Shown one piece after another: positions 1 through 64,000 of a DNA stretch of 64,000 bases. Positions within the stretch are counted from its first letter, which is position 1. Every line of letters starts with the position of its first letter. A program made the translations under genes and the position numbers. Source of the stretch: Candidatus Omnitrophota bacterium (GTDB lineage: Bacteria > Omnitrophota > Gorgyraeia > Gygaellales > JBFMHM01); assembly GCA_040753015.1 (NCBI GenBank), contig JBFMHM010000001.1, forward strand, positions 275,157 through 339,156, given 5' to 3'. The notes under the pieces are model-generated. The model saw nothing but the letters and a program-made list of their open reading frames with translations, had not been told where the DNA came from and ran no database searches.

Positions 1-201
1 ACGCAAACACTTCTGGGCAGTTGTTGCACGGCTAAAACCAGAAATTTTACCCATAAACTCATTCTTAAATTGACTCATGCCTGCGGATGTAAAAAGTACG
101 GTTTGATCATCGTAAGGGATTAATGATGCTGAGGCGATAACCTTATGTTTCTTTGATTTAAAGAAATTTATAAATTTCTTACGCAAGATATCTGTCTTCA
201 T
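1..201 (-). CDS. alaS: Alanyl-tRNA synthetase, N-terminal part (gene continues beyond the window start)
   Basis: Reverse-complement translation from the ATG at 201 gives [51 protein letters not shown]...[11 protein letters not shown], the conserved AlaS N-terminus. Not in the ORF table because it is truncated. Confidence 0.8.
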
Positions 202-218
202 TATCTAATAATCTAGAT

Positions 219-1238
219 TTATTTTACCAAACATTTTTCTTTAACTTCTTTTTCAATCCCTAATAAAACATTTGGATTTTGTTTTAAAAACTGCCGCGCC
301 TGCTCCCTGCCCTGGCCAATCTTTTCATTATTATGAGTAATCCATGTGCCTGATTTCTGTAAAATTCCCTTTGTAACCGCCATATCAAGCAAGCCTCCAG
401 CACGAGAAATGCCTTCATCAAAAAGAATTTCAAATTCTGCTTCTTTAAATGGCGGGGCAACTTTATTTTTTACTACCTTTGCCTTGACGCGCGAACCAAT
501 TACATTATCGCCTTCTTTTATCGCGGCAATCCTGCGTAAATCAAGCCTTACTGAAGAGTAAAATTTTAACGCCCTGCCGCCAGGAGTTGTTTCTGGATTA
601 CCAAAAAATACCCCAATTTTCTCACGTATCTGGTTAATAAAGATAACGCATGTTCTTGATTTATTAATACATGCTGTTAATTTACGTAAAGCTTGTGACA
701 TAAGGCGAGCCTGCAACCCTATCTGGGCCTGCCCCATTTCACCTTCGATTTCTGCTTGAGGAGTAAGCGCAGCAACTGAATCAACAACAATTAAATCAAC
801 AGCATTAGAACGCACTAATGTTTCAGTAATCTCTAAGGCCTGCTCGCCAGTATCCGGCTGGGAAATAAGCAACTCTTCTAAATTTATGCCTATTTTTTTA
901 GCATAACTGGCGTCAAATGCATGCTCTGCGTCAATAAAAGCCGCCACGCCGCCCTTCTTCTGAACTTCGCAAATAATACTTAGAGTTAACGTCGTTTTTC
1001 CTGATGCCTCTGGCCCAAAAATTTCAATAACCCTGCCGCGCGGAATACCTCCTACGCCTAAAGCAAAATCTAGAGCAATAGAACCTGTAGGAATCACATC
1101 AACGTCTAAATGGGTTTGAGTATCCATTTTCATAATAGAGCCCTTGCCAAATTGCTTTTCAATCTGAGCTAAAGCCAACTCTAGGGCCTTTTGCCTTTGA
1201 TTAATTTCTTCTTTTTTCTTTTCTTTATCTTGTGCCAT
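219..1238 (-). CDS. recA: Recombinase RecA
   Basis: 339 aa with Walker [11 protein letters not shown] and the canonical RecA core ([19 protein letters not shown]). Confidence 0.95.
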
Positions 1239-1324
1239 GAAAATACCTCCTTATGAATTTTTAACTCTTAGAAATGTTAGTATATTATACAAATAAACCC
1301 TTATCTTGACAAGCACTTTAACTT

Positions 1325-2518
1325 ATGCTATTTTTACATAATATGGATGAATTAATAAATAACCAAAAAAATCTTGAATTAGAACTCCAAAGAATAAAAA
1401 ACGAGCTTGTCATACTCTATGAAGTTTCTAATGCGATGCTTACCACTCTAAAGCTCGAAGAAATCCTCTACATTACCTTAACTGGTATTACTGCACATTC
1501 CGGCCTTGGCTTTAACCGTGCAATGCTTTTCTTAATTGACGAAAAAAATAACATACTTGAAGGCAGAATGGGCATTGGCCCGGATAATGCTGAAGAAGCT
1601 GGGCATATTTGGCATCAAATAGAATCGCAAAAATTAGACTTAGAAGACCTTATTAATAATTTTCGTAGTTCTAATCCTCTCGGAAAAAGCCATCTGAATC
1701 ATACTATAAAACATATTAGAGTACCATTAAGCCAAGAAGAAGGCGGAATATTAGCCCTAGCATTGCTAGATGGTATGCCGTTACATGTAACAAAAGAATT
1801 ATTTAATCTAAGAGAAAATGACCCTTTGCTTCACACGATACATTCACAAGATTTTGTTACTGCCCCCCTAAAATCAAAAGATAAAACTATCGGCTTGATC
1901 GTTGCCGATAACATGTTCACAAAAAAACCAATAACAAAAGATGATATTCGTCTTTTAACAATGCTTACAAACCAAGCAGCCCTTGCAATTGAAAACTCAC
2001 GCCTCTACGAACAAACATTAATACATGCGCATACTGATTCATTAACCAATTTATGGAATCATGGATTCTTTCAAGACAAGTTAGAAGAAAAATTATCTGA
2101 AGCTGAAAACAGAAACTCCCCACTTAGTATACTTATGATTGATTTAGATGATTTTAAACCCTATAATGACAAACTTGGGCATCAAAAAGGCGATCAATTA
2201 CTAGTTAAAATTGCTACTATCATAAAAGAAACTTTCAGAAGAGAAGACTTTGTTTGCCGATATGGTGGAGAAGAATTTGTAATAATAATGCCGGATACTC
2301 ATAAAAGCAAGGCCTATGAATTTGCCGAGAACATAAGAAAGATAATTGCAGATTACCCTTTGCCGCACGAAGACATTCTGCCCGGGAAAAAACAGACTAT
2401 AAGTATCGGCATCGCAACCTGCCCTGAAGATGGACAACACAAATCTACATTAATAGATCATGCTGATAGGGCATTGTATGAGGCAAAAAGAAAAGGAAAA
2501 AATAGAATATACGGTTAG
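1325..2518 (+). CDS. GAF-domain diguanylate cyclase (GGDEF)
   Basis: GGEEF active site (RYGGEEFVIIM) preceded by a GAF-like N-terminal half. The true start may be the ATG at 1343 (MDELINN). Confidence 0.8.
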   Translation: MLFLHNMDELINNQKNLELELQRIKNELVILYEVSNAMLTTLKLEEILYITLTGITAHSGLGFNRAMLFLIDEKNNILEGRMGIGPDNAEEAGHIWHQIESQKLDLEDLINNFRSSNPLGKSHLNHTIKHIRVPLSQEEGGILALALLDGMPLHVTKELFNLRENDPLLHTIHSQDFVTAPLKSKDKTIGLIVADNMFTKKPITKDDIRLLTMLTNQAALAIENSRLYEQTLIHAHTDSLTNLWNHGFFQDKLEEKLSEAENRNSPLSILMIDLDDFKPYNDKLGHQKGDQLLVKIATIIKETFRREDFVCRYGGEEFVIIMPDTHKSKAYEFAENIRKIIADYPLPHEDILPGKKQTISIGIATCPEDGQHKSTLIDHADRALYEAKRKGKNRIYG

Positions 2519-5500
2519 TTTGATACCATAACTTCTTCTTTAGCCGTATCTTCTTTGTTTATTTCGTCTGTTGCTAAAGCCTTCGAAAGCTTTACTGAAA
2601 CAATCCTTGAAACACCCTGTTCCTGCATAGTAATTCCATACATAACATTGGCGTTTGCCATTGTTTTCTTGTTATGGGTAATAACGATAAATTGTGATTC
2701 TTTCGTAAATTCTTGAAGAACCCTTGAGAACCGATCAACATTTGCCTCATCTAAAGGAGCATCAATTTCATCTAACACGCAAAATGGCGAAGGCTTCACT
2801 TTAAATATCGCGAACATAAGCGCAGTTGCCGAAAGCGCCTTTTCTCCGCCCGAAAGAAGCAGAATATTTTGTAATTTCTTGCCTGGTGGACGGCAAATAA
2901 TTTCAATACCCGAATCTAAAGGATTATTCTCATCAATTAAGAATACGCTTGCATCTCCACCATTAAAAAGATACTTAAAATAATTTTTAAACTCTTCAGC
3001 TATTTTATCAAATGTCTCAACAAATATCTTTCTAGTTGTGCGATTAATTTTTGCTATAGCTTCTTGAATTGAATCTTTTGCTTTTACTAAATCATCCTGT
3101 TGAGCCAATAGGAACTCAAAACGTTTTTTCAATTCATCGAATTCTTCGATTGTAGAAATACTTGCACCTTCGTAACGTTGTAATTTTGATTTTAAATTAT
3201 TGATATTATCGCAAATCGAACTTTCATCGATATCCTCTGCCTGTTTCACATCTGAATTAATATTCTCCCTATAAAGCTGCTGCATCTTATCTAATAGGTT
3301 TAACTTTTGGAATTCGAATGTCTTTTGGCCCATCTCAACCTTATGTATATTATTTTTTAAATCTTCGATTTTTATAACTAACTTTTCTTTATCGGCTTGA
3401 GAGTTTCTAAAATCAATTTCTAGGCAATTAAATTCTTCTTTGATAATTATAAATCCTGAATCTATCTCCTGTTTTTGCGCTAAATTATTTTTAATCTTTA
3501 TTTCTAATTCTTGTATTAATCTATTAAAGTCTTCGAGTTTATTATTAGAATCGTTCTCCTCATTCGTATAACGGTTAAGACTTTCTATATCATTATTATA
3601 AGTAACTTCAAGCATGCTAAGCGCATCTTTTTGAGAATTTAATTTATCTTCAAGCCCGTCAAATTCAGTTTTGTCTTGGGTAATTGATATAAGCAATTCT
3701 TCTTTTGAATACAGCTTCTCTTGTAAAATAATCTGATAATCGCTAATTAATTTATTAGAATTTACTAAAGATTCATCCAGCTGTTTTAGTTTAATATTCG
3801 CATCGTTATTTCTTGTATTAAGGTTCTTCAATTCTTCGCTTAAATCTTCGATTTCAAAAGCAACAATCTCTCCTTCTTGTTTTAGTTTATTCAATTCAAG
3901 CTCTATGCCTTCAAGCCTTGTACTTAAATTCGCTACCTCTATACCTTGAGATTGAATATCTCTATCTAACTGCCTGATTTGTACTTGTTTTGCCTCAGTC
4001 AAACTTTTTTTATCTAAAATTAAGTTTTTTGTGTTATTTATAAAATTGGTTATTTCTTCAATTCTATTAGTAATCGATTCTGTTTCAAGGGGTATTGGCT
4101 TGGCATCACAATGAAGCAGATAATTAAAATTTTGGAAATCTTGTTTAACATTACCACTTAAATTCTCTGTATTATTTACACGCGCCAAAATCCCAGTAAT
4201 ACCGCTTGGTAAATCCTGTACTAAAATTACAGCGTTTAACTTCTGCTCTAGGCCTTCATATTCTGTTTTAAGTTTTTCGATAAATTCCCGCTGTGACTCC
4301 AATTTTATTTTTTGATTTTCTAAATCCTGGCAAGATTTATTTAAGGAGATGAGTTCATCGCTTAATTTTGTAAGCTCATCTTGCATGTTCTGCCTATCTG
4401 TGTTTAAAATATCAAACCGTGACTTAGACTGTGTTAATAATGAATTCAAATCATTGTAGCTCTGCTCAACAACTGCCTTTTCCTGATTAGTTTTTTCATT
4501 CTCAAGCTCGAGCCTTTTTTTACGTACATTTATATTCTGGATTCCGACATTAATTTCTATAATTGAATTTTTAAGCCTGCTTAATTCGGTAGTCAAATCT
4601 AAAATATTAGTTTTTTCCTGAATAATATTTTTTTCTGTCGATTTAATCACCTCTATCGTTTCTTTTAGTAAGCCTTCCTTTTTATTTATCTCTTCCTTAA
4701 GCAATAAAAATAAATTTTGAGTATGTTCAACTTGAGACTTATGCTCATCGACTTTTATCTGGCCATCTTTAATCCTAGTATCAAGCTCACTTTTTAGCTT
4801 CACCAGACTTTTTAACCTCACAGCTATTTCTTTAATTCTTTCTTTTGTAATATCCATATGTTGTAAATCGTTTTTGATACTATTTTCTAAAATCACTAAT
4901 TGATCTTTTGTCTGATTAATCTTGGCCTCTCCAAAAGATAACTTCTCTTTCTTATCTATTAAAGCTGCATCTAAAGCGGCTAATTCGTCCTGGCACAAAC
5001 TTAAAGTTTCGCTTTCTTTTGAATAATTTTTTGTTAAAAGTTCCAACTCTTTATTAATCTTTGCTATCTGAAAATTCGCAAGGCTTATTTCTGCCTGCTT
5101 TAATTCATCAAATATTTCCTTATAACGGCGGGCTTTGGTTGCCTGGCGCTCTAAAGAATCAATCTGGCGTTTTACCTCTAGAATTATATCGTTAATTCTA
5201 ACTAAATTTTGCTCTGTATCTTCTAATTTATTCAAAGCCTCTCTTTTCTGAGATTTATATTTAGTTATCCCGCTTGCTTCATCAAAAATCAAACGCCTAT
5301 CTTCAGGCCGCGAACTTAATATCAAATCCATCTTACCTTGTTCAACTAAAGAGTAGCTCTCGGCACCAATACCTGTGCCCATAAATAACTCTACGATATC
5401 TTTAAGGCGCACTAATGCTTTATTTATAAAATATTCGCTATCGCCTGAACGGTAGAGCCGCCGAGTAACTGTTACATCAGTTTCTTCAAGCGGCAAAATC

Positions 5501-5766
5501 TTCTTTTCATTAGAGAATGTAAGGTTTACTTCGGCAAATCCGACTGGTGGCCGTAAATCAGTTCCGCTAAAAATTACATCTTCCATTTTTGACCCACGCA
5601 TTGATTTAACAGACTGTTCACCTAACACCCAGCGGATACTATCAAATATATTTGATTTTCCGCATCCATTGGGCCCAACAACAGCAGTAATACCCGGTTC
5701 GAAATGAAGCGCGGTCTTTTCTGCAAAAGATTTAAAACCTAAAATTTCAAGTTTTTTTAAATACAT
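2515..5766 (-). CDS. smc: Chromosome segregation protein SMC
   Basis: 1083 aa. N-terminal Walker A GPNGCGKSN, long coiled coils and a C-terminal LSGGEKALSATAL signature. Confidence 0.9.
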   Translation of the reverse strand: MYLKKLEILGFKSFAEKTALHFEPGITAVVGPNGCGKSNIFDSIRWVLGEQSVKSMRGSKMEDVIFSGTDLRPPVGFAEVNLTFSNEKKILPLEETDVTVTRRLYRSGDSEYFINKALVRLKDIVELFMGTGIGAESYSLVEQGKMDLILSSRPEDRRLIFDEASGITKYKSQKREALNKLEDTEQNLVRINDIILEVKRQIDSLERQATKARRYKEIFDELKQAEISLANFQIAKINKELELLTKNYSKESETLSLCQDELAALDAALIDKKEKLSFGEAKINQTKDQLVILENSIKNDLQHMDITKERIKEIAVRLKSLVKLKSELDTRIKDGQIKVDEHKSQVEHTQNLFLLLKEEINKKEGLLKETIEVIKSTEKNIIQEKTNILDLTTELSRLKNSIIEINVGIQNINVRKKRLELENEKTNQEKAVVEQSYNDLNSLLTQSKSRFDILNTDRQNMQDELTKLSDELISLNKSCQDLENQKIKLESQREFIEKLKTEYEGLEQKLNAVILVQDLPSGITGILARVNNTENLSGNVKQDFQNFNYLLHCDAKPIPLETESITNRIEEITNFINNTKNLILDKKSLTEAKQVQIRQLDRDIQSQGIEVANLSTRLEGIELELNKLKQEGEIVAFEIEDLSEELKNLNTRNNDANIKLKQLDESLVNSNKLISDYQIILQEKLYSKEELLISITQDKTEFDGLEDKLNSQKDALSMLEVTYNNDIESLNRYTNEENDSNNKLEDFNRLIQELEIKIKNNLAQKQEIDSGFIIIKEEFNCLEIDFRNSQADKEKLVIKIEDLKNNIHKVEMGQKTFEFQKLNLLDKMQQLYRENINSDVKQAEDIDESSICDNINNLKSKLQRYEGASISTIEEFDELKKRFEFLLAQQDDLVKAKDSIQEAIAKINRTTRKIFVETFDKIAEEFKNYFKYLFNGGDASVFLIDENNPLDSGIEIICRPPGKKLQNILLLSGGEKALSATALMFAIFKVKPSPFCVLDEIDAPLDEANVDRFSRVLQEFTKESQFIVITHNKKTMANANVMYGITMQEQGVSRIVSVKLSKALATDEINKEDTAKEEVMVSN

Positions 5767-7016
5767 TATTGACGGGCTTTTTTAAATTCTTCTGTTAATT
5801 TAGGAATAATCTCAAATAAATCACCTACAATACCATACGTTGCAACATTAAAAATTGGGGCATAAGGATCTGAATTAATTGCAATAATAATTTTTGACGA
5901 CTGCATACCGACTAAATGCTGAATTTGGCCAGATATACCACAGGCAAAATAAATCTTTGGGCACACGGTTTTACCGGTTTGCCCTACCTGATGAGAATAA
6001 CCCAACCATCCGCTATCTACTGCTGAGCGCGATGCACCAACCGCTCCTCCCAAGACTCTTGCTAACTCTTCTAGTAGGATAAAATTTTCTTTTGCCTTCA
6101 TACCTCTGCCGCCAGAAACAATAATATCAGCTTCGGCAATATTTACAGTAGATGATATCTCCTCTACAAACTGCAAAACATTAGTGCGCGAAAACAAAGC
6201 ATCATCATTAAGCTTTTCTCTAATAATTTTGCCTTTACGATTTTTATCTATCCCGGCCTCTTTCATTACTTTATGCCGCACCGTTGCCATTTGTGGACGG
6301 TGGTTTGGACAAATAATTGTTGCCATAATATTCCCGCCAAAAGCCGGGCGGGTTTGGAGCAGAAGTCTTTTCTCTTTATCAACATCAAGGCCTGTACAAT
6401 CAGCAGTTAAACCAGCATTAACAATTACGGCAATACGCGCCATAAGAGACCTGCCAATTGTAGTTGCACCGCTCAAAAAAATTTCCGGCTTATATTTCTC
6501 TATCAATTTAACTATGATTTTTGTATATGCTTCATCGCAAAAACTAGCTAATTTCGCATCTTCAACTAAATACACATTATCAGCACCGCGCTGGAATAAT
6601 TCAGCTGCCTGATTCTCAACATTATCACCTAGCAATACAGCAGAAACCTCTGTATTTAAATCTTTGGCAAGATCTTTTGCTTTTGCTAAAAGCTCAAATG
6701 CCACCGATTGAACTTTACCTTTTTTCTGCTCAGCAAAAACCCAAACACCCTTATAATCTTCTAATTTAATTTTCTTAATAATAGATTCTTTTTTATCTAA
6801 CCTAATTGCTCCAAATTTACAAGATTCTAGGCAAGCTCCGCATAAGTTGCATTTATCCAAATCAATTACTGCCTTTTTACCTACAGCTTCGCCGCGCCCA
6901 AAGGCGTCGACGCAGGCGCGAGGCGAGTCAACAAGCTTAATTGCTCCAAAAGGACAAACCTTGATACATAAAGAACACCCTACGCATTTATCTAATATAA
7001 CGCTAATCATCCGCAA
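5766..7016 (-). CDS. etfA: Electron transfer flavoprotein alpha subunit with N-terminal 2x[4Fe-4S] ferredoxin domain (FixB-like)
   Basis: Two CxxCxxCxxxCP motifs (CVGCSLCIKVCP, CNLCGACLESCK) followed by the EtfA FAD-binding core. Confidence 0.85.
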   Translation of the reverse strand: MRMISVILDKCVGCSLCIKVCPFGAIKLVDSPRACVDAFGRGEAVGKKAVIDLDKCNLCGACLESCKFGAIRLDKKESIIKKIKLEDYKGVWVFAEQKKGKVQSVAFELLAKAKDLAKDLNTEVSAVLLGDNVENQAAELFQRGADNVYLVEDAKLASFCDEAYTKIIVKLIEKYKPEIFLSGATTIGRSLMARIAVIVNAGLTADCTGLDVDKEKRLLLQTRPAFGGNIMATIICPNHRPQMATVRHKVMKEAGIDKNRKGKIIREKLNDDALFSRTNVLQFVEEISSTVNIAEADIIVSGGRGMKAKENFILLEELARVLGGAVGASRSAVDSGWLGYSHQVGQTGKTVCPKIYFACGISGQIQHLVGMQSSKIIIAINSDPYAPIFNVATYGIVGDLFEIIPKLTEEFKKARQ

Positions 7017-7789
7017 ATATCTCCTTTTAGAGAATTAACTAAATTACGCACTATTTCCTCTGTTGTCCCTTCAAGTAATTTACCTTTTTCTTTCGGCGGC
7101 GGCGTGAATATCTTTACAACTTTTGTAGGTGATCCGTTTAAACCAATATCTGCCTCATTAAGCTCTAAATCCTTATAAGTCCACTGTGTAATAACTGCTT
7201 TCTTTGCGCGCATCATATTCTTCAAAGATGCCAATCGTGGTTCGTTAATTTCTTTGACCACGGTAATTAACACTGGCAGGCTAGATTCAATAATATCAAA
7301 ACCCTCTTCCATTAATCGCTCTACCTTAATTTGGCCATTAATAATACTTTCAATCTTTCTTACATAGGTAACCTGTGGAATGTCTAAATGCGCTGAAATT
7401 CCCGGGCCAACTTGGGCCGTGTCGCCATCGCTTGCCTGCTTGCCGCAAATAATAATATCAAACCCAGATTTTTTAATCGCACTAGCCAAAGTAAAACTGG
7501 TTGCCCAAGTATCAGATCCAGCAAAGGCACGATCACAAACGAGTATTGCATTATCTATACCAAGGCTTAACGCCTGACGAAGAGCTTCGGCTGCTTGGGG
7601 CGGCCCCATACTAATTGCTGTAGTTTCACCGCCAAAACGCTCTTTCAAACGTAATGCCTCTTCTATTGCATACATATCAAAAGGATTAATTATTGACTGA
7701 ACCCCTTCCCGAACCAAAGTATTTGTCTCGGGATTAATTTTTACTTCTGTTGTCTCTGGAACTTGTTTTATACAAACTACTATTTTCAT
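7007..7789 (-). CDS. etfB: Electron transfer flavoprotein beta subunit (FixA-like)
   Basis: MKIVVCIKQVPETTEVKI... is the EtfB fold. Overlaps the etfA start. Confidence 0.85.
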   Translation of the reverse strand: MKIVVCIKQVPETTEVKINPETNTLVREGVQSIINPFDMYAIEEALRLKERFGGETTAISMGPPQAAEALRQALSLGIDNAILVCDRAFAGSDTWATSFTLASAIKKSGFDIIICGKQASDGDTAQVGPGISAHLDIPQVTYVRKIESIINGQIKVERLMEEGFDIIESSLPVLITVVKEINEPRLASLKNMMRAKKAVITQWTYKDLELNEADIGLNGSPTKVVKIFTPPPKEKGKLLEGTTEEIVRNLVNSLKGDICG

Positions 7790-7792
7790 ATA

Positions 7793-8947
7793 TTATTTCT
7801 TCTTACTCTCTTTTATTAAACCTAACGCAATAATATTCCTTTGAATCTGATTTGTACCCTCATAAATTTGGGTAATTTTTGCATCACGCATAAATTTTTC
7901 TGCAGGGTACTCTTTCATATAACCATAACCACCCAAAATCTGCACAGCATCCGTTGTCACTTCCATCGCAACATCAGAAGCAAAAAGTTTTGCCATTGCA
8001 CTTTCTTTAGCAACATCCTTACTGCCAGAATCGATCGCCCGTGCGCAAGAATATACTAATGCACGCGCTGCTTCTGTTTTTGTTGCCATATCTGCAAGCA
8101 TAAATTGTATGCCTTGAAAACTTGAGATCGCCTTACCAAATTGCTTTCTTTCGTTAGCATATTCTATTGCAATATCAATTGCCCCTTGAGCGATGCCTAA
8201 TGCTTGCGCTGCCACACCCGGCCGCGACATATCAAAAGTCTTCATTGTAATAATAAAACCCATACCTTCCTTAGAAAGCAAATTAGCTGCGGGAATTTTA
8301 CAATCAGTAAATATCAACTCTCGCGTAACTGATGCCCTAATCCCAAGCTTGTCTTCTTTTTTGCCGAAGGTGAAACCAGGAGTACCCCGTTCTACAATAA
8401 ATGCTGAAGCGCCTCGAGCTCCTTTTGTTTTATCAGTCATTGCTACAATTGTATAAATATCTGCCTCTCCGCCATTAGTAATAAAATGCTTTGTGCCATT
8501 TAAAACATAGTGATCGCCAACTTTTTTTGCGGTTGTTTGAATTGCTGAAGCATCGGAACCAGCTGCAGGCTCTGTTAAACCAAATGCCGCAATACTTGTA
8601 CCCTTTGCAAGTGGCGGTAAATATTTTTTCTTTTGTTCATCATTGCCAAATAAAATTATAGGAAATGTACCAAGAGCACTTGCTGCATAACACACAGCAA
8701 TACCGCCGCAGGCACGAGAAAGTTCTTCTGTTACAATACATAGATCCATAACGCTTCCGCCCGTACCGCCATATTCAGATGGAACAAACACTGAAAAAAG
8801 ATCTGACTGTGCAAGTATTTTCATAATCGGCCAAGGGAATTCTTCTGTTTTATCATATTCTCCAGCAACCGGCTTAATTTTTTCTCGTGCAATCTCCCTG
8901 CTTAATTCTTGAAGCATTTTTTGTTCTTCTGTTAATAAATAATCCAT
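7793..8947 (-). CDS. Acyl-CoA dehydrogenase (short-chain, butyryl-CoA dehydrogenase-like)
   Basis: 384 aa with acyl-CoA dehydrogenase motifs (GLTEPAAGSDA, the YEGTNQIQR C-terminus). Lies immediately upstream of etfBA. Confidence 0.85.
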   Translation of the reverse strand: MDYLLTEEQKMLQELSREIAREKIKPVAGEYDKTEEFPWPIMKILAQSDLFSVFVPSEYGGTGGSVMDLCIVTEELSRACGGIAVCYAASALGTFPIILFGNDEQKKKYLPPLAKGTSIAAFGLTEPAAGSDASAIQTTAKKVGDHYVLNGTKHFITNGGEADIYTIVAMTDKTKGARGASAFIVERGTPGFTFGKKEDKLGIRASVTRELIFTDCKIPAANLLSKEGMGFIITMKTFDMSRPGVAAQALGIAQGAIDIAIEYANERKQFGKAISSFQGIQFMLADMATKTEAARALVYSCARAIDSGSKDVAKESAMAKLFASDVAMEVTTDAVQILGGYGYMKEYPAEKFMRDAKITQIYEGTNQIQRNIIALGLIKESKKK

Positions 8948-8962
8948 CTCTTCATCTCCTTA

Positions 8963-9415
8963 TTAAAGCTGCTTTGCCAATGCGATCTCATTGCAGTCTG
9001 GGAATTTTGCGCATTTAATGCATTCAACCCAAATCTTATGAGGAAGTGCCTTATGACTGATTTTTTTAAACCCAAACTTTTTAAAAAATTCTGGTTTGTA
9101 AGTTAAAACAAAAATCTTTTTAATCCCTAAATCTTTTGCATCATTAATACATTTAAAAACTAGGTCTTTAGCGATTCCCTGCTTTTGAAACTTTTGATTA
9201 ACAGCCAAAGATTTAATTTCTGCTAAATTATCCCAGCCAATAATGTGGAGTGCCGCACAACCAACTATCCTATCATTTTTCTCTTCTACCCAAAAATCAC
9301 GCAACCCCTGATAAAGCTCATCTAAAGAACGTAAAAGCATTAAATCTTTTTTAGCATAAAAATTAATCAAATTTTGAATTTGTCTTATATCGTTAAGGCG
9401 GGCTTTTCTCAACAT
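8963..9415 (-). CDS. GNAT family N-acetyltransferase
   Basis: 150 aa with a GNAT motif (QKFQKQGIAKDLV). Confidence 0.6.
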   Translation of the reverse strand: MLRKARLNDIRQIQNLINFYAKKDLMLLRSLDELYQGLRDFWVEEKNDRIVGCAALHIIGWDNLAEIKSLAVNQKFQKQGIAKDLVFKCINDAKDLGIKKIFVLTYKPEFFKKFGFKKISHKALPHKIWVECIKCAKFPDCNEIALAKQL

Positions 9416-9416
9416 T

Positions 9417-10010
9417 TCACATTAAACCTAAAATACCTTCGCGGACCAGCATTACAGCAATTGCCGCAAGTAAAATATCAGCAATTTTTGAAAATGCCTG
9501 GCTGCCATCATAACCCATAACTTTGATTATAAAATCAGAGAACCTAAATGAAACGGCACAAATAAATAAATTTAATACAAGAGCGGTAAATGTTGGCACT
9601 ATACCGTATTTATCTAAAATCATTAATGTCATTGTCAGCACTGCTGGGCCTGTAATAAGCGGAGTCCCTAGAGGAAATACACTGATATCCTTATCGGAGC
9701 CGCTGGAAAAAGCATGTTTAGTTTTACCTACTAGAAGCATTTTACCTGCAATCACAAATAAAAGAATACCGCCGGCAATTTGAAAATCAGAATTTGTGAT
9801 ACCTAATACTTTAAAAATTAATCTACCAATAAACATAAATAATATGGCTAAAATACCAGCTGTAGAAATAGATTTTACTATCACCCTGTGCCTTCTCTTA
9901 CTAGATAAACCTTCTGTCAAGGCAATAAACAAAGGCACATTAGCTAACGCGTCCATTGCTACAAAAATCGGAATGAATGCCAATATGTATATCTTAAATG
10001 TTTCAAACAT
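9417..10010 (-). CDS. MarC family integral membrane protein
   Basis: 197 aa multi-pass hydrophobic protein with a MarC/UPF0056-like profile. Confidence 0.55.
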   Translation of the reverse strand: MFETFKIYILAFIPIFVAMDALANVPLFIALTEGLSSKRRHRVIVKSISTAGILAILFMFIGRLIFKVLGITNSDFQIAGGILLFVIAGKMLLVGKTKHAFSSGSDKDISVFPLGTPLITGPAVLTMTLMILDKYGIVPTFTALVLNLFICAVSFRFSDFIIKVMGYDGSQAFSKIADILLAAIAVMLVREGILGLM

Positions 10011-10025
10011 AGAAAATATTATATA

Positions 10026-10778
10026 CTAGTTACTTGAAAATGACAAGCAAGAGATTAATTTTTTTGTATAAGCATGTTTTGGGTTATTATAAATATCCTG
10101 GGTCTTGCCTATTTCAACAATCTTTCCCTCATGCATCACCAAAACCCTCGATGACATTATTTCGATCACCCTTAAGTCATGGCTGATAAATAAATATGTA
10201 AGCCCAAACTCTTTTTTTATATTCAATAAAAGGTTTAGAATCTTAACTTGGATTGTTAAATCTAAAGAAGATACCGGCTCATCTAGTACTATAAATTTTG
10301 GAAAAGTGCTTAAGGCACGGGCAATACAAATTCTTTGACGCTCTCCTCCGCTGACTTCGCCCGGCCTTCTTTCTAAAAAATCTTTCCCCAGCCCAACTAA
10401 AGAAAGAAGCTCAACTGCTTTTTTCTTAACATCACCCCTTTCAATCAACCTATGTATCAACGCTCCTTCGGTTACAATATCTAAAATTTTTAATTTAGGA
10501 TTTAGGCTAAGATATGGGTTCTGAAAAATAATCTGCACATCTTTGCGTAAATTATTAATATTATTTGAATATTTAATTAACCCGGATGTAGGTTCAATCA
10601 ACTTTAAGATAACCTTGGCTAAAGTAGTCTTTCCAGAACCAGACTCACCAACTACACCAAGAGTTTCAGACTGCTCTAATAAAAAACTAATATCATCTAT
10701 AGCGCGAGTTTCCCTTTTTTTGCCAAAAAAACTCTCATTATAAAAATATTTTTTTAAATTATCTATTTTTAATAACAT
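10026..10778 (-). CDS. Peptide ABC transporter ATP-binding protein (DppF/OppF-like)
   Basis: Walker A GESGSGKTT and ABC signature LSGGERQR. Confidence 0.85.
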   Translation of the reverse strand: MLLKIDNLKKYFYNESFFGKKRETRAIDDISFLLEQSETLGVVGESGSGKTTLAKVILKLIEPTSGLIKYSNNINNLRKDVQIIFQNPYLSLNPKLKILDIVTEGALIHRLIERGDVKKKAVELLSLVGLGKDFLERRPGEVSGGERQRICIARALSTFPKFIVLDEPVSSLDLTIQVKILNLLLNIKKEFGLTYLFISHDLRVIEIMSSRVLVMHEGKIVEIGKTQDIYNNPKHAYTKKLISCLSFSSN

Positions 10779-11568
10779 ATCTTTCCAGGGAATTAATTAA
10801 TTCCTGCGTATAAACTGACTGCGGCTTTGAAAAAATATCATTTTTTTCGCCTAATTCAATGATCTTGCCCTTATACATAATTGCAACCCTTGTCGCTATT
10901 TTTTTAATGTTAAATAGATTATGCGTAATAAATATAATCGTAAAATTAAATTTCTTTTTTAAATCTATAAGCAGGCCGATGATTTCGGCCTCAATTGTTA
11001 CATCTAGGGCGGTTGTCGGTTCATCAGCAATTAAAATTTCTGGCCTACTCGATAGTGCAATTGCAATCATTATCCTTTGGTTCATACCGCCAGATAATTC
11101 ATGAGGATATTTTTTAAGGCAAGACTCTGGATCCTGAATTCTCACTGCTCTTAATAATTCGATTGCCTCTTGCCTTGCGGATATTAAATTTATTTCTTGA
11201 TGAAATAAAATTGTTTCAATCAATTGCTCACCAACACTAAGTACGGGATTCAAATAAGCCTGCGGTTCCTGAAATATATAAGATATTTTTGCCCCACGAA
11301 TTTGCTGTAAACAAAACTCACTTTCTTTTAACAAATCTTTTGTTTTGAAAATCACCTGCCCGCTTTCGATAAAAGCATTCTTCGGTAAAAGGCGGGTTAA
11401 AGAAAGGGCCAAAGATGTCTTGCCGCTGCCGGACTCACCGACTAAACCAAAAATTTCATCTTTATAAATAGATAAATTTATATCATCCAAAGCCTTATTG
11501 AAATTATAATTAGTTTTATAACTTACGGTTAAATTTTTTATCTCTAAAATAACCGCTATATCTATCAT
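10759..11568 (-). CDS. Peptide ABC transporter ATP-binding protein (DppD/OppD-like)
   Basis: Walker A GESGSGKTS and ABC signature LSGGMNQR. Confidence 0.85.
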   Translation of the reverse strand: MIDIAVILEIKNLTVSYKTNYNFNKALDDINLSIYKDEIFGLVGESGSGKTSLALSLTRLLPKNAFIESGQVIFKTKDLLKESEFCLQQIRGAKISYIFQEPQAYLNPVLSVGEQLIETILFHQEINLISARQEAIELLRAVRIQDPESCLKKYPHELSGGMNQRIMIAIALSSRPEILIADEPTTALDVTIEAEIIGLLIDLKKKFNFTIIFITHNLFNIKKIATRVAIMYKGKIIELGEKNDIFSKPQSVYTQELINSLERYVIKNR

Positions 11569-12359
11569 TTAATCTGCTCTCTTATCCCTTCACCTAATAT
11601 ATTAATAGCAAGAATTGTAATTAAAATTGCACTACCCGGAAAGATAGTTAACCACCAAGCAATACCTAATGTTGATTTTCCATCTATTAAAATATTGCCC
11701 CAACTGGGAGTCGGCGGCTGAACTCCAAGACCTAAAAAACTTAAAGCTGATTCAATTAAAATTGCGCTAGCCATACCTAAAACACTACTTACTAAAATTG
11801 GCCCTATGCAATTTGGAATTATATGCCTTATAATTATTCGGCTATTGCTTGCGCCAAGACTGCGTGCAGCTAAAACATATTCTAGTTCTTTTATTTTTAA
11901 AACTTCAGCGCGCATTATACGAGCAGATGACATCCAGCTTGTTAAGCCGATAATAACCATTATATTTAAAATAGACGGCTCCAAAACACTTACAACCGTA
12001 AGCAGTAAGAAAAATGTCGGAAAGCAAAGCATCATATCGACAAAACGCATAATAATAGAATCGATCCTACCTCCAAAAAAACCGGCAATCGCCCCAAAAA
12101 ATATACCAACTAATGTAGAAATCCCTACAGCAATAAATCCAACACTCAAAGAAACTCTTGCGCCATAAACCATACGAGTAAGAACATCGCGCCCAAGCTG
12201 ATCTGTACCAAAAATATGTTTTGCGCTCGGCGGCATAAGTAACTCATCAACATTAATCTCACTAGGATCATATTTTAAAAATATTGGTCCAAAAATACCG
12301 ATAACTAACATTATCAGTAAAATTAAACTACCAAAAAATATCAAATGATTCTTAATCAT
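11565..12359 (-). CDS. Peptide ABC transporter permease (DppC/OppC-like)
   Basis: Multi-pass membrane protein with a BPD-transporter EAA-like loop. Operon context. Confidence 0.8.
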
Positions 12360-13330
12360 TTTTTATACCTTATCCTCGGATCAACATAAGCATAACTTAT
12401 ATCGGCAATCAAATTACCTATAAGTGTCAATATTGCGCCGATGGAAAGCTCTGCCATAATTACTGGGTAATCACGTGCCATAACTGCCTCATAAAATAAT
12501 CTGCCAATACCAGGTATTGCAAAAATTGACTCAAAAATAACACTTCCTCCTAATAAAGCCGGTACAGATAAACCAAGAATAGTAACAATAGGTAAAATCG
12601 CATTTCTTAGCGCATGTTTATAAAGCACCTGTTTTTCCGGAAGGCCTTTTGCTCTTGCAGCACAAATATAGGGGCTATCTAAAACGCTAATCATATTTGA
12701 ACGCATATAACGAGAAACTCCAGCAAGCCCAGTAATACTTAGAATAAAAACTGGTAGAATTATATGTTTCAATAAATCAATCATTTTTTGCCAAAAGTTC
12801 AGATATTCAAAATCAAGAGAATAAAGCCCTGATATAGGTAACCACCTAAATGTTATACCAAAAAGATTCATCAAAAGAAGCGCCAACCAAAAAGTTGGGA
12901 TACTAAACCCAATAAATACAAAAATAGTAGTAAACTTATCAAAGATACCACCTGGGTTAATTGCACTTTTTACGCCAATGATTATGCCAAAGATTAAAAT
13001 CAATAATAAAGATAAAATATTTAAAGTTATGGTTACAGGCATTCTCTCTATAATTTTTATTGAAACGCGGCGACTATCAATAAAGGAATTACCGAAATCA
13101 AAGAAAACAAACCTCTTAACCCAGTTTAAATACTGAGTATAAATTGGCTTATCTAAACCATATAATTTTTCAAGCCGCTCTCTCGCTTCAAAACTTACCC
13201 GCGGGTCCATACCCTCGCCTAAAACTGTTGGCTTTCCCGGAGCAAGATGAATCACAAAAAAACTAATTAATGTAATACCCAATAATAACGGTATAATACC
13301 TAATAACCTGCGTAAAATATAACTAAGCAT
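12356..13330 (-). CDS. Peptide ABC transporter permease (DppB/OppB-like)
   Basis: 324 aa permease. Overlapping stop/start with its neighbours. Confidence 0.8.
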
Positions 13331-14941
13331 TTAATTTTGAATTTTGCATTTTGATTTTTGATTTTCCAAAATCCACCATTTTATAAAATTATAACCGATG
13401 CCAATAGGCGCAGGAGCAATACCTTTAATTTTTTTATTTATAATTGTCAAACTATCCGGCACATATAAAAACATATAAGGCTGCTCTTCATAAAGCATGC
13501 GATGAATTTCGTGATAATATCTTTTTCTCTCATCTATGTTAAATGTGCGGCGCGCATCTATAAGCAATCTGTCAATATTTTTATTGCTGTATCCGATAAA
13601 ATTAAATTCTCCTTCTTTTGTTTTTGACGAATGCCAAATATCAAAACAATCAGGATCCCTGCCTAGCGACCAGCCCAAAATAACAGCTTCAAATTTTTTT
13701 TTATTAATAAACTCTGATAAGAAAGCTGTCCATTCAATCACCTTTATTTTAACTTTTATGCCAATCTTAGAAAGCTCGTGCTGGATAATCTCTGCGGTTC
13801 TAGTTCTAAGATCATTGCCTTGATTAGTAATGATTGTAAATTCGAAAATTTTACCGTCTTTATCTAACCAGCCGTCACCATCATTATCTTGCCAGCCAGC
13901 TTCTTTTAAAAGAGATAAAGCTTCTTTAGGGTCGTATGCGGCGGGAATAATCTCCTTATTATAAGCCCAAGACTCAGGCACAAATGGGCCTGTACACTCC
14001 CGCCCTAAGCCTAACAAAACAATTTTTATAATCTGTTGTTTATCGACAGCATAATTTAATGCTTTACGTACGCGAATATCTTTAAATTTTTCATTTGACA
14101 GGTTATAGCCCAAATATACATAAGTAAAACTTTCCCAGCGGAATTTCTGGTAATTTTCTTTAAAAAATTTTGTATCTGTTTGACGCTTATACTGTAATGG
14201 TGTAATTCCTGTTAAATCAACTGCCCCTGTTTGTAATTCTAAAAATAATGTGGCGGGATCACTAATTATGCGGCTAACATATTTGTCAATATACGGGCGC
14301 CCTTCGAAATAATTTGGATTTACTTCCAATTCAATCTTTGTTTGTCGAACCCATTTTTTTAGCTTATAGGGGCCAGTACCAATAGGATTGTGTGAAAAAT
14401 TCGTTGTGTCTAAATTTTGATTTTCTAGAATATGCCGCGGCATAATTGGCATTGCCCAACTGGCTAAACCCGGAGAAAATGGCTCTTTATATCTAACCTT
14501 TATAGTATAATCATCAATTATATCTAAAGACTCAACTTCCTTAAAATCACCGCTATAAGGAGTTTTTGTATTTGGATCGATTAGTTTCTGATAAGTAAAT
14601 TCTACATCTTTGGCCGTAAAAATAGCCTCATCCTGCCAGAGGACATTTTTTCTTAAATGAAAAATTACTGTTTTACCTTGATCTTCTATATCCCAGCTTT
14701 CAGCTAAATCTCCTACTAAATTTATATCTTTATCATATTTCACAAGGCCATTAAAAATCATCCCGCAAATACCGGCCGATGCAGAATCTGACGCAAGTAT
14801 TGGAATAAAAGTGCGGGCATCTGAGCTTGAACCTTCAATTATTCTACCGCCATAGTCCTGACCGTAAGATAAATTAAACCATGCCAAAATTATAAAGGCT
14901 GCTCCGATATATTGGAACAGCCTTAAAAAAAACAAATGCAT
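13331..14941 (-). CDS. ABC transporter substrate-binding protein, family 5 (oligopeptide/dipeptide/nickel)
   Basis: 536 aa with an N-terminal signal anchor and an SBP family 5 profile. Confidence 0.8.
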   Translation of the reverse strand: MHLFFLRLFQYIGAAFIILAWFNLSYGQDYGGRIIEGSSSDARTFIPILASDSASAGICGMIFNGLVKYDKDINLVGDLAESWDIEDQGKTVIFHLRKNVLWQDEAIFTAKDVEFTYQKLIDPNTKTPYSGDFKEVESLDIIDDYTIKVRYKEPFSPGLASWAMPIMPRHILENQNLDTTNFSHNPIGTGPYKLKKWVRQTKIELEVNPNYFEGRPYIDKYVSRIISDPATLFLELQTGAVDLTGITPLQYKRQTDTKFFKENYQKFRWESFTYVYLGYNLSNEKFKDIRVRKALNYAVDKQQIIKIVLLGLGRECTGPFVPESWAYNKEIIPAAYDPKEALSLLKEAGWQDNDGDGWLDKDGKIFEFTIITNQGNDLRTRTAEIIQHELSKIGIKVKIKVIEWTAFLSEFINKKKFEAVILGWSLGRDPDCFDIWHSSKTKEGEFNFIGYSNKNIDRLLIDARRTFNIDERKRYYHEIHRMLYEEQPYMFLYVPDSLTIINKKIKGIAPAPIGIGYNFIKWWILENQKSKCKIQN

Positions 14942-14948
14942 TAATAGT

Positions 14949-15425
14949 TTATTTTTTATCCTGTTGCTTAACCAATTCAGCCTGCATTTTTACACGGTAT
15001 TCTTCTTGAATCTTTTTCCATTTATCTATCTGATCTAACGTTAAAATACCTTCAACCTTTCTTGAAGATTCTATATCTGTATAAGATATATCAACTTGAA
15101 TTTTTGATATTTGCTCGAGCTTTTGTTTAATCAACTTTAGATTAGCCTTTTCTTTAATAAGCCCGAGCAATTCTTGCCCTGCGGCATCAAGTTGTTTTCT
15201 CTTTTCGGTAATATAAGCCTGTAAATCGGAGATGGTTTTTTTCAAGTCGGTTACCTGTTTATCTGTAAGCTTCAATTCATCTTTATAATCAAAGATTGTT
15301 TTTGCTTGAACATCTTCCACAGCCCTAACTTGAGGGGCTATGTCTTTTCCTTTTACTTCTGCAAAAGTATACCTGATTGAAAATATAGTTAAGAATATAA
15401 TTAATATTAGGGTTATTTTTTTAAT
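14949..15425 (-). CDS. Periplasmic LTXXQ-motif protein (Spy/CpxP family), probably starting at a non-canonical ATT (15425). The ORF-table GTG at 15320 would lose the signal peptide.
   Basis: Two LTxxQ motifs (LKLTDKQV, LTLDQID). The in-frame upstream extension encodes KKITLILIIFLTIFSIRYTFA|EV, a signal peptide, directly behind AAGGAGG (15431-15437). Confidence 0.5.
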   Translation of the reverse strand: MKKITLILIIFLTIFSIRYTFAEVKGKDIAPQVRAVEDVQAKTIFDYKDELKLTDKQVTDLKKTISDLQAYITEKRKQLDAAGQELLGLIKEKANLKLIKQKLEQISKIQVDISYTDIESSRKVEGILTLDQIDKWKKIQEEYRVKMQAELVKQQDKK

Positions 15426-15457
15426 ATTTACCTCCTTGTTAATATAATATATTATGC

Positions 15458-18400
15458 CTATTTAAAACTAAAAGGCAAGGTCTTTTCTTCTAAAATTGAT
15501 TCCGGCATCACCAATTGATTCTTAGCGCCCATAAAACTTGGAACAGTATTTGCGACAAAAGGATTAAGCTGAGCATCAGCCTGACGGTACGCGCTATATA
15601 TATAATCTCCCCCGCCCACTATAGTATTATTTACAATGAATAACCCTGAATCTTGGGTTACATTTTCAAATTTAAACTTAACAAACGGGTTTGGCCCATC
15701 AGCAGTTAAATTCGCCGAAATTACACCGCTAATAGCATCTTTCCCACCAGCAGAAATAGTTACTGCTTCAACAGTTGTATCAGCATTAGTTACAATCGTT
15801 ATGGGGTTTAATGAATCACCTACTGAACCGCCAAGTGCTGTGAGGCTTATTGTAGGAGAAGTTATAGCAGTTACCCCCGGAGCCAAACCATTTAATATAG
15901 AACCTGGGGAAGTTAAACTAATCCTATCTCCTGACAAAGGAGAAGTAATTGTTTCATTGCCGCCGCCTAGTTTATTTATTGTTAAAGGATTACCAATTAA
16001 TGTGCCATGGCTTAAACCGCCATAATAATTAATTGTGAATGGACCTGTACTCGTAGCGTTTCTAAATGTTGCATTATTACTAGTTGTAGTAATTGATGTC
16101 GGAGGATTTGTTGCACCAACATTTGCTCCAGCATTAAAAGTCAGGCTGCCATTTGCCCCGCAGGTAATTGTAAGCCCAACAAGCCCGTCAACTAATGAAC
16201 TATAAGTTTGGTTTGTTCCGGCTGCAGCAGTAGTTATTGTTACGGCTGCGGTTGATAAAGTGAGTGTATCTGTCGCGGCATTACCAAATGTTAATGCACC
16301 CGCTGAAGTAAGAGTTAAACCATCCAAAGTTATATTTGCATTAAATGTAGAAGCAGTATCACCTGCAGCAATTGTAATATCGTCTTTAAACGTAACTGCT
16401 CCTGCACCATTTGCCTGAGTAATACCGCTCGCAGTTACAAGAGTACTTTCAAAGCTGGTTGTACTGGTTGAGTTAATGATTAAGGCTGCGCCTATTCCAT
16501 CACCAATTGGGGTTACGGAACCAACAGCGGCATTAAAGGTTGAGGTTCCAGTTACCCCCAAAGTAAGATCAAAAGCGCCGTCAATGAGTGAATTAACAAT
16601 TAAATCATCGCCAGCACCTGTTGTATTTATTGTAACAGCTGCTGTAGTAAGATTAACCTGATCTGTTCCGGCATTACCAAAGGTTATGTCACCGCCAGAT
16701 TGAAACGTTAACCCGTCTAAGTTAACAACAGCATTATTCAAAGTTGTTGCTGTATTTCCTGCGGCAATGGTTACATCGCCTTTAAAAGTTATATCCCCTG
16801 CTCCATTTGCAGAAGTAATGCCGCTTGCGGTTGCAAGAGTGCTTTCAAAGCTGGTTGTACCGGTTGAGTTAATGGTTAGGGCCGCACCTGTTCCGTCGCC
16901 AATTGGGGTTGCAGAACCGACTGCATTGTTAAAAGTAGTATTACCTGTTCCGGCTGCTAAAACAAGGTCTACACCTCCATCAACCAGGCCTGTAAAACCA
17001 ATCGTATCATTACTTGAGGTAAATGTTGTTGTTAAAAACCCATTAAGCGTTATAGAATTAGCGGCGCCTGCATTATAAGTTTGCTTATTAGCATTATAAG
17101 TGGTACCATCTAATCTAATCGAAGCAACATCTCCTCCAGCATCGGATCCAGTAATAGTTGTGTCGCCTGTAACGCCTGCACCAGCACCACCAATACTGTT
17201 TACGACAATATCATTACCACTAATAGTTAAAGATGTAACTGCTGTAGTTGCCCCTATCGCACTATTCACTGTAACATCTGCCAACCCAGCAGTTAAAGCA
17301 AATGCCTTGCCGCCGTCAATTGCGCCCGTAAGCGTAATATCTCCATCATTACCGGCTGTATCTGTATCTATTGTTACATCTGCCCCTAAAGTAATATTAG
17401 CAGTGCTGTTTAAGGTTACAGTATTACCCGCAGCATCAGAAGTAGTAATACCGCCATTTAAAGTTAGGGTGGCGCCGGCACTAACATTAACAGTATTTAT
17501 TTCATCAGCATTACCAATTGCTCCAACAGTTGAATTTCCCAGCATATTAGTAATTGTAAAATCTTCAGAACTTGTTCCCCTGACTGTGCCCACCGTAATA
17601 TTGCCGCCTAAAAGCCCCGGGGTAATTGTTAAATCTGAACCATTAGCCAGTGTAATTGTCCCTGTAAAAGTAATATCATCCCCGCTTGAAGTAAATGTTG
17701 TCGCCGCGCCTGCATCCATAGTGATCGCGTTACCAGCTGCGCCAGCATCATAGGTCTGCTGATTTGCAGTATAAGTTGCTCCAGTAAAAGCAATTGACGT
17801 AGTTGCGGTAACTGAAGTTGCGCCGGTTATGCCTTCTGCGATTGCTGTACCAATACTGCCTAAACTTATGCTTTTTGCAGTTATAGTTAAAGCGGAAAGC
17901 GCAGTTGTTGCGCCAATTGCACCAGTAATTGTCACATTACCACTTCCACCGCCGCTTGTAGAATCTAAAGTCAAAGAATTTGTTTCAGCCAAAACACTAT
18001 CTACAGTTCCAGTAATATTTATGGTTGCGCCTGTTGATGTGCCGCCATTAGTTGTATCGAGTGTTACATTAGTATCCAGCTGGACATTATCACTTATGGT
18101 TATTGCCTGTCCTGCAGTAACAATATCAGCATTTAAAACTGTGGTTGCCCCAGAACCATCTAAAGTTACTGATGCATCACCAGATCCGGTAATTTGGCCG
18201 TTTACTGTGATTGTTCCGCCAGAAGGCGAATTTATTGTAATTGGATCGTTGAAAGTAATTGCATTTATTGTTGCCCCACCACTGCCATTACTACGGCCTA
18301 TAGTAATAGAAGCTGCTCCATCTTGTATTTCAGCAATTTCTGCGGCAGTCAAACTAAAATCCCCTGCTCCGCCAGCAATACCAATAGACCTACCAACAGT

Positions 18401-21154
18401 TGAAGGCTGTAATATAACATTACCGGTGCTAGTTATAGTCCCGTCTAAGGCAATCGTATCACAGGTTAAAGTAACGCCGCCGCTTCCTGAAGCAATTGTA
18501 CCTGCGGCAACTGACGTAAAAGACCCTGCGCCAGCATCAATTTCAATAGACGAGCTAGATGCAGCTGTAGAAAACGCTGTATCCAATGTAATTGCAGAAT
18601 TTGAAGCACGAATAACTACAGGATCAGCAAAAGTAATTGTCGCATCGCTATCCTGAATATCTATTGCGCCTGTGCCATCAGTGCGCCCAATTGTGATAGA
18701 ATTAAATTTTCCGCTATTATTAATAAAACCTATAGCCGCTTCAGATAAAGCAAAATTACCAGTTGCATCATCGCCAATGCCAATTGTCCGCGCTGCAGTT
18801 GATGGCTGCAATACCACTGCTCCGCCTCCTGTAGCACTCCAATTAGAATTTAGAGTAAGCGAATCAGCAGTTATTGTAATATCATTTGCGCCAGCACTTA
18901 CTTGGCCTATGGTAGTTGCTGCGGTTCCAGAATTAATTGTAATATCGCTTTTGTCTGCTAAAGTAAGTATTCCACCACTAAATGTAATCGCTACATTTGT
19001 TGTTTGAAATGTTGTTGCCGCGCCTGCGTTAACATTAATCGTGCTGGTAGTATCAGGAAGGCCCCATGTCTGAACACCAACACCTGTTCCAGCATTATAA
19101 ATTGTTCCGGTAAAATTGATTGCATGCGTTTCTGCCATCCTCATCGTACTAACAGTAACGCTATTTGCGCCAAGAGCTATAGCTGTACCAATATTTGCAA
19201 AGGTATATGTTACAGCACCAGCAACTCCCATATCCATCGCGCTAATATTTAAGTTATTTATTGCTGTTGTTGCACCAAGCGCACCGCTAAAAGTAACACT
19301 TCCTCCACCAAGAGTAGTTATTGTTAGGTTCTCTGTACCGGCAGTGCCATCTACAGTGCTATCAAAAGTTACTGCCGCACCGCCTGTAGAACCTGTGCTA
19401 AGCTGTGATGACGCTGTTAAAACTACTGCATTATTAAAATCTATTGCCGCTGTATTTGTCGTAATATTTGCACCTAGATTTATCGTATTTGCCCCACCGC
19501 AAGTTATAGATACTGCCCCTGCTCCATTAAAATCACCTAAATCTGCGCCAATTGTCACTGCGCCAGTATGAGTTATAGTAATAGTACCGACATTTCCTAA
19601 ACCATCATCTGTATCAATTATTCCGCCTGTATTATCAAAGGCAACGCCGGTCGATGTAAAAGTTCCGCCAAGGGTCGTAATAGTTGCATTAATATCTACA
19701 GCTCCGTCACCGCTTGCCGTGCCAAACGCACCGTTAGCATTTAATGCAACATTAAGAGCGCCGGTTGTAGAAGTAATTGTATTATTAATTACTATATCGT
19801 CTGCGGCATTCATGGTTATAGTTGCTGCGCCGCCCGCACTTTTATCAATTGCCGCAGTAACAGTGATATCGCCTTCTTGTGTTCCGCCGTCGGCAGTTGA
19901 AATAATTACACTTGTTCCAGCATTAAGTTGCGCTTCAATAGCTGCTTCACCTATGGTTGAGTTATCAGCATTTGCAGTAAAATTGGGGGCTAGACCATCA
20001 AGGGTGCCTGCTGCTACGGTAATCTCAATATTAAATGGATCTAATAGAAGTATACCGCCTGCGCCATTTTGAGCAGTTGCATTTGTAAGCAAACCTTCAA
20101 TGTAAATTGTATTTGCAGAAAATTCAATTAAACCGCCATTACCAGAAAAAATACTACGTACCTCTACTTTTACATCGCTTACTGCCGCAGAAAAGCCTCC
20201 TTGCATGCTAGAGAGTATTTTTATTGTGCCGGCGTTTGAGTTTTCGCCAAGGCCATTTGCAGTAATTAGACTATTGACTAAGGCAGTTGCTTGCTGGGAG
20301 TTAAAAGTAATTAAACCAGCATCCTGATTAGGTGCGCCGTCAGCATGAATTTCACCTGAATTTAACGCTAAGCCCTCTGCAGCAACTAATCTTATTTGGC
20401 CATTTTCCTCTATTATATGCCCTGCCTCAACTAGAGCGTCATAATTAACTACCTGGCAAATTAAATCCGACACATAATTTTGAGGAATCACTATATCGCT
20501 TGCGTTTTGGTTTAGCTCTGGTATAGCAAATGAAATTATCCCTCTTTGATCAAATGAAATAGTTGTTTGGTTTGTCCCGGCGATAACTACCTGCCCTAAG
20601 TTTGCAACAATTGTCCCTTCGTTTGCAACAAGAGGCGATGCTAAAATACAGTAGCCGTTAGGGTCAACAGTAATTGTGCCGCGATTAATTATATAGCTTG
20701 GATTGTAACCGTCTTTTAAATTAAATTGATAATTACCAGATAAAAAATCATCGTTTGAAATATCTAAGGTTGACGCCATAAACGATCCGCAGTCTATTCT
20801 AGAATTTGGCCCAAAAAATATTCCGTTTGGATTAACTAAAAACACCTGGCCATTTGCGCTTAGCCGGCCTAAGATTTCTGAAGGATTTATCCCTACTACC
20901 CTGTTCAACACTACCGATTGGCTGCTTGGCTGGATAAAATTAACTGATTCAGGTTGAGCAATATTGAAAGAATTATATTCAATGATTGCCTTATTAGAGG
21001 TAGTTACATTCAGAGTATTTGTATCAGGCTGGACAAAAGAGGCGCTTCCAGAAACTACTTGTGCGCCCTCGGGTAAAGCAAAACTGTTAAAAGGTAATCC
21101 TAAAAATAAAGACAGTATTATAAAACAAGCTATTGGGGCCTTAATTATCTTCAT
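15458..21154 (-). CDS. Two-partner-secretion exoprotein TpsA (filamentous haemagglutinin-like adhesin), 1898 aa
   Basis: Signal peptide plus N-terminal TPS/haemagglutination-activity domain (NSFNIAQPESVNFIQP...VVLNRVVG...ILGRLSANGQVFLVNPNGIFFG), followed by a long G/T/A/N-rich beta-helical repeat region with ~110-aa internal tandem repeats. Confidence 0.85.
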   Translation of the reverse strand: MKIIKAPIACFIILSLFLGLPFNSFALPEGAQVVSGSASFVQPDTNTLNVTTSNKAIIEYNSFNIAQPESVNFIQPSSQSVVLNRVVGINPSEILGRLSANGQVFLVNPNGIFFGPNSRIDCGSFMASTLDISNDDFLSGNYQFNLKDGYNPSYIINRGTITVDPNGYCILASPLVANEGTIVANLGQVVIAGTNQTTISFDQRGIISFAIPELNQNASDIVIPQNYVSDLICQVVNYDALVEAGHIIEENGQIRLVAAEGLALNSGEIHADGAPNQDAGLITFNSQQATALVNSLITANGLGENSNAGTIKILSSMQGGFSAAVSDVKVEVRSIFSGNGGLIEFSANTIYIEGLLTNATAQNGAGGILLLDPFNIEITVAAGTLDGLAPNFTANADNSTIGEAAIEAQLNAGTSVIISTADGGTQEGDITVTAAIDKSAGGAATITMNAADDIVINNTITSTTGALNVALNANGAFGTASGDGAVDINATITTLGGTFTSTGVAFDNTGGIIDTDDGLGNVGTITITHTGAVTIGADLGDFNGAGAVSITCGGANTINLGANITTNTAAIDFNNAVVLTASSQLSTGSTGGAAVTFDSTVDGTAGTENLTITTLGGGSVTFSGALGATTAINNLNISAMDMGVAGAVTYTFANIGTAIALGANSVTVSTMRMAETHAINFTGTIYNAGTGVGVQTWGLPDTTSTINVNAGAATTFQTTNVAITFSGGILTLADKSDITINSGTAATTIGQVSAGANDITITADSLTLNSNWSATGGGAVVLQPSTAARTIGIGDDATGNFALSEAAIGFINNSGKFNSITIGRTDGTGAIDIQDSDATITFADPVVIRASNSAITLDTAFSTAASSSSIEIDAGAGSFTSVAAGTIASGSGGVTLTCDTIALDGTITSTGNVILQPSTVGRSIGIAGGAGDFSLTAAEIAEIQDGAASITIGRSNGSGGATINAITFNDPITINSPSGGTITVNGQITGSGDASVTLDGSGATTVLNADIVTAGQAITISDNVQLDTNVTLDTTNGGTSTGATINITGTVDSVLAETNSLTLDSTSGGGSGNVTITGAIGATTALSALTITAKSISLGSIGTAIAEGITGATSVTATTSIAFTGATYTANQQTYDAGAAGNAITMDAGAATTFTSSGDDITFTGTITLANGSDLTITPGLLGGNITVGTVRGTSSEDFTITNMLGNSTVGAIGNADEINTVNVSAGATLTLNGGITTSDAAGNTVTLNSTANITLGADVTIDTDTAGNDGDITLTGAIDGGKAFALTAGLADVTVNSAIGATTAVTSLTISGNDIVVNSIGGAGAGVTGDTTITGSDAGGDVASIRLDGTTYNANKQTYNAGAANSITLNGFLTTTFTSSNDTIGFTGLVDGGVDLVLAAGTGNTTFNNAVGSATPIGDGTGAALTINSTGTTSFESTLATASGITSANGAGDITFKGDVTIAAGNTATTLNNAVVNLDGLTFQSGGDITFGNAGTDQVNLTTAAVTINTTGAGDDLIVNSLIDGAFDLTLGVTGTSTFNAAVGSVTPIGDGIGAALIINSTSTTSFESTLVTASGITQANGAGAVTFKDDITIAAGDTASTFNANITLDGLTLTSAGALTFGNAATDTLTLSTAAVTITTAAAGTNQTYSSLVDGLVGLTITCGANGSLTFNAGANVGATNPPTSITTTSNNATFRNATSTGPFTINYYGGLSHGTLIGNPLTINKLGGGNETITSPLSGDRISLTSPGSILNGLAPGVTAITSPTISLTALGGSVGDSLNPITIVTNADTTVEAVTISAGGKDAISGVISANLTADGPNPFVKFKFENVTQDSGLFIVNNTIVGGGDYIYSAYRQADAQLNPFVANTVPSFMGAKNQLVMPESILEEKTLPFSFK

Positions 21155-21172
21155 GGGGGAATGCCTCCTTTT

Positions 21173-22891
21173 TTAAAATCTCTTAAGTGCTTGCAAATAA
21201 ACCGCTGATTTTGCACCGTCAGAAGAATCATCTCCTCCAACAGGATAACCAACATCTACTCTAAAAGTAAAATCATTGCCGAAATTAAGCCTTGTACCAA
21301 AACCTACGCCAGTAATCTCATCGTGCTTGCTTTCACCGGCCTGAGGATTCCTTAAAAATGTTTTGCCATAATCAACAAACCCAAGAAATTGAATTGTATC
21401 GCGATAAGTCCGCTTAAAAAGTGGAATATTTGCATCAGCAATAAAAGGAAGTGGAAAACGCCATTCAAAAGTAGCGCAATAGCCATAATCGCCTAAATGT
21501 TCTGACTCTGGAAAACCTCTTACCGTATCAGCACCACCTATTGAAAATTGCTCAGGAACGGTCAAAACTCTTGACGCTGTCTGCAAAGAACCTTTTATTA
21601 GAAAATTTGTACCAAAGAAAAATTGTTGAAAACGTGCAAAATCAATATTTCCTTTCACAAATTCACCGCCCGCGCCAACTCTGGAAGCCCTTGGGTCATC
21701 ACGTTTTTTTAAACCACCCATTATATTTGGCACGCCTCCAGAAACCATTAATGAATAATAATTTCTTCCTTGAAAACTATCAACAAAATCTCCAGATAAA
21801 GATGTCTTAAAAACACGCAGCTCATCATCGTTTGATACTGCTCCTAAGAGATAGTTTTTCATCTGTTTGTAATCAAACCCAAATTTAAAATCTGATGTTG
21901 CGGTAAGTGTTCTAATAAGTGGATGGCTAAGCTCTGTAGAATAAATCTTCGATTGGCCGCCGGCATCAAGTGCGCGAAATTCTCTTCGAACATTAAAATC
22001 AGACCAAGTATAATTAAAAGACAGACGGCTGCCAAAACTATCTATTGGCAAACTATAATCTGCATAAGCGAATTTTAAATTTCTCTCTGGTGACCCGCTA
22101 ACACCTCTTAAATATATTTTATCTCCCTGCAATACAGCATTGCTATATTCAAATGTTGCACCGGCTCTTTGGCGGGAAACATAACGTGAGCCGAAATTGT
22201 TATAATCAATGCCGAAATGTACAGGAAATTTATCTGAAATTTTTAGAATAAGGTCTGTAGTATACGGCTTTGCGCCTTTTTGAAGGATAGCTTTTACTTC
22301 TAAATCAGGGTAATCATCTAATACAAGCAGCGTCTTAAGCAAACGGTTATAGTGAATAACACCTTTATAAGTCGGGCGAAAATGATTAATTAGGAATTTT
22401 TTTTTATAAAACTCGTTTCCTTCAACTTTTATTTCACCCAGCCTGCCTTCAATAATTTCAATAATTATAATACCATCTTTGATATCTTGAACAGGTAAAT
22501 ATGCACGGGCTAAAAAATAACCGCGCCTTTTATAGGCATCATTAATTAAATTACATACACCTTTTAATTCCTGTAAACTAAGCTCTTTATTTGTATATTT
22601 TTTAGTTATCTTTTTAAGATAGCCAGTTTTAAAAATTGTGTTTTGGCGAAAATCAAAACTCTTAACAAAAATTTTTTTACCATCGGGAATAGCTAACTCT
22701 TCTTTTGGGATTTCTACCTCTATAGGAGAAGTAGCTGGTTCTTTTTTAAACTTTTTTTCTGCCCTGTCGAGGTCTTTCTCAACCTGCCCTGCTTTTGCAG
22801 CTCCGGGAACTGCCTGAGCAAAACAAATATTTGAACTAATTAAAAGAAAGAATAAAATATAATAAATTCTTTTTTTAAAAAATAAAAACAT
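21173..22891 (-). CDS. TpsB outer-membrane transporter (ShlB/FhaC/HecB family, POTRA + 16-strand barrel)
   Basis: 572 aa with a signal peptide, a POTRA-like N-terminal region and a C-terminal aromatic residue. Lies immediately upstream of tpsA. Confidence 0.8.
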   Translation of the reverse strand: MFLFFKKRIYYILFFLLISSNICFAQAVPGAAKAGQVEKDLDRAEKKFKKEPATSPIEVEIPKEELAIPDGKKIFVKSFDFRQNTIFKTGYLKKITKKYTNKELSLQELKGVCNLINDAYKRRGYFLARAYLPVQDIKDGIIIIEIIEGRLGEIKVEGNEFYKKKFLINHFRPTYKGVIHYNRLLKTLLVLDDYPDLEVKAILQKGAKPYTTDLILKISDKFPVHFGIDYNNFGSRYVSRQRAGATFEYSNAVLQGDKIYLRGVSGSPERNLKFAYADYSLPIDSFGSRLSFNYTWSDFNVRREFRALDAGGQSKIYSTELSHPLIRTLTATSDFKFGFDYKQMKNYLLGAVSNDDELRVFKTSLSGDFVDSFQGRNYYSLMVSGGVPNIMGGLKKRDDPRASRVGAGGEFVKGNIDFARFQQFFFGTNFLIKGSLQTASRVLTVPEQFSIGGADTVRGFPESEHLGDYGYCATFEWRFPLPFIADANIPLFKRTYRDTIQFLGFVDYGKTFLRNPQAGESKHDEITGVGFGTRLNFGNDFTFRVDVGYPVGGDDSSDGAKSAVYLQALKRF

Positions 22892-22927
22892 TTTTACCTC
22901 ATTTTTTAAAAAACAATTAATAATTAT

Positions 22928-23209
22928 TTATTGTTTTTCGGTGTTAACGGTAATTTCTTTCGGAGCATTCTGCATCAGAGACTTACTTCTTTGTGCCGAG
23001 ACAAATGCCAACAAAAGGCATGTAATAAGAAATAATGACGCAAGAATAGTTGTTGTCTTAGTTAAAAAAGAGCTTGTCTTCGTCCCAAATATAGATTCAA
23101 CTCCAGATAAATTTTCAACTAACCCCCCGCCTCTGCCTGCCTGAATAAGAATTATCGCGATCAGTAAAACACAAGCTATTAAATGAAAAAAAATCAAAAC
23201 TCCATACAT
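22928..23209 (-). CDS. secG: Preprotein translocase subunit SecG
   Basis: 93 aa, two TM helices with the glycine-rich QAGRGGGL motif. Confidence 0.8.
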   Translation of the reverse strand: MYGVLIFFHLIACVLLIAIILIQAGRGGGLVENLSGVESIFGTKTSSFLTKTTTILASLFLITCLLLAFVSAQRSKSLMQNAPKEITVNTEKQ

Positions 23210-23211
23210 TT

Positions 23212-23976
23212 CTACTGCACTCCTTTAGAATTATTAACTATTTCAATAAAATTTTTTGCATCAAGGCTTGCCCCTCCAACAAGCGCACCATCAATATCGG
23301 GCTGACTAATCAATTCTTTTATATTTGCTGGTTTTACTGAACCGCCATATTGAATTCTTATAATTTGAGCAGTCGTATCACCAAAATTCTTCACTAACAG
23401 CTCCCTAATAAATTTATGCACCTCTTGTGCCTGGGCACTGGTTGCAGTTTTTCCTGTCCCAATTGCCCATACTGGTTCATAAGCAATAACTAAATTTTGA
23501 ACATCCTCTTTAGTTAAATCTTTTAAACCACCTTCAACCTGTGTGCGTATTATATCTAAAGTTAGATTTTTCTCTCTTTGATTTAGATTCTCACCAACGC
23601 AAAAAATTGGAGTTAAACCAATTTTCAATGCTGCTTTAATTTTCTTATTAATTGTTTCGTCAGACTCACCAAAAAATTGCCTTCGCTCAGAATGGCCTAT
23701 GATTACATTTTCTACACCAAGCTCCTTTAACATTTGCCCTGAAATTTCGCCAGTATAAGCGCCTGAAATTTCCCAATGCATATTTTGAGCGCCAAGCTTA
23801 ATATTAGACGAATTAAGCATATCGGCAATTGTTTCCAACGCAGTAAAAGGCGGGCATACTACAATCTCAACATTATCAATTTCATAAAGCGAACGATTTA
23901 ATTCATTAACTAACTCGACCGCCTCTTTGACAGTTTTATTCATCTTCCAATTTCCAGCAATAATCACCTTACGCAT
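23212..23976 (-). CDS. tpiA: Triosephosphate isomerase
   Basis: 254 aa with TIM motifs (AYEPVWAIGTG, IQYGGSV). Confidence 0.95.
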   Translation of the reverse strand: MRKVIIAGNWKMNKTVKEAVELVNELNRSLYEIDNVEIVVCPPFTALETIADMLNSSNIKLGAQNMHWEISGAYTGEISGQMLKELGVENVIIGHSERRQFFGESDETINKKIKAALKIGLTPIFCVGENLNQREKNLTLDIIRTQVEGGLKDLTKEDVQNLVIAYEPVWAIGTGKTATSAQAQEVHKFIRELLVKNFGDTTAQIIRIQYGGSVKPANIKELISQPDIDGALVGGASLDAKNFIEIVNNSKGVQ

Positions 23977-23982
23977 AATTCG

Positions 23983-24014
23983 TTCTCCAGTTCTTCAGTT
24001 CTTCGGTTCTCCAG
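23983..24014 (+). repeat. Left arm of the four-helix-bundle cassette: 4 tandem 8-mers GTTCNNCA
   Basis: GTTCTCCA GTTCTTCA GTTCTTCG GTTCTCCA. Overlaps the 3' end of the four-helix-bundle ORF. Confidence 0.8.
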
Positions 24015-24375
24015 CTATTTGAATATTAGAATTTCTGATTAAACCATTAATTAGCTTTGCCGTCTTATTACTTTGCTCATAAACATTATCAAACTCAATC
24101 CTAGATAACATATCACAATCTAAAACTACATATAAATGACTTTGAAGTTCTGAAATAGAACCTTTCGCCATTGTAAAAAACTGTTTGCTATCCTTAAAAG
24201 AATATCGTCCGAATCCTTCGCTTATGTTTGCCATAATAGAAACTGCGGCCCTTTGAATTTGATTTGCTAAACCAAAATCTTTAAAATCATTTTTTTTAGT
24301 AATATTATATATCATTTTAACTAATTTTCTTGCTTCCTGCCATGCAATCAAATCTTCAAATTTTTGAATTTTCAT
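23995..24375 (-). CDS. Four-helix-bundle protein (TIGR02436-type, '23S rRNA intervening-sequence protein' family)
   Basis: 126 aa. ...AWQEARKLVKMIYNITKK...QIQRAAVSIMANISEGFGR...SISELQSHL is the diagnostic motif set of this family. Confidence 0.8.
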   Translation of the reverse strand: MKIQKFEDLIAWQEARKLVKMIYNITKKNDFKDFGLANQIQRAAVSIMANISEGFGRYSFKDSKQFFTMAKGSISELQSHLYVVLDCDMLSRIEFDNVYEQSNKTAKLINGLIRNSNIQIAGEPKN

Positions 24376-24378
24376 AAC

Positions 24379-24410
24379 TGACGAACTGGCGAACTGGCGA
24401 ACTCAAGAAC
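24379..24410 (+). repeat. Right arm of the four-helix-bundle cassette: 4 tandem 8-mers TGNNGAAC, inverted relative to the left arm
   Basis: TGACGAAC TGGCGAAC TGGCGAAC TCAAGAAC. Overlaps the pgk stop codon. Confidence 0.8.
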
Positions 24411-25587
24411 GCTTTTCTGTTAATGCTTCCACTCCGGGGAGTTTTTTGCCTTCTAAAAACTCTAAGCTTGCTCCTCCGCCAGTTGAAATATGCGTCATTT
24501 TATCAGCTAATCCGAATTTGAGAATCGCTGCAGCCGTATCTCCACCGCCAATAATTGTTGTTGCACCTGTTTTTGAAATAAACTCTGCGATTTCCTTTGA
24601 GCCTTTCGCAAATTGTTCTATTTCAAATAACCCAAGAGGCCCATTCCAAACAATTGTTGCAGCATTTTTTAAAACAGCTTCGAAATTTTTTACTGTCTTT
24701 GGCCCAATGTCTAAGGCAATATCATCGTCACCAATTTTTTCAACTGTTCTTGCAATAGCTGCTGCGTCAACCTTATCGCTAACAATGTGATCAACTGGTA
24801 AGTGAATATTTACATTAACTTTCTTTGCGTCCTCTAATATTTTTTTGGCAATATCTACCTTATCAGCTTCAAGTTTTGATTTCCCAATATTTTGGCCTAG
24901 CGACTTTAAAAATGTGTAGCTCATCCCTCCGCCAATAATAATATCTGAGGCTTTATTTAAGAGATTGCCAATAATTGCAATTTTATCACTTACTTTTGCG
25001 CCACCTAAAATTACCATAAATGGTTTTTTAGGATTAGTTACTACGCTTCCTAAATATTTAATTTCTTTACCTAAAAGAAACCCCGCAACTGAAGGCAAAT
25101 AATGCGTTACGCCTTCGGTTGAAGCATGCGCACGATGAGCTGTTCCAAAAGCATCATTAACAAATATATCTGCCAGCGAAGCTAACTGCTTTGCAAATTC
25201 AGGATTATTCTCCTCTTCTTCAGCGTGAAACCGTAAATTTTCTAAAAGAATCACGCGCTCTTTCGAATTATTGATCTCTTTTTTAATTTCCTCGCCAATG
25301 CAATCTTTGAGCTGTAAGACTGGTTCTTTTAAAATTTCACTTAGCCTTTTTGAAACAGGCACTAAACGCGCTTTTTCTAAAACCTTCCCGTCTGGCCTGC
25401 CTAAGTGGCTCATTAAAATTATTTTTTTTGCTTTGCTCTCTTCAATATATTTTATCGTTGGAATTGACGCCTGAATTCTTGTATCATCCGTAATATTCAA
25501 ATTCGCATCCAGCGGTACATTAAAATCACATCTAACTAAGACTTTTTTTTCTTTTAAATCAATATCCCTAATTGTTAACTTATCCAT
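24403..25587 (-). CDS. pgk: Phosphoglycerate kinase
   Basis: 394 aa with PGK motifs (RCDFNVPLD, GGGASLEFLEGK). Confidence 0.95.
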   Translation of the reverse strand: MDKLTIRDIDLKEKKVLVRCDFNVPLDANLNITDDTRIQASIPTIKYIEESKAKKIILMSHLGRPDGKVLEKARLVPVSKRLSEILKEPVLQLKDCIGEEIKKEINNSKERVILLENLRFHAEEEENNPEFAKQLASLADIFVNDAFGTAHRAHASTEGVTHYLPSVAGFLLGKEIKYLGSVVTNPKKPFMVILGGAKVSDKIAIIGNLLNKASDIIIGGGMSYTFLKSLGQNIGKSKLEADKVDIAKKILEDAKKVNVNIHLPVDHIVSDKVDAAAIARTVEKIGDDDIALDIGPKTVKNFEAVLKNAATIVWNGPLGLFEIEQFAKGSKEIAEFISKTGATTIIGGGDTAAAILKFGLADKMTHISTGGGASLEFLEGKKLPGVEALTEKRS

Positions 25588-25627
25588 TAACTATCTGCTC
25601 CTTGTATTATTTTTTATACTTAAACTG
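25588..25627 (+). repeat. 40-bp direct repeat, copy 1 (contains the pgk RBS)
   Basis: taactatctgctccttgtattattttttatacttaaactg, identical to 27187-27226. Confidence 0.9.
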
Positions 25628-25628
25628 T

Positions 25629-25964
25629 TTATATTACTTCCGGTTTTGTTAAACGTTGTTCGTGATTATCAATAACGGTAGAGAGTTTTTTATAGGTTTC
25701 TTCTTGTTTAATCTTTACGCCATTTACTTGATGACTGATATCCATCACAGCCATTTTAACGCTATTAAGCTCAGATTCAATTCTAAGAAAACTTTTATCG
25801 TGTTCTTCTAATTTTCTAATAATAGAACTATGTTGTTCGCCAATCAATTTAATACCTTTATTCATTTCTTCCAGCAACACATTTGTTTCACGTTGAGAGT
25901 CATATTCAACAGAAGGTTTTTCAAGCTTGGTATTTTTTTTATTTTTCATTACTTCCTCCGACAA
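25629..25964 (-). CDS. Hypothetical coiled-coil protein (111 aa)
   Basis: ORF with charged, heptad-like composition. No recognisable family. Confidence 0.4.
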   Translation of the reverse strand: MSEEVMKNKKNTKLEKPSVEYDSQRETNVLLEEMNKGIKLIGEQHSSIIRKLEEHDKSFLRIESELNSVKMAVMDISHQVNGVKIKQEETYKKLSTVIDNHEQRLTKPEVI

Positions 25965-26146
25965 ATTAAATCACAATTTAATACAAATATATCAAAACAT
26001 AATTTTAGCTTTTTCATCAGCTTTTCCTTTGGCACAAAACGGAGAAACATTTAGTTACTCATAATTATAACATAAGAATTAAATCATAGTTGAAAATTTT
26101 ATCCGCATCAATCATTTTCTTCTTATTTTCTCAATAAACTTCCCTA

Positions 26147-26257
26147 TTACACTTTTACGGCCAAATCATTCTCTAAATATCCCTCCAATCTATACCTGTC
26201 TCTTTCATTTAAATGTTTGTATTTACTTTTTCTAGTGCTACAATTTAACTGCTCCAT
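26147..26257 (-). pseudogene. IS30-family transposase, N-terminal HTH fragment (remnant)
   Basis: MEQLNCSTRKSKYKHLNERDRYRLEGYLENDLAVKV*. K-x-K-H-L-x-x-E-R-x-x-I-E resembles the IS30 transposase HTH_38 N-terminus (KHLTLEERYQIE...). The ORF stops after 36 aa and no DDE domain follows. Confidence 0.45.
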
Positions 26258-26440
26258 ATGCTCTCCTGTTTTTTGTTGGTTTGCTTACTTACAAAATAAC
26301 AGGTTTTGTAATGCGCAAATGAAGGAAGCATGAAAGGAATGATATGTGAAGTTTGGGTTGCATTACGAGGGCCTCCTATTCGGCACACAGGGCGTCATAA
26401 AAGTTCGTTAACCTTAATTTATCTAATTCGGTAATTTTTT

Positions 26441-26587
26441 AAGTTTTATATGGTATTTGTTAATGGCTGCTTGGGCTTCTTCATGGATTTTTAATATAAA
26501 CTCTCGCGATGATAAATTTTTAGTTTCTTCGTAATGTTTTTCTCTAATTTCATGAATTTCCTGCATTGGTTTTGGTTCTTTGTGCAT
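26441..26587 (-). CDS. Small protein (49 aa) translationally coupled to the PIN gene (possible cognate antitoxin, atypical downstream position)
   Basis: MHKEPKPMQEIHEIREKHYEETKNLSSREFILKIHEEAQAAINKQIPYKT. Its ATG overlaps the PIN stop (TAATG). Below the 60-aa cutoff of the ORF table. Confidence 0.4.
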
Positions 26588-27057
26588 TAAATTACCTCCT
26601 CAGGTGAAACAACTTCGATAGGTTTGTATCCCAAAAGATTATTAACAGCAACAACTCCTATCTTTGTTTTTAGCTTTACCATATGTTGAAAATTCCAACT
26701 AACCACAACATCTAAATTATTTACAGACGCAATAGCTATGTGCAATGCATCGTCGCTATATTTAACGGGGAAAAGCTTTTCATCAACATATTTATCAGCA
26801 AGTTCCTTTGTTTGATCGTCAATAGGCAAAGCTTTGAGATTTAACTTACTAACTAAACTATGCAACAATTCAGCTTTTTCTTTTGGAGCACGATTAATTT
26901 CTGCAATAACTAATTCGGAAATATAACAATCAAATTTCTCTTGTTTTATCTGCTCAAGCAAATTTAAAGTTGCTGTTTTATGCACAGTTAATGATGGATC
27001 ATTAGTTAATGCAAAATTTAATACCGATGTATCTAAATACAGTTTAAATTTTTTCAT
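26587..27057 (-). CDS. PIN-domain ribonuclease (VapC-like toxin)
   Basis: 156 aa. N-terminal LYLDTSVL with acidic residues spaced as in a PIN domain. Confidence 0.65.
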   Translation of the reverse strand: MKKFKLYLDTSVLNFALTNDPSLTVHKTATLNLLEQIKQEKFDCYISELVIAEINRAPKEKAELLHSLVSKLNLKALPIDDQTKELADKYVDEKLFPVKYSDDALHIAIASVNNLDVVVSWNFQHMVKLKTKIGVVAVNNLLGYKPIEVVSPEEVI

Positions 27058-27186
27058 TAAAAATAATTATAACATAAAATAAAAAATAATGGGTAAAAAT
27101 TTTATGAAAAGCGAAAGTTAGAGATCATTTAATTTAAACATAACTCCTTGCAATAAAATAAGTTACGCAGAAACGACACCGGTTAC

Positions 27187-27226
27187 TAACTATCTGCTCC
27201 TTGTATTATTTTTTATACTTAAACTG
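27187..27226 (+). repeat. 40-bp direct repeat, copy 2
   Basis: Identical 40-mer. Overlaps the last 8 nt of ORF 27219-27794. Confidence 0.9.
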
Positions 27227-27794
27227 CTGATTGCACCGCGAAAAGCGCAACCCCTTGATTATTATTTTCGTTCAACTCTGAAATTACATCACTAGAATCA
27301 ATCATTACAGCAATATCATATTGGCCAGGAGGCAAACGGTCGGTTTCACCAAGAAAGAAATAAAATTCGTAAGCAAAACTTTGGCCTGGCCTTATCGGAT
27401 TCGCTGGAATATGGTTAGCATTAAATTCTCTTGCCGGAAACCCTGGTAAGCTCGCTCGTATTATATACGCACTTGCCACAGGCGCATTACCTCTATTGAC
27501 AACCCTAACTCCAAGTGGAAAACCTGCCATTCTATCCGTAACATTGCCTCTAACCCACGCTGATTCTACAGCTAGATCTGCTCTTAGATTTTGTTCTACG
27601 GATTGAACTGAAACTTGCTGTACCCTTCTTGGGTCTATAACTAACTTCTTATTCTGTTGTTTAGACATGTCCCTTAGTTGCTCTTTGGATCCAGCAAATA
27701 AGTTAATTGCAAAACAAATACTTATAACCACCGAAAACAACACTATCCTTTTATATATCGACATCTTTTCCTCCTTTATTTTTAATCTGCACAA
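27219..27794 (-). CDS. Secreted CARDB-like domain protein
   Basis: 191 aa. Signal anchor and C-terminal D..V.E.NE.NN motif (DVISELNENNNQG) typical of CARDB domains. Confidence 0.45.
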   Translation of the reverse strand: MCRLKIKEEKMSIYKRIVLFSVVISICFAINLFAGSKEQLRDMSKQQNKKLVIDPRRVQQVSVQSVEQNLRADLAVESAWVRGNVTDRMAGFPLGVRVVNRGNAPVASAYIIRASLPGFPAREFNANHIPANPIRPGQSFAYEFYFFLGETDRLPPGQYDIAVMIDSSDVISELNENNNQGVALFAVQSAV

Positions 27795-28921
27795 AGATCT
27801 GTATCTCCTATCGCAGGATTTACTACGTATTCAAAGGTAAACCTAGTACCGGCCACAGAACTAATAATTCTAATTTTAGCATATCTTCCTCCGTTTGTTT
27901 TAAAAACAAATCTGGAATCATCTGCGGGCAGAGCACCATCAGCAGTAGCAGTAATTGTGTATTGGCCTGCATTACAAATTGAAGCATATGCATCGGCTAC
28001 GGGAGCAGCTGTAATTCTTGCTGCACCAACCGTTGTAGGCGCACCTAACACGCCAAAATAAAAATCTCCTTGGCTAGTAGTATTATACTTAATAGTTTGC
28101 GTATCAAAATCGAACGAATCTGTATTAGCAGTATAACGCAAAGTTATTGTTCCCGAAACAAGATTTACTGTGCCGGGCTTCGCTTCTGAAGATACGGTAA
28201 ACGGAACAGTAACTGTCTCTGCATTATATACATCGCCGCTGGCTATGGTTACCTCATTATTTAAGTTAGGCAGAAAGACAATAAGCTCGCCTCTAACACT
28301 GCAGATTTTATTATCCTTGGAGAAACAGATAATAATTTTATCGCGCCGGCTTCTCCATTGGGTTTGGCCAAGGAAGATAATGTTTTCTACATCAACACTT
28401 AGGCAGTCGCCTACTTTTCTGCAAGGAGGGATTAGGTTTATTGTCCTATTATTGGACATTCTAAAGGCATCTTCTAGGTATCTTGCAAATTCGGCTTTAC
28501 TATAGTTTGTTTGCCCAAATGTATAGCTGAATTCTTCACAAAGCATATCTAGAGCCCTGGGGTTTCCTTGTGAGATTAATTGAAGGAATTTATTTATGAT
28601 TTCGCATCTATCGGTTTGTTCATCTATTCCTTCCATAACTAGAGGCTGCCTGCTTTCTTCAAGACGGGCTTGGCTAACCCAGGAACTATCTGCTTCTTCT
28701 AATTTATCGGCCTTGGTTCTTATGATATCACCACTTTCTTTGATGTTTACACCTTCCCCAGAAGTTACAACCTTTTCTTTTCCATAGGCCTCTTTATCTT
28801 TTATTGCTTGTACTCCAACCATACCCTTATAAACACTTACTTTGGTTTCATAGGCAGAGAAACAAACAGTAGTGAGAAACAAGAAAAACAATATAAAATT
28901 AAACAGAAGTTTTGGTTTCAT
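27782..28921 (-). CDS. Hypothetical secreted protein (379 aa)
   Basis: Signal peptide. Cys-containing N-terminal half, beta-rich T/S/G C-terminal half. Start overlaps the downstream gene. Confidence 0.4.
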   Translation of the reverse strand: MKPKLLFNFILFFLFLTTVCFSAYETKVSVYKGMVGVQAIKDKEAYGKEKVVTSGEGVNIKESGDIIRTKADKLEEADSSWVSQARLEESRQPLVMEGIDEQTDRCEIINKFLQLISQGNPRALDMLCEEFSYTFGQTNYSKAEFARYLEDAFRMSNNRTINLIPPCRKVGDCLSVDVENIIFLGQTQWRSRRDKIIICFSKDNKICSVRGELIVFLPNLNNEVTIASGDVYNAETVTVPFTVSSEAKPGTVNLVSGTITLRYTANTDSFDFDTQTIKYNTTSQGDFYFGVLGAPTTVGAARITAAPVADAYASICNAGQYTITATADGALPADDSRFVFKTNGGRYAKIRIISSVAGTRFTFEYVVNPAIGDTDLCAD

Positions 28922-29508
28922 TGAAATCGCCCCTCTTTCAACCGTAAGGGTACAGTTATTTGCTGGCCGTCAAGAGTGCCGCTGTATAACGTAATAATTC
29001 CGTCATAATTGGCTAAGCCAAAAATTAAATCTCCGGTAATCTCTTTAAGCCTTAAAACATAGCCAAAATCTTTTCCTGTATCGGCCTTAATAAATACAAG
29101 GTTTGTTGTCCCGCGCGAGAGCCACATCTGTGCAGTTGCAGAAATAACTACAGACCTATTCCATTCAACAACAAGCGTAATTTCAGAATTATCATCAGAA
29201 ACAATCTGTTCTTTTACTCCTGTAATATACAAATTAATATTTTGAAAATTTCTAAAATCATACTTTAAAGCTGCAGCTAAATCTGCCAAACTATACCCGC
29301 GGGAATCAGAAAAATTTATATCAATGTTTGCAATAAAATTATCTAAGTCTTCTTTTGAATAATAATCAATCAAGCTGCTTAAGGTATTCTTTGCCTCAGT
29401 TCCAAGGGTTAAATTTTTACCTGCGGCAAAACATGTCATCATATACAATGACGGAACCACACCGACAAATAATAAAATTATCAATATCAATAATATTCTT
29501 TTCATCAA
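28918..29508 (-). CDS. Hypothetical exported protein (196 aa)
   Basis: N-terminal hydrophobic signal. Overlapping start/stop with both neighbours (operon). Confidence 0.4.
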   Translation of the reverse strand: MMKRILLILIILLFVGVVPSLYMMTCFAAGKNLTLGTEAKNTLSSLIDYYSKEDLDNFIANIDINFSDSRGYSLADLAAALKYDFRNFQNINLYITGVKEQIVSDDNSEITLVVEWNRSVVISATAQMWLSRGTTNLVFIKADTGKDFGYVLRLKEITGDLIFGLANYDGIITLYSGTLDGQQITVPLRLKEGRFQ

Positions 29509-31109
29509 AACCTTGCGTTTAAAGTCATCCCACTGTCAATTTCGCGGACTGAAAATCCGCCGCCTTTACGCCAATTTTTATTAACATTAAGATAGGTTTT
29601 TAATGTCAATGTATCCCAGAGCCTATAATTAAAATCGAACCCCCCTCTTTGATTCAAAGTATTTGCATCAACTGCTTGGCGCTGACTGGCTTGGAAACTA
29701 TAATTAAATCTTCCGGTAAATTTAGAACCAACAGTGAAATCAAAATTAAAAGCTACGTTATTAGTCCTATCTATTCTATCAAAAGGAGAAGAATAGAATT
29801 CCCGAATATAAGTATAATTTAAACCAGGTGTATAGGAAAAATCTGGAAAAGAAAAACGATAAGATATTCCTGCAGTACCAGTGTTAACAATATTATTGTT
29901 TGTTCCAGCATAATCACCAAATTTCCGGTAATTATACCCCCAATTCCAAGAAAAATCCCCCACATAGTCAGAAACAGTTATATCTGCTGTATGCGTTCGA
30001 TTATCCGTTGTGCGTAAAGTTGAACGCTGCCAGCGAAAATCATAACGCGGGTTTATAGTAAAACTTCTTCTGTCTTTAATAGGTATAATTCTAAAAGCAA
30101 TCGAAGGATTTCTGGTATTTGTCGCCTCTTGGCCAGGAATTTTATCCAAATTATCATGGTATGTCATATAATTAAATGTTGTTGAAAAGCGCGAATTATT
30201 AAATAACCTCAACGTATACTGATACATCTCTTGGTCTATCGTTGCCGAACCAGAATCAGTCATAAAATTTGGGTCAATACGATGGAACCTAAAAGAAAAA
30301 CCAACTGGGTCTTTATCATAATCTGCCCCGGCTTTAATAGCATTGCCTAAGCGATGGCCATCAATAGTCACTGTGTTATTATCACGGGCAAAACTTCTGG
30401 CAAATTCGCTGGTAAGTTTAAGATTATCAAAAACCTGCAACTCTTGATCTAAACTCCAAACATAGTTACGAAGCCCGGTAGCATTTTGTTCCATTTCTTT
30501 AATTGTACCAGTATCATCAATATTGTAAACAAAATTTGCACCTAACTTTAAATCGTTTATCCAAGCGCCGTCTCGAATCACCTGATAATTCGCCCGCTGG
30601 CCTAAAACATAACGCATATATGTTGGATTTGGAATAGTTGTATCGCGCCGGCCAACACGAGATAGGACTGTATTCAAAGTAACCCTATCAAAAGTCGAAT
30701 CAACTGAAACACCTTCTAGCGAGCGAGACAGGGTTAAATCGGTAAAATTAGAATAGATATCTCCAATCTGTATATCAAATGTATCATTGCGTGTTTCAAT
30801 CAACCATGAAAGAAGCCGTACGCTATTATGGTTGGGGTCAATTTCATCATCATCTGTTTTTCTAAGCTGCATCTGAAAACTAGATATCCAGCCGTCCTGA
30901 AATTGCTTCGCAGCAGATAACCCTAATTCTGTCAACGAATGCCAGCCAGGCTCCTTAAAAGATAAACTACGATTGCCAGTAACATTTTCGTATTTTACTG
31001 TCTGCAGCAAGTCTATATCAACAGGCAAATTCCATACATCAACCGCCAAAGCATTAGCAGGTATAAAAATGATAATGATTAATATTAATTTATATAAATT
31101 TCTTTTCAT
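29505..31109 (-). CDS. Outer-membrane beta-barrel protein (534 aa)
   Basis: Signal peptide, alternating amphipathic beta-strand pattern rich in Y/F/N/R/D, C-terminal ...TLNARF (terminal Phe). Confidence 0.55.
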   Translation of the reverse strand: MKRNLYKLILIIIIFIPANALAVDVWNLPVDIDLLQTVKYENVTGNRSLSFKEPGWHSLTELGLSAAKQFQDGWISSFQMQLRKTDDDEIDPNHNSVRLLSWLIETRNDTFDIQIGDIYSNFTDLTLSRSLEGVSVDSTFDRVTLNTVLSRVGRRDTTIPNPTYMRYVLGQRANYQVIRDGAWINDLKLGANFVYNIDDTGTIKEMEQNATGLRNYVWSLDQELQVFDNLKLTSEFARSFARDNNTVTIDGHRLGNAIKAGADYDKDPVGFSFRFHRIDPNFMTDSGSATIDQEMYQYTLRLFNNSRFSTTFNYMTYHDNLDKIPGQEATNTRNPSIAFRIIPIKDRRSFTINPRYDFRWQRSTLRTTDNRTHTADITVSDYVGDFSWNWGYNYRKFGDYAGTNNNIVNTGTAGISYRFSFPDFSYTPGLNYTYIREFYSSPFDRIDRTNNVAFNFDFTVGSKFTGRFNYSFQASQRQAVDANTLNQRGGFDFNYRLWDTLTLKTYLNVNKNWRKGGGFSVREIDSGMTLNARF

Positions 31110-31151
31110 TTTATTATATTATAAAAAATATATATATTAAGTCAAGAATAA

Positions 31152-32972
31152 TCAGAATTGAACTTCTATTTCAAAATTTTCTTCTTGTTTAGCTAATGAA
31201 GTAGGAAATGGGGCAAAAGGGGATATTTTTTTAATGCTCGAGATAATTATCTCTTCTAATGCTTTATTTGAAGATTTTATTATGGCTGGGGTATCTTTTA
31301 ACCTGCCATCATCTGCTAATACGAAACTTACTTTTACAGTGCCGCATAAATTTTTGTCTAAAGAATTTTTACTCAAAAAATTAATTAAAGAATTTTTTAT
31401 ATAATTATAATAGTCTAATTTTCCTGCCTGCCACCCTAAAGGACTTACCTTATTAATTGTTTCTCTTCCGATAGCAACTTCTTTATTTTGTATTATGCTC
31501 ATAGGAACAACGATGTCATCATTCTTTAACGATGCCTCCTTGCCGGATGAATCACCGGAAATAATATGTGGCGTTAAAAATACTATAACCTCTTTTTTTT
31601 GCGGCTCTTTATTAACCTTTTTAAATAAATTACCTAATAACGGAATATCACATAGTATCGGAATTTGTGTATATGTAACCTTATCAGTTGTATCGATTAA
31701 CCCTGCAATTACAATTGTTACGCCGTCTTTTACCATGACGCTGGTTTCGGTTTCAGATGCCTCAATTATAGGAATTTTATTGCCTGATGCCGTGGTTAAA
31801 TCCCTTGGGGCAGAACTAACCTCTGGCCTAATTTTCATTGTTACAAATCCAAGATTATTTACAACCGGCGTTACATATAGTTTAACACCTACATCTATAA
31901 ATGAAACACTCTCTGCTGTTAATGAAGAACTGGTTGTCTGGCTAACTGTCTGCGTAACATATGGCTTAGTTGTGCCAACAAGTATTTTAGCCTCCTGGCC
32001 GCTAATCGTTGTAATTCTCGGCGCGGACAAAAGATTAGTCTTGCCAATAGTTTCAAGCGCGCTTACAACTGCAGTGTAACTCGATGCCCCTGCAGCAATA
32101 CCAATAACAGTTTTTCCACTGGTTAAAAAATTCTGAATTAACCTTGTCTGTACTTCGGCCTTGCTTAGTATAAAATCCCAGTCAATACCAAGGGCGTATT
32201 CCTTAGTCAAATGAACCTGTACAATTTTTGCATCGATCAAAACTTCTTTCGTCTTTTCATCTAAAGCAGAAATAATATTATCAATATTTTTAATTTTACT
32301 TTTTAAGTCCGTTATGAAAATTTTATTTGTCCTTTCGTCTATCTCAATCATGCCGATACCTTTAGTTATATGCGCCTCTAGCTTAGTTTTTACTTCTCCC
32401 GCTTTAGCAAAATTTAAAGGATATATTTTTGTTTCTGTCGGTAAATCCAGCTCTTCAATTAATCCTGACATTTCATTAATTTTTGCTGCCACATCAATTA
32501 AAACGAGTGAATTTGTCGGCTGATCTATTATTACCCTGCCTAAGCTCGACTTCATCTGATTTAAAATATTCACAACTTGATCAGCCTTAGCATATTTTAA
32601 TTTTATTGACTTAGCTTGTGTCCTGTCTTTATGCCTTTGGCCGTATAATAATTCATAATCACGCTGGCTCATCACAGTAATGATATTATCCTTAATGTCA
32701 TAAGCAAGGCCGTTCGCTGATAAAATCGTCTCAAATGCATCAAATGCTGGTACATCTTTTAAAAATATCGTAACTTTACCCTGAATATCTCTTGCTGCAA
32801 CAATATTCATCCCCGTCTTCTGCGATAAAAGTTTTAATACATCAAGAATGTCCATATTGCGAAGATCAAGTGAGATCTTTTGTTGTATATCAGCTAAACT
32901 AATTTTTAAATAAACCATCGAGAAAAAAACTAGAAAAACAATTATTATTCTTAAAACCTTTTTATAAAACAA
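31152..32972 (-). CDS. Secretin (GspD/PilQ family) with a C-terminal TonB/TolA-C-like domain
   Basis: STN/secretin-N motifs (LDVLKLLSQKTGMNIVAARDIQGKVTIFLKDVPAFDAFETIL; IYPLNFAKAGEVKTKLEAH). Secretin C domain (LLSAPRITTISGQEAKILVGTTKPY...SFIDVGVKLYVTPVVNNLGFVTMKIRPEVSS...TSVMVKDGVTIVIAGLI...IPLLGNLFK). Final ~100 aa: GTVKVSFVLADDGRLKDTPAIIKSSNKALEEIIISSIKKISPFAPFP, a TonB_C-like pattern. Confidence 0.75.
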   Translation of the reverse strand: MFYKKVLRIIIVFLVFFSMVYLKISLADIQQKISLDLRNMDILDVLKLLSQKTGMNIVAARDIQGKVTIFLKDVPAFDAFETILSANGLAYDIKDNIITVMSQRDYELLYGQRHKDRTQAKSIKLKYAKADQVVNILNQMKSSLGRVIIDQPTNSLVLIDVAAKINEMSGLIEELDLPTETKIYPLNFAKAGEVKTKLEAHITKGIGMIEIDERTNKIFITDLKSKIKNIDNIISALDEKTKEVLIDAKIVQVHLTKEYALGIDWDFILSKAEVQTRLIQNFLTSGKTVIGIAAGASSYTAVVSALETIGKTNLLSAPRITTISGQEAKILVGTTKPYVTQTVSQTTSSSLTAESVSFIDVGVKLYVTPVVNNLGFVTMKIRPEVSSAPRDLTTASGNKIPIIEASETETSVMVKDGVTIVIAGLIDTTDKVTYTQIPILCDIPLLGNLFKKVNKEPQKKEVIVFLTPHIISGDSSGKEASLKNDDIVVPMSIIQNKEVAIGRETINKVSPLGWQAGKLDYYNYIKNSLINFLSKNSLDKNLCGTVKVSFVLADDGRLKDTPAIIKSSNKALEEIIISSIKKISPFAPFPTSLAKQEENFEIEVQF

Positions 32973-33501
32973 GCTGCGCCTCCTGTCCGTTGGACTCTAA
33001 AATTACTTTATCTTCTTTGATATCTTTTATTTTTATGCCTAAAAATGTCTCGCCTTTATGAACGAAATAAGTCTTGTTCGTATTTCTATCCTCTATAATC
33101 GCTTCATTAACAGCAATTATACCTACTAAATTAAATTGTGATAACATTCTATTAATAAAAATTTCGCTTGGCTGGCCTTTGGATGTTTGAAGATTTTCCT
33201 CCTTAGCCTCTTGATTTTCTATAGCAAAAATATCCTTATCGATATTTAAAGTTAGATGTTGAAGAGGTAGCTCTTTGCTATCTTCTTTTTTTTCAACAAG
33301 CACAACCTCTTTATCTTGAGGTTGTTTTATAAATATGTTAAAGATTAAATAAGCACAAAGAAAGATAATAAAAATAATCAAAACTGTATTTAATAAAAAA
33401 CTAAAATTGGGCTTAGTTTTTATTTTTTGCCTATTTAGCGGGCTCGTATCCGCCTTAATTATCTTTAAAAGTTTTTCTTCGGGAGTAATATTTTTATTCA
33501 T
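32962..33501 (-). CDS. PilP/GspC-like secretin-interacting inner-membrane protein
   Basis: 179 aa, single TM, C-terminal domain LVGIIAVNEAIIEDRNTNKTYFVHKGETFLGIKIKDIKEDKVILESNGQEAQLVL. Confidence 0.4.
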   Translation of the reverse strand: MNKNITPEEKLLKIIKADTSPLNRQKIKTKPNFSFLLNTVLIIFIIFLCAYLIFNIFIKQPQDKEVVLVEKKEDSKELPLQHLTLNIDKDIFAIENQEAKEENLQTSKGQPSEIFINRMLSQFNLVGIIAVNEAIIEDRNTNKTYFVHKGETFLGIKIKDIKEDKVILESNGQEAQLVL

Positions 33502-34303
33502 TTTCTGATATAACTTCTTCGATTAAATTACGGTCAATAAAATTTTTATCTTGGCTAACTGCTAGCCTAAGCGCATCATGACAAATACAATTAATTTGAC
33601 GCGGATATCCTTGAGTATGGAGATAGATCAAATTAACCGCACTATCAGAAAATAACAATTTATTAGCATATCCTGCTTCTTTAAGCCGGAATTCAATCAT
33701 TTCCTTTGTCTGCATTTCGTCAAATGGATTAATTGTATATTTTAAACTTATGCGATCAAAAAAATTACGGACTTTTTTAAGCCGCGGCAAAATCTCAAGC
33801 TGAGATAAAATTACAAGCTGAAGCATCTTGTACTCGTTTGTTTCATAATTTAAAAGCACGCGCAAGATTTCTAAAAAATCCGGCGTGAGTTTTTGCCCTT
33901 CATCAATCATAAGAATAATAGTTTTATTATCTTCTACTGTCTGTCGATATAAATATCTTTCTAACGCTTCTTTATAATCAAGAGTAGAGTTAAATTGAGT
34001 TTGAATATCAAAAATTTTTATTAGATATGAAAGAAATTGATACTCGCTTTTAAAACTAGGGTCTAGAATTAAGTGAAAAACGAAATTATTTTCTTTAGCG
34101 AAATTCTGTAATAGTATCCTGCTTAAGGTGGTTTTTCCTGTACCGACATCGCCTAAAATAAGGCTTAAGCCACGGCGCAGACGGATTGAAATTTCTAAAC
34201 GGTTAAGCGCGGAAAAATGATCCTTTGAGCGGTAAAAAAACTGCGGGTCTGGGCTAGTAGAAAATGGCTCTTTATTTAAACCAAGAATTTTATAATAACT
34301 CAT
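33494..34303 (-). CDS. ExeA/GspA/MshM-family AAA ATPase
   Basis: 269 aa, Walker A LILGDVGTGKTTL, ExeA-like profile. Confidence 0.65.
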   Translation of the reverse strand: MSYYKILGLNKEPFSTSPDPQFFYRSKDHFSALNRLEISIRLRRGLSLILGDVGTGKTTLSRILLQNFAKENNFVFHLILDPSFKSEYQFLSYLIKIFDIQTQFNSTLDYKEALERYLYRQTVEDNKTIILMIDEGQKLTPDFLEILRVLLNYETNEYKMLQLVILSQLEILPRLKKVRNFFDRISLKYTINPFDEMQTKEMIEFRLKEAGYANKLLFSDSAVNLIYLHTQGYPRQINCICHDALRLAVSQDKNFIDRNLIEEVISENE

Positions 34304-34553
34304 CTTTTATTTCTTTAATTGATTTGCCTTTACGCCGTAATTCTCGAATTAGCTTAAGTAGGCTTAATGTACCTTGATTAAAATAACGATAATTTGAACC
34401 AAAGCTACGGCCTGCTTCTTTTATCAGGCCAATCTTTAGGTAGAATTTTATTGTATGAAGCGAATACCCACTCTCTCTTGCTAAATCTTTAATTAAATAT
34501 AATATATTTACTTTATTATTCATCCGCTCTCTACCTAGAGAGTAATTGTACAC
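34290..34553 (-). CDS. MerR-like helix-turn-helix regulator (87 aa)
   Basis: LIKDLARESGYSLHTIKFYLKIGLI is a MerR-type HTH. Confidence 0.45.
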   Translation of the reverse strand: MYNYSLGRERMNNKVNILYLIKDLARESGYSLHTIKFYLKIGLIKEAGRSFGSNYRYFNQGTLSLLKLIRELRRKGKSIKEIKDELL

Positions 34554-34585
34554 AAAAAAGAAATCAAGTCAAGAAAAATAAAAAA

Positions 34586-35515
34586 TTATTTGCAGCGAAA
34601 ATAACTAATTGTTTTGCTAAGACCCGTTATAAGGCCGACTTTTGGCTGCCAATTTAGAAGTTTTTTTGCCAAAGCTATATTTGGACAGCGGACTTTGGGA
34701 TCATCCTGAGGAAGAGGCAAATATTTAAGTTTACTTTTTGATTCGGGAATAAGTTTTAGGATACTCTTAGCAAAATCTAAAACTGTCATTTCAACAGGAT
34801 TACCTAAATTTATCGGCAAATTATAATTACAGTTCATTACATAATAAATCCCCTCTACTAAATCATCTATATAACAAAAACTTCGCGTCTGACTACCTTT
34901 TCCGTAAATAGTCAGTGGTTTATTTTTTAATGCCTGGCTAATAAAGTTTGGCACAACCCTGCCATCATCTACCTGCATCCTTGGCCCATAGGTGTTAAAA
35001 ATCCGAATGATTCTTGTATTAACTTTATGCACCCTGTGATAAGCCATAGTAATACTTTCGGCAAAGCGCTTTGCTTCATCATAACAGCCGCGCGGGCCAA
35101 CGCAATTTACATTACCGTAATAGTTTTCATTTTGCGGATGAATTTTTGGGTCGCCATAAACTTCGGAAGTTGACGCAAGCAAAAATTTAGCCTTCTTAGT
35201 TTTTGCAATACCTAATGCATTGTGTGTACCTAAAGAACCTACCTTCAAAGTCTGAATAGGATGCTCTAAATAATCCTTAGGGCTTGCGGGAGAGGCAAAA
35301 TGCAAAACAAAATCAATTTTTTTATCGATATTTATTGGCTTTGAAACATCATGCTTGATAAATTTAAAGCGCTTATTATTTAAAGCATTTTTTATATTAT
35401 CTAAACTTCCTGTAATTAAATTATCTACACAAATAACCTTATGATTTTTAGCTAACAAAAATTCACAAAGATGCGAACCAATAAATCCTGCCCCGCCAGT
35501 AACCAATATTATCAT
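34586..35515 (-). CDS. uxs: UDP-glucuronate decarboxylase (UDP-xylose synthase, SDR family)
   Basis: 309 aa with [10 protein letters not shown], YxxxK (YDEAKRFAE) and a UXS-like profile. Confidence 0.75.
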
Positions 35516-35626
35516 TATTCAATATTCAATTTGCCAATTATCCAAATCCAAATAAATGTCCAATTATTTAAGCTCCAATTAATTGCGTAATTGGTCATTG
35601 GGATTTTATTTGACATTGGGATTTGG

Positions 35627-36580
35627 TTATTGGCATTTTTGTTTAAACCAATCTACGGTCATTTTTAATCCTTGCTCAAAGTTTACCGTCGGCTGCCAAC
35701 CAATTATTTTTTTTGCTTTTGCAATCGAGGCAAGCGTTTTCTCTACGTCTCCAGGGCGTTTATCAATAAACACCGGTTTAATTTTCTTTTGCATAATTTT
35801 ATTTAAAGCTCGTACTAAATTAAGAATCGTATTATCAAATCCAACACCGATATTAAAAACATCTCCTAGTAATCTTTTCTTCGATAAAGCACATTCAATA
35901 TTAGCGCTTACGACATTATCGATAAAAGTAAAATCCCTGGATTGCCTGCCTGTACCATGAATCGTTGGCTGTTGATCATTAAGCATCATAGTGATAAATT
36001 TCGGCACAACTACAGCATATTCATCATCTATACCTTGGCGCGGCCCAAAAACATTAAAATACCTTAAACAAGCCGTTTCTAAACCATAATTCATGCTAAA
36101 AATTCGGCAATAATACTCCCCTGCCAACTTTGTTAATGCATAAGGAGAAATTAAAAGCGGAGCATCTGTTTCCCTCTCAGGAAATTTATTACTTTCTCCA
36201 TAAACTGAGCTAGAAGAAGCAAAAACTAGCCGCTTAACTTTATTTTTTAATGCGGCATTTAAAATATTTAATGTTCCGTCAATATTTACTTCATTGTACT
36301 CTGCTGGATTTTCTAGTGATTTTGGCACTGAACGAAGCGCTGCCTGATGTAAGATAAAATCAACCCCTTTAGCCGCATTTAAACAATCATTTGTATTACG
36401 AATATCGCCCTTGATTAGTTCGAAAACTCTTCGGTTCGCTGGTTCTTCAGTAAAAAACAAGTTATCAATTTTTCCGGAAGAAAAATTGTCAAGAACACGC
36501 ACAAAATGGCCTTGTTTTAAAAGTTTTTCGGTAATATGCGACCCGATAAATCCCGCCCCGCCAGTAACCAAAAATCTCAT
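35627..36580 (-). CDS. NAD-dependent UDP-sugar 4-epimerase (WbpP/TviC-like)
   Basis: 317 aa with [19 protein letters not shown] (YxxxK) and a Vi-polysaccharide-epimerase-like profile. Confidence 0.7.
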   Translation of the reverse strand: MRFLVTGGAGFIGSHITEKLLKQGHFVRVLDNFSSGKIDNLFFTEEPANRRVFELIKGDIRNTNDCLNAAKGVDFILHQAALRSVPKSLENPAEYNEVNIDGTLNILNAALKNKVKRLVFASSSSVYGESNKFPERETDAPLLISPYALTKLAGEYYCRIFSMNYGLETACLRYFNVFGPRQGIDDEYAVVVPKFITMMLNDQQPTIHGTGRQSRDFTFIDNVVSANIECALSKKRLLGDVFNIGVGFDNTILNLVRALNKIMQKKIKPVFIDKRPGDVEKTLASIAKAKKIIGWQPTVNFEQGLKMTVDWFKQKCQ

Positions 36581-39303
36581 AGCCTTACTACCCTGTTATT
36601 GGATTGTTTATAAACATTACAGGTGTCAAAGATAAATTTAGAATTGCCTAAAATAAATTCATAATCTAAATTAGAATGGTTTGAAACAATTATTATACAA
36701 TCAAATGAATTTAAAAATGCTTTTCCTAGATCGGAACTTTTTAAGTCAATATTTTTAAATTTTAGAAATGGAATCAACGGATCATGGTAGAAAACTTTGG
36801 CTTTCTTAAGCTGCAGATATTTAATTATATCTAAACTGGCTGCCTTACGTAGATCGATTACATCCTTCTTATAAGTTACGCCTATAAGCAATATCTTTGC
36901 ATTTTTTATTTTTTTATTGCGTCTTACTAATTCCTCTTCAACGCGCTGGCATATATATTCTGGCATATATGAATTTATATCCGCGGCTAGCTTTATAAAT
37001 TTTGATTTAAAACCATAATGCTTTGCCTTCCAAAATAAGTATAAAGGATCTTTGGGAATACAATTATGGACGGCTATACCAAAAGATGTAACAAAAGAAT
37101 GCGGTTTTTCAGTTTCAATTGAATAAACTAAATCTGATTTATCAAAAGAAATCTCTTTAACTTCCGTTGTTGCAAAACCATCATGCCTAATGAATGTTTT
37201 ATTTATTGGCCGATTTTTGTTCAATTCTAGATATCTTAAAATAATTTCTTTCTTTTTACCATCAAAAATATCTTTAAAAAACTCTATTTGTCCATAGCCA
37301 AAAATATTCAAAGCATACTTTCTTCTCTTGAACGTAGGAATAATATCTAGATCATGCAAAAGCAATATTAATTGTTGAAATAATTTTTTACTTGAAGTGA
37401 AATAAGATATGTTTGCGGTGTTAACCTTATGGAAATATTCTTTTTGATTTTTACGATAATGCCATTTGCCAAAAAAATGTTCGACACAAGCATCTCCTCT
37501 AAAAATACCTGCTAATAACGCAATTTTTTTATCTTTATCTAGGCTATACATTTTATCCGGTATCGCCATTGAATAACAATCTTTACCGCAATTTAGAATA
37601 TCGCCTATCAAAATTCCAAAAACATTAGAAGAAACTTTGATACAACTTGTATGCCATTTTTTTGACTCATATATAGAATATCTCAATGATATTTTTTTAA
37701 CTATAGCACAAACATCTTCGATATATTCTTTTTCGCTGCGATTAAAACTAAATCTAACCCTATAAGACTTATCTTTTGTCAAGCAACCCTCGCTTAAATA
37801 ATAACCAATAAGCCTGCAAAAATCCTCATCTAGATCGATAACTGCGTTAATTTCACTATAAGACGGCCCGCGGCCACTGCAAATTAATAAATCTCGATGT
37901 TGTATTTTAATAAAATTATCTAATTCATAAAAATATTTCAAAGGTAGAATATTATATTTTATATAATAATCGAATGCTGGCGGCGTCTTGCCATTATTTT
38001 TTTCTTGTAAAATTTTCTTTAATTCAACTCTATAAATTGACCAGAGAAAGTTTTTTGGCTTAATACGCAGCTTATCGATAAACTCTCTTTCTTTACTTTT
38101 AATTTCACTGATTAAATCAACACTGTTGTCATTTGGCCGACAATCATCAAATTTTGGTAATTTCATAAAAAGAGGAAGCCTGTCTCCTTTTTGTAGGTCT
38201 TTCGCATACTTTAATTCCCAAGTATTATTGTAAACAAACATTGGATGCCTATCCGTAACCTTAAGCAATCTGCCATCCTGCGTCTTAATATTAACCATTG
38301 TTCCGCTATAAGGCCTAACAGCTGCTGCTGTAATATTTTTAAAACATGTTTTTCTTTTTATTGGATCGAAAGATAAAACTTTAACATTATCTGCTGGATC
38401 ATTATTAATATGCTCAACAAGGCTGGATATAGGCATAGTTTTCAGCTTATTTTCTTCTTTGACAAAGACTAGTTCATTTTTATCTAAACAATGCCCACCA
38501 ACTCCAGAGCTAGGATAAAAAGGCATAAAACCAAAAGGCTTTGTCTTTGCCGCCTCAATTACCTCCCATACATCTATGCCCATTCTGTGAGCCATAATTG
38601 CAAGCTCATTAATCAAACTTATGTTTATTAACCTAAAAGTGTTCTCTAAAAGCTTAACTGTTTCTGCTGCCCGGCTCGATGAAACAAGATGAACCTTCAC
38701 TACTATATTTTCATAAAGCAGTTTAGTTAGCTCTCCCGATTCCTTTGTAATACCGCCAACGATTTTAGGTATTTTTTTTAGCGGAAAATTAGCATTTCCT
38801 GGATCAATACGCTCTGGCGAAAAAGCTAGATAAAAATCACTTCCGCACTTTAATCCACTTTGTTGCAATATTGGCAAAATAAGCTCATCAGTTGTCCCCG
38901 GATATGTCGTGCTCTCTAAAACTATCAACTGCCCTTTATGTAAATATTTTGCAATCTGCTTTACAGCCGCAAGGATATATGAAACATTGGGTTGATACTT
39001 TCCTTTTAACGGGGTCGGCACGCAAATAATTATAATATCAGCATCGTTTAGAATTGAAAAATTATTTGTGGGAAATAATTTTTTATTCCCTATAACAAGC
39101 TCTAAGTCTTTTTTTTCTACATCCAATATATAACGTTGTGCATTTTTTGCTTTCTCTACCCTGTCACGATCGGAATCAATCCCAAAAACACAAAACCCCT
39201 TTTTTGCAAATTCAACAGCTAGAGGCAAGCCAACATAGCCTAAACCAATCACAGCTATCTTTGCATCTTTACTTATAATTTTTTCTTTAATAGTTAAGCT
39301 CAT
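36577..39303 (-). CDS. UDP-N-acetyl-sugar 6-dehydrogenase (TviB/WbpO-like) interrupted by an intein (908 aa precursor, ~432 aa exteins)
   Basis: N-extein GLGYVGLP...VGG|H-C(intein). C-extein resumes CIPKDPLY..., restoring the GGHCIPKD catalytic motif. Confidence 0.85.
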   Translation of the reverse strand: MSLTIKEKIISKDAKIAVIGLGYVGLPLAVEFAKKGFCVFGIDSDRDRVEKAKNAQRYILDVEKKDLELVIGNKKLFPTNNFSILNDADIIIICVPTPLKGKYQPNVSYILAAVKQIAKYLHKGQLIVLESTTYPGTTDELILPILQQSGLKCGSDFYLAFSPERIDPGNANFPLKKIPKIVGGITKESGELTKLLYENIVVKVHLVSSSRAAETVKLLENTFRLINISLINELAIMAHRMGIDVWEVIEAAKTKPFGFMPFYPSSGVGGHCLDKNELVFVKEENKLKTMPISSLVEHINNDPADNVKVLSFDPIKRKTCFKNITAAAVRPYSGTMVNIKTQDGRLLKVTDRHPMFVYNNTWELKYAKDLQKGDRLPLFMKLPKFDDCRPNDNSVDLISEIKSKEREFIDKLRIKPKNFLWSIYRVELKKILQEKNNGKTPPAFDYYIKYNILPLKYFYELDNFIKIQHRDLLICSGRGPSYSEINAVIDLDEDFCRLIGYYLSEGCLTKDKSYRVRFSFNRSEKEYIEDVCAIVKKISLRYSIYESKKWHTSCIKVSSNVFGILIGDILNCGKDCYSMAIPDKMYSLDKDKKIALLAGIFRGDACVEHFFGKWHYRKNQKEYFHKVNTANISYFTSSKKLFQQLILLLHDLDIIPTFKRRKYALNIFGYGQIEFFKDIFDGKKKEIILRYLELNKNRPINKTFIRHDGFATTEVKEISFDKSDLVYSIETEKPHSFVTSFGIAVHNCIPKDPLYLFWKAKHYGFKSKFIKLAADINSYMPEYICQRVEEELVRRNKKIKNAKILLIGVTYKKDVIDLRKAASLDIIKYLQLKKAKVFYHDPLIPFLKFKNIDLKSSDLGKAFLNSFDCIIIVSNHSNLDYEFILGNSKFIFDTCNVYKQSNNRVVRL
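37063..38490 (-). mobile_element. Intein (476 aa) with LAGLIDADG homing-endonuclease domain inside the UDP-sugar dehydrogenase
   Basis: Begins CLDKNELVFV and ends ...GIAVHN followed by +1 Cys. Two LAGLIDADG-like motifs (LIGYYLSEGCL, IALLAGIFRGDACV). Confidence 0.8.
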
Positions 39304-40589
39304 CTACCCATCCCTAAATATTTAAAACCAATTTTCTCTAACTTCCTTTTATCATACATATTCCTTCCATCAATTATTATAGGTTGGTGCATAAGTTTTT
39401 TAATTTTTGAGAAATCCAATTCTTTGAATTCATTCCATTCGGTAATAACACAAAGACAGTCGCATCTACGAACAAGATCATAAACGCTATTACAATATTT
39501 TAAAGGCAGACCTAATTTTTTTGCTGTCGGCATCGCCTGCGGATCAAAGGCCTTTAATTTTGCGCCTTCTTTAGACAGCTCGTTAATAATGTCTATTGAT
39601 GGTGCAAAACGCATATCATCTGTATTTGGTTTAAAAGAAAGCCCCAAAATACCAATATTCTTGCCTTTTATAATCCATAGGCTATCTTTAATTTTTTTTA
39701 AAAAAATATTTTTCTGATTATCATTAATTTTTTTAACTTCTTCAAGTAGCCTAAAATCATAACCAATTTTTTGGCTAATCCTTATAAATGCATCAATATC
39801 TTTCGGGAAACAGAATCCACCATAACCTAAACCAGAATCTAGGAAAGGCCTGCCGATTCTTTTATCTAACCCAATACCCTGCGCAATCTTCTCAATGTCT
39901 GCGCCAGTTTTTTCTGCAATTTGGCTAATAGCATTAATAAAAGAAATCTTTGCCGCTAAAAATGAATTTGAGGCATGTTTAATAAGCTCTGCGCTTTTAA
40001 TATCCGTAACCAAAATCGGCGCATTGAGAGGTAAGTATAACTCTTTTAGAATATTCTCTGCCTTTTTACTTTTAACTCCTAATATAATCCGATCCGGATG
40101 CATAAAATCATTAATCGCCGTGCCCTCTCTTAAAAATTCCGGGTTTGACGCAACATCAAACTTAATATTTTTTCTAATATTCACGCGAATTGTATGTTCA
40201 ACCCACATACCTGTCTCAACAGGAACAGTTGATTTTTCAACAATAAGCTTATAGGAAGCCATATTTTCTGCAATTTCTTCTGCAACATTTTCAACAAAAG
40301 TTAAATCCGCTTCTCCGTTATCTCTGGGCGGAGTACCAACAGCAATAAATATAACCAAAGAATCTTTTATTGCTTCTTTTATACTTGTAGAAAATTTAAG
40401 GCGTCTCTCTAAAACATTCCTTTCAACTAATTCTTTTAACCCCGGCTCATAAATAGGCATAATGAGCTTTTTTAAATCGGCAATTTTTTTTCTATTACTA
40501 TCAACACAGATAACCTCATTCCCCAGCTCGGCAAAACAAGCTCCGCTAACCAACCCCACATATCCTGAACCAATAACTGTTATCACCAT
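39300..40589 (-). CDS. ugd: UDP-glucose 6-dehydrogenase
   Basis: 429 aa with VIGSGYVGL and the GGFCFPKD catalytic motif. No intein. Confidence 0.85.
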   Translation of the reverse strand: MVITVIGSGYVGLVSGACFAELGNEVICVDSNRKKIADLKKLIMPIYEPGLKELVERNVLERRLKFSTSIKEAIKDSLVIFIAVGTPPRDNGEADLTFVENVAEEIAENMASYKLIVEKSTVPVETGMWVEHTIRVNIRKNIKFDVASNPEFLREGTAINDFMHPDRIILGVKSKKAENILKELYLPLNAPILVTDIKSAELIKHASNSFLAAKISFINAISQIAEKTGADIEKIAQGIGLDKRIGRPFLDSGLGYGGFCFPKDIDAFIRISQKIGYDFRLLEEVKKINDNQKNIFLKKIKDSLWIIKGKNIGILGLSFKPNTDDMRFAPSIDIINELSKEGAKLKAFDPQAMPTAKKLGLPLKYCNSVYDLVRRCDCLCVITEWNEFKELDFSKIKKLMHQPIIIDGRNMYDKRKLEKIGFKYLGMGR

Positions 40590-42715
40590 GCTCGAGAAGA
40601 CTCCGTTCTTGGGCCGCTATAGGTTGCGTCCATCCTAAGTTCAGCTTCAGGAAACGCCTTACAGGTTAAAGTAAACCAAACAGTATGCCCGCCATTTTTC
40701 TTAACATTATAAGCCATACTTAATAACCAACAATGCAAATCGCGCGAAATAGCATATTCCTGTTCCCTTAAACCATATAACGGCTCACCATAAGCATCTG
40801 TGGCCCGCGAAAATTCAAAACGTTGATATGTTCTAAATTCCCACAAAGGATTAATCCTATAGCGAAACTGACTAATCATCTGCTTACCTACTGACCGTCT
40901 ATAACGAAACCCGGTTAAATAGCTCCATTTTTTTTGATTTAAATCTAAATCTATGTTAACCGTATCGAATACATTTAAGCTCTTATCATATGTTGCCTCT
41001 GTTTCAAAATGCACCCATTCATACGGCCATATTTCAAGATCAAAGTATATATTGGAAAATTTGCCTTTTCCTGTATAGAAATCTTTAAATATATAACTCG
41101 TATCTACTCTAAAAATTGCTAAATCACGAGAAACATCATTTTTTGTTTTTGTTTGTAATTTATTTATCAATTCAATAATAACCTGCTTGTCATTTTCTAT
41201 TTTATCAATATCATCGAATTCTCTTAATTTATCAGCTGGTATAGTTGGCTTATGAGTATAACTGAACCTTGCTACAGGATTAATTATATGGCGGATTTTA
41301 TTTATATCAAGCCCAAAACTATCCATTTTAAAATCATAGACTTTAAATAATTTTGCACTAGCATCAAGGCCTGCAACTACAGCTGTCCTTGGTGCGATAC
41401 CATCACCTGCTATATCCTTTTTATAAAACGTTTCTCTTGACCCACCATAAGGCGTCAGTTCTAAAAAAGCGGCCTTAAAAGGAAAAGAAAGTTTATTTAA
41501 TGTATCAAATCTCACCTGATCATAATCAATATCAGTAGGGCTTATGAATTTATGAGTAAAATTTGTAAGCGTTGTTATATTTTTAAAATATACCGGGCTA
41601 CCAAATAAAGATTGGTTATTTGTTTCGAATTTTATCTCGGGCAACTTATCAATTTCAGAATAAAAATGATTTGTACGTTTCAAGTAATAAGCGCTTAAAT
41701 TTGAATTAATAGGCAAAAAATTATGGGTTACATAAATATAAGATTTTGGCTGGACATCGCTTTGATATTCCCTATAAAAATAGTCTTTCAAAAAATTAAT
41801 ATCGCTCGTCCTATGGAATTCAGAAATTATATCGGTATTCTTAAGCTGTGTCTTATGACGAAAACGCAATAAATACCTTTGGCGCTCGGTTGTTCCAGGC
41901 CCTGCCTCGGGTATCTGTTCATTCGTATAATAAGCTTTATAATCGCCTGCGCCGAGTGCCCCATAATCATAATTAATGCCAAAACCTTCCCCCCAGCCCC
42001 TTCTTTCTCTATAGTCCAGATAAACACGCCCCCTAACTTTATCAGATAAATTGAACCTTGTTTTAGTCAAAATAAAAGTTCCCCAATCTTTACTACTGCC
42101 TGGAGTAATATTAAAGTTAAAAGCATTATCGGTTTTTAAATAATGCACGAATCGCGGAAAAAAGAAAATTGGTATATTCCCGGCAAATATTTTTACATTT
42201 TTTGCAATTATTTTTTCATCAGGATAAAATTCGATCTGCCTTGTACGAATTCGGTAATGCGGATGCTCTAAATCACAGCTTGTTACGTATCCGCCATCGA
42301 TTACTGTTCTATTGCCTTGATCCTTGTTAATTAAATCCCCGTGTGCATACATTGGCGGCGCATCAATATCAGCATTAACAATCTTGCCGGTTTTTGTATC
42401 AAAATTATAATTAATTTTTTCCCCGCGCATAACTATATCTTTATGCCTCAGGACGACGTTACCAGATGCTATGCCGTCTTTTGTCTGAGTAGAAACTTCT
42501 AGATTATCGCACGTTAATTTTGATCCCTGATAAACAACTACTACATTGCCAGATGCAATAATCTTTTTCTCTTTGGTTAAATATTCTACTGTATCGCCAT
42601 TTACAGAAATAGGTTGTTTATTATCTTGAGCATAACAGGAAAGTAAAAAGCAGAAATTAAAAAGCAGAAAGCAAAACGAGCATTTAATAATTAAATACCT
42701 TCTAGCACTAAACAC
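40583..42715 (-). CDS. lptD: LPS-assembly outer-membrane protein LptD
   Basis: 710 aa. Signal peptide, OstA-like N-terminal domain, large C-terminal barrel. Confidence 0.75.
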   Translation of the reverse strand: MFSARRYLIIKCSFCFLLFNFCFLLSCYAQDNKQPISVNGDTVEYLTKEKKIIASGNVVVVYQGSKLTCDNLEVSTQTKDGIASGNVVLRHKDIVMRGEKINYNFDTKTGKIVNADIDAPPMYAHGDLINKDQGNRTVIDGGYVTSCDLEHPHYRIRTRQIEFYPDEKIIAKNVKIFAGNIPIFFFPRFVHYLKTDNAFNFNITPGSSKDWGTFILTKTRFNLSDKVRGRVYLDYRERRGWGEGFGINYDYGALGAGDYKAYYTNEQIPEAGPGTTERQRYLLRFRHKTQLKNTDIISEFHRTSDINFLKDYFYREYQSDVQPKSYIYVTHNFLPINSNLSAYYLKRTNHFYSEIDKLPEIKFETNNQSLFGSPVYFKNITTLTNFTHKFISPTDIDYDQVRFDTLNKLSFPFKAAFLELTPYGGSRETFYKKDIAGDGIAPRTAVVAGLDASAKLFKVYDFKMDSFGLDINKIRHIINPVARFSYTHKPTIPADKLREFDDIDKIENDKQVIIELINKLQTKTKNDVSRDLAIFRVDTSYIFKDFYTGKGKFSNIYFDLEIWPYEWVHFETEATYDKSLNVFDTVNIDLDLNQKKWSYLTGFRYRRSVGKQMISQFRYRINPLWEFRTYQRFEFSRATDAYGEPLYGLREQEYAISRDLHCWLLSMAYNVKKNGGHTVWFTLTCKAFPEAELRMDATYSGPRTESSRAW

Positions 42716-43605
42716 GCCGCACCCATAAGACCAGCATTTTCTGAAAGTTTAGCTTTCTCAACTTTTACTGCATTTGCCGGTGACATTGCCCGTTCTTTTA
42801 TTGTTTTTTTAACAGTATCAAAAAGTATCTTACCGGCCGCAGAAATACCGCCTCCTAAAACAATCATCTCGGGATTAAAAAAATTAACAACCCCAGTTAA
42901 AGCAATACCTAAATGCCTGCCAACTGCTTCCCATAGGTTAAGCGCTCTTTTATCGCCACATTTTGCCATTTGGCTTATTTCTTCTAACGTGTATTCCTTG
43001 CTAAATAATGTGAATACCTTCTGTAAAATAAATCTATTGCCTATATAACGCTCTAGGCATCCCATCCCCCCACAATTACATATTGGGCCGTCTTGATCAA
43101 TAGGAATATGCCCTACCTCGCCAGCTGCATAATTATATCCGCGATAAATTTTACCATTAATAATAATACCGCCACCAACGCCTGTACCTAAAGTAACACA
43201 AATCGAACTAGTTGTATTCTTAGCAGCTCCAAATTTATATTCTGCAAGCGCAGCCAAATTAGAATCATTATCAATATAAACAGGGGTTTTTATATTTTTA
43301 TTTATCAATGCCCTAAGAGGTACTTCCTTCCAACCAGGAATATTTGGAAAATAGTGAACAACCCCCTTTACGGGATTTACCGGGCCTGGCAAACCCATAC
43401 CAATACCACAAAGTTGCTTTAAAGTTATATTCTTATCTCCTAACATTTCTTCAATAGAAAAGATTAAACCATCAATGAGATCTTGTTTTGAAGTAAATCC
43501 TTTTGTCGGCAGGATCCGCTTAGAGATAATTTTAAGCTGGGTATTAAAAAGGCCGAGTTTGGTATTCGTACCACCTAAATCAACTGCAATTATATATTTA
43601 GACAT
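42691..43605 (-). CDS. ROK-family glucokinase
   Basis: DLGGTNTK, a ROK signature, and a CNCGGMGCLE zinc motif. Confidence 0.8.
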   Translation of the reverse strand: MSKYIIAVDLGGTNTKLGLFNTQLKIISKRILPTKGFTSKQDLIDGLIFSIEEMLGDKNITLKQLCGIGMGLPGPVNPVKGVVHYFPNIPGWKEVPLRALINKNIKTPVYIDNDSNLAALAEYKFGAAKNTTSSICVTLGTGVGGGIIINGKIYRGYNYAAGEVGHIPIDQDGPICNCGGMGCLERYIGNRFILQKVFTLFSKEYTLEEISQMAKCGDKRALNLWEAVGRHLGIALTGVVNFFNPEMIVLGGGISAAGKILFDTVKKTIKERAMSPANAVKVEKAKLSENAGLMGAACLVLEGI

Positions 43606-43673
43606 AAAAAAATAACCTAATGTAATTTAATATTATAATAAATATAATTATTATACTTTAATTCTTAATTCTG

Positions 43674-44513
43674 TCAATTCAAAGCATAATCTAGGGTTTT
43701 AGCGAGCATCTCCTTTAGTTGTTTACGATGACAAACAAGATCAATTAGGCCATGTTCTAATAAAAACTCGGAACGTTGAAATCCCTCTGGAAGCTTCTGC
43801 CGGATTGTTTGCTCAATAACCCTCGGCCCAGCAAAACCAATTAATGCCTTTGGCTCTGCAATAATAATATCGCCTAATGCCGCGAAAGATGCCATAATTC
43901 CTGCCATTGTTGGATTAGTAAGGACTGATATAAAAAGAAGCCCTGAATCATGATGCCGAGAAAGTGCGCTTGATGTTTTTGACATCTGCATCAAAGAAAG
44001 CATACCCTCATACATCCTTGCCCCGCCTCCTGATCCAGAAACAATTATTATAGGAAGTTTCTTTTTTGTCGCAGCCTCAATTGCACGGGTAATTTTTTCA
44101 CCAACTACCGACCCCATCGATCCCATAATAAACCTTGAATCCGTAACAGCGAAAATTATTTTTGTATCTAAAAGCCTGCCCTCTCCAGTTATAACAGCAT
44201 CAACTAAACCTGTTGCTTTCTGATCTTCGGCAAGTTTCTCTTTATAAGTCTTAGGTCCCTTAAACTGCAAGGGATCTTGCGAATACATTTTTGCGTCAAA
44301 TTCTTGAAAAGTGTCTTTATCAATTAATAAATCAATTCTTTCGCGCGATGTCAAAACAAAATGATAATTACATTTAGAACACACTTTAAAATTTTCATAA
44401 AGCGTTTTGTTATATAAAACTTCTCCGCAATCCGGGCACTTCGTCCAAAGCCCCTCTGGAATCTCTTTCTTTTTTATTTTAACTAATGTATATTTTGATT
44501 TTCCAAAAAACAT
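43674..44513 (-). CDS. accD: Acetyl-CoA carboxylase carboxyltransferase beta subunit
   Basis: CPDCGEVLY...CSKCNYH zinc ribbon plus the carboxyltransferase domain. Confidence 0.9.
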   Translation of the reverse strand: MFFGKSKYTLVKIKKKEIPEGLWTKCPDCGEVLYNKTLYENFKVCSKCNYHFVLTSRERIDLLIDKDTFQEFDAKMYSQDPLQFKGPKTYKEKLAEDQKATGLVDAVITGEGRLLDTKIIFAVTDSRFIMGSMGSVVGEKITRAIEAATKKKLPIIIVSGSGGGARMYEGMLSLMQMSKTSSALSRHHDSGLLFISVLTNPTMAGIMASFAALGDIIIAEPKALIGFAGPRVIEQTIRQKLPEGFQRSEFLLEHGLIDLVCHRKQLKEMLAKTLDYALN

Positions 44514-44518
44514 AAAGA

Positions 44519-45796
44519 TTATCTCACCTGATTTAAAATACCAAATTCTTCAAACTTATGTATTACTATTCCGGAAAGAACCTTGGGATAAAAATAGGTT
44601 GATTTCTGAGGCATCTTTTCCTTAAAACTCGCAATTTTAATTAAATCTTCAATCTTTATTGGGTTAACGAATATTGCTAGCTCAAAATCTTTTCTATCAA
44701 CCAAATTTACTGCCTCATTAATTTCTATCGTATACTTTACCTCTGTATCCGGATTGCCAAAAAGCGGCTTTAGCATCAAATATTTCAGGATCGTTACATC
44801 CAGTTTTTTATATGCATGCGGTTTATCTAAATCAACATATTGTTCAATTAAATTATCGTTTTTTAGTTTTAAAAAATAAAACTTCCCGTCATATAAACCA
44901 AAAACATGCGCATCTATATTTTTTTTCATAAGTAAATCTAATTCGCTGCCTGATTTAATATTTTTAATATCGAAATATTCAGATAATATACCTACAGTAT
45001 TATCGCTTTTTTCTTTAACCAGGCGGTGAATCGGTAATATTGTTAAATCGCTAGAATCGACATCAGTAAAATAACTCATAACATAATTAAAACTTTCATC
45101 GCCGGTAAATTTTTCCGAAATATTTTTCATACTTTGTCTAAATTGGCTGGCGACTTCATAACGATGATGCCCGTCAGCAATAAACATCGGCTTATCTATA
45201 AGATTATTTTTTATTAATTTGATTATCTCTTTATCTACAACTTTCCAAATCCTATGACTAGCTCCATCAATATCAACTATATTAATATCTGGCTTAGAAA
45301 GTTTTAATTTTTCGTCAAATATTCTCTTGAGCATACGCTCTTTATCAGAAAACATAATAAAAATTGGGCTTAAATTCGCTTTCACATGGCTTAGAAGTTC
45401 AAAACGATCGAGCTTTGCTGGTAAATGAGTATTTTCGTGAGGAAAAACAGCCCCTTTTTCATCAATCTTTAATAAGGCAATAAAACCTAGCCGATTTTTT
45501 TTCTCATTATTAATAATATATTGATGGTCGTATAAATAAACCGCTGGCTCATTATCTTGTATAAGAATATTATTCGAAATTAACTCTTGAAATTTATTTG
45601 AAGCAGACTTATATTTGTCAAGTCCATCTTGCCCTTGACTCAAAAGTACATGGATTAAATTAGAAGGATCTTTCTGTGCATAGGCCCGCCTCTGATGCTC
45701 ATTAATTACATCGTAAGGCGGACAAACTACCTTTGACAAGTCACTAATCTTATCTTGATTATAAACAAAACCTTTAAATTCTTTAATCTCTGTCAT
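44519..45796 (-). CDS. DUF1015 family protein
   Basis: 425 aa with a DUF1015-like profile (IADGHHR...). Confidence 0.55.
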   Translation of the reverse strand: MTEIKEFKGFVYNQDKISDLSKVVCPPYDVINEHQRRAYAQKDPSNLIHVLLSQGQDGLDKYKSASNKFQELISNNILIQDNEPAVYLYDHQYIINNEKKNRLGFIALLKIDEKGAVFPHENTHLPAKLDRFELLSHVKANLSPIFIMFSDKERMLKRIFDEKLKLSKPDINIVDIDGASHRIWKVVDKEIIKLIKNNLIDKPMFIADGHHRYEVASQFRQSMKNISEKFTGDESFNYVMSYFTDVDSSDLTILPIHRLVKEKSDNTVGILSEYFDIKNIKSGSELDLLMKKNIDAHVFGLYDGKFYFLKLKNDNLIEQYVDLDKPHAYKKLDVTILKYLMLKPLFGNPDTEVKYTIEINEAVNLVDRKDFELAIFVNPIKIEDLIKIASFKEKMPQKSTYFYPKVLSGIVIHKFEEFGILNQVR

Positions 45797-46143
45797 CGAA
45801 TTAACGTTATCCCAATAATTGCCCCGAGCATATCACTAACTAAATCGGGCATTGCTGCATTACGTCCAGGTACAAAAGCCTGATGTAATTCATCAATCAT
45901 ACCAAATACCACTGTGCAATATAATACAATAAAAATAATAAAAATATACTTAAAATTTTTAATATATGCTTTTAGCGCCCTAAAAAGTAAAATCGAGAAA
46001 ACAATATACTCAAATACATGAACTATTTTATCAGAAAAAGGTATATTTGTCTTGGGAAAAAAATAAGCAGGCCTTGAAGAAAGATAATACAAAAATCCGG
46101 ACCAAATAAAAAAAGGCAGCCAATAGAAAATAAATTTTTTCAA
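45793..46143 (-). CDS. VanZ-like membrane protein, start re-placed at the TTG at 46143
   Basis: The ORF-table version (to 46311) overlaps the FmdB gene by 150 nt. GAAGGAGCAG then TTG (LKKFIFYW...) gives a non-overlapping ~117-aa VanZ-like protein. Confidence 0.5.
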   Translation of the reverse strand: MKKFIFYWLPFFIWSGFLYYLSSRPAYFFPKTNIPFSDKIVHVFEYIVFSILLFRALKAYIKNFKYIFIIFIVLYCTVVFGMIDELHQAFVPGRNAAMPDLVSDMLGAIIGITLIR

Positions 46144-46159
46144 ACTGCTCCTTCTAAAA

Positions 46160-46429
46160 TTAATGCTTGTGGTTACAGCCTTGGCAGCCTTTATTTTTAT
46201 CGGCCATTGGGCAAGATTGAGATGCAGACGAACCTTGGTTTGCACCGCCTTTACGATAATCCGTAGCGTAAAAACCAGAACCTTTAAAAATAAATCCGCC
46301 GCCGGTTCCAAGAAGCCTTTTCACCTTCTGATTACACTTTGGACAACTTTCTAAAGGTACATCGTTTATATTTTGGAATTTTTCAAAAACCTCACCACAG
46401 CTTAAACATTCATATTCATATGTTGGCAC
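46160..46429 (-). CDS. FmdB-family zinc-ribbon protein
   Basis: MPTYEYECLSCGEVFE...CPKCNQ...CQGCNH. Confidence 0.7.
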   Translation of the reverse strand: MPTYEYECLSCGEVFEKFQNINDVPLESCPKCNQKVKRLLGTGGGFIFKGSGFYATDYRKGGANQGSSASQSCPMADKNKGCQGCNHKH

Positions 46430-46439
46430 AACTTCCTCC

Positions 46440-47588
46440 CTACTTAAATGCTTTTTTTATTTTATCAGTAAACGATTCTTTATTATCAATATTTTCGCCG
46501 GAAATTCTTGCAAATTCCTCTAACAATTCTCTTTGTTTTGTATTCAAAGATTGAGGAATTTCAATATTAACTACGACCAGCTCATCGCCGCGACTTCTGC
46601 CATGGACATCCGGCATACCTTTATCTCTTAGACGAAAAATTTTCCCTGTTTGTGTGCCTTGCGGTATTTTCATTCTTACATCACCTTCAAGCGTTGGCAC
46701 TTCAATCTCGCCACCCAAAGCCGCCTTTACCATACTTACAAAAACTTCAACTATAATATCATTATCCCGGCGAGAAAATTTTCTATCCTCTAGGACATTA
46801 ATTACCACATAAAGATCCCCTGCGCCTGCTTTACCCTCTTCTCCTTCACCTCTCAAGCGTAAATTCGAACCAGTATCAACTCCTGCAGGTATCTTCACTT
46901 CAATTTTATGAGCTGTTTTAACCCTTGCCTGTCCATGACAAATAGGACAAGGATGTGCAATAATTTCACCTTCACCGCGGCACCTGGAACAAGTCTGCCT
47001 AAGATTAAAAAAACCACTAGATACTGTTATATGGCCCTTACCCCGGCATTCTGGACAAGTTGTTTTTTTCGTTCCTGGTTTTGCACCCGTGCCCAAACAT
47101 TCCTTGCATAAATCATAACGGCTTATTTTTACTGTCTTACTAACGCCTTTGAATGCTTCTTCTAAAGTTATATCTACCTGAACCTGTAAATCGCGACCAC
47201 GTTCTCTATTATGACGGGTTCTCCTTTGGCCCGCACCAAAAATATCAAAACCTAAATCACTAAAAATCTCATCAAATAATCCACCACCAAAACCTTCTCC
47301 AAAAATACTCGAGAAATCAGCGCCTTTAAAGATATCTTGATAGCTATATTTTTGGTCTACGCCCGCATGCCCATATTGATCATAAAGAGAACGTTTCTGA
47401 GAATCAGATAAAACCGCATAGGCCTCGGATAATTCTTTAAATTGTTCCTCCGCTTCTTTCTTTTTTTCATGCGGCACTCTATCTGGATGATATTTTAAAG
47501 CAAGCGTACGATAAGCTTTCTTTACCTCATCTAAAGAAGCGCTTTTACTGATACCTAATATTTCATAATAATCTCTTTTTGTAGACAT
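46440..47588 (-). CDS. dnaJ: Chaperone DnaJ
   Basis: J domain (HPD), G/F region and four CxxCxGxG zinc repeats. Confidence 0.95.
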   Translation of the reverse strand: MSTKRDYYEILGISKSASLDEVKKAYRTLALKYHPDRVPHEKKKEAEEQFKELSEAYAVLSDSQKRSLYDQYGHAGVDQKYSYQDIFKGADFSSIFGEGFGGGLFDEIFSDLGFDIFGAGQRRTRHNRERGRDLQVQVDITLEEAFKGVSKTVKISRYDLCKECLGTGAKPGTKKTTCPECRGKGHITVSSGFFNLRQTCSRCRGEGEIIAHPCPICHGQARVKTAHKIEVKIPAGVDTGSNLRLRGEGEEGKAGAGDLYVVINVLEDRKFSRRDNDIIVEVFVSMVKAALGGEIEVPTLEGDVRMKIPQGTQTGKIFRLRDKGMPDVHGRSRGDELVVVNIEIPQSLNTKQRELLEEFARISGENIDNKESFTDKIKKAFK

Positions 47589-49480
47589 TATTTTTTATCA
47601 TCTTCCTCGCGATATTCAGCGTCTATAATGTCTTCTTTGTTTGAAGCGGATCCACCTTCGGCAGATTTACCGCCTTTATCTTCCTGTGGTCCTTTATCTT
47701 CTGCCTGAGAGGCGGGCTTTTGTTTCGCCGCCTCCTGCTTATAAATCTCTTCGGCAAGTTTATGCGATGCTTTACTTAAATCTTCCATTCCTTTTCGAAT
47801 ACGATCAACATTTTTATCCTTTATAGCTGCCTTTAAATCATTGATCTTTGCCTCAATATCGCCTTTCTCTTGCTGTGAAACTTTATCGCCATAATCTTTA
47901 AGCGCCTTTTCGGTTGAATAGACTAAAGTATCTGCCTGATTAACAACTTCAACTTCTTCTTTTCGTCTTTTATCCGTCTCAGCAAATTTATCCGCGTCAC
48001 GAACCATCCTATCAATCTCTTCCTGAGAAAGTTTTTTAGGAGCAGTAATCTTGATCGACTGTTCTTTTTTAGTGCCTAGGTCTTTAGCGGAAACATGAAC
48101 TATACCGTTTGCATCAATATCAAAAGCAACCTCAATCTGTGGAATACCTCGAGGTGCCGGCGGAATTCCAACTAAGTCAAATCTTCCTAGTTCCACATTA
48201 TCATCTGCCATTTGACGTTCACCTTGCAAAACCCTAATTGTTACTGCGGTTTGATTATCAGCCGCAGTTGAAAATACTTGCGATTTTCTTGTTGGAATAG
48301 TAGTATTTCTTTCAATAAGACGAGTACATACCCCACCTAAAGTCTCAATACCAAGCGATAAAGGAGTTACGTCTAAAAGTAATACATCCTTTGTATCACC
48401 TTTAATAATCGATGCTTGAATTGCAGCACCCATAGCAACGCATTCCATCGGGTCTACCCCACGCTCAATTTTTTTACCAACATAATCTTCGACAAATTTT
48501 TGCATAATCGGCATACGCGTAGGGCCACCTACCATAATTATACGATCGATATCACGGCTTTCAAGCTTTGCATCTGTTAATGCAATTTCCATAGGATGCT
48601 TACACTTATCAATAATCGGCGATACTAAATCCTCTAGTTTTGCACGTGTTATAGACATTGTTAAATGCTTAGGCCCAGAAGAATCAGCCGTGATAAATGG
48701 TAAATTAATATCTGTTGTAAGAGTGCTAGACAACTCGATCTTTGCTTTCTCTGCGGCCTCTCTAACTCTCTGGGTAGCCATTTTATCTTTTCTTAAATCA
48801 ATTCCCGTCTCTCTCTTAAATTGCTCAGCTATATAATCAATTAAAATATTATCCATATCTGTACCGCCTAGATGCGTATCACCAGATGTAGATTTTACTT
48901 CAAATACACCTTGCGCCATTTCCATAATAGTGACATCTAAAGTCCCGCCGCCAAAATCGAAAACCATTATTTTTTGCTCTTTCTCGCTTTTTTGCAGTCC
49001 ATAAGCAAGACAAGCTGCCGTTGGTTCATTTATAACACGTAAGACTTTTAACCCTGCAATCTCGCCAGCATCTTTAGTTGCTGTCCGCTGATTATCATTA
49101 AAATAAGCAGGGCATGTAATAACTACTTCTTCTACCTTATCACCAAGATAACTTTCAGCATCCTGTTTTATTTTCTGTAAAATAAATGCGGAAATCTGTT
49201 GAGGCGTATATTCCTTACCATAGGCCTTAAAATGAAAATCTTCGCCCATCTTACGCTTTGCCGCAAAAATAGTACCTTCTGGATTAACTGCTGCCTGACG
49301 ACGAGCCGGTTCTCCAACTAAACGCTCTCCTTCCTTAGTAAACGCTACATAAGAAGGAAATGCTTTACCAGAAGCAACACCCGCGCCTTCAGCTGAAGGA
49401 ATAATAACCGGCCTCGAACCTTCCATAACGCTAGCCGCTGAATTTGAAGTACCTAAATCAATGCCTATAACTTTTGCCAT
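47588..49480 (-). CDS. dnaK: Chaperone DnaK (start probably the ATG at 49480; the ORF-table GTG at 49486 adds two residues)
   Basis: [14 protein letters not shown]..., Hsp70 signatures. RBS GGAGGTG 7 nt upstream of the ATG at 49480. Confidence 0.95.
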
Positions 49481-49486
49481 TGCCAC

Positions 49487-49545
49487 ACCTCCATTGCAAC
49501 CGCTAAAGCGCTAAATACGCTAAAGCGCTAAATATTATTAACAAC
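49487..49545 (+). promoter_or_regulatory. Conserved ~60-nt leader upstream of dnaK: RBS GGAGGTG, the inverted core TTGCAACCGC, and four TTTAGCG(C) units (two AGCGCT palindromes with centres 17 nt apart)
   Basis: Transcribed strand: TTGTTAATAATATTTAGCGCTTTAGCGTATTTAGCGCTTTAGCGGTTGCAATGGAGGTG. A near-identical block lies upstream of gene 55935-57488 (57489-57548). Confidence 0.7.
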
Positions 49546-49905
49546 TCTTTTTATTTCTAATCTTGGTTTTGCAAAATTTAATATCAAACCCAATTTCACA
49601 TCAACTGCTTTTAGATACGATATTGTTTGTGCCAAATGAATATCATTAATTTCTGAAACACATTTTAATTCCAAAATAATCAAATCTCCTATTAAAAAAT
49701 CTATCCTTTGAGAACCAATATATAATTCTTTATATTTAACTTGGATTTCTTTTTCTTTATTATGCCTAATGTTTAATTTATCAAATTCATAAGCTAAAGC
49801 TGTCTGATAAATCTTCTCTACGAAACCAGGACCTAAATGTTTATGAACTTCTATTGCGATGCCAATAACCTTATTTGATAATTCATCTAATTGTTGTTTA
49901 TCCAT
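49528..49905 (-). CDS. GxxExxY family protein (TIGR04256-type)
   Basis: 125 aa, MDKQQLDELSNKVIGIAIEVHKHLGPGFVEKIYQ... carries the GxxExxY motif. Inserted between grpE and dnaK. Confidence 0.75.
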   Translation of the reverse strand: MDKQQLDELSNKVIGIAIEVHKHLGPGFVEKIYQTALAYEFDKLNIRHNKEKEIQVKYKELYIGSQRIDFLIGDLIILELKCVSEINDIHLAQTISYLKAVDVKLGLILNFAKPRLEIKRVVNNI

Positions 49906-49906
49906 T

Positions 49907-49986
49907 TTGCGCTTTTGCTATTTTTGCTTCTTTGCGGTTGCAACTTTTTTGCGCTTTTGCTATTTTTGCTTCTTTGCGGTTGCAAC
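49907..49986 (+). repeat. Perfect tandem duplication of a 40-nt unit containing GCGGTTGCAAC
   Basis: tttgcgcttttgctatttttgcttctttgcggttgcaact x2. The first unit is the 5' leader of the GxxExxY gene; the second forms the last codons of grpE (VATAKKQK). Confidence 0.85.
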
Positions 49987-50523
49987 TTTGACCTTTGCCG
50001 TCCTAATTACACGGTCTTCTAATTTGTAGCCTTTTTGCAATTCTTCAATCACAACATTCTCTGGGAATTTATCTGTTTCTTCAACTAATAAAGCCTCATG
50101 CATACTCGGATCAAACTTTTTTCCCTTTGCCTCAATTGGCAAAAGCCCTTTCTTTTTTAATAATTCGTAAAGATGCGCTAAAATCATTTCTATCCCTTTT
50201 AAAAAAGTAGTAAAATCTTCTCTTTCTTCTTCCGCGGCTTCAACTGTACGCTCGAGATCATCTAAAATACCAAGTAATTCAACAATCAATCCTTCATTAG
50301 CAAACTTAATAAACAAATCTTGTTCTTTCTGCATCCTTTTTCTTACATTATCAAATTCTGCCTGTAACCTCAAATATTTATCCCAGCAATCTTTGGCTTT
50401 TTTAGCTTCTTCTCTTAATAAAATAAGCTCATCTTCATTAATCGAAATTAACTTTTTTTCATCTTGAGGATGCAAAATTTCCTCTTCTGGCTTATCTTCT
50501 TTTTTATTATTCATCAATTTCAC
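49960..50523 (-). CDS. grpE: Nucleotide exchange factor GrpE
   Basis: 187 aa, GrpE profile. C-terminal residues are encoded by the repeat (possible 3' alteration). Confidence 0.85.
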   Translation of the reverse strand: MKLMNNKKEDKPEEEILHPQDEKKLISINEDELILLREEAKKAKDCWDKYLRLQAEFDNVRKRMQKEQDLFIKFANEGLIVELLGILDDLERTVEAAEEEREDFTTFLKGIEMILAHLYELLKKKGLLPIEAKGKKFDPSMHEALLVEETDKFPENVVIEELQKGYKLEDRVIRTAKVKVATAKKQK

Positions 50524-51256
50524 CGAAAAAATCAGATAAAAGACACGACGTATATTCGATCAAAGGTATAACTTGAGAATAACGAAGACGCGTTGGGCCT
50601 AATACAGCAATCCTGCCAGCAGGCCTAGCTTTTCTTTTATAAGTAGATATAATCATTGTACAATCCTTCATTTCATCTATAATGTTTTCTTGGCCAATAT
50701 AAATTTTCAAAGGTTCTTCGATATTCTGATTAATTGTCTTTAATAAATTCTCTTTTTCTTCTAATGCGCCAAACAATGCACGCAATTTTTTGATATCGTT
50801 AAATTCCGGATGCTCAAAGATAAAAGAAGTACCATTAAAATAAATTTTATGCTCCCAATCCGTAAATGACACGAGGCTTGGATAATGCGATAATCTTGCC
50901 AGCATGTCCGAAGCTTTTTCAAGAAACTCTGAAATATCTAAATTATCAAAATCTAACTCCTTGCTTATCATTTCCTTTTGACACCCCTGTATTTCATTAT
51001 GGCCTAAAATATTATCTACATAAAAACGATATCCCTTATCGGTCGGGATCCTCCCGGCAGAAGTATGTGGATGTGTTATAAATTCCATCTCCTCTAAATC
51101 TGCCATGGCATTACGAATAGTAGCAGAACTTAAACCAAAATTAAACTCTTTAGCAATAAATTCTGAACTTATCGGAAACGAGTTAGCGATAAAAGACTCT
51201 ATTATTGCGCCAAGTATATTTTTCCGTCTTGCCTCTAAATCAGCTATTCTAATCAT
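50507..51256 (-). CDS. hrcA: Heat-inducible transcription repressor HrcA (short form)
   Basis: N-terminal winged-helix with HrcA-like context (hrcA-grpE-dnaK-dnaJ). A CIRCE lies upstream. Confidence 0.7.
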   Translation of the reverse strand: MIRIADLEARRKNILGAIIESFIANSFPISSEFIAKEFNFGLSSATIRNAMADLEEMEFITHPHTSAGRIPTDKGYRFYVDNILGHNEIQGCQKEMISKELDFDNLDISEFLEKASDMLARLSHYPSLVSFTDWEHKIYFNGTSFIFEHPEFNDIKKLRALFGALEEKENLLKTINQNIEEPLKIYIGQENIIDEMKDCTMIISTYKRKARPAGRIAVLGPTRLRYSQVIPLIEYTSCLLSDFFGEIDE

Positions 51257-51271
51257 ATTAATTCCCCTATT

Positions 51272-51298
51272 TTAGCAATCTCAAGCTGCGAGTGCTAA
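51272..51298. promoter_or_regulatory. CIRCE operator (HrcA binding site)
   Basis: TTAGCAATC-tcaagctgc-GAGTGCTAA matches TTAGCACTC-N9-GAGTGCTAA with one mismatch. Lies 16 nt upstream of the hrcA start. Confidence 0.8.
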
Positions 51299-51322
51299 AA
51301 ATGAATTTTAGCATAAATGAAA

Positions 51323-52669
51323 TTAGAATGCAACTTTTTTTATTAATTTTTTAAACTCTGGGAAAGATTTATTTACACAAGAAATATCATCAAGCCTAGA
51401 ACAGCCTTGCGCGGCTAATGCAGCAATTACTAAACTCATTGCGCTACGATGATCATTAAAACTCTTTAATTTCACGCCTCTTAATTTAACAGGCCCATTT
51501 ATAATAATTGTATCGTCTTTTTTAACTTCTATATTTGCGCCCATTTTTCTTAAATTAACTACCATAGAGCTAATCCGGTCTGTTTCTTTGACGCGTAATT
51601 CTTTAGCTTGTTCAATTATAGTAGTGCCGCAAGCCATACACGCTGCAACCATTAAAATAGGTATCTCGTCAATTAAAAGAGGCAACTCCTGATGTTTAAT
51701 CCTAGTTGCCCGTAGGGGGCGAGCATGCCTGCCCCCTACTACTACAATATCACCAATCGGCTCCCCGCTTTCAATTCTATAATTTTTAATTTTAATATCC
51801 GCATTCATACGTAAAAGTACCTTTAAAGCACCTGTACGCGTAGGATTTAAACCCACATTCCTAATTATTATTTCTGAACCAAAAATAATTAAAGCAGCGA
51901 CGATAAAAAATATTGCCGAAGAAAAATCTCCTGGTATAATAATTTCTCCTGGTGAAACTAATTGTTTTATCTGATTCAAGGAAATTAAACGGCCTGTCTT
52001 ATTTTTTCCGCCTATAGCGGAAATTTTTATATCAGCACCAAATAATTTTAACATCCGCTCTGTATGGTCACGGCAAACCTGTGATTCAATTATTCCAGTC
52101 TTACCCTTCGCATAAAGTCCGGCCAAAAGAATTGCTGACTTAACCTGCGCTGAAGCAACCTCTAATTTATATTTTATCCCGTGCAACTCTGCTGGTTTTA
52201 TAGTTAATGGCGGATAATATTCTCGTTTTGCGTTTTTCGCTTTGCACTTTGCACTTATTTCTGCCCCCATCAATTCTAAAGGCTTAATTACACGCCCCAT
52301 TGGCCGCTTATTCAAAGAAGGGGCAGCTTGTAATTTACTTTTGAATTTTTGCCCTACAAGTAAACCGAGCAGTATCCTTATTGTTGTACCAGATTCACCA
52401 GCATAGAGAGGGGTTTGAGGCGGCCTTAAACCAAACAAACCTTTGCCTTGAATTTGCGCCAAAGTTTTTTTTCTATTAATTTTAATACCTAGTCGTTTAA
52501 AAATTCTTAAGGTGTAAAAACAATCACGGCTTGAAGAAAAATTTTTAATTTTAGTTAAACCCTTGCCTATGGATGCTAGGATTATAGCCCGGTGAGTTAT
52601 TGATTTATCAAAAGGGATTTTAATATCCCCTTTTACTTTCGATGCTGGCTTAACTAAAAAAGAAATCAT
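51323..52669 (-). CDS. aroA: 3-phosphoshikimate 1-carboxyvinyltransferase (EPSP synthase)
   Basis: KSITHRAIILASIG, LYAGESGTTIR and VKETDRISSMVVNLRKMGANIE match AroA motifs. Confidence 0.8.
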   Translation of the reverse strand: MISFLVKPASKVKGDIKIPFDKSITHRAIILASIGKGLTKIKNFSSSRDCFYTLRIFKRLGIKINRKKTLAQIQGKGLFGLRPPQTPLYAGESGTTIRILLGLLVGQKFKSKLQAAPSLNKRPMGRVIKPLELMGAEISAKCKAKNAKREYYPPLTIKPAELHGIKYKLEVASAQVKSAILLAGLYAKGKTGIIESQVCRDHTERMLKLFGADIKISAIGGKNKTGRLISLNQIKQLVSPGEIIIPGDFSSAIFFIVAALIIFGSEIIIRNVGLNPTRTGALKVLLRMNADIKIKNYRIESGEPIGDIVVVGGRHARPLRATRIKHQELPLLIDEIPILMVAACMACGTTIIEQAKELRVKETDRISSMVVNLRKMGANIEVKKDDTIIINGPVKLRGVKLKSFNDHRSAMSLVIAALAAQGCSRLDDISCVNKSFPEFKKLIKKVAF

Positions 52670-53424
52670 TGCTCAACTTTAAGAATAAGATTATCTCCTT
52701 CTTTTAGCTTACCAACGATATCTCTCTCTGTAAAGCTTAAAACGGACATAGCTTCTTTTGCTTCCTCGATATAGCCCTTGCCGAGTGATACACCTTTAGA
52801 ATCATTTATAAAGAATACATCTGATGTTTTAAATCCGTCTTTTTGCCCTAAATTAATCACTATAAAGTTGTATTCTTTATTTAAAGTCAAAATTTGCGCC
52901 TGAAACTTGTCAGTCTTCTTAGGGCTGATTATAATTTTCCCGAGCTCGACTTTATCTGATGATGACTCAAATTCTTTCACTTTTTCTTCTAATTTCTGTT
53001 TTGCTTTTACAAGATCAGAGAATTTCGCTTTTGCCTCGCTTAACTCTTTCTTTGTTTGATTAAGTTCTATCTCTATCTTAGACTTTAAATTATTCATTGA
53101 ATTTAAATCAGCTTTTACCTCGTCTAATTCTTTGGAAACTCTCTGCCTTTCACTTTTTTCAGATTCAAATTGGCTAACTAATGATAATAAATCTGCCTCG
53201 CTTTCTGAAAGTTTATCTTTTAAAATAACTACTTCTTTACGCGTTGCATCCAAAGTCATCTCTAAATCTTTTTTCCTTTTTTGCAGATCATCAACTTGCG
53301 CTTCTAAACCAATCCTTTTATCTTTCTCTTTCTGCCAAGATAAAAATGTTGATACTGCCGCACCAAAAGCAAGCACTACTAATACTACTAAAAATATTAT
53401 CCTTGTATTACCATTCCTATTCAT
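52666..53424 (-). CDS. Membrane-anchored coiled-coil protein (252 aa)
   Basis: N-terminal TM helix, then a long heptad-rich E/K/L region. Confidence 0.4.
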   Translation of the reverse strand: MNRNGNTRIIFLVVLVVLAFGAAVSTFLSWQKEKDKRIGLEAQVDDLQKRKKDLEMTLDATRKEVVILKDKLSESEADLLSLVSQFESEKSERQRVSKELDEVKADLNSMNNLKSKIEIELNQTKKELSEAKAKFSDLVKAKQKLEEKVKEFESSSDKVELGKIIISPKKTDKFQAQILTLNKEYNFIVINLGQKDGFKTSDVFFINDSKGVSLGKGYIEEAKEAMSVLSFTERDIVGKLKEGDNLILKVEQ

Positions 53425-54992
53425 CTTTCACCTCGTTTATTTTTTGAATATTTTTTAGATTTTTCAATTGCCTTACTAAAATACCCGCCAGTCAAAGCAT
53501 CTATTGATGCCGTTAATTCCTCAAGCCGCAGTTCTTTTTCTATAATCTTGCGAGTATCTTGCGGAGGAGACATAAAAAGTTCTGCCTGCAGCCGGCGCCT
53601 CTCAAAATAAATACGGGTAACCTCATTTAAAATATCATCGCGCAACTGCACCATTAGACGGCTACGAACGTCGATAGATGTTTGATCTGGGTTATATATT
53701 AAATCTGCTAAATCCCACTTAAAATTTACTCCCCAATCTTTTGGCCCAACCGCAAAAGCCCCTGTTGATGAACCATAGACATTTTTATCATAGGCTAAAT
53801 CCAACTCTGGTAAAAACGCTCTTGCAGCTGCCTGTCTTCGCCAATTTATGATTTTTTGAGGGCTGACTTCTGCATATTTTATAGCAACTTTTTGCACATC
53901 TTGAATAGTTGGCTCATCCTTAAAATGCTCTAAAATATTTTTTTCGTCTTTAACAATTTTATTATCTCTTATTAATTCTTCTTTGGACCTATATAAACCT
54001 TGCTGTGTCGCTAATAAAAAATTATCTTCAATATCTTGAAATAAAAATCTTAAATTCTCTGAATCAAGGCCGCGGTATAGGTTATGCCAAATTTCATCTT
54101 TATATTCAAAAATACTTCTCTTTGATAAAACATAAAGGTTATTTTCCTTTGAAACAAAAACCTGAATTAATTTTCTATCAAATAATCCTTGTTCATTAAA
54201 CTTCTGCCAAGTTCCAGCATCGTCTTCTGATTTAAAAATCCCGAATATTGTTGCTAAATAAAAAATATTATGTTTTTTTCTATCTTGGGCAATAAAATTT
54301 ATTTGCGAAATACTTGTTTCCTCGCTAAGCTTATCATCATCGCTATTCTCATCGCTTTCTTCGGTATCTTGCGCAATCCAGGTAAAAATTCTCTGCCAAT
54401 ACTGGCCTAAATCGAGTGATTTAAAAACACCTCTACTTGAAACAGCATATAAAACTTTCGGATTACTATAATCTGCTATTATATTCAAAACCTCTGTATT
54501 TAGTAAATCGCCGCTAACCTTATTCCAAGTTTTTAAATCATCACTATAGAAAAGCCCGTAATCTGTAGCAAGAAAAATCCTATTCAGGCTAACACAAACA
54601 TAATTGCAATTCTTTTCTCCTCGGCTTTTTCCGTCAAAAACTTTATTCCAATTACGGCCGTCATTTTTACTAATAAACAACCCATTGCCGGTTGCAGCAA
54701 AAAGAATATTTCGTTTTTTATATTGAAAATAAGACAAATAATTTACGGTTTTAGTATCCCCTGTGACATTTAAAACTTCCTGAGCCTCTTTTTCTTTTAT
54801 AACTTTTAAAACTGAGCGGTCTGTGCCAACAAAGATTATATCTTTATTTTTTGGGTGAACGCATACTGAATAGAAATTAAAATCCGGGCCAAGGTTAAGT
54901 TGCTGCCAAACTGTTTCTTTTGCGGCAAATGTATGAATTGGGAAAAAAATAAAACAAATTAATATTCCCAAAAATAATTTAGCCCTGCCCAT
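53421..54992 (-). CDS. Secreted BNR/Ycf48-like beta-propeller repeat protein
   Basis: Signal peptide. Repeated D-G-x-x-W-type blades (DGRNWNKV, DLKTWNKV, DAGTWQKF). Confidence 0.5.
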   Translation of the reverse strand: MGRAKLFLGILICFIFFPIHTFAAKETVWQQLNLGPDFNFYSVCVHPKNKDIIFVGTDRSVLKVIKEKEAQEVLNVTGDTKTVNYLSYFQYKKRNILFAATGNGLFISKNDGRNWNKVFDGKSRGEKNCNYVCVSLNRIFLATDYGLFYSDDLKTWNKVSGDLLNTEVLNIIADYSNPKVLYAVSSRGVFKSLDLGQYWQRIFTWIAQDTEESDENSDDDKLSEETSISQINFIAQDRKKHNIFYLATIFGIFKSEDDAGTWQKFNEQGLFDRKLIQVFVSKENNLYVLSKRSIFEYKDEIWHNLYRGLDSENLRFLFQDIEDNFLLATQQGLYRSKEELIRDNKIVKDEKNILEHFKDEPTIQDVQKVAIKYAEVSPQKIINWRRQAAARAFLPELDLAYDKNVYGSSTGAFAVGPKDWGVNFKWDLADLIYNPDQTSIDVRSRLMVQLRDDILNEVTRIYFERRRLQAELFMSPPQDTRKIIEKELRLEELTASIDALTGGYFSKAIEKSKKYSKNKRGER

Positions 54993-55012
54993 TCTTTATC
55001 TACCTCCACTTA

Positions 55013-55031
55013 TCCAACCTAGGCGGTCGGA
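55013..55031 (+). repeat. Terminal inverted repeat (left) of the MNT-like module
   Basis: cctaggcggtcggatttag. Its partner at 55667-55683 is ctaatccgacctacgcc (reverse complement ggcgtaggtcggattag). Confidence 0.6.
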
Positions 55032-55042
55032 TTTAGTTATAT

Positions 55043-55507
55043 TTATCTAGATCGTTTATTTTTAAATTTTAATAAATAATCTACGTCAATCTTGTCTATC
55101 GGCCGATTAGAAATTTTCTTACTCTTTATTAATTCTCTAAACCCGATAATTATAATTTTTTGTCCGGCTATTTTAGAAGTTTTTCTGCCACGCCATATTT
55201 CTTTAAATTTACTTCCGCTTATCGAAGTTAAAAGATCAACTCTTACAGGTTCATACCCAAGTTGTATAATTGCTCCTTCTCTCTCAAAGTCTTCTGGTTT
55301 CAATTTTAGACTACTAAAACCAAACTCTCTAAGTGATTTTATGATTTTTTTACCATTTTCTAAATCAGGCTCAACTAATAAATCTATATCTTTACTATAT
55401 CTTGGTTTTGAATAAAACGCAACAGCATACGCCCCGACAACGCAATACCTAACTTTATTCTTATTGAATAACTTTAATAACTCTTTGAAGTCCTTTTCTA
55501 ATTCCAT
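55043..55507 (-). CDS. Minimal nucleotidyltransferase-fold protein (MNT/AbiEii-like)
   Basis: 154 aa. VRYCVVGAYAVAFYSKPRYSKDIDLLV is the GG..A...YG..R.T.DID nucleotidyltransferase pattern. Confidence 0.5.
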   Translation of the reverse strand: MELEKDFKELLKLFNKNKVRYCVVGAYAVAFYSKPRYSKDIDLLVEPDLENGKKIIKSLREFGFSSLKLKPEDFEREGAIIQLGYEPVRVDLLTSISGSKFKEIWRGRKTSKIAGQKIIIIGFRELIKSKKISNRPIDKIDVDYLLKFKNKRSR

Positions 55508-55652
55508 ATTTACCTTTAATTTTATAATAATCTTCTCTTAAGGATTGCATCAGCGCAAGTTTTTTTGCGCCAGACATAGCTAAATAAAATTTAATATCAG
55601 ACTCTTCTGCTTCTTTAAACGAATGCGCTATATTTACCCAAATCTTTTTCAT
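55461..55652 (-). CDS. Small partner protein (63 aa) overlapping the nucleotidyltransferase gene
   Basis: Overlaps 55043-55507 by 47 nt on the same strand. Likely the antitoxin-like partner. Confidence 0.35.
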   Translation of the reverse strand: MKKIWVNIAHSFKEAEESDIKFYLAMSGAKKLALMQSLREDYYKIKGKYGIRKGLQRVIKVIQ

Positions 55653-55715
55653 TTTCTCTTTTTCCTAATCCGACCTACGCCTTATCCCATTCTGTCAGAA
55701 TTGGAAGTCACAAAT

Positions 55716-55925
55716 TATGATCTCCAATTCTTAAACTCTTCCTTATTCAATCGAAACATAAAGTCTTCCGGAAACCGCTCAATATTACACTTCGTCGCTT
55801 GATTAAGCACTCTTGTAGATACTTCATATAGAATAGCTAAATCCCTGTCTAGCATAACTCTCTTGCCTCTAATTAATAAGATTTTATTCTCAATAATTTC
55901 TCGAGGTATAAATTCTTTAATTTTT
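55716..55925 (-). pseudogene. ORF6N-domain gene remnant (N-terminal ~65 codons, start codon lost, premature stop)
   Basis: ...[64 protein letters not shown] is homologous at DNA and protein level to the 5' third of the ORF6N genes at 57542-58075 and 59693-60220. Confidence 0.7.
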
Positions 55926-55934
55926 TATTAGTTT

Positions 55935-57488
55935 CTATTTTCGAGGCCTGACCCCGGTTTTGCTGACTTCTACTTTTAATGGTTCGACGTCAGCACGCAC
56001 AGCTTTTACTTCCCAATAGAATTTTTGATTTTGGTTTCCATCTTTTGTTGTAGCAACTTTAAACTTGCTATCTGCTATTTTACCATCTAGATAAATTAAT
56101 GATGCTCCGTCAATACAAGTTAATTGCAAAGTACGATTTTCTTTTCTGGTAAGTTTTTCAAAATATGCTGGTAATATAATTTCAACCTTACCGTCTTTTA
56201 ACTGCGCCTCTCCCCGATAGTAAACTGCAACCTCTGGTCCTTCAATGCAAGCATGAACTAAATCTTTATTTTGTGGGTTGAGTGGGTGATCAATTACAAA
56301 ATTTTTTACTCTTGCTGCAACAACCCCCGTAACATCAAAATTGCCTTTTATATAGACATTACCTGTAAAAACAGCAATATTATCACCGTAATCGGTGTCA
56401 CGTCCTACCATTAGTCTTGAACCATACAAGCCTTTTCCGCCAGTAAAATATCCTCCATAAGATTGATCACTACGAGTAAAACCTTCCACTCCCCGATATT
56501 GATCCGACCAACCATACACGCCACAAGAAGCAACGCCTTGAGCAGCACCAGCTACTCCATGTACATCATTATTTTCAAATAAAGCCGCCTGTCCAAACAC
56601 ACTTGCACTAAAGTTAAAAATCCGATTAGTATCACCTATTAAACCATACACAGCTGCATTTCTATTATGCACACCCGTCCAACTAACCCTCCCCATAACA
56701 CCATAAGCATGATTATCTCCCGCATCCACATATCCAAAAACTCCTGTTGGTCTATCTGAAAGACTATTCTCAGGAAAATCATCAGCAACATAGCCCATAA
56801 CACCCGATGGACTATCCGCATTAGAATGAGACAAGCCTAATACACCGTAAGTATTCCCGGCTATGGCAAGAGCCTCACCGTACAACCCTGCTGCTCCATC
56901 AAAAGTAGAAGAGGTAACACCATATACACCATAAGTAGGACCTTGCGTTGATTTTCCAAATACACCTGCTGAATATTGCCTAGCTGAATTTGTTTTACCC
57001 GCAACTCCATGTGCATAATGATTCCGACTATTATCTGGAAGAATCGTCTCGCCATATACACCGGCTGAAAACGACTCTTCATTAAAATCATTCTCGGGTA
57101 TCCACATACCACTATTAACCTGTCCATGCACACCATAGTACATAGTATCATTTCTTCCAACCAAACCCTGTCCTAATATTGCACTAGCATAATCCCTAGT
57201 ACGATTATATTGTGCATACAACGTAGTACCATAATCGGATCCCGCGCCTTCTGGTGGAGAATAAATACCACCTACTTGCAAAAGAGCTAAAAATCCCCCA
57301 CTCAAGAACTGCTCCTGCGCGCCTTCGCCAGTTGTACCTATCCACATCCTCTTTGCTTTTAGTTCGTTATATACGCCATAAGGCGCGGGGTAATAGGTTG
57401 AAAGCGTGATGGTTTCTTCTTGGGCGAAAGAATTAACACCACTAAACAACAAAAACACAAAAACTAATCTGAAAATTTTACTTTGCAT
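55935..57488 (-). CDS. Secreted glycine/tyrosine-rich repeat protein (517 aa)
   Basis: Signal peptide. ~14 irregular x-G-V-x-G-x repeats (SAGVYGE, AHGVAGK, TYGVYGV, TGVFGY...). Non-repetitive C-terminal ~120 aa. Confidence 0.6.
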   Translation of the reverse strand: MQSKIFRLVFVFLLFSGVNSFAQEETITLSTYYPAPYGVYNELKAKRMWIGTTGEGAQEQFLSGGFLALLQVGGIYSPPEGAGSDYGTTLYAQYNRTRDYASAILGQGLVGRNDTMYYGVHGQVNSGMWIPENDFNEESFSAGVYGETILPDNSRNHYAHGVAGKTNSARQYSAGVFGKSTQGPTYGVYGVTSSTFDGAAGLYGEALAIAGNTYGVLGLSHSNADSPSGVMGYVADDFPENSLSDRPTGVFGYVDAGDNHAYGVMGRVSWTGVHNRNAAVYGLIGDTNRIFNFSASVFGQAALFENNDVHGVAGAAQGVASCGVYGWSDQYRGVEGFTRSDQSYGGYFTGGKGLYGSRLMVGRDTDYGDNIAVFTGNVYIKGNFDVTGVVAARVKNFVIDHPLNPQNKDLVHACIEGPEVAVYYRGEAQLKDGKVEIILPAYFEKLTRKENRTLQLTCIDGASLIYLDGKIADSKFKVATTKDGNQNQKFYWEVKAVRADVEPLKVEVSKTGVRPRK

Positions 57489-57548
57489 TAAGCACCTCCA
57501 TTGCAGCCGCTAAAGCGCAAAATACGCTAAAGCGCTAAATTTTATTGA
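57489..57548 (+). promoter_or_regulatory. Second copy of the dnaK-type leader (RBS GGAGGTG, TTGCAGCCGC, 4x TTTAGCG-like units)
   Basis: Transcribed strand: TTGTCAATAAAATTTAGCGCTTTAGCGTATTTTGCGCTTTAGCGGCTGCAATGGAGGTG. Confidence 0.7.
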
Positions 57549-58075
57549 CAACCTTTTTTAATATCACGGTTTGGATGAAAACCAATTATTTTCTTTTCTT
57601 TAACCGTCGGCGGTTCAAACAAATTTCTAAGCGCATCAAAAACCATTTTAAAATGCGAGTCATATTTCTTTTCCATCGTTTCAATCTTACGCCTTAACGC
57701 TGTATAAGTCAACGCCATACGTTTAAAATTAACAAATGCGCGCATAATCTGTATATTTGCCATTACCGCACGCCTACTGCGTAAAACGCTTGAAAGCATA
57801 GCCACGCCTTGCTCGGTAAATGCATAAGGCAAATAACCACCTAAAACCTGTAGCGATGGTATCACATTTTGTGATACCATAATTTTAACTTCTGCATTTG
57901 TAATTCGAAACATAAAATCTTCGGGAAATCGCTCTCGATTCCTTTTTACTTGCTGCCTCAGCGCTATGGGCTTAACATCATAAAGAACCGCTAAATCTTT
58001 ATCTAACATTACCCTTTTGCCTCTAATCTGAAAAATCTTATTCTCAATCTGCTCAACTGATAACGATCTACTCAT
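57542..58075 (-). CDS. ORF6N-domain protein (KilA-C/anti-repressor-associated domain family), copy A
   Basis: 177 aa. [47 protein letters not shown] is the ORF6N signature. Confidence 0.7.
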   Translation of the reverse strand: MSRSLSVEQIENKIFQIRGKRVMLDKDLAVLYDVKPIALRQQVKRNRERFPEDFMFRITNAEVKIMVSQNVIPSLQVLGGYLPYAFTEQGVAMLSSVLRSRRAVMANIQIMRAFVNFKRMALTYTALRRKIETMEKKYDSHFKMVFDALRNLFEPPTVKEKKIIGFHPNRDIKKGCQ

Positions 58076-58078
58076 TTC

Positions 58079-58180
58079 TTAACTCCATTTTCCGAAATAA
58101 TTAACAGCACCAAAAAATAAAAACATAAAACCTAATCTAAAAATTTTATTTAATAAATCATCTAATTCTTTTTTATCCAT
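58079..58180 (-). pseudogene. Remnant of a GxxExxY gene 5' end fused to cassette sequence
   Basis: MDKKELDDLLNK... vs MDKQQLDELSNK of the intact GxxExxY gene, then divergent (IFRLGFMFLFFGAVNYFGKWS*). An identical copy lies at 60224-60325. Confidence 0.5.
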
Positions 58181-58208
58181 TTTTGCGTTTTTGCGGTTGC
58201 AACACTTC

Positions 58209-58250
58209 TTTGCGCCTTTGCGGTTGCAATCTTTTGCATCAAACACCTCC
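58209..58250 (+). repeat. 42-nt cassette-boundary repeat, copy 1 (-10-like TATATT nearby, RBS GGAGGTG, uORF MQKIATAKAQ...)
   Basis: tttgcgcctttgcggttgcaatcttttgcatcaaacacctcc, identical at 60354-60395 and 61136-61177. Confidence 0.85.
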
Positions 58251-58261
58251 ATAAAATAAAA

Positions 58262-58681
58262 TTAAAGTTTACAATATAAAACTATTTCTTCTAGGTATTT
58301 TTCAATATCGCTCAACTGATTTGTAAAAATATTAAAAACTTTATTCATATCTATTTTGGCATATTCATGAACGATAACATTGCGAAAACCTGCCATAGAA
58401 CACATAATTTCTAACATCTCTCGACTGATAACTTTTTTTTCATACAAAACATCAAACAAGCCTGAAAAACTCCCCGGTATCCCCCAATCATTATCGGAAA
58501 TAATATGGCTTGCAATATCGATACAACCTTGAATCGCATCCAATAAATTTATACGCACAATATCTTGAACATCTCTATTGTTTAAAAAATTACCTAAACT
58601 AATCCCTTGTTTTTCTTTGAGGCGAGATAAACTATCATTGATATTGGCAATTTTTGCTATAACAATATCACGCTTAACCAT
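58262..58681 (-). CDS. hepT: HepT-like HEPN toxin (DUF86)
   Basis: 139 aa with Rx4HxY motif (RNVIVHEY). Overlaps the upstream mntA by 8 nt. Confidence 0.75.
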   Translation of the reverse strand: MVKRDIVIAKIANINDSLSRLKEKQGISLGNFLNNRDVQDIVRINLLDAIQGCIDIASHIISDNDWGIPGSFSGLFDVLYEKKVISREMLEIMCSMAGFRNVIVHEYAKIDMNKVFNIFTNQLSDIEKYLEEIVLYCKL

Positions 58682-59105
58682 GTTTGCGCTCCTTAATCCT
58701 TCTTATTAACGCATCCTCCATATTTCTTCGTATAAAAAGAAAATCAAAGTATTCCAATACTGCGTACACTTTAAAATTGCGATTTGCCCCTTTATAAGAT
58801 TCGTAAACTTCTACGCCATTTTTTAATACCTGATATTTTAAAAAAGAATTTGCATTATTTAAAATTACAATATCAATATTCTTATCAAAAATCTTACTCA
58901 AATCATTCATTATAGACAGTTTTCTATCGCTATATTCCTGTATCGAGATATTCTCATTAAGAAAAACAGCAATATCAATATCGCTAAATTTATTTGTTTT
59001 ATTAGATGCTGCGGAACCAAACAAATAGGCAAACTTTATTTTTCGTTGAGCAGAAAAATATCCATTTAATTTTTCTTTAATATCGCTAATGGTTAAATTA
59101 TACAT
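58674..59105 (-). CDS. mntA: MntA-like nucleotidyltransferase antitoxin
   Basis: GSAASNKTNKFSDIDIAV is the GSx9-13DxD nucleotidyltransferase motif. Confidence 0.75.
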   Translation of the reverse strand: MYNLTISDIKEKLNGYFSAQRKIKFAYLFGSAASNKTNKFSDIDIAVFLNENISIQEYSDRKLSIMNDLSKIFDKNIDIVILNNANSFLKYQVLKNGVEVYESYKGANRNFKVYAVLEYFDFLFIRRNMEDALIRRIKERKHG

Positions 59106-59108
59106 ATT

Positions 59109-59492
59109 TCAGATTATACTATAAAATTCTTTTTCTTTCTCAGTCTTTGTTTTCGAAAGAATCAATAGATGATTCGTCCAACTTATTTGTGTCAGCAGTG
59201 CTGACACAAATTTTTTCTGATGATAAGCGTCATGAAACTGCCACATCCGGTATAGCCGTCGCCGATTAAAACCTTTAAATTCCGGATGTTTGCTTTGAAT
59301 ATAACAAGCCAGTTGATCTACTGCCGCATCACCCCACTCAGCAGTCTTAAGCTTATTACTTATATATCCACCAACATTCCAATATAATTTTACGAGTTCG
59401 GCATTAACGCTTTTAATAGCATTAAAACGAGCCTCATGAATCATCCTAACGACTTCGGAAAACTGATTATCAAGCCGTTTAACTATTTTCAT
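59109..59492 (-). pseudogene. DUF1016 (YhcG-like PDDEXK nuclease) N-terminal fragment, 127 aa of ~350
   Basis: LYWNVGGYISNKL...GDAAVDQLACYIQSKHPEFKGFNRRRLYRMWQFHDAY...LLTQISWTNHLLILSK...KEFY matches the DUF1016 N-terminal region. The nuclease domain is absent. Confidence 0.55.
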
Positions 59493-59529
59493 TTATCTTC
59501 CTGCCTACAATTTTATCTCTATCATTAAA

Positions 59530-59589
59530 GTAGGGGCGAAACCATGTTTTCGCCCCAATAATTTGGGCGATTACACGGAATCGCCCCTA
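59530..59589. repeat. Nested GC-rich palindromic element in AT-rich intergenic DNA
   Basis: GTAGGGGCGA...TCGCCCCTAC outer 10-bp inverted repeat enclosing hairpins GGGGCGAAAccatgTTTTCGCCCC and GGGCGAttacacggaaTCGCCC. Confidence 0.6.
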
Positions 59590-59692
59590 CGAACATTAAA
59601 AACATAAAAATTATTTTTAAAACATTTTTCTTTTGCATCAAACACCTAAAAATTTGCTCTGTAAATTTTTTATCCCGAAGCATACGAGAAAA

Positions 59693-60220
59693 TTATCCTT
59701 TTTTAATATCACGGTTTGGATGAAAACCAATTATTTTCTTTTCTTTAACCGTCGACGGTTCAAACAAATTTCTAAGCGCATCAAAAACCATTTTAAAATG
59801 CGAGTCATATTTCTTTTCCATCGTTTCAATCTTACGCCTTAACGCTGTATAAGTCAACGCCATACGTTTGAAATTAACAAATGCGCGCATAATTTGTATA
59901 TTTGCCATTACCGCACGCCTACTGCGTAAAACGCTTGAAAGCATAGCCACGCCTTGCTCGGTAAATGCATAAGGCAAATAACCACCTAAAACCTGTAGCG
60001 ATGGTATCACATTTTGTGATACCATAATTTTAACTTCTGCATTTGTAATTCGAAACATAAAATCTTCGGGAAATCGCTCTCGATTCCTTTTTACTTGCTG
60101 CCTCAGCGCTATGGGCTTAACATCATAAAGAACCGCTAAATCTTTATCTAACATTACCCTTTTGCCTCTAATCTGAAAAATCTTATTCTCAATCTGCTCA
60201 ACTGATAACGATCTACTCAT
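59693..60220 (-). CDS. ORF6N-domain protein, copy B (near-identical paralogue)
   Basis: 175 aa, differs from copy A by 1-2 residues (PPT->PST). Part of the ~700-bp duplicated block. Confidence 0.7.
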   Translation of the reverse strand: MSRSLSVEQIENKIFQIRGKRVMLDKDLAVLYDVKPIALRQQVKRNRERFPEDFMFRITNAEVKIMVSQNVIPSLQVLGGYLPYAFTEQGVAMLSSVLRSRRAVMANIQIMRAFVNFKRMALTYTALRRKIETMEKKYDSHFKMVFDALRNLFEPSTVKEKKIIGFHPNRDIKKG

Positions 60221-60353
60221 TTCTTAACTCCATTTTCCGAAATAATTAACAGCACCAAAAAATAAAAACATAAAACCTAATCTAAAAATTTTATTTAATA
60301 AATCATCTAATTCTTTTTTATCCATTTTTGCGTTTTTGCGGTTGCAACACTTC

Positions 60354-60395
60354 TTTGCGCCTTTGCGGTTGCAATCTTTTGCATCAAACACCTCC
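60354..60395 (+). repeat. 42-nt cassette-boundary repeat, copy 2
   Basis: Identical 42-mer. Confidence 0.85.
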
Positions 60396-60426
60396 AGTAT
60401 TTAAAAATTTACAATATAAAATTATT

Positions 60427-60756
60427 TTACAAATAAATGACCTTGCCTGTTCTCTTTATTTCAGAAAGAAAATCAAGTTTATTTTTCACATTGAATTCTT
60501 TTGATGTGTAACCTTTCGCTTCAATTGGCTTCATTATCCTTGCAGCTGCAATGCCAAGAACCTCAAGCCTTTCCCGTAAATTCATTTTTTTAAAATCATT
60601 CGATATAACAGCAACATCAATATCACTGTCTTTACGTTCTTTTCCTCTTACAAATGAACCATAAAGAATCACCTTTTCAATATTAATCCCTAATGTTTGC
60701 AACATCTCTTTATATTCACTTATATATTTTTTAATCTTATATCCTGCTTTAAACAT
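60427..60756 (-). CDS. MNT nucleotidyltransferase (HI0073-like)
   Basis: YGSFVRGKERKDSDIDVAVI motif. Confidence 0.75.
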   Translation of the reverse strand: MFKAGYKIKKYISEYKEMLQTLGINIEKVILYGSFVRGKERKDSDIDVAVISNDFKKMNLRERLEVLGIAAARIMKPIEAKGYTSKEFNVKNKLDFLSEIKRTGKVIYL

Positions 60757-61115
60757 TTTATTATCTCCATGGTTTTATCTAGATATTTTTTAGTAATATT
60801 TTTTGGATAATTAGATACAAGCCTCGATAAATCTTCTGGATATCTTGTTACCACTCCAGCATTATTAATTATGCCAACAAAATCTAATAAATCCGCAGAT
60901 AACTTAATTTTTCCAAGATCCAATAAATAAATTAGGTCATGCGTTTTCGGAGGAAGTTTATTTATCGCTTCAGAAACAATTGCCTTAAGAACTTTTTCAA
61001 TTGCCAAATGACACATAAAAATAACATAAACATACCGCCCCGTCTTAAACATTTGTTTAGCGGTTGTTAGATCATATTCCACCATATTTAGCCAATTTTT
61101 AGTCTCTTTATTCAT
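60720..61115 (-). CDS. HEPN-domain protein (HI0074-like), upstream partner of the MNT
   Basis: 131 aa HEPN fold with a C-terminal RYPEDL-type motif. Overlaps the MNT gene by 37 nt. Confidence 0.7.
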   Translation of the reverse strand: MNKETKNWLNMVEYDLTTAKQMFKTGRYVYVIFMCHLAIEKVLKAIVSEAINKLPPKTHDLIYLLDLGKIKLSADLLDFVGIINNAGVVTRYPEDLSRLVSNYPKNITKKYLDKTMEIIKCLKQDIRLKNI

Positions 61116-61135
61116 TTCGCGCTTTTATTTTTTAT

Positions 61136-61177
61136 TTTTGCGCCTTTGCGGTTGCAATCTTTTGCATCAAACACCTC
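61136..61177 (+). repeat. 42-nt cassette-boundary repeat, copy 3
   Basis: Identical 42-mer, here followed on the transcribed strand by uORF MQKIATAKAQK* and the HEPN gene. Confidence 0.85.
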
Positions 61178-61266
61178 CAATTTAGAATTGTTATATTATG
61201 TGGACGAGACAACCTTGCTCCTACTTAAATTAATAAATACATAAATTTTTTATATTATACCATAGT

Positions 61267-62211
61267 TTATTTATCATTTAAAAAATTTTTAAACTCTATT
61301 GGTAAATCGCTCTTAAACTCCATTATTTCTTTTGTGCGGGGATGAGGGAATTTTATACTTTTGGCGTGTAAAAACATACGCGAAGATAGGGGCAAACTGC
61401 CGTTTGCCCCTACATTTTTACCGTATTTTGTATCACCTAAAATAGGATGGCCTATTGATGCAAGATGCACCCGTAATTGGTGGGTGCGGCCGGTTTGCGG
61501 AATAAGCTCTAAAAAAGACCAATTTTTTGTTCTTTTTAATGTTTTATAATACGTTAAAGCGTTTTTTTCATCACGTGATATACCTGTAGTCATTCTACGA
61601 AAATCCTTTGGGTGCTTGCCAATGCTTGAGTCAATTCGGCCTTCATCAAATTGAATCTCACCATAAACCACTGCAATATATTGGCGGCTAATTAAATGGC
61701 GGGAAAATTGTTTTACAAAAAAATAGTGTGCTTGATTATTCTTTGCAATAAGCATTAACCCTGATGTTTCTTGGTCAAGCCGATGCACAATTCCCGGCCG
61801 AGTTGGATCAACTGTTGAAAGCTGTTTTCCTAAAAATACAAGCCCATTAACAAGTGTATTATCCCAATTGCCCGGCGCAGGATGCACAACTAATCCTGCC
61901 TGTTTATTTATAACAATAAGGTCATCGTCTTCATAAACAATATCTAGAGGAATATTTTGAGGAATAATTCCAATTACGGGCGCATCACGATACACCCCTA
62001 CAATAATATCGCCGGGTTTTATTTTTTGATGTGGATTAGTTTTATTGCCATTTACAGTAATATCGCCAGATAAAATCAATTTTTTAATAATTTCGCGAGA
62101 GATAGTAATAGGCTGGCCAAACTCCAACTCTACAGATAATTTTTCATGCAAATAAACATCGATGCGTTTATCTTTATCTTGCTCGCCTACTATTAGATTG
62201 ATTTCTTGCAT
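61267..62211 (-). CDS. rluD: 23S rRNA pseudouridine synthase, RluD family
   Basis: S4 domain plus pseudouridine synthase catalytic motif HRLDQETSGLML. Confidence 0.85.
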   Translation of the reverse strand: MQEINLIVGEQDKDKRIDVYLHEKLSVELEFGQPITISREIIKKLILSGDITVNGNKTNPHQKIKPGDIIVGVYRDAPVIGIIPQNIPLDIVYEDDDLIVINKQAGLVVHPAPGNWDNTLVNGLVFLGKQLSTVDPTRPGIVHRLDQETSGLMLIAKNNQAHYFFVKQFSRHLISRQYIAVVYGEIQFDEGRIDSSIGKHPKDFRRMTTGISRDEKNALTYYKTLKRTKNWSFLELIPQTGRTHQLRVHLASIGHPILGDTKYGKNVGANGSLPLSSRMFLHAKSIKFPHPRTKEIMEFKSDLPIEFKNFLNDK

Positions 62212-62924
62212 TTGAATAAAAATATTCCCGCCATTATAAATACCCCTATTGATATTACCTGAAACAATGTCAGTCCGTGAAATACTACTGGATTATCTGC
62301 TCTAAAAAATTCGATAATAAAACGTCCTGCAGAATATAGCGTCAAATATGTATAAAAAACACAACCTAATGCAAGTTTTTTTGTTTGTAGGTATCTTAAA
62401 AATAAAAATAGAATTGTTAAATAGAATACAGAATATATCTGTGTGGGTATAGCCCAATAATTAAGATTTGGAAAAAAAATGCCATATTTTAAAGATGCCT
62501 TGCCATAGCAACACCCATTTAAAAAACATCCTATCCTCCCGATTGCTTGAGCTATAGCAACAAATGGCACAGAAAAATCAAAAATTTTCAATACGGAAAA
62601 TTTCTTTCTTCTTATCAACACAATAGCCGCTAAAATACCAGCAAATAAACCTCCGAAAAACGATAACCCTCCATGATTAAGCATAAATATTTCTAAAGGG
62701 CTGGCTAGATATTCTTTAAGGTGTTCTAAAACATAAAAAACTCTTGCTCCTAACACCCCGGAAATTATCACCCAAAAACCTATATCATAGATAAATTCTT
62801 TTGGGATATCAAATTTTGACGCTTGCTTCTCGGCAAAAAATACTGCCATAAAGAAACCGAGCGCCACCATCGCGCCGTAGGAATAAATTGTTATTGGACC
62901 AAAATTAAATAGTATTGGGTACAT
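62193..62924 (-). CDS. lgt: Prolipoprotein diacylglyceryl transferase
   Basis: 243 aa Lgt signature (GARVFYVLEH, IGRIGCFLNGCCYGK). Confidence 0.85.
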   Translation of the reverse strand: MYPILFNFGPITIYSYGAMVALGFFMAVFFAEKQASKFDIPKEFIYDIGFWVIISGVLGARVFYVLEHLKEYLASPLEIFMLNHGGLSFFGGLFAGILAAIVLIRRKKFSVLKIFDFSVPFVAIAQAIGRIGCFLNGCCYGKASLKYGIFFPNLNYWAIPTQIYSVFYLTILFLFLRYLQTKKLALGCVFYTYLTLYSAGRFIIEFFRADNPVVFHGLTLFQVISIGVFIMAGIFLFKCKKSI

Positions 62925-62989
62925 AATTTTAGTGTAAAATTCAAAGCGAAAAATGTAAAACTGAAGTGTAAAACTTTAAATTTTAAGCT

Positions 62990-63469
62990 TTAACTTTGCA
63001 CTTTTCGCTTTACGTTTTGCGCTTTAATTATCTGTAACATAAACCATGCTATTGATATAGTTATTGCGCTATCGGCAATATTAAAAACCGGCCAAATATG
63101 AAAATCTATGAAATCAATAACATAGCCAAAGCGAACCCTATCGACTAAATTACCTATTGTCCCGCCTAAAAATAATCCAAGCAAGATAGGATTTATATTT
63201 GTATCTTTTTTAATTAATATTAAATATATTATATAAAATATCACAAAAATAGCTGTGACTATAAAGATAAAGGTAAGATTATGCAATATACCAAACGCCG
63301 CGCCAGTATTTTTTACTAAACTAAAACTAAGGACATTAGGTATAATTGAAATTGATTTTTCTGAATAAAGAAATTTCCCGACGAGTAATTTCGTTAATTG
63401 ATCAACGAACAGAACACTAAAGCTAACTAAAGTTATGATTTTTCCTTTGCCTCTTGGCATTTCAAACAA
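62990..63469 (-). CDS. lspA: Lipoprotein signal peptidase II
   Basis: NTGAAFG and FNIADSAI motifs. Confidence 0.85.
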   Translation of the reverse strand: MFEMPRGKGKIITLVSFSVLFVDQLTKLLVGKFLYSEKSISIIPNVLSFSLVKNTGAAFGILHNLTFIFIVTAIFVIFYIIYLILIKKDTNINPILLGLFLGGTIGNLVDRVRFGYVIDFIDFHIWPVFNIADSAITISIAWFMLQIIKAQNVKRKVQS

Positions 63470-63906
63470 AGCCTTGCGTAAGGAACTACTTTTAGCCTAA
63501 TTTTTGCTATCTGACCATGACATACCTCACATAGGCCAAATGTTTTTTCTTCAATACGTTTCAAAGCATCTTCGATTTCATAAAGCGCATCTTGCTCGCT
63601 TGATGCAAGGCTCAAAGAAAACTCCCTGTCATAAGTATCTGTAGCAGCATCTGCCATATGATAAGAATAACCAGATATATCGCCAGAAGCCTCCTTCTGA
63701 GATTTTCTTAAAGTCGTATCTGCAATATGCTTTATAGTGTCTAAAATTTCTTCTTTTCTTTTAATAATAAGCGATTTATAAAACTTAATATCTTTCTTGG
63801 TAAAACCCTTGACCTTATGCTGCGCTGTTTTTTTAATCGGATTTTTTAATATTTTTTTCTTAACTATTTTTGAATATTTTTTAATATTTTTTTTCGCCTT
63901 AACCAT
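63433..63906 (-). CDS. DksA/TraR-family C4 zinc-finger regulator
   Basis: CEVCHGQI...CLKCQ C4 finger at the C-terminus. Confidence 0.7.
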   Translation of the reverse strand: MVKAKKNIKKYSKIVKKKILKNPIKKTAQHKVKGFTKKDIKFYKSLIIKRKEEILDTIKHIADTTLRKSQKEASGDISGYSYHMADAATDTYDREFSLSLASSEQDALYEIEDALKRIEEKTFGLCEVCHGQIAKIRLKVVPYARLCLKCQEAKEKS

Positions 63907-64000
63907 TATTTCCTCCGTAATCTATTTTATCGCTTCTATGCAACGAGCGCAAACTAAAGGATGCGTTGAATCACTGCCAGTGTTTAAGCTATAATTCCAA

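Follow-up and report, generated by a model that had tools for sequence, protein, structure and literature searches.

The 64,000-nt stretch of Omnitrophota DNA that was analysed (the window; 35% G+C) carries a glycolytic operon of pgk, tpiA, and secG on the minus strand, in which an additional gene for a 126-aa protein (the 4HB gene) is located between pgk and tpiA (Table 1). This gene is flanked by two arms of short periodic repeats, with which it forms a cassette of about 430 nt that occupies the entire pgk-tpiA spacer. Besides pgk, tpiA, and secG, the neighbourhood (about 3 kb to each side) contains genes for ShlB, an unassigned 111-aa ORF, and a PIN protein with a 54-aa partner ORF; the neighbours of the 4HB gene include a TPS pair. 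One single 4HB gene was retrieved from the window with tblastn. Scanning of the window for Rfam families, rRNA included, and for tRNA genes gave no hits. Similarly, a consensus scan of both spacers found neither a terminator-like site nor a promoter-like match on the minus strand, and no signal above that of shuffled sequences. This suggests that the cassette is most simply part of the pgk-tpiA-secG transcript, and an independent transcription unit for the 4HB gene is not proposed.

Table 1. Coordinates of the features of the pgk-tpiA locus in the window.
Feature	Position	Strand	Basis or remark
Operon pgk-cassette-tpiA-secG	22928..25587	minus	all genes co-oriented
pgk	25587..24403	minus	ORF list and sequence
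5' arm	24376..24412	minus	four octamer units, GUUC core
pgk stop codon UGA	24403..24405	minus	outermost turn of predicted stem
4HB gene, 126 aa	24375..23995	minus	ORF list and TIGR02436/PF05635 profiles
4HB AUG	24375..24373	minus	base-paired in predicted stem
3' arm	23980..24019	minus	four units, GAAC core; periodic part 23982-24014
4HB stop	23997..23995	minus	within 3' arm
GGAG, Shine-Dalgarno-like, for tpiA	23985..23988	minus	8 nt upstream of tpiA AUG
tpiA AUG	23976..23974	minus	
tpiA	23976..23212	minus	ORF list and profiles
secG	23209..22928	minus	ORF list and profiles

The product of the 126-aa ORF clearly belongs to the TIGR02436/PF05635 four-helix-bundle family (23S_rRNA_IVP, 'S23p'), given profile matches to positions 2-107 of 109 of TIGR02436 (104.3 bits; cut-off, 24) and to positions 1-106 of 106 of PF05635 (113.2 bits; cut-off, 33.8). 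An earlier interpretation based on the letters and their ORFs (the sequence-only reading) had proposed that an IVS-type gene of the TIGR02436 family fills the pgk-tpiA spacer, and both this assignment and its coordinates were confirmed. An exact-protein look-up of the 4HB protein of the window returned no record, and relatives were taken instead. An AlphaFold (AF2) model built with 22 homologues displayed four helices (pLDDT 93.6) and matched 2GSC (TM 0.83, rmsd 1.6) and 2RLD (TM 0.80) upon comparison with Foldseek; 2GSC was also found by sequence (phmmer, E = 1.1e-14). The entries 2GSC and 2RLD contain five chains each, and the S23p protein of Xanthomonas is described as a homopentameric toroid (Lin et al. 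2006, as cited in PMC4990558). The 4HB structure was predicted as a monomer, and by analogy with these relatives the protein may be a pentamer. More distant matches were those to Avd of diversity-generating retroelements (DGR; 4DWL and 8UB7), with a TM of about 0.75 but only about 7% of residues identical when the structures are aligned. Among orthologues, dN/dS of the 4HB gene was approximately 0.07-0.10, reflecting strong purifying selection, which indicates that the 4HB protein is functional. The mean pairwise identity among the orthologous loci was 74.5% for the 4HB protein versus 66.4% for TIM.

Both arms of the cassette are periodic and inverted with respect to each other. A repeat search retrieved direct repeat families at 8-nt spacing (23982-24019 and 24376-24407) as well as two inverted pairs, namely 23982-24008/24376-24402 (27 nt; 81% complementary) and 23998-24014/24394-24410 (82% complementary). 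The sequence-only reading had placed the arms at 23983-24014 and 24379-24410, which is right to within 1-3 nt, and it had correctly located the 4HB stop in the former arm and the pgk stop in the latter. In mRNA sense, the 5' arm up to and including the 4HB AUG (24412..24373) reads GC-GUUCUUGA-GUUCGCCA-GUUCGCCA-GUUCGUCA-GUU-AUG; it starts within the last pgk codons, includes the pgk stop in its first unit, and ends 0-2 nt before the 4HB AUG. The 3' arm reads AAUAGCUGGA GAACCGAA GAACUGAA GAACUGGA GAACGA and ends 4 nt before the tpiA AUG, its continuation into the tpiA start (24019..23974) being ...GCUGGA-GAACCGAA-GAACUGAA-GAACUGGA-GAACGA-AUU-AUG. The GGAG of tpiA is located in the last unit of this arm, which in the predicted duplex pairs with the 5'-arm unit bearing the pgk stop. 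Six of the eight arm units fit GTTCNNCA exactly, the exceptions being GTTCTTCG and GTTCTTGA. The corresponding two-unit pattern occurred eight times (1.13 expected; at least eight matches in none of 100 shuffles), and six of these eight matches fell within the arms. When all 64 kb were scanned for 8-nt periodicity at a threshold of at least 20 self-matches out of 24, the two arms were the sole places found. 

The complementarity of the arms is sufficient for a long stem around the ORF. With RNAduplex, the arms formed a predicted duplex of 31 pairs, three of which were G-U, with an energy of -42.1 kcal/mol. This duplex is imperfect, as each arm leaves nine bases unpaired, located in small and symmetric internal loops. 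It includes the stop codons of pgk and of the 4HB gene as well as the 4HB AUG, spans the whole space where a ribosome-binding site for the 4HB gene would be, and takes in positions -4 to -43 of tpiA, inclusive of the GGAG. Furthermore, folding of the 471-nt region paired the arms around the ORF (MFE -105.4 kcal/mol; z = -2.67), a stability that was equalled by none of 100 shuffles. Hence, arms that the sequence-only reading had described as inverted, periodic, and able to pair were recovered both by the repeat search and by folding.

The insertion noted by the sequence-only reading is neither fresh nor confined to this genome. Beyond the window, 13 distinct orthologous pgk-4HB-tpiA loci were found in Omnitrophota, and the orthologous cassette occurs in many lineages of this phylum, although the closest relative lacks it. 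The homologues most similar to the 4HB protein of the window (64-80% identity) are encoded between pgk and tpiA-secG, with flanking proteins that are 60-69% (pgk) and 58-64% (tpiA) identical to those of the window. The 5' array was kept in all 12 orthologous loci for which the 5' flank was recovered, as three to six copies of (A)GTTCNNNN units, and mostly begins with the pgk stop itself, the TAG being part of a first unit TAGTTC. The 3' spacer contains an array of GAACNNNN units in most loci. The 3' junction was recovered for 14 loci, and in 10 of them the last GAAC precedes the tpiA start by exactly 5 nt. The GTTC and GAAC cores are almost always kept at 8-nt spacing, with occasional one-base variants, while the four-base spacers between them vary by locus. 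Adjacent units are in some cases identical or alternate in a 16-nt super-period, a clear sign that slippage is at work in the arrays.

Wherever both arms are intact, the predicted duplexes of the orthologous loci comprise 26-48 bp, with energies of -30 to -51 kcal/mol, and mostly cover the 4HB AUG. As the unit numbers differ and the register is ambiguous, a formal covariation count was dropped in favour of a spacer-shuffle test, in which the cores were fixed, only the spacers of the 3' arm were shuffled, and the duplex energies were compared. The native arms paired better than the spacer-shuffled ones in 10 of the 13 loci scored (z of about -1.7 to -2.8), and a Fisher combination of the shuffle fractions gave approximately 1e-6, if the loci are taken as independent. 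The conserved cores together with the better-than-shuffled pairing indicate that the complementarity is maintained as well as the periodic core. Arms that pair well hence accompany the gene in 10 of the 13 loci scored, and the periodic 5' array does so in all 12 with a recovered 5' flank, on which the sequence-only reading had made its proposal depend. Two loci (L095 and L097) contained the 4HB gene and an intact 5' array of four to six units, next to a 3' arm that had decayed to one or two units and a weak duplex (-18 to -21 kcal/mol), indicating that arm pairing is not indispensable.

The distribution of the cassette is patchy. In the closest tpiA relative (80% identity and the same tpiA-secG-ShlB synteny), pgk and tpiA overlap by ATGA, and neither a cassette nor a remnant scar was found between them. 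Similarly, GTTC/GAAC arrays were absent from the pgk-tpiA spacers, 12-27 nt in length, of Velamenicoccus archaeovorus and two other Omnitrophota. Carriers and non-carriers interleaved on a tpiA tree, which as a single-gene NJ tree is weak, and the pairwise identities of the 4HB protein and tpiA were correlated (r = 0.53). In these orthologues, GC3 of the 4HB gene was 0.21-0.38, whatever that of the host (0.26-0.67). In the two closest pairs, which provide the whole transfer signal since synonymous sites are saturated in most pairs, synonymous divergence was 0.23 and 0.52 for the 4HB gene, 0.52 and 0.71 for tpiA, and 0.63 and 0.85 for pgk. No target-site duplication is visible in the sequence flanking the arms, and no transposase, integrase, or RT is encoded by the genes beside the cassette. 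The patchy distribution fits repeated clean loss as well as repeated site-specific gain.

Periodic, polar, and mostly inverted flanking arrays are the rule across the TIGR02436 family. The family survey drew on GTDB genomes and JGI metagenomes of many phyla; the 160 loci collected gave 132 distinct complete 4HB genes with their flanks. With a lenient TRF call (up to 100 nt upstream, and around or after the stop), which has 17% false positives in controls, tandem arrays were present upstream of 120 and downstream of 128 of the 132 genes, versus 66 of 392 control segments taken from these loci. A strict periodicity score (mismatch -2) under-called arrays with variable spacers, finding 40 and 61 out of 132; nevertheless, at least one strong array was present by this score at 79 of the 132 genes versus 4 of 527 controls. 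The sequence-only reading had considered the 8-nt periodicity unusual; in fact, a period of 7 was the most common (75 genes), followed by 9 (26-33 genes) and 8 (15-17 genes). Median copy numbers were 4.6 upstream and 4.9 downstream, and unit number, three to six at the pgk-tpiA site, reached 11-15 in other cassettes. Unit sequences were diverse between loci (GAGGACT, GAGTGCT, AGTTCGA, GAGCAAT, and others), and the arm units differed between cassettes even within one genome (L049).

Despite this diversity, the downstream unit was the reverse complement of the upstream unit in 74 of 99 comparable pairs, and for 60% of the genes, the complementarity between the two arms was higher than the 95th percentile of arm pairs from mismatched loci. 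The arrays were also polar, GAGT being found in 36 upstream units and ACTC in none, with the reverse downstream (38 versus 1). Counted by cluster (14 clusters from the 132 genes at 60% identity), the polarity had the same direction with small counts. In approximately one-fifth of the family genes, same-sense arrays on both sides make a stem impossible, a period-9 class rich in C and A being prominent among these. The sequence-only reading had favoured a recognised repeat over a simple palindrome; the cores and the polarity do favour a constrained repeat, whereas recognition as such is an interpretation. Of 119 upstream neighbours, 109 were co-oriented with the 4HB gene (median gap, 71 nt), as were 84 of 108 downstream neighbours (median gap, 38 nt). 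In 117 of 130 loci, the 4HB gene had a lower GC3 than its neighbours. Cassettes were found at many intergenic sites and in rRNA helices.

Intervening sequences (IVSs) and S23p ORFs have been known since about 1990. The IVS in helix 45 of the 23S rRNA of Coxiella burnetii has a 28-bp terminal stem, which is cut in vitro by RNase III of both Coxiella and E. coli, as established by RACE mapping of the ends, whereby a putative Shine-Dalgarno sequence is eliminated (PMC4990558). It carries three to four tandem GACAGAT heptamers, the number of which varies among strains, just before the ATG of an S23p ORF that the authors held to be decaying and probably untranslated (PMC4990558). The sequence-only reading had compared the cassette with such 23S IVSs, and the Coxiella heptamers and stem support this comparison. 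Indeed, the cassette of the window shares with the 23S IVSs of C. burnetii (helix 45) and Leptospira the protein family, an insert of about 430 nt with terminal inverted repeats that form a stem of approximately 28-31 bp, an ORF with a weak Shine-Dalgarno sequence or none, and an essential host RNA in which the stem would render the insert harmless (PMC4990558). Short tandem repeats directly 5' of the ORF start are a further likeness to the Coxiella element, the units in the window being four octamers with a GUUC core instead of heptamers.

The differences concern the host RNA, which is a glycolytic operon mRNA instead of rRNA, and the stem, which in the window also overlaps stop and start signals of the flanking genes. 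RNase III excision has been demonstrated for rRNA IVSs, whereas for the window cassette it is a proposal. Furthermore, the ORF in the window is under strong purifying selection, unlike the reportedly decaying Coxiella ORF, so that the RNA-only view held for Coxiella does not transfer. The terminal inverted repeats with a long stem around the ORF, as found in the 31-bp duplex, the regional MFE, and the orthologues, make the element IVS-like in architecture and putatively also in its working; it is not a 23S IVS, because it is located between pgk and tpiA and not in helix 25 or 45 of 23S rRNA. Intercistronic RNase III sites and REP-type stem-loops likewise place double-stranded RNA between cistrons and can uncouple the stability or translation of adjacent genes, but the stem in the window consists of periodic units and surrounds an entire conserved protein gene.

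Other element classes were considered as well. A diversity-generating retroelement was rejected, since the genes within about 3 kb include no RT and no template/variable repeat pair. A transposon or MITE was rejected on account of the missing target-site duplication and nearby transposase, the single copy in 64 kb, and the arm units that differ between cassettes. Chance or an assembly artefact was rejected too, the same architecture being present in independent assemblies and rare in controls.

On the whole, the element is probably an IVS-type 4HB cassette within the operon mRNA, the arms of which serve to insulate or excise it. In such a cassette, AGUUCNNN units would make up the array on the 5' side of the 4HB ORF and NNNGAACU units that on its 3' side, all embedded in the pgk-tpiA-secG mRNA. 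Once the 3' arm is transcribed, the arms would zip in vivo into an imperfect duplex of about 31 bp, which would close off the 4HB ORF as a loop and bring the pgk stop beside the tpiA ribosome-binding site. Like the stems of rRNA IVSs, this duplex may be a substrate of RNase III, in which case cleavage of the pgk-4HB-tpiA mRNA would release the 4HB loop and leave pgk and tpiA-secG on separate messages. Until the stem has formed, the start regions of both the 4HB gene and tpiA would be accessible. A ribosome terminating at the pgk stop could melt the outer turns of the stem and thereby make both starts accessible, restoring a translational coupling of pgk and tpiA like that of cassette-free relatives, in which the two genes overlap or are 12-27 nt apart. 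The insert would thus be nearly transparent to the operon, the stem making 430 additional nucleotides tolerable. As the 4HB AUG is located in the stem, it is proposed that the 4HB protein is made mainly co-transcriptionally and at a low level. The arms would be kept by selection for the core and for pairing, the periodic cores being the family signature. The excision part has to reckon with the fact that RNase III action on periodic internal loops is not predictable from sequence; for cassettes outside rRNA, this part is modelled on the Coxiella rRNA case.

A pure stem does not explain why near-invariant cores occur beside drifting spacers, or why polarity is fixed across phyla; nor does it explain the approximate number of five units, the partnerless 5' arrays, or the direct-repeat minority. 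These features keep alive the idea, which is the main rival of or a complement to insulation and excision by a stem, that the units are binding sites of a 4HB homopentamer ring, with one core per subunit on single-stranded RNA. This idea must be considered doubtful as it stands. By binding to the 5' array next to the 4HB AUG, the protein would regulate its own translation in competition with arm pairing or RNase III cutting, the 3' arm acting as an anti-site. In mechanism only, this resembles TRAP, a homo-oligomeric ring for short cores with variable spacers near a start codon, where the RNA can alternatively pair and so compete with the ring; TRAP has an unrelated fold, whereas the window has a complementary second array and RNA binding by TIGR02436 proteins is purely hypothetical. 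The idea agrees with the nearly invariant cores and variable spacers in the 13 orthologues, the array polarity relative to the gene, which is fixed throughout the family, the flexible period of 7, 8, or 9, as expected of a core plus linker, and median copy numbers of 4.6 and 4.9 set beside the pentameric relatives 2GSC and 2RLD. It also agrees with the same-sense arrays on both sides of some cassettes and with the survival of the 5' array upon decay of the 3' arm in L095 and L097. The structural matches to Avd (TM 0.75) add to this, as Avd is a pentamer resembling S23 proteins that contacts a dedicated RNA element in the DGR ribonucleoprotein (bioRxiv 10.1101/2023.10.23.563531). Avd thus shares the four-helix-bundle fold and is pentameric, positively charged, and able to bind a defined RNA element, but no RT or template/variable repeat adjoins the 4HB gene of the window. 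To our knowledge, no periodic inverted arrays have been described for avd genes of DGRs. Against a ring reading the units, the unit number is not fixed at five (three to six at this site, up to 11-15 elsewhere), a reader of GUUC would be unable to read GAAC although the two arms are conserved to the same degree, and the spacers are selected for pairing; moreover, the fixed polarity could be inherited by descent, with stems evolving mainly through transitions.

The arms might also act mainly on the DNA, where they would bound a small mobile or homing cassette of the non-autonomous kind; RNA pairing would then be a by-product that merely makes the insertion tolerable. Such a role does not exclude the other readings. 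The patchy distribution, with the closest relative and three other Omnitrophota lacking the cassette, the interleaving of carriers and non-carriers on the tpiA tree, and the many intergenic sites and rRNA helices occupied by cassettes would fit mobility. So would the synonymous divergence of the 4HB gene, which is below that of tpiA and pgk in the two closest pairs, and its GC3, which is independent of host GC3 and lower than in the neighbours in 117 of 130 loci; yet the divergence signal stems from two pairs among mostly saturated ones, and low GC3 could equally reflect low expression or the need for an unstructured loop. Furthermore, a mobile element would have to do without an adjoining transposase, integrase, or RT, without a visible target-site duplication, and with one copy in 64 kb. 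Its arm units differ between cassettes, even within the genome of L049, unlike the terminal repeats bound by a transposase, and the correlation between 4HB and tpiA identities (r = 0.53) suggests a vertical component. A primarily DNA-level role is hence rather unlikely. Finally, it is highly improbable that the arrays are neutral minisatellite-like products of slippage or assembly artefacts. Slippage would account for the variation in unit number from three to six, for identical adjacent units and the 16-nt super-period, and for the variable copy number among Coxiella strains (PMC4990558). It would leave unexplained why the same architecture recurs in independent assemblies from many samples and phyla, why cores are conserved across lineages with flanking proteins that are only about 60% identical, why arms match each other far better than they match those of other loci or spacer-shuffled arms, and why arrays are rare in control segments.

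The significance of the locus lies in an IVS architecture outside rRNA, in a core metabolic operon, that is kept at one site across deep Omnitrophota divergence. In the literature searched, which was incomplete, a general account of periodic inverted arrays around non-rRNA 4HB genes was not found, the sole published precedent being the tandem heptamers of the Coxiella 23S IVS; hence, the family-wide array rule had been noted earlier for this single element only. Two genome papers merely list 4HB genes. The protein is still called functionally uncharacterised (as 23S_rRNA_IVP) in a survey of rRNA insertions in CPR (PMC11270868), and its function as well as the role and origin of IVS elements are described as unknown (PMC4990558; PMC11270868). 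The locus offers a handle on these long-open questions of the role of S23p and IVSs and of their persistence in essential transcripts, through testable models of RNase III excision from mRNA, a stem restoring pgk-tpiA coupling, and a ring reading its own repeats. More speculatively, TIGR02436 cassettes might be widespread self-insulating, possibly mobile intervening sequences of mRNA and rRNA, the ring binding its own units and thus controlling pairing, excision, and perhaps spread. If true, this would provide a first function for the orphan S23p/Avd-like family and account for the harmless entry of IVSs into essential transcripts. The fold also links the cassettes to the RNA-binding Avd of diversity-generating retroelements, and PF05635 is the Pfam family that most often adjoins DGR RTs (PMC10053308).

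The four-helix-bundle (4HB) genes stand apart from their surroundings in base composition. Across the family (loci L001-L170), the GC content at third codon positions (GC3) of the 4HB open reading frame (ORF) was lower than that of the neighbouring genes in 117 of 130 loci, with a mean difference of -0.15. At the pgk-tpiA site, host-gene GC3 ranged from 0.26 to 0.67, yet that of the 4HB gene was only 0.21-0.38. Silent-site divergence of the 4HB gene and its flanks was compared in the two least-diverged pairs of loci. Between L098 and L099, synonymous divergence was 0.23 for the 4HB gene versus 0.52 for tpiA and 0.63 for pgk; between L001 and L011, the corresponding values were 0.52, 0.71, and 0.85. 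The lower values for the 4HB gene point either to constraint on its silent sites or to a cassette whose common ancestry is more recent than that of the flanking genes.

Concerning the arrays, among the 5' arms of L003, L096, and the window, alternating spacers (gtga/tcga; gcaa/taaa) created a 16-nt super-period, and the window arm contained GTTCGCCA twice, as adjacent identical units. These features are evidence of duplication of units through slippage. In two orthologous pgk-4HB-tpiA cassettes (L095 and L097), only one to two GAAC units were left in the 3' arm; the 4HB gene was intact, as was the 5' array, with six and four units, respectively. A minority of the 4HB genes (approximately 21 of 99) carried direct arrays on both flanks, making stem formation impossible, as in L124, L053, L117, L112, and the second cassette of L049 (4546-4920). 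These included a distinct C/A-rich class with a period of 9 (AGAAACCAN / CAACCCAAG). Furthermore, certain annotated 4HB proteins ended in a C-terminal tail with an 8-aa period, ..TRELTNPRTRELNL (alignment A1, e.g. P0042), and their ORFs appear to run on past the usual stop into the repeats of the 3' arm.

Further housekeeping-gene settings are found in a Blastocatellia metagenome-assembled genome (L042, 3001-4628), with pgk directly downstream of the 4HB gene, and in Flavobacterium columnare, with the tabulated gene order gmk-4HB-nadD, where about 35 nt separate the 4HB gene from gmk and 34-89 nt separate it from nadD (PMC5524665).

Coordinates of cassettes with a decayed 3' arm and of neighbouring gene pairs in the window
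Feature	Location	Strand
Orthologous pgk-4HB-tpiA cassette, 3' arm decayed	L095, 1501-1860	
Orthologous pgk-4HB-tpiA cassette, 3' arm decayed	L097, 782-1159	
PIN-domain protein (156 aa), then 54-aa ORF	window, 26423-27057	minus
1898-aa protein with N-terminal TPS secretion domain and ShlB/POTRA_2 outer-membrane transporter	window, 15458-22891	minus

Elsewhere in the window, the PIN gene overlaps by 1 nt with the downstream 54-aa ORF, which had no Pfam match; the two look like a toxin-antitoxin pair, but with the PIN gene first. Immediately 3' of secG, the ShlB/POTRA_2 transporter adjoins the TPS-domain protein, an arrangement resembling a two-partner secretion pair. The closest relative (L171) possesses the same tpiA-secG-ShlB gene order.

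Follow-up and report, generated by a model that had tools for sequence, protein, structure and literature searches.

Direct repeats of tens of bp lying over gene 3' ends are typical of tyrosine-integrase elements. Integrase-less, att-flanked remnants of such elements (CIMEs) are short, lack recombination genes and are bounded by direct repeats that can potentially recombine. Among insertion sequences, the IS1634 and IS1549 types make even longer duplications than IS1630. IS1630 itself, a member of the IS30 family from Mycoplasma fermentans, makes duplications of 19–26 bp (cited in PMC2853133). Insertion with long target duplication has been described for restriction-modification genes (Nobusato 2000, Gene 259:99; Furuta 2010, NAR 38:2428, PMC2853133). 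The repeats are 46–47 bp long in the reported H. influenzae and Thermus cases (PMC2853133); no mechanism is known for this kind of event.

Here we analyse a segment of 1,559 bp, located just upstream of pgk and enclosed by a 40-bp direct repeat, in a 64-kb stretch of DNA from an uncultured Omnitrophota bacterium (this whole stretch is called the window hereafter). The explanation that we favour, with some reserve, is an insertion with long target duplication: about 1.56 kb of degraded accessory DNA would have entered the 32-bp spacer between a CARDB-domain gene and pgk, duplicating 40 bp of host sequence. The features of the locus are as follows.

24403–25587, minus strand: pgk, the host gene whose translation-initiation region is duplicated (Pfam PGK, E 1.4e-156)
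25588–25627, minus strand: direct-repeat copy L, downstream in the gene direction (exact match, sequence reading, ORF ends)
25629–25949, minus strand: 106-aa coiled-coil gene (GGAGG upstream of the ATG at 25949)
25966–26102, minus strand: second, diverged PIN-module remnant (sequence comparison with the PIN module of the window and with locus L085)
26147–26306, minus strand: IS30-family 5' end, made up of a conserved 5' UTR of about 50 nt, in which a ribosome-binding site is present, and of the 36 initial codons (homologue profiles, DNA alignment)
26423–26587, minus strand: 54-aa partner gene, putative antitoxin (TAATG overlap, giving translational coupling to PIN)
26587–27057, minus strand: intact PIN-domain gene, 156 aa, putative toxin (RNase) (Pfam PIN, 31.8 bits against a cut-off of 23.6)
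27061–27105, minus strand: PIN-module promoter region (extended -10 TGTTATAAT at 27066–27074)
27106–27186, minus strand: 81-nt segment at the inner edge of the insert (sequence reading)
27187–27226, minus strand: direct-repeat copy R, upstream in the gene direction (exact match, sequence reading, ORF ends)
27219–27794, minus strand: CARDB-domain secreted protein gene, the upstream host gene (Pfam CARDB, 29.4 bits against a cut-off of 22.7)

A perfect 40-bp repeat of the junction upstream of pgk

The 40-mer TAACTATCTGCTCCTTGTATTATTTTTTATACTTAAACTG is present in exactly two copies, at 25588–25627 and 27187–27226, which are identical at 40 of 40 positions and give a period of 1,599 bp. No further copy was found within the 64-kb window, which is part of a contig of at least 417 kb, even when up to three mismatches were allowed, and 100 dinucleotide shuffles yielded no match. 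Leaving aside the cassette regions (49.9 kb and 57.5–61.2 kb), it is the sole exact repeat of at least 25 bp in the 64 kb. Its edges are sharp: on one side two of the next five bases differ, and on the other the pgk ATG follows immediately in one copy, against GTAACC in the other.

The repeat unit corresponds to the whole of a tight gene junction, from the last 8 nt of the CARDB gene, stop included, through a 32-nt spacer carrying AAGGAG, to the pgk ATG. Copy R holds the end and the TAA stop of the CARDB gene, followed by the spacer, whose Shine-Dalgarno site is an orphan with no start codon after it. Copy L, which begins 1 nt past the stop codon of the 106-aa gene, provides the working Shine-Dalgarno site AAGGAG (25598–25603), 10 nt upstream of the pgk ATG (25587). 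The initial annotation had placed the repeat at these same two positions, one copy overlapping the stop of ORF 27219–27794 and the other forming the pgk ribosome-binding region. This description is exact, the overlap being 8 nt including TAA and the other copy abutting the pgk ATG. When one copy is removed together with the enclosed DNA, what remains is a canonical junction of stop, 32-nt spacer with Shine-Dalgarno site, and ATG.

Both flanking genes belong to the host. An AAGGAGG site precedes the ATG at 27764, which is the likely true start of the CARDB gene. This gene is the final member of a co-directional, secretin-associated cluster, with a secretin gene and a weak, below-cut-off match to T2SS-C located upstream of it. 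On the other side, the order pgk-tpiA-secG is syntenic in relatives.

Reading of the sequence revealed neither internal dyad symmetry nor core-type inverted repeats in the 40-mer. Without a dyad, it was rejected as a dif/Xer site and as an integron attC, and no integrase of the kind that would accompany an integron gene cassette was found in the scanned ORFs. The GC skew, negative almost throughout the 8 kb profiled, does not suggest a chromosome terminus nearby.

The enclosed DNA is a low-GC mosaic

The insert's GC content is 30.2%, against a window median of 34.6%, which places it in the 2nd percentile of all intervals of 1,559 bp. It combines a PIN/54-aa module that is intact with the 5' stump of an IS30-family element, the stump of a second PIN module and the 106-aa gene. 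All its genes are co-oriented with pgk, there are two extended -10 promoters, and the four ORFs of at least 36 aa and the PIN stump are all accounted for. The view that the enclosed DNA is accessory or mobile, already expressed in the initial annotation, is borne out by this composition.

Several acidic or polar residues of the PIN protein, including D9, E53, D103 and N122, are invariant in 15 sequences. Its homologues (n = 312) are patchily distributed over Omnitrophota, Brocadiales, Elusimicrobia, Zixibacteria and Firestonebacteria, and distant relatives occur on viral contigs. An ORF of 56–59 aa follows PIN at the same position in three loci of unrelated context (L083, L085 and L086), and the 54-aa protein is 61–63% identical to these counterparts, with 26 invariant columns. 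PIN and the small ORF, initially described as coupled, are a genuine conserved pair, which is met with in unrelated contexts and in different phyla. The partner is 54 aa long, as given by the TAATG overlap, and not 49 aa as first stated; the supposed 476 bp with no long ORF is a gap of 329 bp between the 36-aa ORF and PIN, of which 165 bp are the 54-aa gene. No family in Pfam, NCBIfam or PADLOC matches the 54-aa protein, and no NCBIfam or PADLOC model matches the PIN protein; searches of PADLOC, PHROGs and PDB sequences with the PIN, 54-aa and 106-aa proteins were uninformative.

Relative to type II toxin-antitoxin systems of the VapBC type, the likeness lies in a PIN protein with conserved acidic residues, a small, coupled and conserved partner, and a patchy distribution that looks like horizontal transfer. 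The antitoxin of such systems usually lies upstream and has a DNA-binding domain. Here the order is reversed, with PIN first and the partner downstream, and the partner is without a match to any known family of antitoxins or DNA-binding proteins.

The extended -10 of the module ends 8 nt before the PIN ATG, so that its mRNA is probably leaderless or nearly so. In the relative L085 the arrangement is similar (TGGTATAAT, then 9 nt, then ATG). A 14-nt exact repeat, TAATTATAACATAA, is found at 27064–27077 and again at 26062–26075, the latter within the second PIN-module remnant, which is absent from the initial annotation. The promoter copy of this remnant (26061–26102) is 81% identical to 27063–27105. 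Its first 17 or so PIN-like codons (25966–26017) are 75% identical to the PIN gene of the window and 77% to that of L085, and the frame continues for 5 codons to a stop, 22 codons in total.

The 36-aa ORF, originally called an IS30-type fragment, gave no match in direct searches of Pfam and NCBIfam at E≤10, nor by tblastn against 72,556 plasmids. It was confirmed via homologues as the N-terminus of an IS30-family transposase. An all-against-all HMMER search among 1.8 billion proteins returned 9 homologues at E≤1e-3; the longer ones match Pfam HTH_38 above its cut-off of 27 bits (P0260, P0264 and P0266 at 38.9, 34.3 and 27.1 bits), and one homologue matches the PHROG transposase profile phrog_4646 (E 1e-22). 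The 5' UTR of about 50 nt is conserved at the DNA level in two unrelated metagenome contigs (L091 and L092), and the left end of the IS probably lies further upstream, around 26380–26400. The 36 codons (26147–26257) are truncated inside the HTH_38 domain, and translation of all frames revealed no further transposase sequence downstream of them.

The coiled-coil ORF initially given as 111 aa is indeed present and is most likely 106 aa long, starting at 25949 behind GGAGG; the protein is 100% identical over its full length to an NCBI entry of 106 aa. Its 16 other homologues share 40–58% identity. Those with a named source are from Omnitrophota, and the two contexts examined are unrelated. At the other end of the insert, the 81-nt segment holds AAGGAG (27144–27149) and a mini-ORF of 7 codons (27118–27141). 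It shows no similarity to the fetched loci or to the remainder of the window, and is possibly the decapitated start of a lost gene.

No terminator-like site was predicted between the CARDB stop and the pgk start, and no terminal inverted repeats were found at the insert ends. Close to both inner ends, sequences around CCGGT match at 9/11 positions; they were considered as a pair of transposon ends and judged to be chance, as they are not equidistant from the two 40-mers. There is no tRNA within the window and no match to an Rfam family; a GC-richer spacer of 165 nt was inspected for a tRNA, an Rfam RNA or a riboswitch, and none was found. A scan of the 19 larger ORFs from 13.3 to 36.6 kb gave no Pfam recombinase or transposase domain; five of these ORFs have no Pfam match of any kind. 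Restriction or modification domains are absent from the insert according to Pfam, NCBIfam and PADLOC.

Search for relatives and for an empty site

Looked up as exact proteins, none of pgk, PIN, P0001 and the CARDB protein gave a record. In the protein search with pgk, the best relative (84% identity) lies on a 1.1-kb contig that does not include the pgk 5' end; the others are at most 71% identical and have different upstream genes. The scan of genome contigs with pgk gave 67% identity as the best among the matches listed, with upstream genes not conserved, and the scan of metagenome contigs with the CARDB protein gave only two weak matches (30–40%). P0268 (locus L103), which shares a 90% cluster with pgk, was discarded as a clustering artefact: its DNA is eukaryote-like, unrelated, and shows no similarity to the window. 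No empty site was found in the searchable collections, in which no close relative turned up, and the polarity of the insertion is for this reason read from the anatomy of the locus and not observed.

Comparison with known insertions with long target duplication

The criteria of Furuta 2010 were applied, namely highly identical direct repeats of more than 30 bp, flanking an insert shorter than 20 kb that is not a prophage or large element. Here the repeats match at 40/40 positions, and the insert, of 1,559 bp, is neither prophage nor large element. It carries no restriction and modification cargo, which was a search criterion of that study and not a mechanistic requirement. The likeness extends to several points: a small gene block of putative addiction type is bounded by near-perfect repeats; the repeats are host sequence, unique within the 64-kb window, overlap a gene 3' end and span a translation signal; the internal IS30 stump apart, the ORFs scanned gave no candidate for a responsible transposase or integrase; and the insertion is tolerated in an operon-like array. 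The differences concern the cargo (a PIN toxin-antitoxin-like module with mobile-element debris, versus restriction-modification genes), the host (an uncultured Omnitrophota) and the polarity, which in the published cases is defined by comparison with an empty site holding a single repeat copy in a related genome, and which in ours is read from anatomy.

An insertion with long target duplication would proceed as follows. A piece of about 1.56 kb, already degraded on arrival, would be joined to breaks lying about 40 bp apart on the two strands, and fill-in, or an equivalent template switch, would produce the duplication with no enzyme encoded by the insert. The upstream copy keeps the CARDB stop and the downstream copy provides the pgk Shine-Dalgarno site. 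Only such a duplication would leave both flanking genes functional, and the event would have survived because it does so. As a putative addiction (toxin-antitoxin) module, the PIN/54-aa pair would then select against cells in which slippage or recombination between the 40-mers had removed the insert precisely. As for the internal truncations, they could predate the transfer, having arisen in the donor, or could have followed it at the present site. An interior that looks old, with two truncations, is in tension with a perfect repeat, but only weakly, because a stretch of 40 bp can remain perfect until divergence reaches several percent. A repeat made wholly of host junction fits target duplication better than an attachment site carried by an element.

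Alternative explanations

Site-specific integration is unlikely. In this reading a small non-autonomous integrative element, or the stump of a larger island that has lost its integrase, is bounded by the 40-mers as its attL and attR; an attP carried by the element would have recombined with an attB of the same sequence in the chromosome, and the segment may then remain excisable in trans. An integrase could have been lost from the visibly decayed interior, a recombination event joining the two repeats would give back the exact junction, and repeats of this size overlapping a gene 3' end are discussed in PMC2853133 as typical of tyrosine-integrase elements. The 40-bp identity block could serve as attL/attR, though it is host-specific junction sequence; a lineage-specific host spacer with its Shine-Dalgarno site is unexpected on an incoming element, unless that element had previously been excised here. 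Moreover, no integrase was found with Pfam in the insert or in the larger neighbouring ORFs scanned, neither a tRNA nor a tmRNA gene serves as the target, and the 40-mer, which has none of the internal dyad or core-type inverted repeats of such sites, is absent from 2.9 million viral contigs. The segment resembles CIMEs in being short, without recombination genes and bounded by potentially recombining direct repeats, but here there is no sign of a cognate integrase, of element-borne att arms or of related autonomous elements. The site-specific or homology-mediated integration proposed in the initial annotation is only one of several possible routes, and the features that would mark it (integrase, tRNA target, element-borne att) were not found. 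A duplication made by a transposase, with internal deletions then removing most of the element, is very improbable. A genuine IS30-family 5' end does lie inside the segment, and long, variable duplications are documented for IS1630 (PMC2853133). However, only 36 codons and the 5' UTR remain, with half of HTH_38 and no C-terminal DDE (rve) domain. No IS-type inverted repeats abut either 40-mer, as they would abut a duplication of 2–3 bp (19–26 bp for IS1630), and 40 bp is above the IS1630 range; we agree with the initial annotation that it is too long for an ordinary IS30 target duplication. The fragment is internal, its conserved 5' UTR starting only about 50–130 nt upstream of the ATG, and is separated from the nearer repeat copy by the PIN module. 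Lying in mid-segment, the IS30 fragment cannot have given rise to the repeat as a target duplication of its own; a transposase origin would require the loss of both IS ends alongside a duplication that remained perfect.

Other routes require no element-encoded enzyme. In a replication template switch, the nascent strand would have copied the junction, switched to a donor for 1.56 kb, and come back to a point upstream of the 40-mer, copying it a second time; in homology-assisted capture, a circular donor carrying the 40-mer would have integrated by a single crossover. Both yield the same repeat-insert-repeat product with sharp edges, in agreement with the absence of recombinase genes and terminal repeats, but 40 bp is near the lower limit for a RecA-dependent crossover. 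As a separate explanation this pair is improbable; it is inseparable from the favoured one on present data and may perhaps be its mechanism. That the locus is an assembly artefact, a graph cycle through the shared 40-mer having spliced DNA of another strain or replicon into the chromosome path, we hold to be highly improbable. The source is a MAG, no independent assembly of the locus exists in the collections, and 40 equals k-1 for k=41, a k-mer size of some assemblers. Yet assemblers do not invent a shared 40-mer, and a second molecule bearing the host-specific junction, such as an excised circle, would imply the same biology. The final k is usually above 40, so that reads must span each copy, and the orientation, the coupling and the absent terminators are coherent with an operon. 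Scarcely credible, finally, is an ancient local duplication of the promoter and Shine-Dalgarno region with the intervening genes as long-standing residents: the orphaned upstream Shine-Dalgarno site is unconstrained, yet 40/40 bases are identical, the intervening DNA is low in GC and made of truncated mobile-element pieces, and in the 80 pgk loci that were fetched no insert gene lies beside pgk.

Other cassettes in the window

A four-helix-bundle gene is located between pgk and tpiA, and in five relatives these two genes are adjacent with nothing between them; in this lineage the operon has been invaded a second time, a point in favour of insertion. The four-helix-bundle, PD-(D/E)XK, ORF6N and HEPN/NTase cassettes of the window are flanked by simple-sequence arms. 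For the two that were folded, the arms are inverted and are predicted to close a long RNA stem. Perfect 43-nt repeats at the HEPN/NTase module (60–61 kb) were considered as a second target duplication and set aside, as they appear to be the conserved 5' arm of the cassette family.

A broader reading, which we regard as quite unlikely, would make the 40-mers working recombination sites of a minimal non-autonomous cassette, in a genome whose tight operon junctions are systematically colonised by small selfish cassettes. The PIN module would duplicate the downstream Shine-Dalgarno site (40 bp), while the arm-flanked cassettes would bring their own. If true, such an 'operon-junction invader' lifestyle would be one not described before, and it might involve RNase III-type processing, as in the intervening sequences of 23S rRNA.

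Implications

Insertion with long target duplication, the explanation favoured here, makes the PIN segment fit a kind of event described previously. It is a single, unreplicated case of small practical impact, and the stem-flanked cassettes elsewhere in the window are a more interesting lead than the PIN insertion. Long target duplication has so far been documented essentially for restriction-modification genes; if the present case were confirmed with an empty site, it would gain a toxin-antitoxin-type cargo and a deeply branching, uncultured phylum. The case illustrates how selfish modules may settle in an essential operon without breaking it, via a duplicated stop/Shine-Dalgarno junction.

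Duplication of the junction upstream of pgk

The 40-mer TAACTATCTGCTCCTTGTATTATTTTTTATACTTAAACTG, which bounds the segment upstream of pgk (24403–25587, minus strand), occurs exactly twice, at 25588–25627 and 27187–27226. No third copy with three or fewer mismatches was present in the window, no copy appeared in 100 dinucleotide-preserving shuffles, and identity between the two copies ends abruptly at both sides, which confirms the perfect direct repeat reported in the initial annotation. Apart from the cassette-rich regions (49.9 kb and 57.5–61.2 kb), the window has no other exact repeat of at least 25 bp.

In gene direction the repeat unit is CAGTTTAAGTATAAAAAATAATACAAGGAGCAGATAGTTA. It opens with 8 nt that hold the last codons and TAA stop of the ORF at 27219–27794 (minus strand), which encodes a CARDB-domain protein (Pfam CARDB, 29.4 bits) and stands last in a co-directional gene cluster, a secretin gene among its members. 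The other 32 nt are a spacer with AAGGAG that runs right up to the pgk ATG (25587), so that the unit comprises an entire, tight junction of operon type. AAGGAG in the upstream copy (27187–27226) leads into GTAACCGG, which has no start codon, and is thus an orphan; pgk is served by the downstream copy (25588–25627). With one copy and the 1,559 bp between the two taken out, an ordinary stop/32 nt/ATG junction would result. Nearly all long ORFs of the 64-kb window lie on the minus strand, and GC skew is negative almost throughout the profiled 22–30 kb stretch, which indicates a strong gene-strand bias.

Contents of the insert

In gene order, from 27186 to 25628, the insert holds:

27186–27106, minus: 81-nt stretch with AAGGAG and a 7-codon mini-ORF, origin unmatched
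Upstream of PIN, minus: promoter region whose extended −10 element, TGTTATAAT, stops 8 nt short of the PIN ATG
27057–26587, minus: intact PIN gene, 156 aa (Pfam PIN, 31.8 bits versus a cut-off of 23.6)
26587–26423, minus: 54-aa ORF, overlapping the PIN stop as TAATG
Between the 54-aa and 36-codon ORFs, minus: 165-nt spacer, GC-richer
26257–26147, minus: 36-codon ORF with a strong ribosome-binding site
26102–26061, minus: second PIN promoter copy, 81% identical, including a 14-nt exact TAATTATAACATAA
26017–25966, minus: PIN-like start, first ~17 codons, encoding MKKLKLCFDIFVLNCDLI versus MKKFKLYLDTSVLNFALT
25949–25629, minus: 106-aa coiled-coil gene, full-length 100% identity to a 106-aa NCBI entry

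The second promoter copy starts 44 nt past the 36-codon ORF, and the PIN-like remnant shares 75% identity with the neighbouring PIN and 77% with the PIN of the Omnitrophota contig L085. The 106-aa gene stops 1 nt ahead of the downstream 40-mer. Terminator prediction gave no site from the CARDB stop to the pgk start; an Rfam search matched no family, and a tRNA search found none. The insert has a GC content of 30.2%, versus a window median of 34.6%, placing it at the 2nd percentile of all equal-size windows.

The IS30-family stump

Direct profile searches with the 36-aa peptide gave no match, but an exhaustive HMMER search against 1.84 billion representatives returned nine proteins (E 7e-8 to 9e-4), every alignment beginning at the protein's N-terminus. 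Through these homologues a profile was reached: Pfam HTH_38, which describes the N-terminal helix-turn-helix of IS30 type, is matched at or above its gathering score by the longer homologues P0260, P0264 and P0266, and P0264 in addition aligns with the N-terminal third of a PHROG transposase profile of 344 positions (E 1e-22). The ~50 nt upstream of the ATG (AAAxCTGTTATTTTGTAAG...AAACCAACAAAAAACAGGAG) are nearly identical in the window and in L091 and L092, two unrelated metagenome contigs, as expected for non-coding sequence in the 5′ region of an insertion sequence. In all three frames downstream of the ORF no further transposase sequence was found. By these homologues, the transposase match and the conserved 5′ DNA, the ORF is a 5′ stump, the remainder of an IS30-family element that was truncated within its HTH domain, and the initial guess of an IS30-type fragment was right.

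L091 (~75–100) and L092 (~190–215) also have in common GTAGATTGTAATnnTAAGTGCGAAAG, ~125 nt upstream of the transposase ATG, which resembles TGTAGATT..., the sequence with which the left inverted repeat of IS30 begins. The aligned part of the window (~26380–26400) is diverged and marks no left end of the IS.

The PIN/54-aa module

The 312 PIN homologues are scattered over Omnitrophota, Brocadiales, Elusimicrobia, Zixibacteria, Firestonebacteria and others, with a best identity of at most 68% once the source genome's own entry is set aside. Among 15 family members, several acidic or polar residues are invariant, including D9, E53, D103 and N122. Distant relatives (31–44% identity) lie on ten viral contigs. 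On three independent contigs, L083 (Elusimicrobia), L085 and L086 (both Omnitrophota), the PIN gene is followed at equal spacing by a 56–59-aa ORF with 61–63% identity to the 54-aa ORF (26 invariant columns), and the surrounding genes are unrelated. DNA similarity between the window and L085 runs from ~19 nt upstream of the PIN ATG into the small ORF and no further. PIN and the 54-aa ORF form a portable module. The 54-aa partner matched no family in Pfam, NCBIfam or PADLOC; the pair is putatively toxin-antitoxin-like, with reversed gene order (PIN first).

The extended −10 element (TGTTATAAT, within 27057–27074 of the window; TGGTATAAT, within 3161–3181 of L085) ends 8–9 nt before the ATG, and both PIN genes are without a Shine-Dalgarno site, which suggests that mRNAs of this module family are leaderless or nearly so. 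In L083 (JAJAPY010000023.1), a 68-nt direct repeat (4745–4812 and 5525–5592, 97% identity, with TGCTATAAT inside) encloses a 780-bp segment that has an opposite-strand 98-aa ORF, directly downstream of the PIN and 59-aa module. This segment is possibly a further small insertion, accompanied by a long duplication of promoter-region sequence.

Relatives and the pgk operon

Proteins of the Omnitrophota MAG, from a 417-kb contig, are in NCBI as MEW5758158-165; exact-protein look-ups for a close relative gave no match. In one-genome-per-species and metagenome collections, the closest pgk among the matches listed was 84% identical, on a 1.1-kb contig without the pgk 5′ end, and the others reached at most 71%; the CARDB protein had 30–40% matches only. 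Relatives with 64–67% pgk identity keep pgk-tpiA-secG and differ in the upstream genes. The direction of the event, insertion versus ancient arrangement, rests on anatomy. A 90% cluster mate of pgk (P0267/P0268; L103) was rejected as a relative: the cluster is represented by a 44-aa peptide whose source, a eukaryote-like Logan contig with an adapter-like start, is unrelated. This clustering artefact also accounts for the absence of a pgk self-hit among the homologues.

In the window, pgk and tpiA are separated by a 126-aa four-helix-bundle gene (Pfam 23S_rRNA_IVP, E 8e-33); five relatives (L001, L002, L003, L006, L088) have the two side by side, without an intervening gene. This comparison points to an operon invaded at least twice in this lineage.

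Other cassettes of the window

Small cassettes with stem-forming simple-repeat arms are more unusual material in the window than the insert. In the one at 23977–24402 (minus), the four-helix-bundle gene (24375–23995) lacks its own Shine-Dalgarno site and has on either side simple repeats of 8-nt period, one side being the inverted complement of the other (GTTCGCCA three times upstream; GGAGAACC, GAAGAACT twice and GGAGAACG downstream). Its 3′ arm provides the GGAG of tpiA, and the arms are predicted to close a long RNA stem round the whole cassette (MFE and centroid structures, z = −2.7). It resembles a 23S rRNA intervening sequence, but sits inside an mRNA operon. A PD-(D/E)XK gene (PDDEXK_3, 49905–49528) between grpE and dnaK has the same design (49487–49990, minus), with a 42-nt perfect tandem upstream (GTTGCAACCGCAAAGAAGCAAAAATAGCAAAAGCGCAAAA twice) and an imperfect inverted complement downstream (TTTAGCGC repeats, then GGTTGCAA) that runs into the GGAGGTG site for dnaK. 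Its arms pair in the predicted RNA fold (z = −4.2; 0 of 100 shuffles folding as well).

An array of small defence- or toxin-antitoxin-type cassettes occupies 55000–61300 (AbiEii-like NTase, two ORF6N, HepT/MNT, DUF1016_N, HEPN/NTase). A ~700-bp block is duplicated there (57552–58251 and 59697–60396, identical except for short interruptions), and a 43-nt arm, TGGAGGTGTTTGATGCAAAAGATTGCAACCGCAAAGGCGCAAA, recurs perfectly at 58209, 60354 and 61137. The ORF6N 3′ flank (57493–57560) is 91% identical to that of the PDDEXK_3 cassette, 8 kb distant. The cassettes therefore have portable arms in common, which bring the ribosome-binding site of the next gene.

Origin of the 40-bp repeat

The stump lies inside the insert, separated from the nearer 40-mer by the PIN module, and inverted repeats abutting the 40-mers were not found. 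The IS was therefore not the maker of the repeat, and the repeat as the IS30 element's own target duplication was rejected. The initial interpretation is upheld in part: the IS30-type fragment is real, and site-specific or homology-mediated integration is one candidate route among several. Both observations also count against a long target duplication made by an IS that was later deleted, which we consider improbable. Integration by an integrase that was later lost is unlikely, since no recombinase domain was found in the 19 larger ORFs scanned in and around the insert, nor a tRNA target nearby, yet it is the most plausible of the alternatives. A distinct route by template switch or single-crossover capture is rather improbable, misassembly through the shared 40-mer very improbable, and an ancient duplication the least credible of all.

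The repeat consists throughout of host-specific junction sequence, with sharp ends, around low-GC debris of several unrelated mobile entities, and the insert has no terminal inverted repeats. With no recombinase gene or tRNA target found nearby either, these are the published hallmarks of "insertion with long target duplication", which we slightly favour as the event. In published cases, restriction-modification gene blocks are bounded by genome-unique, near-perfect repeats of 46–47 bp and longer (Furuta et al., PMC2853133). Fill-in after opposite-strand breaks ~40 bp apart would yield repeat-insert-repeat, and a replication template switch would give an identical product.

The upstream copy, although unconstrained, matches perfectly, which speaks only weakly for a fairly young event, because 32 neutral sites bound divergence only to below ~9% at the 95% level. 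If the PIN/54-aa pair is an addiction module, selection would act against cells in which the 40-bp repeats had recombined and the insert was precisely lost. The event is best filed in a class already published, to which it adds a new member whose cargo is of toxin-antitoxin type, whereas the published cargo is restriction-modification blocks, and whose host is an Omnitrophota bacterium.

Follow-up and report, generated by a model that had tools for sequence, protein, structure and literature searches.

Secretins are the gates in the outer membrane that serve type II and type III secretion, type IV pili and filamentous phage. Their targeting, assembly and anchoring vary from one system to the next and usually depend on pilotins, S-domains or peptidoglycan-binding accessories. 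Omnitrophota are mostly uncultured, ultra-small bacteria that are probably host-dependent or predatory. To our knowledge, the TonB-type C-terminal domain has so far been known only from force transducers, and beta-strand addition is the working mode of all TonB and TolA C-terminal domains characterised. The TonB and TolA transducers carry an N-terminal transmembrane helix with an SHLS motif that binds ExbBD or TolQR, while their C-terminal domains bind targets by beta-strand addition (PMC12204202). A type II secretion system (T2SS)-like locus with gspD, gspE, gspF and pilin-like genes has been described beside giant genes of Omnitrophota (West-Roberts et al., 10.1101/2023.11.21.568195). In the text of that paper the words "TonB" and "secretin" occur 0 times and a TonB_C domain on the secretin goes unmentioned, and our literature search found no published description of a secretin-TonB_C fusion. 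Here we describe such a fusion, apparently undescribed before, in a 64-kb stretch of Omnitrophota DNA, referred to below as the window. Scans with Rfam and for tRNAs gave no matches in the window.

The open reading frame at 31152-32972 on the minus strand begins with a TTG start and encodes 606 amino acids followed by a stop codon. Its product is identical to NCBI protein MEW5758168.1 of a Candidatus Omnitrophota metagenome-assembled genome. Pfam matches were obtained for STN (residues 56-102, 44.2 bits), type_II_gspD_N0 (27.5 bits), Secretin_N in two stretches (76.7 bits) and the Secretin domain PF00263 (residues 305-471, 155.9 bits against a gathering score of 27.5). The AlphaFold (AF2) model shows beta-alpha-beta-beta-alpha units in the Secretin_N region and long beta-hairpins at residues 328-470, and the best PDB matches of the full-length model in Foldseek are GspD, PulD and ExeD (E values of 4e-23 to 6e-22). 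Taken together, these results show a complete secretin with N0, two N-domains and the barrel. Scores against the NCBIfam models fall below the cut-offs for the GspD equivalog TIGR02517 (257.6 bits, cut-off 351.35), for PilQ TIGR02515 (259.3, cut-off 284.35) and for MshL (151, cut-off 250). A signal peptide at the N-terminus leads into the N0 domain; this signal peptide contains no cysteine, so the protein has no lipobox and is not a lipoprotein. Pfam gave no match to an AMIN domain in the secretin. An S-domain is also absent from the AF2 model, where residue 471 is followed by a four-residue helix, a segment predicted to be disordered (pLDDT below 50 at residues 475-508) in the place of the S-domain of classical T2SS secretins, and then the TonB-type domain. 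Coordinates of the features are collected in Table 1.

Table 1. Coordinates in the window of the secretin, its domains, the neighboring genes and the promoter-like sites.
Feature	Position	Strand	Basis
Promoter-like site TTGACT-16-TACAAT, 10/12	34545..34572	-	Consensus match only; upstream of the MerR-ATPase-GspC-secretin module
Small MerR-type HTH protein	34290..34553	-	MerR_1, 50.9 bits
Soluble ExeA/MshM-like P-loop ATPase, 269 aa	33494..34303	-	AAA_22, 60 bits
GspC-like bitopic protein, 179 aa	32962..33501	-	Overlaps secretin start; sub-threshold GspC scores, orthologue annotation
Secretin gene, 606 aa	31152..32972	-	Pfam/NCBIfam; AF2 model closest to GspD, PulD, ExeD
N0 / STN domain, residues 32-110	32643..32879	-	Pfam; AF2 pLDDT about 90
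Two ring-building Secretin_N domains, residues 118-240	32253..32621	-	Pfam; AF2
Secretin beta-barrel and gate domain, residues 243-471	31560..32246	-	Pfam; AF2
Flexible linker, residues 472-517	31422..31559	-	AF2
TonB/TolA-type C-terminal domain, residues 518-606	31155..31421	-	Pfam, AF2, Foldseek, family profile
Promoter-like site TTGACT-16-TATAAT, 11/12	31118..31145	-	Best of the region; consensus match only
Lineage-specific downstream genes (four)	27219..31109	-	Homologue search; absence from relatives' loci
534-aa orphan	29505-31109	-	Signal peptide-like N-terminus, C-terminal ...M-T-L-N-A-R-F
196-aa protein	28918-29508	-	Found only in window and L004
379-aa protein	27782-28921	-	Found only in window and L004
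CARDB protein, 191 aa	27219-27794	-	CARDB, 29.4 bits vs 22.7 (Pfam)

The initial annotation, made from the DNA letters and their translations, had noticed that the tail of the secretin resembles TonB_C or TolA-C, and several lines of evidence now agree on this identity. As a single sequence the tail matches the Pfam family TonB_C at residues 539-606 with a marginal 25.5 bits (cut-off 24.6, E value 1.8e-5), and TonB_2 at residues 520-602 with 18.1 bits, under the cut-off of 22; among 50 family members, 44 match TonB_C and 35 match TonB_2. Residues 505-606 alone found nothing when searched as a single sequence against the sequences of the PDB. Only a family profile built from 23 of these C-domains found a match, the C-terminal domain of Helicobacter pylori TonB (5lw8, E value 3.3e-7). 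AlphaFold models predict residues 518-606 with pLDDT above 90 and a helix-strand-strand-helix-strand topology, made up of helix 518-535, strands 545-553 and 563-567, helix 570-583, an SPFAPFP motif and strand 597-605. The top 25 Foldseek matches of this domain are TonB/TolA-type C-terminal domains in 25 of 25 cases. The structure prediction that had been proposed as a check on the tail thus returned a TonB-type fold, neither an S-domain nor a disordered tail. These results confirm that the last 90 or so residues of this secretin are a true C-terminal domain of the TonB/TolA type. They also show that where classical GspD has its pilotin-binding S-domain, this protein has instead a disordered linker of about 45 residues that leads into the TonB-type domain.

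A 102-residue C-terminal fragment was aligned with full-length homologues (MAFFT). All of the 120 closest homologues carry the C-domain despite pairwise identities of about 30-35%, with G544, F550, G556 and F586 invariant in the family, and in 81 of 83 related genome loci the match extends to residue 597 or further. This profiling, likewise suggested at the outset, shows that the secretin-TonB_C fusion is conserved across the family and the phylum; nearly all homologues with the fusion are labelled Omnitrophota. The linker varies between 9 and 85 residues (median 42). One family member of 557 residues, at locus L073, stops directly after the secretin domain, which indicates that the C-domain is dispensable in at least one lineage unless this is an assembly artefact. 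NCBI and JGI name homologues "TonB family protein", and JGI calls several of them MshL. The N-terminal transmembrane helix with the SHLS motif of TonB transducers is absent from the secretin, as is the periplasm-spanning domain II. Since these two parts are missing and the C-domain is attached to a protein of the outer membrane, it cannot transduce proton-motive force and the label "TonB family protein" is misleading. An energising partner for the TonB_C-like domain, envisaged earlier, finds no support: the N-terminal transmembrane helix, through which TonB contacts its motor, is missing.

Relatives of the C-domain outside this family were sought with its profile by an exhaustive search of representatives, used in place of a word-indexed homologue search that had given one protein. 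The nearest non-secretin relatives are TonB proteins of Omnitrophota, which are separate proteins of 200-250 amino acids with an S-x3-H transmembrane helix; the gene of one of them adjoins that of a TonB-dependent receptor. The motifs YY..IR..I, G.V.lsF and SPFPxFP are common to the secretin C-domains and these TonBs. Going by this resemblance, the C-domain of the Omnitrophota secretins appears to have been borrowed from the phylum's own TonB proteins. The secretin C-domains stand as a subgroup apart from TonB C-domains, the best match being another secretin C-domain in 162 of 165 cases. Copy number ranges from one to three on secretins (three tandem copies in the T2SS-type secretin P0122) and from two to five in periplasmic proteins. 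Tad-type (RcpA/CpaC-like) secretins encoded beside rcpC and tadZ-tadA carry two copies, and this ties the role of the domain to secretins as such and not to T2SS cargo.

Three genes upstream of the secretin make up a module with it. An ExeA-like ATPase, a PilP/GspC-like protein and a MerR-type protein had been recognised there in the initial annotation, and Pfam scores and the conservation of the orthologous module bear this out. The 179-residue transmembrane protein has sub-threshold scores for both T2SSC (PF11356, 21.8 bits against 27) and GspC (TIGR01713, 35.8 against 101.6), and its orthologues at two related loci (L001 and L002) have clear T2SSC matches in precomputed Pfam annotation. The 269-residue ATPase contains no transmembrane segment, no peptidoglycan-binding domain (PF01471) and no further domain by Pfam. 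Its best NCBIfam match is TIGR03015 (178.9 bits, cut-off 324.5); a link to PEP-CTERM/exosortase suggested by this match was rejected because the score lies far under the cut-off and synteny places the ATPase gene in a T2SS operon. The MerR-type protein, whose gene holds a conserved position between pilO and the ATPase gene in relatives, probably starts at Met11 (34523) and would then have about 77 residues, compared with 80-81 for the orthologues at L001 and L002.

In related genomes the module normally closes a T2SS operon. The typical order is gspE-F-G-(H-I-J)-K-pilMN-pilO followed by MerR-ATPase-GspC-secretin at the 3' end, so that the operon holds gspE, gspF, gspG, minor pseudopilins, gspK, a pilM-pilN fusion and pilO. 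Where the upstream sequence reaches at least 9.9 kb, gspE and gspF lie upstream of the module in 29 of 34 loci; pilMN is adjacent to it in 38 of 46 loci, and MerR, ATPase and GspC are all directly upstream of the secretin in 51 of 60. Precomputed Pfam annotation lists no TPR or other pilotin-type family for any gene of the orthologous operons. No gene is generally conserved downstream of the secretin that could be a partner or pilotin candidate; the largest family there occurs at 15 of 71 loci. In some relatives the genes that closely follow the secretin encode glycoside hydrolases or beta-helix proteins. The window shows a detached copy of this outer-membrane module with its own promoter-like site, in which the GspC-like gene is the sole T2SS partner gene of the secretin, and the remaining T2SS genes may lie outside the window. 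The same split occurs in five other genomes, with core genes downstream of the secretin in three. The UDP-sugar genes upstream of the module in the window are not common to the detached loci of other genomes.

The most likely role of the C-domain, we infer, is to anchor the secretin or aid its assembly from the periplasm, on a flexible tether and in place of an S-domain and pilotin. Each of roughly 12-15 secretin subunits would have its C-domain hanging in the periplasm as a flexible tether, by which the ring is held in the envelope or helped to assemble. The C-domain would most likely bind a partner protein exposed to the periplasm, taking up one of its strands in extended form by beta-strand addition, and so do the job done elsewhere by S-domain and pilotin, AMIN domains, TsaP or the peptidoglycan-binding domain of ExeA. 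Energy transduction is no part of this proposal, since the protein lacks the N-terminal helix by which TonB binds its motor. The disordered linker of variable length, the tandem copies and the occurrence on Tad-type secretins point to a general role in anchoring or assembly, as do the lack of S-domain, lipobox, AMIN domain and pilotin-type family and an ATPase without transmembrane segment or peptidoglycan-binding domain. We put the probability that the gene encodes the outer-membrane secretin of a type II secretion-like (type IV filament) machine typical of Omnitrophota, with its C-domain acting as such a tether, at roughly 0.55. Counted against the anchoring role are the missing conserved downstream gene, the L073 protein that ends without a C-domain, and the AF2 monomer model, in which neither the linker nor anything else docks confidently onto the C-domain.

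Another possibility, which we regard as unlikely, is that the ring of C-domains is a peptidoglycan anchor tying the secretin to the cell wall with no protein partner, a functional analogue of the PilQ AMIN domains, the TsaP LysM ring or the peptidoglycan-binding domain of ExeA. Tandem multiplication is typical of wall-binding modules, the ATPase here lacks the peptidoglycan-binding domain of true GspA, no conserved partner gene was found downstream of the secretin, and the C-terminus of TonB has been reported to associate with peptidoglycan in Escherichia coli. However, the C-domain has no similarity in sequence or fold to LysM, AMIN, SPOR or OmpA-like domains in Pfam and structure searches, and the documented mode of TonB and TolA C-domains is addition of a protein strand (PMC12204202).

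Rather improbable in our judgment is the more ambitious idea that the C-domain is an active strand-capturing device, either linking subunits in a daisy chain through a conserved linker strand or gripping the TonB boxes of receptors or cargo. If true, it would represent a new principle of secretin organisation. A daisy chain would let the secretin ring assemble itself pilotin-free, and gripping of TonB boxes would physically couple secretion to uptake in host-dependent or predatory nanobacteria.

Capture of TonB-box-like strands can also be considered by itself, with TonB-dependent receptors as targets (coupling the secretion of hydrolases to the uptake of what they release) or with cargo or pseudopilins (substrate recognition). 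It is consistent with the real TonBs that are the closest relatives outside secretins, one of them beside a receptor gene, with the motifs that these share with the secretin C-domains, and with the hydrolases and beta-helix proteins encoded next to some relatives; the sequence NDDIVVPMS in the linker of the window's secretin also resembles a TonB box by eye. This motif is not conserved in the family, however, and neither the window nor the conserved operon encodes a TonB-dependent receptor. The separate grouping of the secretin C-domains and the presence of the domain on Tad-pilus secretins, through which no folded cargo is secreted, also argue against such capture, and we consider it very unlikely.

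The initial annotation had treated 27219-34553 as one system, an atypical export or pilus-anchoring machine without GspE, pilins and platform. The eight genes of this cluster are indeed tightly packed on one strand, and its statement that the window holds no such genes stands: Pfam annotation of open reading frames of at least 100 residues judged to be genes, 24403-25587 (394 aa) excepted, found no GspE, GspF or pilin in the 64 kb. As a self-contained machine the cluster is nevertheless highly improbable, given that the orthologous modules sit in T2SS operons with the full gene set and that the module is detached or the gene order permuted in other genomes too. The genes downstream of the secretin do not travel with it. 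The 534-, 196- and 379-residue proteins occur, among related loci, only in the window and in its closest relative, L004; the first of these matches no family, and a search of 5.8 billion proteins gave it only two homologues. The beta-barrel ascribed to it in the initial annotation is putative, its sequence showing only a signal-peptide-like N-terminus and the C-terminal ...M-T-L-N-A-R-F motif. A CARDB-like protein had been named correctly, and it has no match in any related locus. Judged by this distribution, these four proteins are not part of the conserved secretin system. The 11/12 promoter-like site falls within the 42 bp that separate the secretin gene from the 534-residue gene and suggests that the downstream genes are a separate transcription unit; such sites are consensus matches only, with 45 found against 35 expected.

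That the C-domain is neutral or decaying, with no function today, would fit the L073 protein, yet it is hardly credible for a domain kept in every close homologue at such low identity, with invariant core residues, duplicated in some lineages and predicted with high confidence by AF2.

An anchoring or assembly role, if correct, would represent a new solution to the secretin-assembly problem and mean that a TonB C-domain is able to work detached from any motor. The Omnitrophota homologues annotated as "TonB family protein" are secretins, and counts of Ton systems are distorted by them.

The gspE-to-secretin operon of the relatives resembles the locus of West-Roberts et al. (10.1101/2023.11.21.568195) in phylum and in its set of genes; the window differs from that locus in having no giant gene beside the secretin and no inner-membrane part. 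As in the MshL-MshM pair of MSHA and in GspA/ExeA-GspB, the secretin gene adjoins that of an ExeA-like P-loop ATPase (AAA_22). Unlike ExeA, this ATPase has neither transmembrane segment nor peptidoglycan-binding domain, and unlike MSHA, the operon of the relatives contains a GspG-type pseudopilin and GspK instead of MSHA pilins. The proposed likeness to PilQ AMIN domains, the TsaP (LysM) ring (6ve2), the peptidoglycan-binding domain of ExeA/GspA, GspS/AspS and TadD is one of functional analogy only; the fold of the C-domain is unrelated to these anchors and pilotins and no homology was detected. The domain shares the TonB_C / TolA-III fold with the C-terminal domain of H. pylori TonB (5lw8/6sly) and with TolA-III of E. 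coli (1tol/2x9a), and differs from them in that it belongs to a protein of the outer membrane and is not linked to a motor in the inner membrane. The rest of the protein is most like GspD, PulD and ExeD (5zdh, 6hcg, 6i1x, 5wq8), with N0, ring-building N domains and the secretin double barrel, and, as for GspD, the genes of its orthologues are accompanied by gspC, E, F, G, K and equivalents of GspL/M. Unlike GspD, the Omnitrophota secretin has only two N-domains after N0, and in place of an S-domain it has the disordered linker and the TonB-type domain, which occupies the same C-terminal position as the pilotin-binding S-domain. The TonB-type domain is found on T2SS-type and Tad-type secretins, of which only the former are assigned to Omnitrophota, and on these the phylum as a whole appears to have replaced the usual secretin anchors and assembly aids with it.

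The window secretin, identical to MEW5758168.1 (NCBI, 'secretin N-terminal domain-containing protein', from a 417-kb contig of a Candidatus Omnitrophota MAG), is a 606-aa product that carries STN/N0, two Secretin_N domains and Secretin (155.9 bits) in Pfam. TonB_C at residues 539-606 scores 25.5 bits, barely above the gathering score of 24.6, and TonB_2 falls under the Pfam cut-off. The TonB_C signal is nevertheless real. The C-terminal ~90 residues are conserved in a 50-member alignment, with G544, F550, G556 and F586 invariant and Y521, P562, L572, P585, F589, P590 and F600 nearly so; Pfam matches TonB_C in 44 and TonB_2 in 35 of these 50 members. By a family HMM, each of the 120 closest homologues (120/120) has the domain, and a profile built from 23 C-domains picks up the H. 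pylori TonB CTD with E 3.3e-7. Together these results bear out the secretin with a TonB_C-type tail proposed in the initial annotation. Structure prediction of the region, suggested there as a check, gave a confident fold for residues 518-606 (pLDDT >90) within a full-length AlphaFold2 model of mean pLDDT 81, in which 475-508 are disordered. A model of the C-domain alone (mean pLDDT 87.6) shows the same elements, namely helix 518-535, strands 545-553 and 563-567, helix 570-583 and strand 597-605.

Between barrel and C-domain lies a linker (residues 472-517), in which 65 of 120 family members share a motif of approximately YTDFSEIKPKDGAVAKMVKGEIVTEKI. NDDIVVPMSII...AIGRETINK replaces it in the window secretin and its closest relative. 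Either segment could be a candidate strand docking on the TonB-type domain; the linker strand in the AlphaFold2 model comprises three residues (506-508) at low confidence. In 81 of 83 loci the tblastn match extends to residue 597 or further. The sole family member among the 83 loci that ends directly after the secretin domain, without the TonB-type domain, is a 557-aa protein (L073, 9713-11386), and a convergent 377-aa gene comes after it.

Top homologues share 42-46% identity across 95-100% of the length, and nearly all of those with a source name are labelled Omnitrophota. Database names differ within the family ('TonB family protein', 'MshL', 'GspD', 'secretin N-terminal domain-containing protein'). 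NCBIfam scores for PilQ (259), GspD (258) and MshL (151) are each under the curated cut-off, so the protein is a secretin outside every curated equivalog. No description of a secretin-TonB_C fusion was found in the literature searched for one. We conclude that this fusion represents a genuine variation, phylum-wide, on the architecture of a well-known protein class.

An exhaustive C-domain profile search returned 7704 representative proteins at E<=1e-3, of which 882 reach E<=1e-10. Among the best 146, a secretin part is present in 45, and many of the short entries derive from such fusions as fragments. A further ~30, of 200-250 aa with an N-terminal S-x3-H TM helix, look like genuine TonBs; they have the motifs YY..IR..I, G.V.lsF and SPFPxFP in common with the secretin C-domain. 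Another 24 or so are exported and carry 2-5 copies in tandem. One of the TonB-like proteins, named TonB and from Omnitrophota (P0224; L086, 3943-6621), is encoded beside FecCD/ABC importer genes and a receptor with a Plug and a TonB-dependent barrel, indicating that classical Ton-dependent uptake exists in this phylum. Secretin C-domains nonetheless form their own subgroup, the best match being another secretin C-domain in 162 of 165 cases; this is consistent with one old fusion in the T2SS-type lineage. Tad-type secretins (T2SS-T3SS_pil_N plus Secretin), encoded beside rcpC and a tadZ-tadA fusion, have two tandem TonB_C domains (P0214, L087 1851-5126; P0262, L088 307-2238). Their C-domains resemble most closely the ones in periplasmic proteins with multiple TonB_C domains, and this points to a separate, independent fusion. 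P0122 (851 aa) is a T2SS-type secretin with three tandem TonB-type domains.

Other arrangements were also seen. P0123 (560 aa), P0125, P0146 and others include signal-peptide proteins built solely from 2-5 tandem TonB_C domains. P0183 (1954 aa) had 27 matched stretches in the exhaustive search, none at domain E<=1e-3 on local re-check. A 201-aa protein, P0156 (L085, 10001-10606; CP070655.1, a 1.14-Mb genome), fuses a prepilin N-terminus (N_methyl) to a TonB-type C-domain, with a T2SS-type secretin C-domain as best domain match (153 bits). Its gene is solitary, outside any pilus or T2SS operon, and it may be a recombinant or remnant.

Relatives were sought in GTDB species representatives, in which 493 loci encode one; labels of the best 80 are mostly Omnitrophota, with ~18 uncultured Planctomycetia/Planctomycetales and two others. 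Called genes near the homologues P0038 and P0071 run GspE (MshEN + T2SSE), GspF, GspG, 3-4 minor pseudopilins, GspK, a PilM-PilN fusion, PilO, MerR, an AAA_22 ATPase, a T2SSC protein and the secretin. In a tblastn survey of gene order across 83 loci, all three module genes lie immediately upstream of the secretin in 51/60, pilMN is adjacent in 38/46 and gspE/F are upstream in 29/34; five loci show a window-like split and three have core genes downstream. Because of this gene order, and because T2SS secretins (5zdh, 6hcg, 6i1x, 5wq8) are the solved structures nearest the full-length model, the window secretin is assigned to a predicted T2SS-like type IV filament machine, whose full expected gene set is known from relatives' loci. 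Published work describes a T2SS-like locus beside giant genes in Omnitrophota, comprising gspD, gspE, gspF and pilin-like genes (10.1101/2023.11.21.568195). The earlier observation that pilin and GspE genes are absent holds across the 64-kb window, which also lacks GspF; the inner-membrane half is missing there. The atypical stand-alone machine that this had prompted is not confirmed, since most relatives' modules sit in operons with the full set. Upstream of the window MerR gene are UDP-sugar enzymes, one intein-bearing, and an LptD-like protein. The MerR ORF as listed (GTG at 34553, 87 aa) is longer than its orthologues (80-81 aa), and its first codons coincide with a promoter-like -10 element; the true start is probably Met11 (34523).

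The downstream exported and CARDB proteins, initially taken as machine parts, are a lineage-specific addition outside the machine. The 534-, 196- and 379-aa genes were seen only in the window and one related locus, L004, and the CARDB gene has no match in any surveyed locus. For the 534-aa protein, 5.8 billion sequences hold two homologues, itself and the L004 orthologue; it ends in M-T-L-N-A-R-F, which by eye agrees with the beta-signal pattern of outer-membrane proteins. The region's best promoter-like match (11/12) falls within the 42-bp gap behind the secretin gene. Downstream content varies by clade, every family reaching at most 15/71 loci. SMC lies directly behind the secretin in L001, L011, L012 and L024, adjoined in L001 by a GAF-GGDEF gene; the window pair is ~25 kb downstream, implying that this stretch (orphan genes, PIN, PGK, TIM, TpsAB, Opp transporter, ETF/acyl-CoA dehydrogenase) was inserted or rearranged.

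Coordinates of features in the window
Feature	Position	Strand	Remark
Secretin	31152-32972	-	
Linker of secretin	31422-31559		
534-aa exported protein	29505-31109	-	
SMC + GAF-GGDEF pair	1325-5766		L001 counterpart 11933-16647
Two-partner secretion pair	15458-22891	-	TpsB transporter (ShlB/POTRA_2, 572 aa) + 1898-aa TpsA exoprotein with TPS domain; GC 0.43, above rest of window
UDP-glucose/GDP-mannose dehydrogenase, 908 aa	36577-39303	-	Split by intein with LAGLIDADG homing-endonuclease domain
Intein-free paralogue of the dehydrogenase	39300-40589		Directly upstream of 36577-39303
Toxin-antitoxin-like cluster	57542-61115	-	Resembles a defence or mobile islet
Two ORF6N-domain genes	57542-58075 and 59693-60220		Within cluster
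HepT/MNT	58262-59105		Within cluster
MNT/HEPN	60427-61115		Within cluster
DUF1016_N fragment			Within cluster

The C-domain ends a flexible linker, at the position held by the S-domain in classical GspD. The window secretin has no S-domain, lipobox or AMIN domain, and no pilotin-type Pfam family is listed in orthologous operons. Most likely the C-domain tethers the secretin in the periplasm or helps it assemble, a role that secretins across this phylum would share; no partner was identified among the downstream families, so this step is hypothetical. That it is a cargo-recognition device is argued against by its occurrence on Tad secretins as well. Variable copy number and the flexible linker argue instead for an avidity-type anchor. 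TonB and TolA C-domains bind their targets by beta-strand addition (PMC12204202), and by analogy a protein strand is a more likely ligand than peptidoglycan. The wall-binding part of ExeA is absent from the window ExeA-like ATPase. Force transduction requires an N-terminal SHLS helix (PMC12204202), which TonB and TolA possess, whereas the window secretin is without one.

Follow-up and report, generated by a model that had tools for sequence, protein, structure and literature searches.

On the reverse strand of the 64,000-nucleotide stretch of DNA analysed here (the window), a single uninterrupted 908-aa ORF encodes an NDP-sugar 6-dehydrogenase split by an in-frame insert with the hallmarks of an intein (Table 1). 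The three Pfam UDPG_MGDP_dh domains lie on both sides of the insert, which was delimited by its junction motifs, GVGGH/C(LDKNELV...) and (...GIAVHN)/C(IPKD), and spans precursor residues 272-747. Excision in silico generates a 432-aa protein with contiguous GGHCIPKD and the spliced junction GVGGH/CIPKDP. An earlier note on this DNA had claimed a 908-aa precursor, a 476-aa insert exactly at the catalytic cysteine and an active-site motif restored by its removal. ORF, junctions and re-translation confirm this placement to the base, and every sub-feature re-translated correctly at the coordinates of Table 1. The spliced extein aligns without gaps to PDB 4r16, where GVGGHCLPKDP stands opposite GVGGHCIPKDP. 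The insert sits directly before the catalytic Cys, whose role within the GGxCxxxD motif of this dehydrogenase family has been described (PMC4794789), and therefore the catalytic Cys is also the +1 splice nucleophile. DNA across the spliced junction of the window copy, a candidate intein-less target, reads TTTTATCCTAGCTCTGGAGTTGGTGGGCATTGTATTCCCAAAGATCCTTTATACTTATTTTGG. Searched in all six frames with an HMM of the intein family, the window yielded only this copy, and scans of the window with Rfam (gathering thresholds) and for tRNAs gave no matches. The assembly index contained no exact entry for the 908-aa precursor.

Table 1. Features of the precursor gene and its operon, in window positions.
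Feature	Position	Strand	Evidence
Precursor gene, NDP-sugar 6-dehydrogenase split by intein	36577..39303	-	ORF; Pfam UDPG_MGDP_dh_N/central/C, Intein_splicing, LAGLIDADG_3
N-extein, residues 1-271, ending ...FYPSSGVGGH; NAD-binding domain and most of central domain	38491..39303	-	
Intein, 476 aa, Hint splicing domain split by LAGLIDADG endonuclease domain	37063..38490	-	Profiles, AlphaFold, Foldseek, udp-intein alignment
Intein Cys1, block A nucleophile for N-S acyl shift	38488..38490	-	Invariant 79/79
Block B TDRH (T79, H82)	38245..38256	-	H82 invariant, T79 = T or S, 79/79
LAGLIDADG endonuclease core, intein residues 215-400	37291..37848	-	Conservation; deleted in P0035, P0039, P0041
LAGLIDADG motif 1, FCRLIGYYLSEGC, catalytic E234	37783..37821	-	E in 79/79; aligned to PI-PkoII LLGYYVSEG
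LAGLIDADG motif 2, IALLAGIFRGDAC, catalytic D333, A334	37486..37524	-	D in 79/79
Blocks F and G, DLVYSIETEKPHSFVTSFGIAVHN, penultimate H475, terminal N476	37063..37134	-	TIGR01443 intein_Cterm above cut-off; both residues invariant 79/79
+1 Cys, first C-extein residue, splice nucleophile and dehydrogenase catalytic thiol (GGxCxxxD)	37060..37062	-	Junction; PDB 4r16 alignment; PMC4794789
C-extein, residues 748-908 and stop; end of central domain and UDP-binding domain	36577..37062	-	
ugd, intein-free paralogue, UDP-glucose 6-dehydrogenase, TuaD-like, directly upstream	39300..40589	-	Pfam/NCBIfam
SDR epimerase, 317 aa, downstream, same conserved operon	35627..36580	-	Best NCBIfam match TviC-like, below cut-off; synteny
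SDR, sugar 4,6-dehydratase / UDP-xylose-synthase type, downstream, same operon	34586..35515	-	No equivalog cut-off reached

The spliced extein scores 420 bits against the general NDP-sugar dehydrogenase model TIGR03026 (cut-off 189.8). Scores against the TviB model (232 bits, cut-off 592) and two UDP-ManNAc dehydrogenase models (280 against 750 and 229 against 459) fall below cut-off. The window junction reads CIPKDPLY, as opposed to CIGVDPYY in a second intein-bearing subfamily, a motif that we take to be of the TviB/WbpO/Cap5O type. Thus, the earlier label of a TviB/WbpO-like UDP-sugar 6-dehydrogenase fits only loosely. Close orthologues are named UDP-N-acetyl-D-glucosamine dehydrogenase in source records, and non-UDP-ManNAc dehydrogenases typically place a Lys ahead of the Asp (PMC4794789). 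Judged from these sequence features, the host is an NDP-sugar 6-dehydrogenase, probably of the UDP-GlcNAc type. Its start codon is overlapped by 4 bases by ugd, which is intein-free, as the earlier note had said; as the internal control proposed there it is poor, since its protein matches the spliced extein at only 26% identity and its site DNA at 33/63 positions. The downstream SDR epimerase scores 233 bits against TviC (cut-off 760), and its synteny is kept in Omnitrophota loci L001-L006 and in loci L024 and L081.

Several independent lines identify the insert. Profile searches detected Pfam Intein_splicing (PF14890; 52.7 bits, cut-off 35.8), NCBIfam intein_Nterm (TIGR01445; 42.3, cut-off 24.5) and intein_Cterm (TIGR01443; 25.6, cut-off 15.6). 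LAGLIDADG_3 (PF14528; 41.2 bits, cut-off 22.5) matched in two stretches, in agreement with the two LAGLIDADG-like blocks noticed before, and an acidic residue closes each motif (E234, D333). The splicing residues are complete (C1, T79/H82, H475-N476, C+1), including the N-terminal Cys and HN+C junction on which the earlier proposal of a LAGLIDADG intein had leaned; that proposal is borne out by profiles, predicted structure and homology to published inteins. An AlphaFold model of the intein (pLDDT 87.6, pTM 0.88) found its best Foldseek match in PI-PkoII (PDB 2cw7; E 1.3e-25, TM 0.68), with TliVMA, PI-PfuI and PI-SceI also at the top. Every one of these leading PDB matches is an intein endonuclease, and lower ranks are taken by mini-inteins and free LAGLIDADG enzymes. 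Further matches (I-DmoI, I-Tsp061I and I-OnuI variants) fit a pseudo-dimeric alpha-beta-beta-alpha-beta-beta-alpha fold. A Hint fold is indicated by the PF14890 score together with the match of the model to solved inteins and mini-inteins. An in-frame insert with a block A Cys, a block B TxxH, and HN followed by Cys+1 has the make-up of a class 1 intein. The intein signal is far beyond chance.

Bacterial intein-like (BIL) domains are Hint domains that occupy variable, non-conserved positions in hypervariable proteins; as a rule they lack both an endonuclease and the C-terminal Asn/+1 nucleophile pair. The insert here interrupts a housekeeping-type enzyme at its most conserved motif, has HN/C and carries an endonuclease domain; a BIL domain was therefore rejected. 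A free-standing endonuclease gene was rejected as well, the Hint halves flanking the endonuclease within one polypeptide.

Homology places the intein in a long-known family, the "udp" intein allele (Soucy et al. 2014, PMC4071816), which is already described in Archaea and Bacteria; the element itself is not new. The family first entered the catalogues as the UDP-glucose dehydrogenase intein of M. jannaschii, and that intein (NP_248048.1, 454 aa) is included in the allele (PMC4071816). In BLASTP comparisons with published udp inteins, whose sequences come from the supplementary alignments of PMC4071816, identities were 39% for Dictyoglomus thermophilum (E 9e-82, aligned over residues 59-476), 35% for Thermococcus gammatolerans (E 2e-81), 31% for EM19/Fervidibacteria, 30% for M. 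jannaschii (E 5e-39) and 28% for Halorubrum. Four of the five align over their full length, Dictyoglomus from residue 59. Halorubrum precursors read VHN/CFPKD at the junction, with the same catalytic Cys. The window intein thus shares host family, intein homology and insertion point with the udp allele, M. jannaschii having been compared by intein sequence alone, and the archaeal UDP-glucose dehydrogenase intein family suggested earlier is indeed related. Two bacteria with the udp allele are listed in PMC4071816, and Omnitrophota are not among them. A literature search returned no relevant paper on an intein and MJ1054, on Omnitrophota inteins or on dehydrogenase catalytic-cysteine insertion sites. 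Collectively, these data favor a canonical class 1 intein that belongs to the udp allele family, carries a LAGLIDADG homing endonuclease domain and resides in a probable Candidatus Omnitrophota bacterium, a reading to which we assign a probability of about 0.88.

Relatives are encoded in at least 161 GTDB species genomes, and an intact precursor with GGH/C...HN/C-I-x-x-DP junctions is present at 73 of the 80 loci kept from them. C1, H82, E234, D333, H475 and N476 are invariant in all 79 family members. These counts bear on whether the gene is an assembly or annotation artefact, either a chimeric contig or an endonuclease gene mis-joined to a dehydrogenase. The metagenomic look of the sequence, and nothing else, speaks for an artefact; however, 73 independent genomes have exactly matching in-frame junctions, among them the complete chromosome of Desulfonema magnum, a cultured organism, and a single polypeptide holds the endonuclease between its Hint halves. 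We regard such an artefact as extremely unlikely. The closest copies are unpublished public ones in Candidatus Omnitrophota MAGs (L001-L009, e.g. JAQURC010000002.1), which share the LptD-ugd-DH-epimerase-SDR operon, the CIPKDP junction and a length of 476-480 aa with the window copy and differ from it in sequence (58-61% intein and 56-63% extein identity). In a quick NJ tree, the window copy is the earliest branch of the Omnitrophota clade. The site is empty in a syntenic contig (L081) and in the 120 best extein matches listed. The L081 orthologue is 79% identical to the exteins of the window copy, the same as for neighbouring genes, and its intein-less site, a candidate target, reads TTTTATCCAAGTAGCGGTGTTGGTGGTCATTGCATACCAAAAGATCCATTGTATCTCTATTGG. 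This contig, rather than ugd, is a real intein-less allele for comparison.

We propose that the gene would be translated as a precursor of ~103 kDa, in which the intein parts His271 from the catalytic Cys and interrupts the GG-x-C-x-x-x-D motif. Splicing would follow the standard route: it would begin with an N-S acyl shift at Cys1, the thioester would then be attacked by the +1 Cys, the enzyme's own catalytic thiol, and cyclisation of Asn476, assisted by His475, would release the intein. An S-N shift would finally join GGH to CIPKD by a native peptide bond. The products would be a 432-aa dehydrogenase in active form and the 476-aa intein, now free. With its central two-motif LAGLIDADG domain (E234, D333), the free intein would cut intein-less allele DNA encoding ...GVGGH/CIPKDP..., and repair of the cut allele would copy the intein in, a process known as homing. 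Given its complete set of splicing residues, the window copy very probably splices. A splicing-defective insertion, with the dehydrogenase copy a dead gene, might be read from block F, where a Ser replaces the common Asp; this Ser occurs in 78/79 family members and is therefore a family trait rather than decay. Furthermore, C1, T79, H82, H475, N476 and C+1 are all intact, neither stop nor frameshift interrupts the 2.7-kb ORF, the exteins are as identical to the intein-free orthologue as are neighbouring genes, and the same intact arrangement recurs in 73 genomes. A dead gene is accordingly very unlikely.

Mini-inteins of 175-190 aa (P0035, P0039, P0041) occupy the same site in related genes. 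BLAST alignments in two segments show that they lack approximately residues 136-414, the whole endonuclease. They share the junctions and host subfamily of the window copy and are 52-54% identical to it over Hint-N and 62-71% over Hint-C; with the endonuclease gone, splicing would be possible for them but homing would not. Thus, endonuclease loss does occur in the lineage, and the window intein may likewise be a resident that still splices while its endonuclease is dead, passing by vertical inheritance only and heading toward a mini-intein. Base composition bears on this question. The intein has a GC of 0.299 and a GC3 of 0.229, against 0.336 and 0.275 for the exteins and averages of 0.359 and 0.273 for the 34 other window genes. 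Its GC3 equals the lowest among those 34 genes, but the C-extein is nearly as AT-rich; as a sign of recent transfer the signal is weak and was given no weight. A composition this close to the host, largely ameliorated, instead indicates long residence. Within Omnitrophota, intein and extein divergence are in step, which is compatible with mostly vertical descent and would also be expected of a dead endonuclease. The residue after D333 is Ala (A334) in the window copy, as opposed to Gly in 71/78 relatives, and this G334A change beside the catalytic Asp points the same way; A334 is not disqualifying, since GDA also occurs in the first motif of I-SceI, an active enzyme. Against loss of activity, the endonuclease core is the best conserved region of the intein (69% mean identity to the Omnitrophota clade versus 56% for Hint-N), and the domain appears to be under purifying selection. 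E234 and D333 do not vary, and the window copy deviates at only 2 of the 43 positions conserved at 90% or more (median per sequence 1). In addition, an empty site in close relatives is expected under continuing gain and loss. Full, mini and empty states, together with the well conserved endonuclease core, fit an ongoing homing cycle. Because the two acidic residues are invariant and the core is most conserved, an endonuclease that is active or recently active is plausible, although not proven, and we lean slightly toward it; a dead endonuclease is the less probable but still serious alternative.

Cysteines at both splice junctions, the +1 Cys being the redox-sensitive catalytic thiol, raise the further possibility of redox-gated splicing. 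A Cys1/+1 Cys disulfide formed in oxidising conditions would switch the dehydrogenase, and with it a cell-surface sugar of the UDP-GlcNAcA type, post-translationally. Redox-trapped intein precursors are known elsewhere, such as the Pab PolII and MoaA inteins. Nothing in the sequence, however, sets the window intein apart from ordinary Cys1/Cys+1 inteins, and close relatives live without it, which argues against an indispensable regulatory role. The homologous Cys of S. aureus Cap5O does form a disulfide upon oxidation (PMC4794789), in keeping with gating, which we nonetheless consider unlikely. Just as unlikely is a broader proposal in which the udp intein would be more than a passenger. Its endonuclease would target DNA for the GGxCxxxD catalytic turn, which is universally conserved, and so jump repeatedly from one sugar-nucleotide dehydrogenase paralogue to another (CFPKD, CIPxDP and CIGVDPYY types) as well as between Bacteria and Archaea, and its Cys1/Cys+1 pair would make dehydrogenase maturation redox-conditional, for example in this Omnitrophota lineage. 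If true, such maturation would be a post-translational switch for acidic cell-surface sugar synthesis.

Annotation should treat the gene as a single precursor that gives rise to an ordinary 432-aa dehydrogenase. Intein-bearing genes of this kind are often truncated by public pipelines: P0006, for instance, is a product of 647 aa under the name "UDP binding domain-containing protein", and its ORF in L014, a contig that agrees in length and organism label, is intact. Inteins occupy the catalytic-Cys site of three dehydrogenase paralogue types, in both prokaryotic domains. Current understanding of inteins is unchanged by this locus, which together with its relatives offers a natural series of full intein, mini-inteins and empty site in one operon and one phylum, with an intein-less target sequence already in hand.

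Among structurally solved systems, PI-PkoII (2cw7), PI-PfuI (1dq3) and PI-SceI (1vde) share the two-domain fold of the window intein (Foldseek E 1.3e-25 to 1e-11), and their LAGLIDADG motifs align with the acidic residues in register. They differ in sequence (12-15% identity) and in host (DNA polymerase, RNR, V-ATPase); sequence does not allow a comparison of target DNA or of extra DNA-binding regions. The udp allele, including M. jannaschii, is the closer counterpart, with a UDP-glucose/GDP-mannose dehydrogenase host family, an intein that starts with Cys and ends with HN, and the same succession of Hint-N, linker, two LAGLIDADG motifs (IGYYLSEG..., ...LFRGDG...) and Hint-C. What distinguishes the window copy is sequence identity of only 28-39% and a host that is a CIPKDP paralogue, whereas that of Halorubrum is CFPKD, of the Ugd type.

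Excision of the insert in silico at its splice junctions (GVGGH/CLDKNELV and GIAVHN/CIPKD) yields a 432-aa protein in which the GGHCIPKD motif is contiguous, as an earlier note had claimed along with intein boundaries that proved exact. Coordinates of all sub-features were confirmed by re-translation. By Pfam, the insert is flanked on both sides by the three UDP-glucose/GDP-mannose dehydrogenase family domains. The intein profiles were all above cut-off, namely Intein_splicing (52.7 bits versus 35.8) and the NCBIfam N-terminal and C-terminal intein models. Two stretches matched LAGLIDADG_3 (41.2 bits versus 22.5), and the insert also matched the intein parts of NCBIfam models for intein-containing PolII, Tes, RtcB and RNA-polymerase A''. 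By sequence, the insert is closest among solved structures to PI-PkoII, an intein endonuclease (E 1e-10), and the alignment keeps the two LAGLIDADG motifs in register. An AlphaFold2 model of the intein, with eight allelic inteins as input, was confident (mean pLDDT 87.6, pTM 0.88). PI-PkoII was again its top Foldseek match in the PDB (E 1.3e-25, TM 0.68), followed by the TliVMA and PhoVMA inteins, PI-PfuI and PI-SceI, then mini-inteins and free LAGLIDADG enzymes such as I-DmoI. The class-1 intein residue set is complete (Cys1; block B TDRH, with T79 and H82; block G His475-Asn476; Cys+1), and endonuclease motifs FCRLIGYYLSEGC and IALLAGIFRGDAC bear the acidic residues E234 and D333. Collectively, profiles, fold and key residues bear out the reading of an intein with a LAGLIDADG endonuclease. 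Six-frame translation of the window searched with the intein-family HMM revealed no second copy.

Features of the window and of the syntenic contig L081
Feature	Coordinates	Strand	Remarks
Precursor ORF	36577..39303	-	single ORF, 908 aa; from ORF listing
Intein	37063..38490	-	precursor residues 272-747, 476 aa; from junction location
Second LAGLIDADG motif	37486-37524		RGDA
1898-aa protein	15458-21154	-	sole Pfam match an N-terminal TPS secretion domain; partner of ShlB/FhaC-type transporter
ShlB/FhaC-type transporter	21173-22891	-	POTRA domain; two-partner secretion pair (15458-22891)
Region downstream of sugar-nucleotide operon	29505-34553	-
PilQ/GspD-type secretin	within 29505-34553	-
ATPase like XrtA/PEP-CTERM-associated ATPase	within 29505-34553	-	179 bits, below cut-off 324.5
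Small ORF, MerR-type helix-turn-helix look	34290-34553	-	judged by eye
Intein-free dehydrogenase allele	L081:4891-6210		439 aa, 79% extein identity; Logan ERR15087771 contig, 12.4 kb

The spliced extein passed the general nucleotide-sugar dehydrogenase model (420 bits, cut-off 189.8) and fell under every equivalog cut-off (archaeal UDP-ManNAc dehydrogenase, 280 of 750 bits; TviB, 232 of 592; WecC, 229 of 459). Thus, the earlier description of the host as TviB/WbpO-like stands as a reasonable functional guess, but the TviB score does not demonstrate membership. Close orthologues are named UDP-N-acetyl-D-glucosamine dehydrogenase in their source records. Among solved proteins, the extein's best relatives are 4r16, the UDP-ManNAcA dehydrogenase of P. 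horikoshii, and Cap5O of S. aureus; the 4r16 alignment is uninterrupted across GVGGHC(I/L)PKDP. In this family, a Gly-Gly-x-Cys-x-x-x-Asp turn supplies both the catalytic thiol and the general base, which in the S. pyogenes enzyme are Cys260 and Asp264 (PMC4794789). The intein therefore directly precedes the catalytic Cys, which doubles as the +1 splice nucleophile, and before splicing the active site cannot be intact. The gene is part of a conserved operon that encodes a ROK kinase, an LptD-like protein, Ugd, the intein-bearing dehydrogenase, an epimerase resembling TviC (below cut-off) and another SDR. Elsewhere in the window, whose long ORFs almost all run on the minus strand, a 534-aa protein within 29505-34553 (minus strand) had no NCBIfam or Pfam match. 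The 64-kb window contained no tRNA genes and no Rfam families at gathering score.

Related loci display the intein in three states. P0051, which is closest by extein (about 80% identical), lacks it. This allele lies on L081, a contig fully syntenic with the window (ROK-LptD-ugd-dehydrogenase-epimerase-SDR) with neighbour genes 69-83% identical, indicating the same kind of organism. The amino-acid sequence FYPSSGVGGHCIPKDPLYL is identical across the insertion site in L081 and the window's extein. The L081 allele offers a natural target site that is ready for use. None of the 120 best extein matches listed carries an intein, to judge from their length and Pfam content. Mini-inteins of 175-190 aa (P0035, P0039 and P0041, on metagenome contigs of 3-22 kb) occupy the same catalytic-Cys site in the same host subfamily; they retain residues 1-~135 and ~415-476 (Hint-N and Hint-C) but none of the LAGLIDADG domain (~136-414). 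The intein's distribution is patchy, and full, mini and empty states jointly match what the homing cycle predicts. The upstream ugd, earlier offered as an internal control, is indeed intein-free and shows that this paralogue was not colonised by the endonuclease in the window's genome. However, its protein shares only 26% identity with the spliced extein, and at the equivalent site its DNA matches 33/63 bases, versus 47/63 for the true empty allele. The proper intein-less allele is the L081 sequence or a synthetic spliced junction, rather than ugd.

In an alignment of 79 family members, C1, H82, E234, D333, H475 and N476 never vary. Conservation is highest in the LAGLIDADG core (69% identity to the Omnitrophota clade, versus 56% for Hint-N and 41% for the linker). 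At 43 positions conserved in at least 90% of members, the window intein departs twice (L203I and G334A, the latter beside D333). G334A, the sole non-conservative departure, alters the second LAGLIDADG motif, which reads RGDG in 71/78 relatives. GDA also occurs in I-SceI, an active enzyme. The intein is probably splicing-competent (probability roughly 0.85), and the balance tips slightly towards a currently active endonuclease. Within Omnitrophota, intein identity tracks extein identity. In a quick NJ tree, most inteins cluster with others from their phylum and host subfamily, and some neighbours come from the other domain (e.g. Methanosarcinales/Desulfobacterales). Intein composition nearly equals that of the host. 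These features argue for long residence, not recent invasion.

A protein search with the intein alone recovered 42 allelic inteins, all in metagenome dehydrogenases, with source names including Omnitrophota, Chloroflexi, Nanoarchaeota, Desulfobacterales, Blastocatellia and Gemmataceae. When one genome per GTDB species was scanned, 161 encoded a relative, and 80 were kept. Closest among the 80 were nine MAGs (58-61% identity), seven labelled Candidatus Omnitrophota and two uncultured Planctomycetales. Other bacterial carriers were Planctomycetia, Anaerolineae, Aquificales, Desulfobacterales, cyanobacteria, Acidobacteriota, Eisenbacteria, Gemmatimonadota and CPR bacteria; archaeal carriers include Woesearchaeota, Nanoarchaeia, Bathyarchaeia, Micrarchaeota and Methanosarcinales. 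An intact in-frame precursor was present in 73/80 loci (GGH/C and HN/C-I-x-x-DP junctions, inteins of 456-520 aa), and two host subfamilies were evident, PFYPGPGVGGHC/IPxDP and PGLVGGHC/IGVDPYY. The cultured Desulfonema magnum 4be13 (Desulfobacterales; L045, NZ_CP061800.1:4656446-4665747) has a CIGVDPYY-type dehydrogenase interrupted by a 520-aa udp intein and, with its complete genome, would be a practical organism for in-vivo splicing tests in the udp family. In an Acidobacteriota MAG (L077, CAWDDA010000024.1), N- and C-junctions lie in different reading frames, a frameshift reflecting either a decaying precursor or a sequencing error. Loci L066 and L079 are without the standard C-junction motif. 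An exhaustive profile search of 1.84 billion cluster representatives retrieved 307 proteins at E<=1e-30, typically of 880-940 aa with the intein near residue 270. In the strongest non-allelic relatives (P0197, P0211, P0212, P0215, P0234 and P0247; E 1e-117 to 1e-57), the intein sits at ~residue 135-157 of ~1200-aa proteins, with the C-junction THN/C(I/V)GVPT. By motif recognition only, these hosts (N-termini with W/SEHCxYK) look like PurL/FGAM synthase, which suggests that the same intein lineage moved into another host gene.

Annotation pipelines appear to truncate intein precursors. The 647-aa NCBI product P0006, "UDP binding domain-containing protein", starts inside the intein, as do many other database entries. 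Its contig matches L014 (JAUYPJ010000098.1) in length and organism label, and in L014 the full precursor ORF is intact in frame (320 + 484 + 164 aa). The udp locus recalls how often precursors of this kind are mis-annotated.

UDP-glucose dehydrogenase was cited as an InBase intein host already in a 2010 review. Soucy et al. 2014 described the allele "udp" in UDP-glucose 6-dehydrogenase of seven Halobacteria, six other Euryarchaeota (including M. jannaschii, NP_248048.1) and two Bacteria, Dictyoglomus thermophilum and one Fervidibacteria/EM19 genome (PMC4071816). Alignment to published members, as previously proposed, established kinship: published inteins from the supplementary alignment of PMC4071816 are 28-39% identical to the window intein (D. 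thermophilum, 39%, E 9e-82; T. gammatolerans, 35%, E 2e-81; EM19, 31%, E 5e-68; Halorubrum, 28%, E 6e-51; M. jannaschii, 30%, E 5e-39). All five alignments reach the C-terminus and four start at residue 1, with Dictyoglomus starting at residue 59. Halorubrum precursors (VHN/CFPKD) share the window's catalytic Cys and belong to a third, Ugd-type, subfamily (PMC4071816 supplement). Given this homology and shared site, the window element is a member of the described udp family, already reported in Bacteria; only the window's copy and, within the literature searched, the host phylum are new. Its interest is modest and lies in a natural series convenient for study of the homing cycle. Set beside the published family, it is an ordinary, apparently healthy udp intein in a new host lineage.
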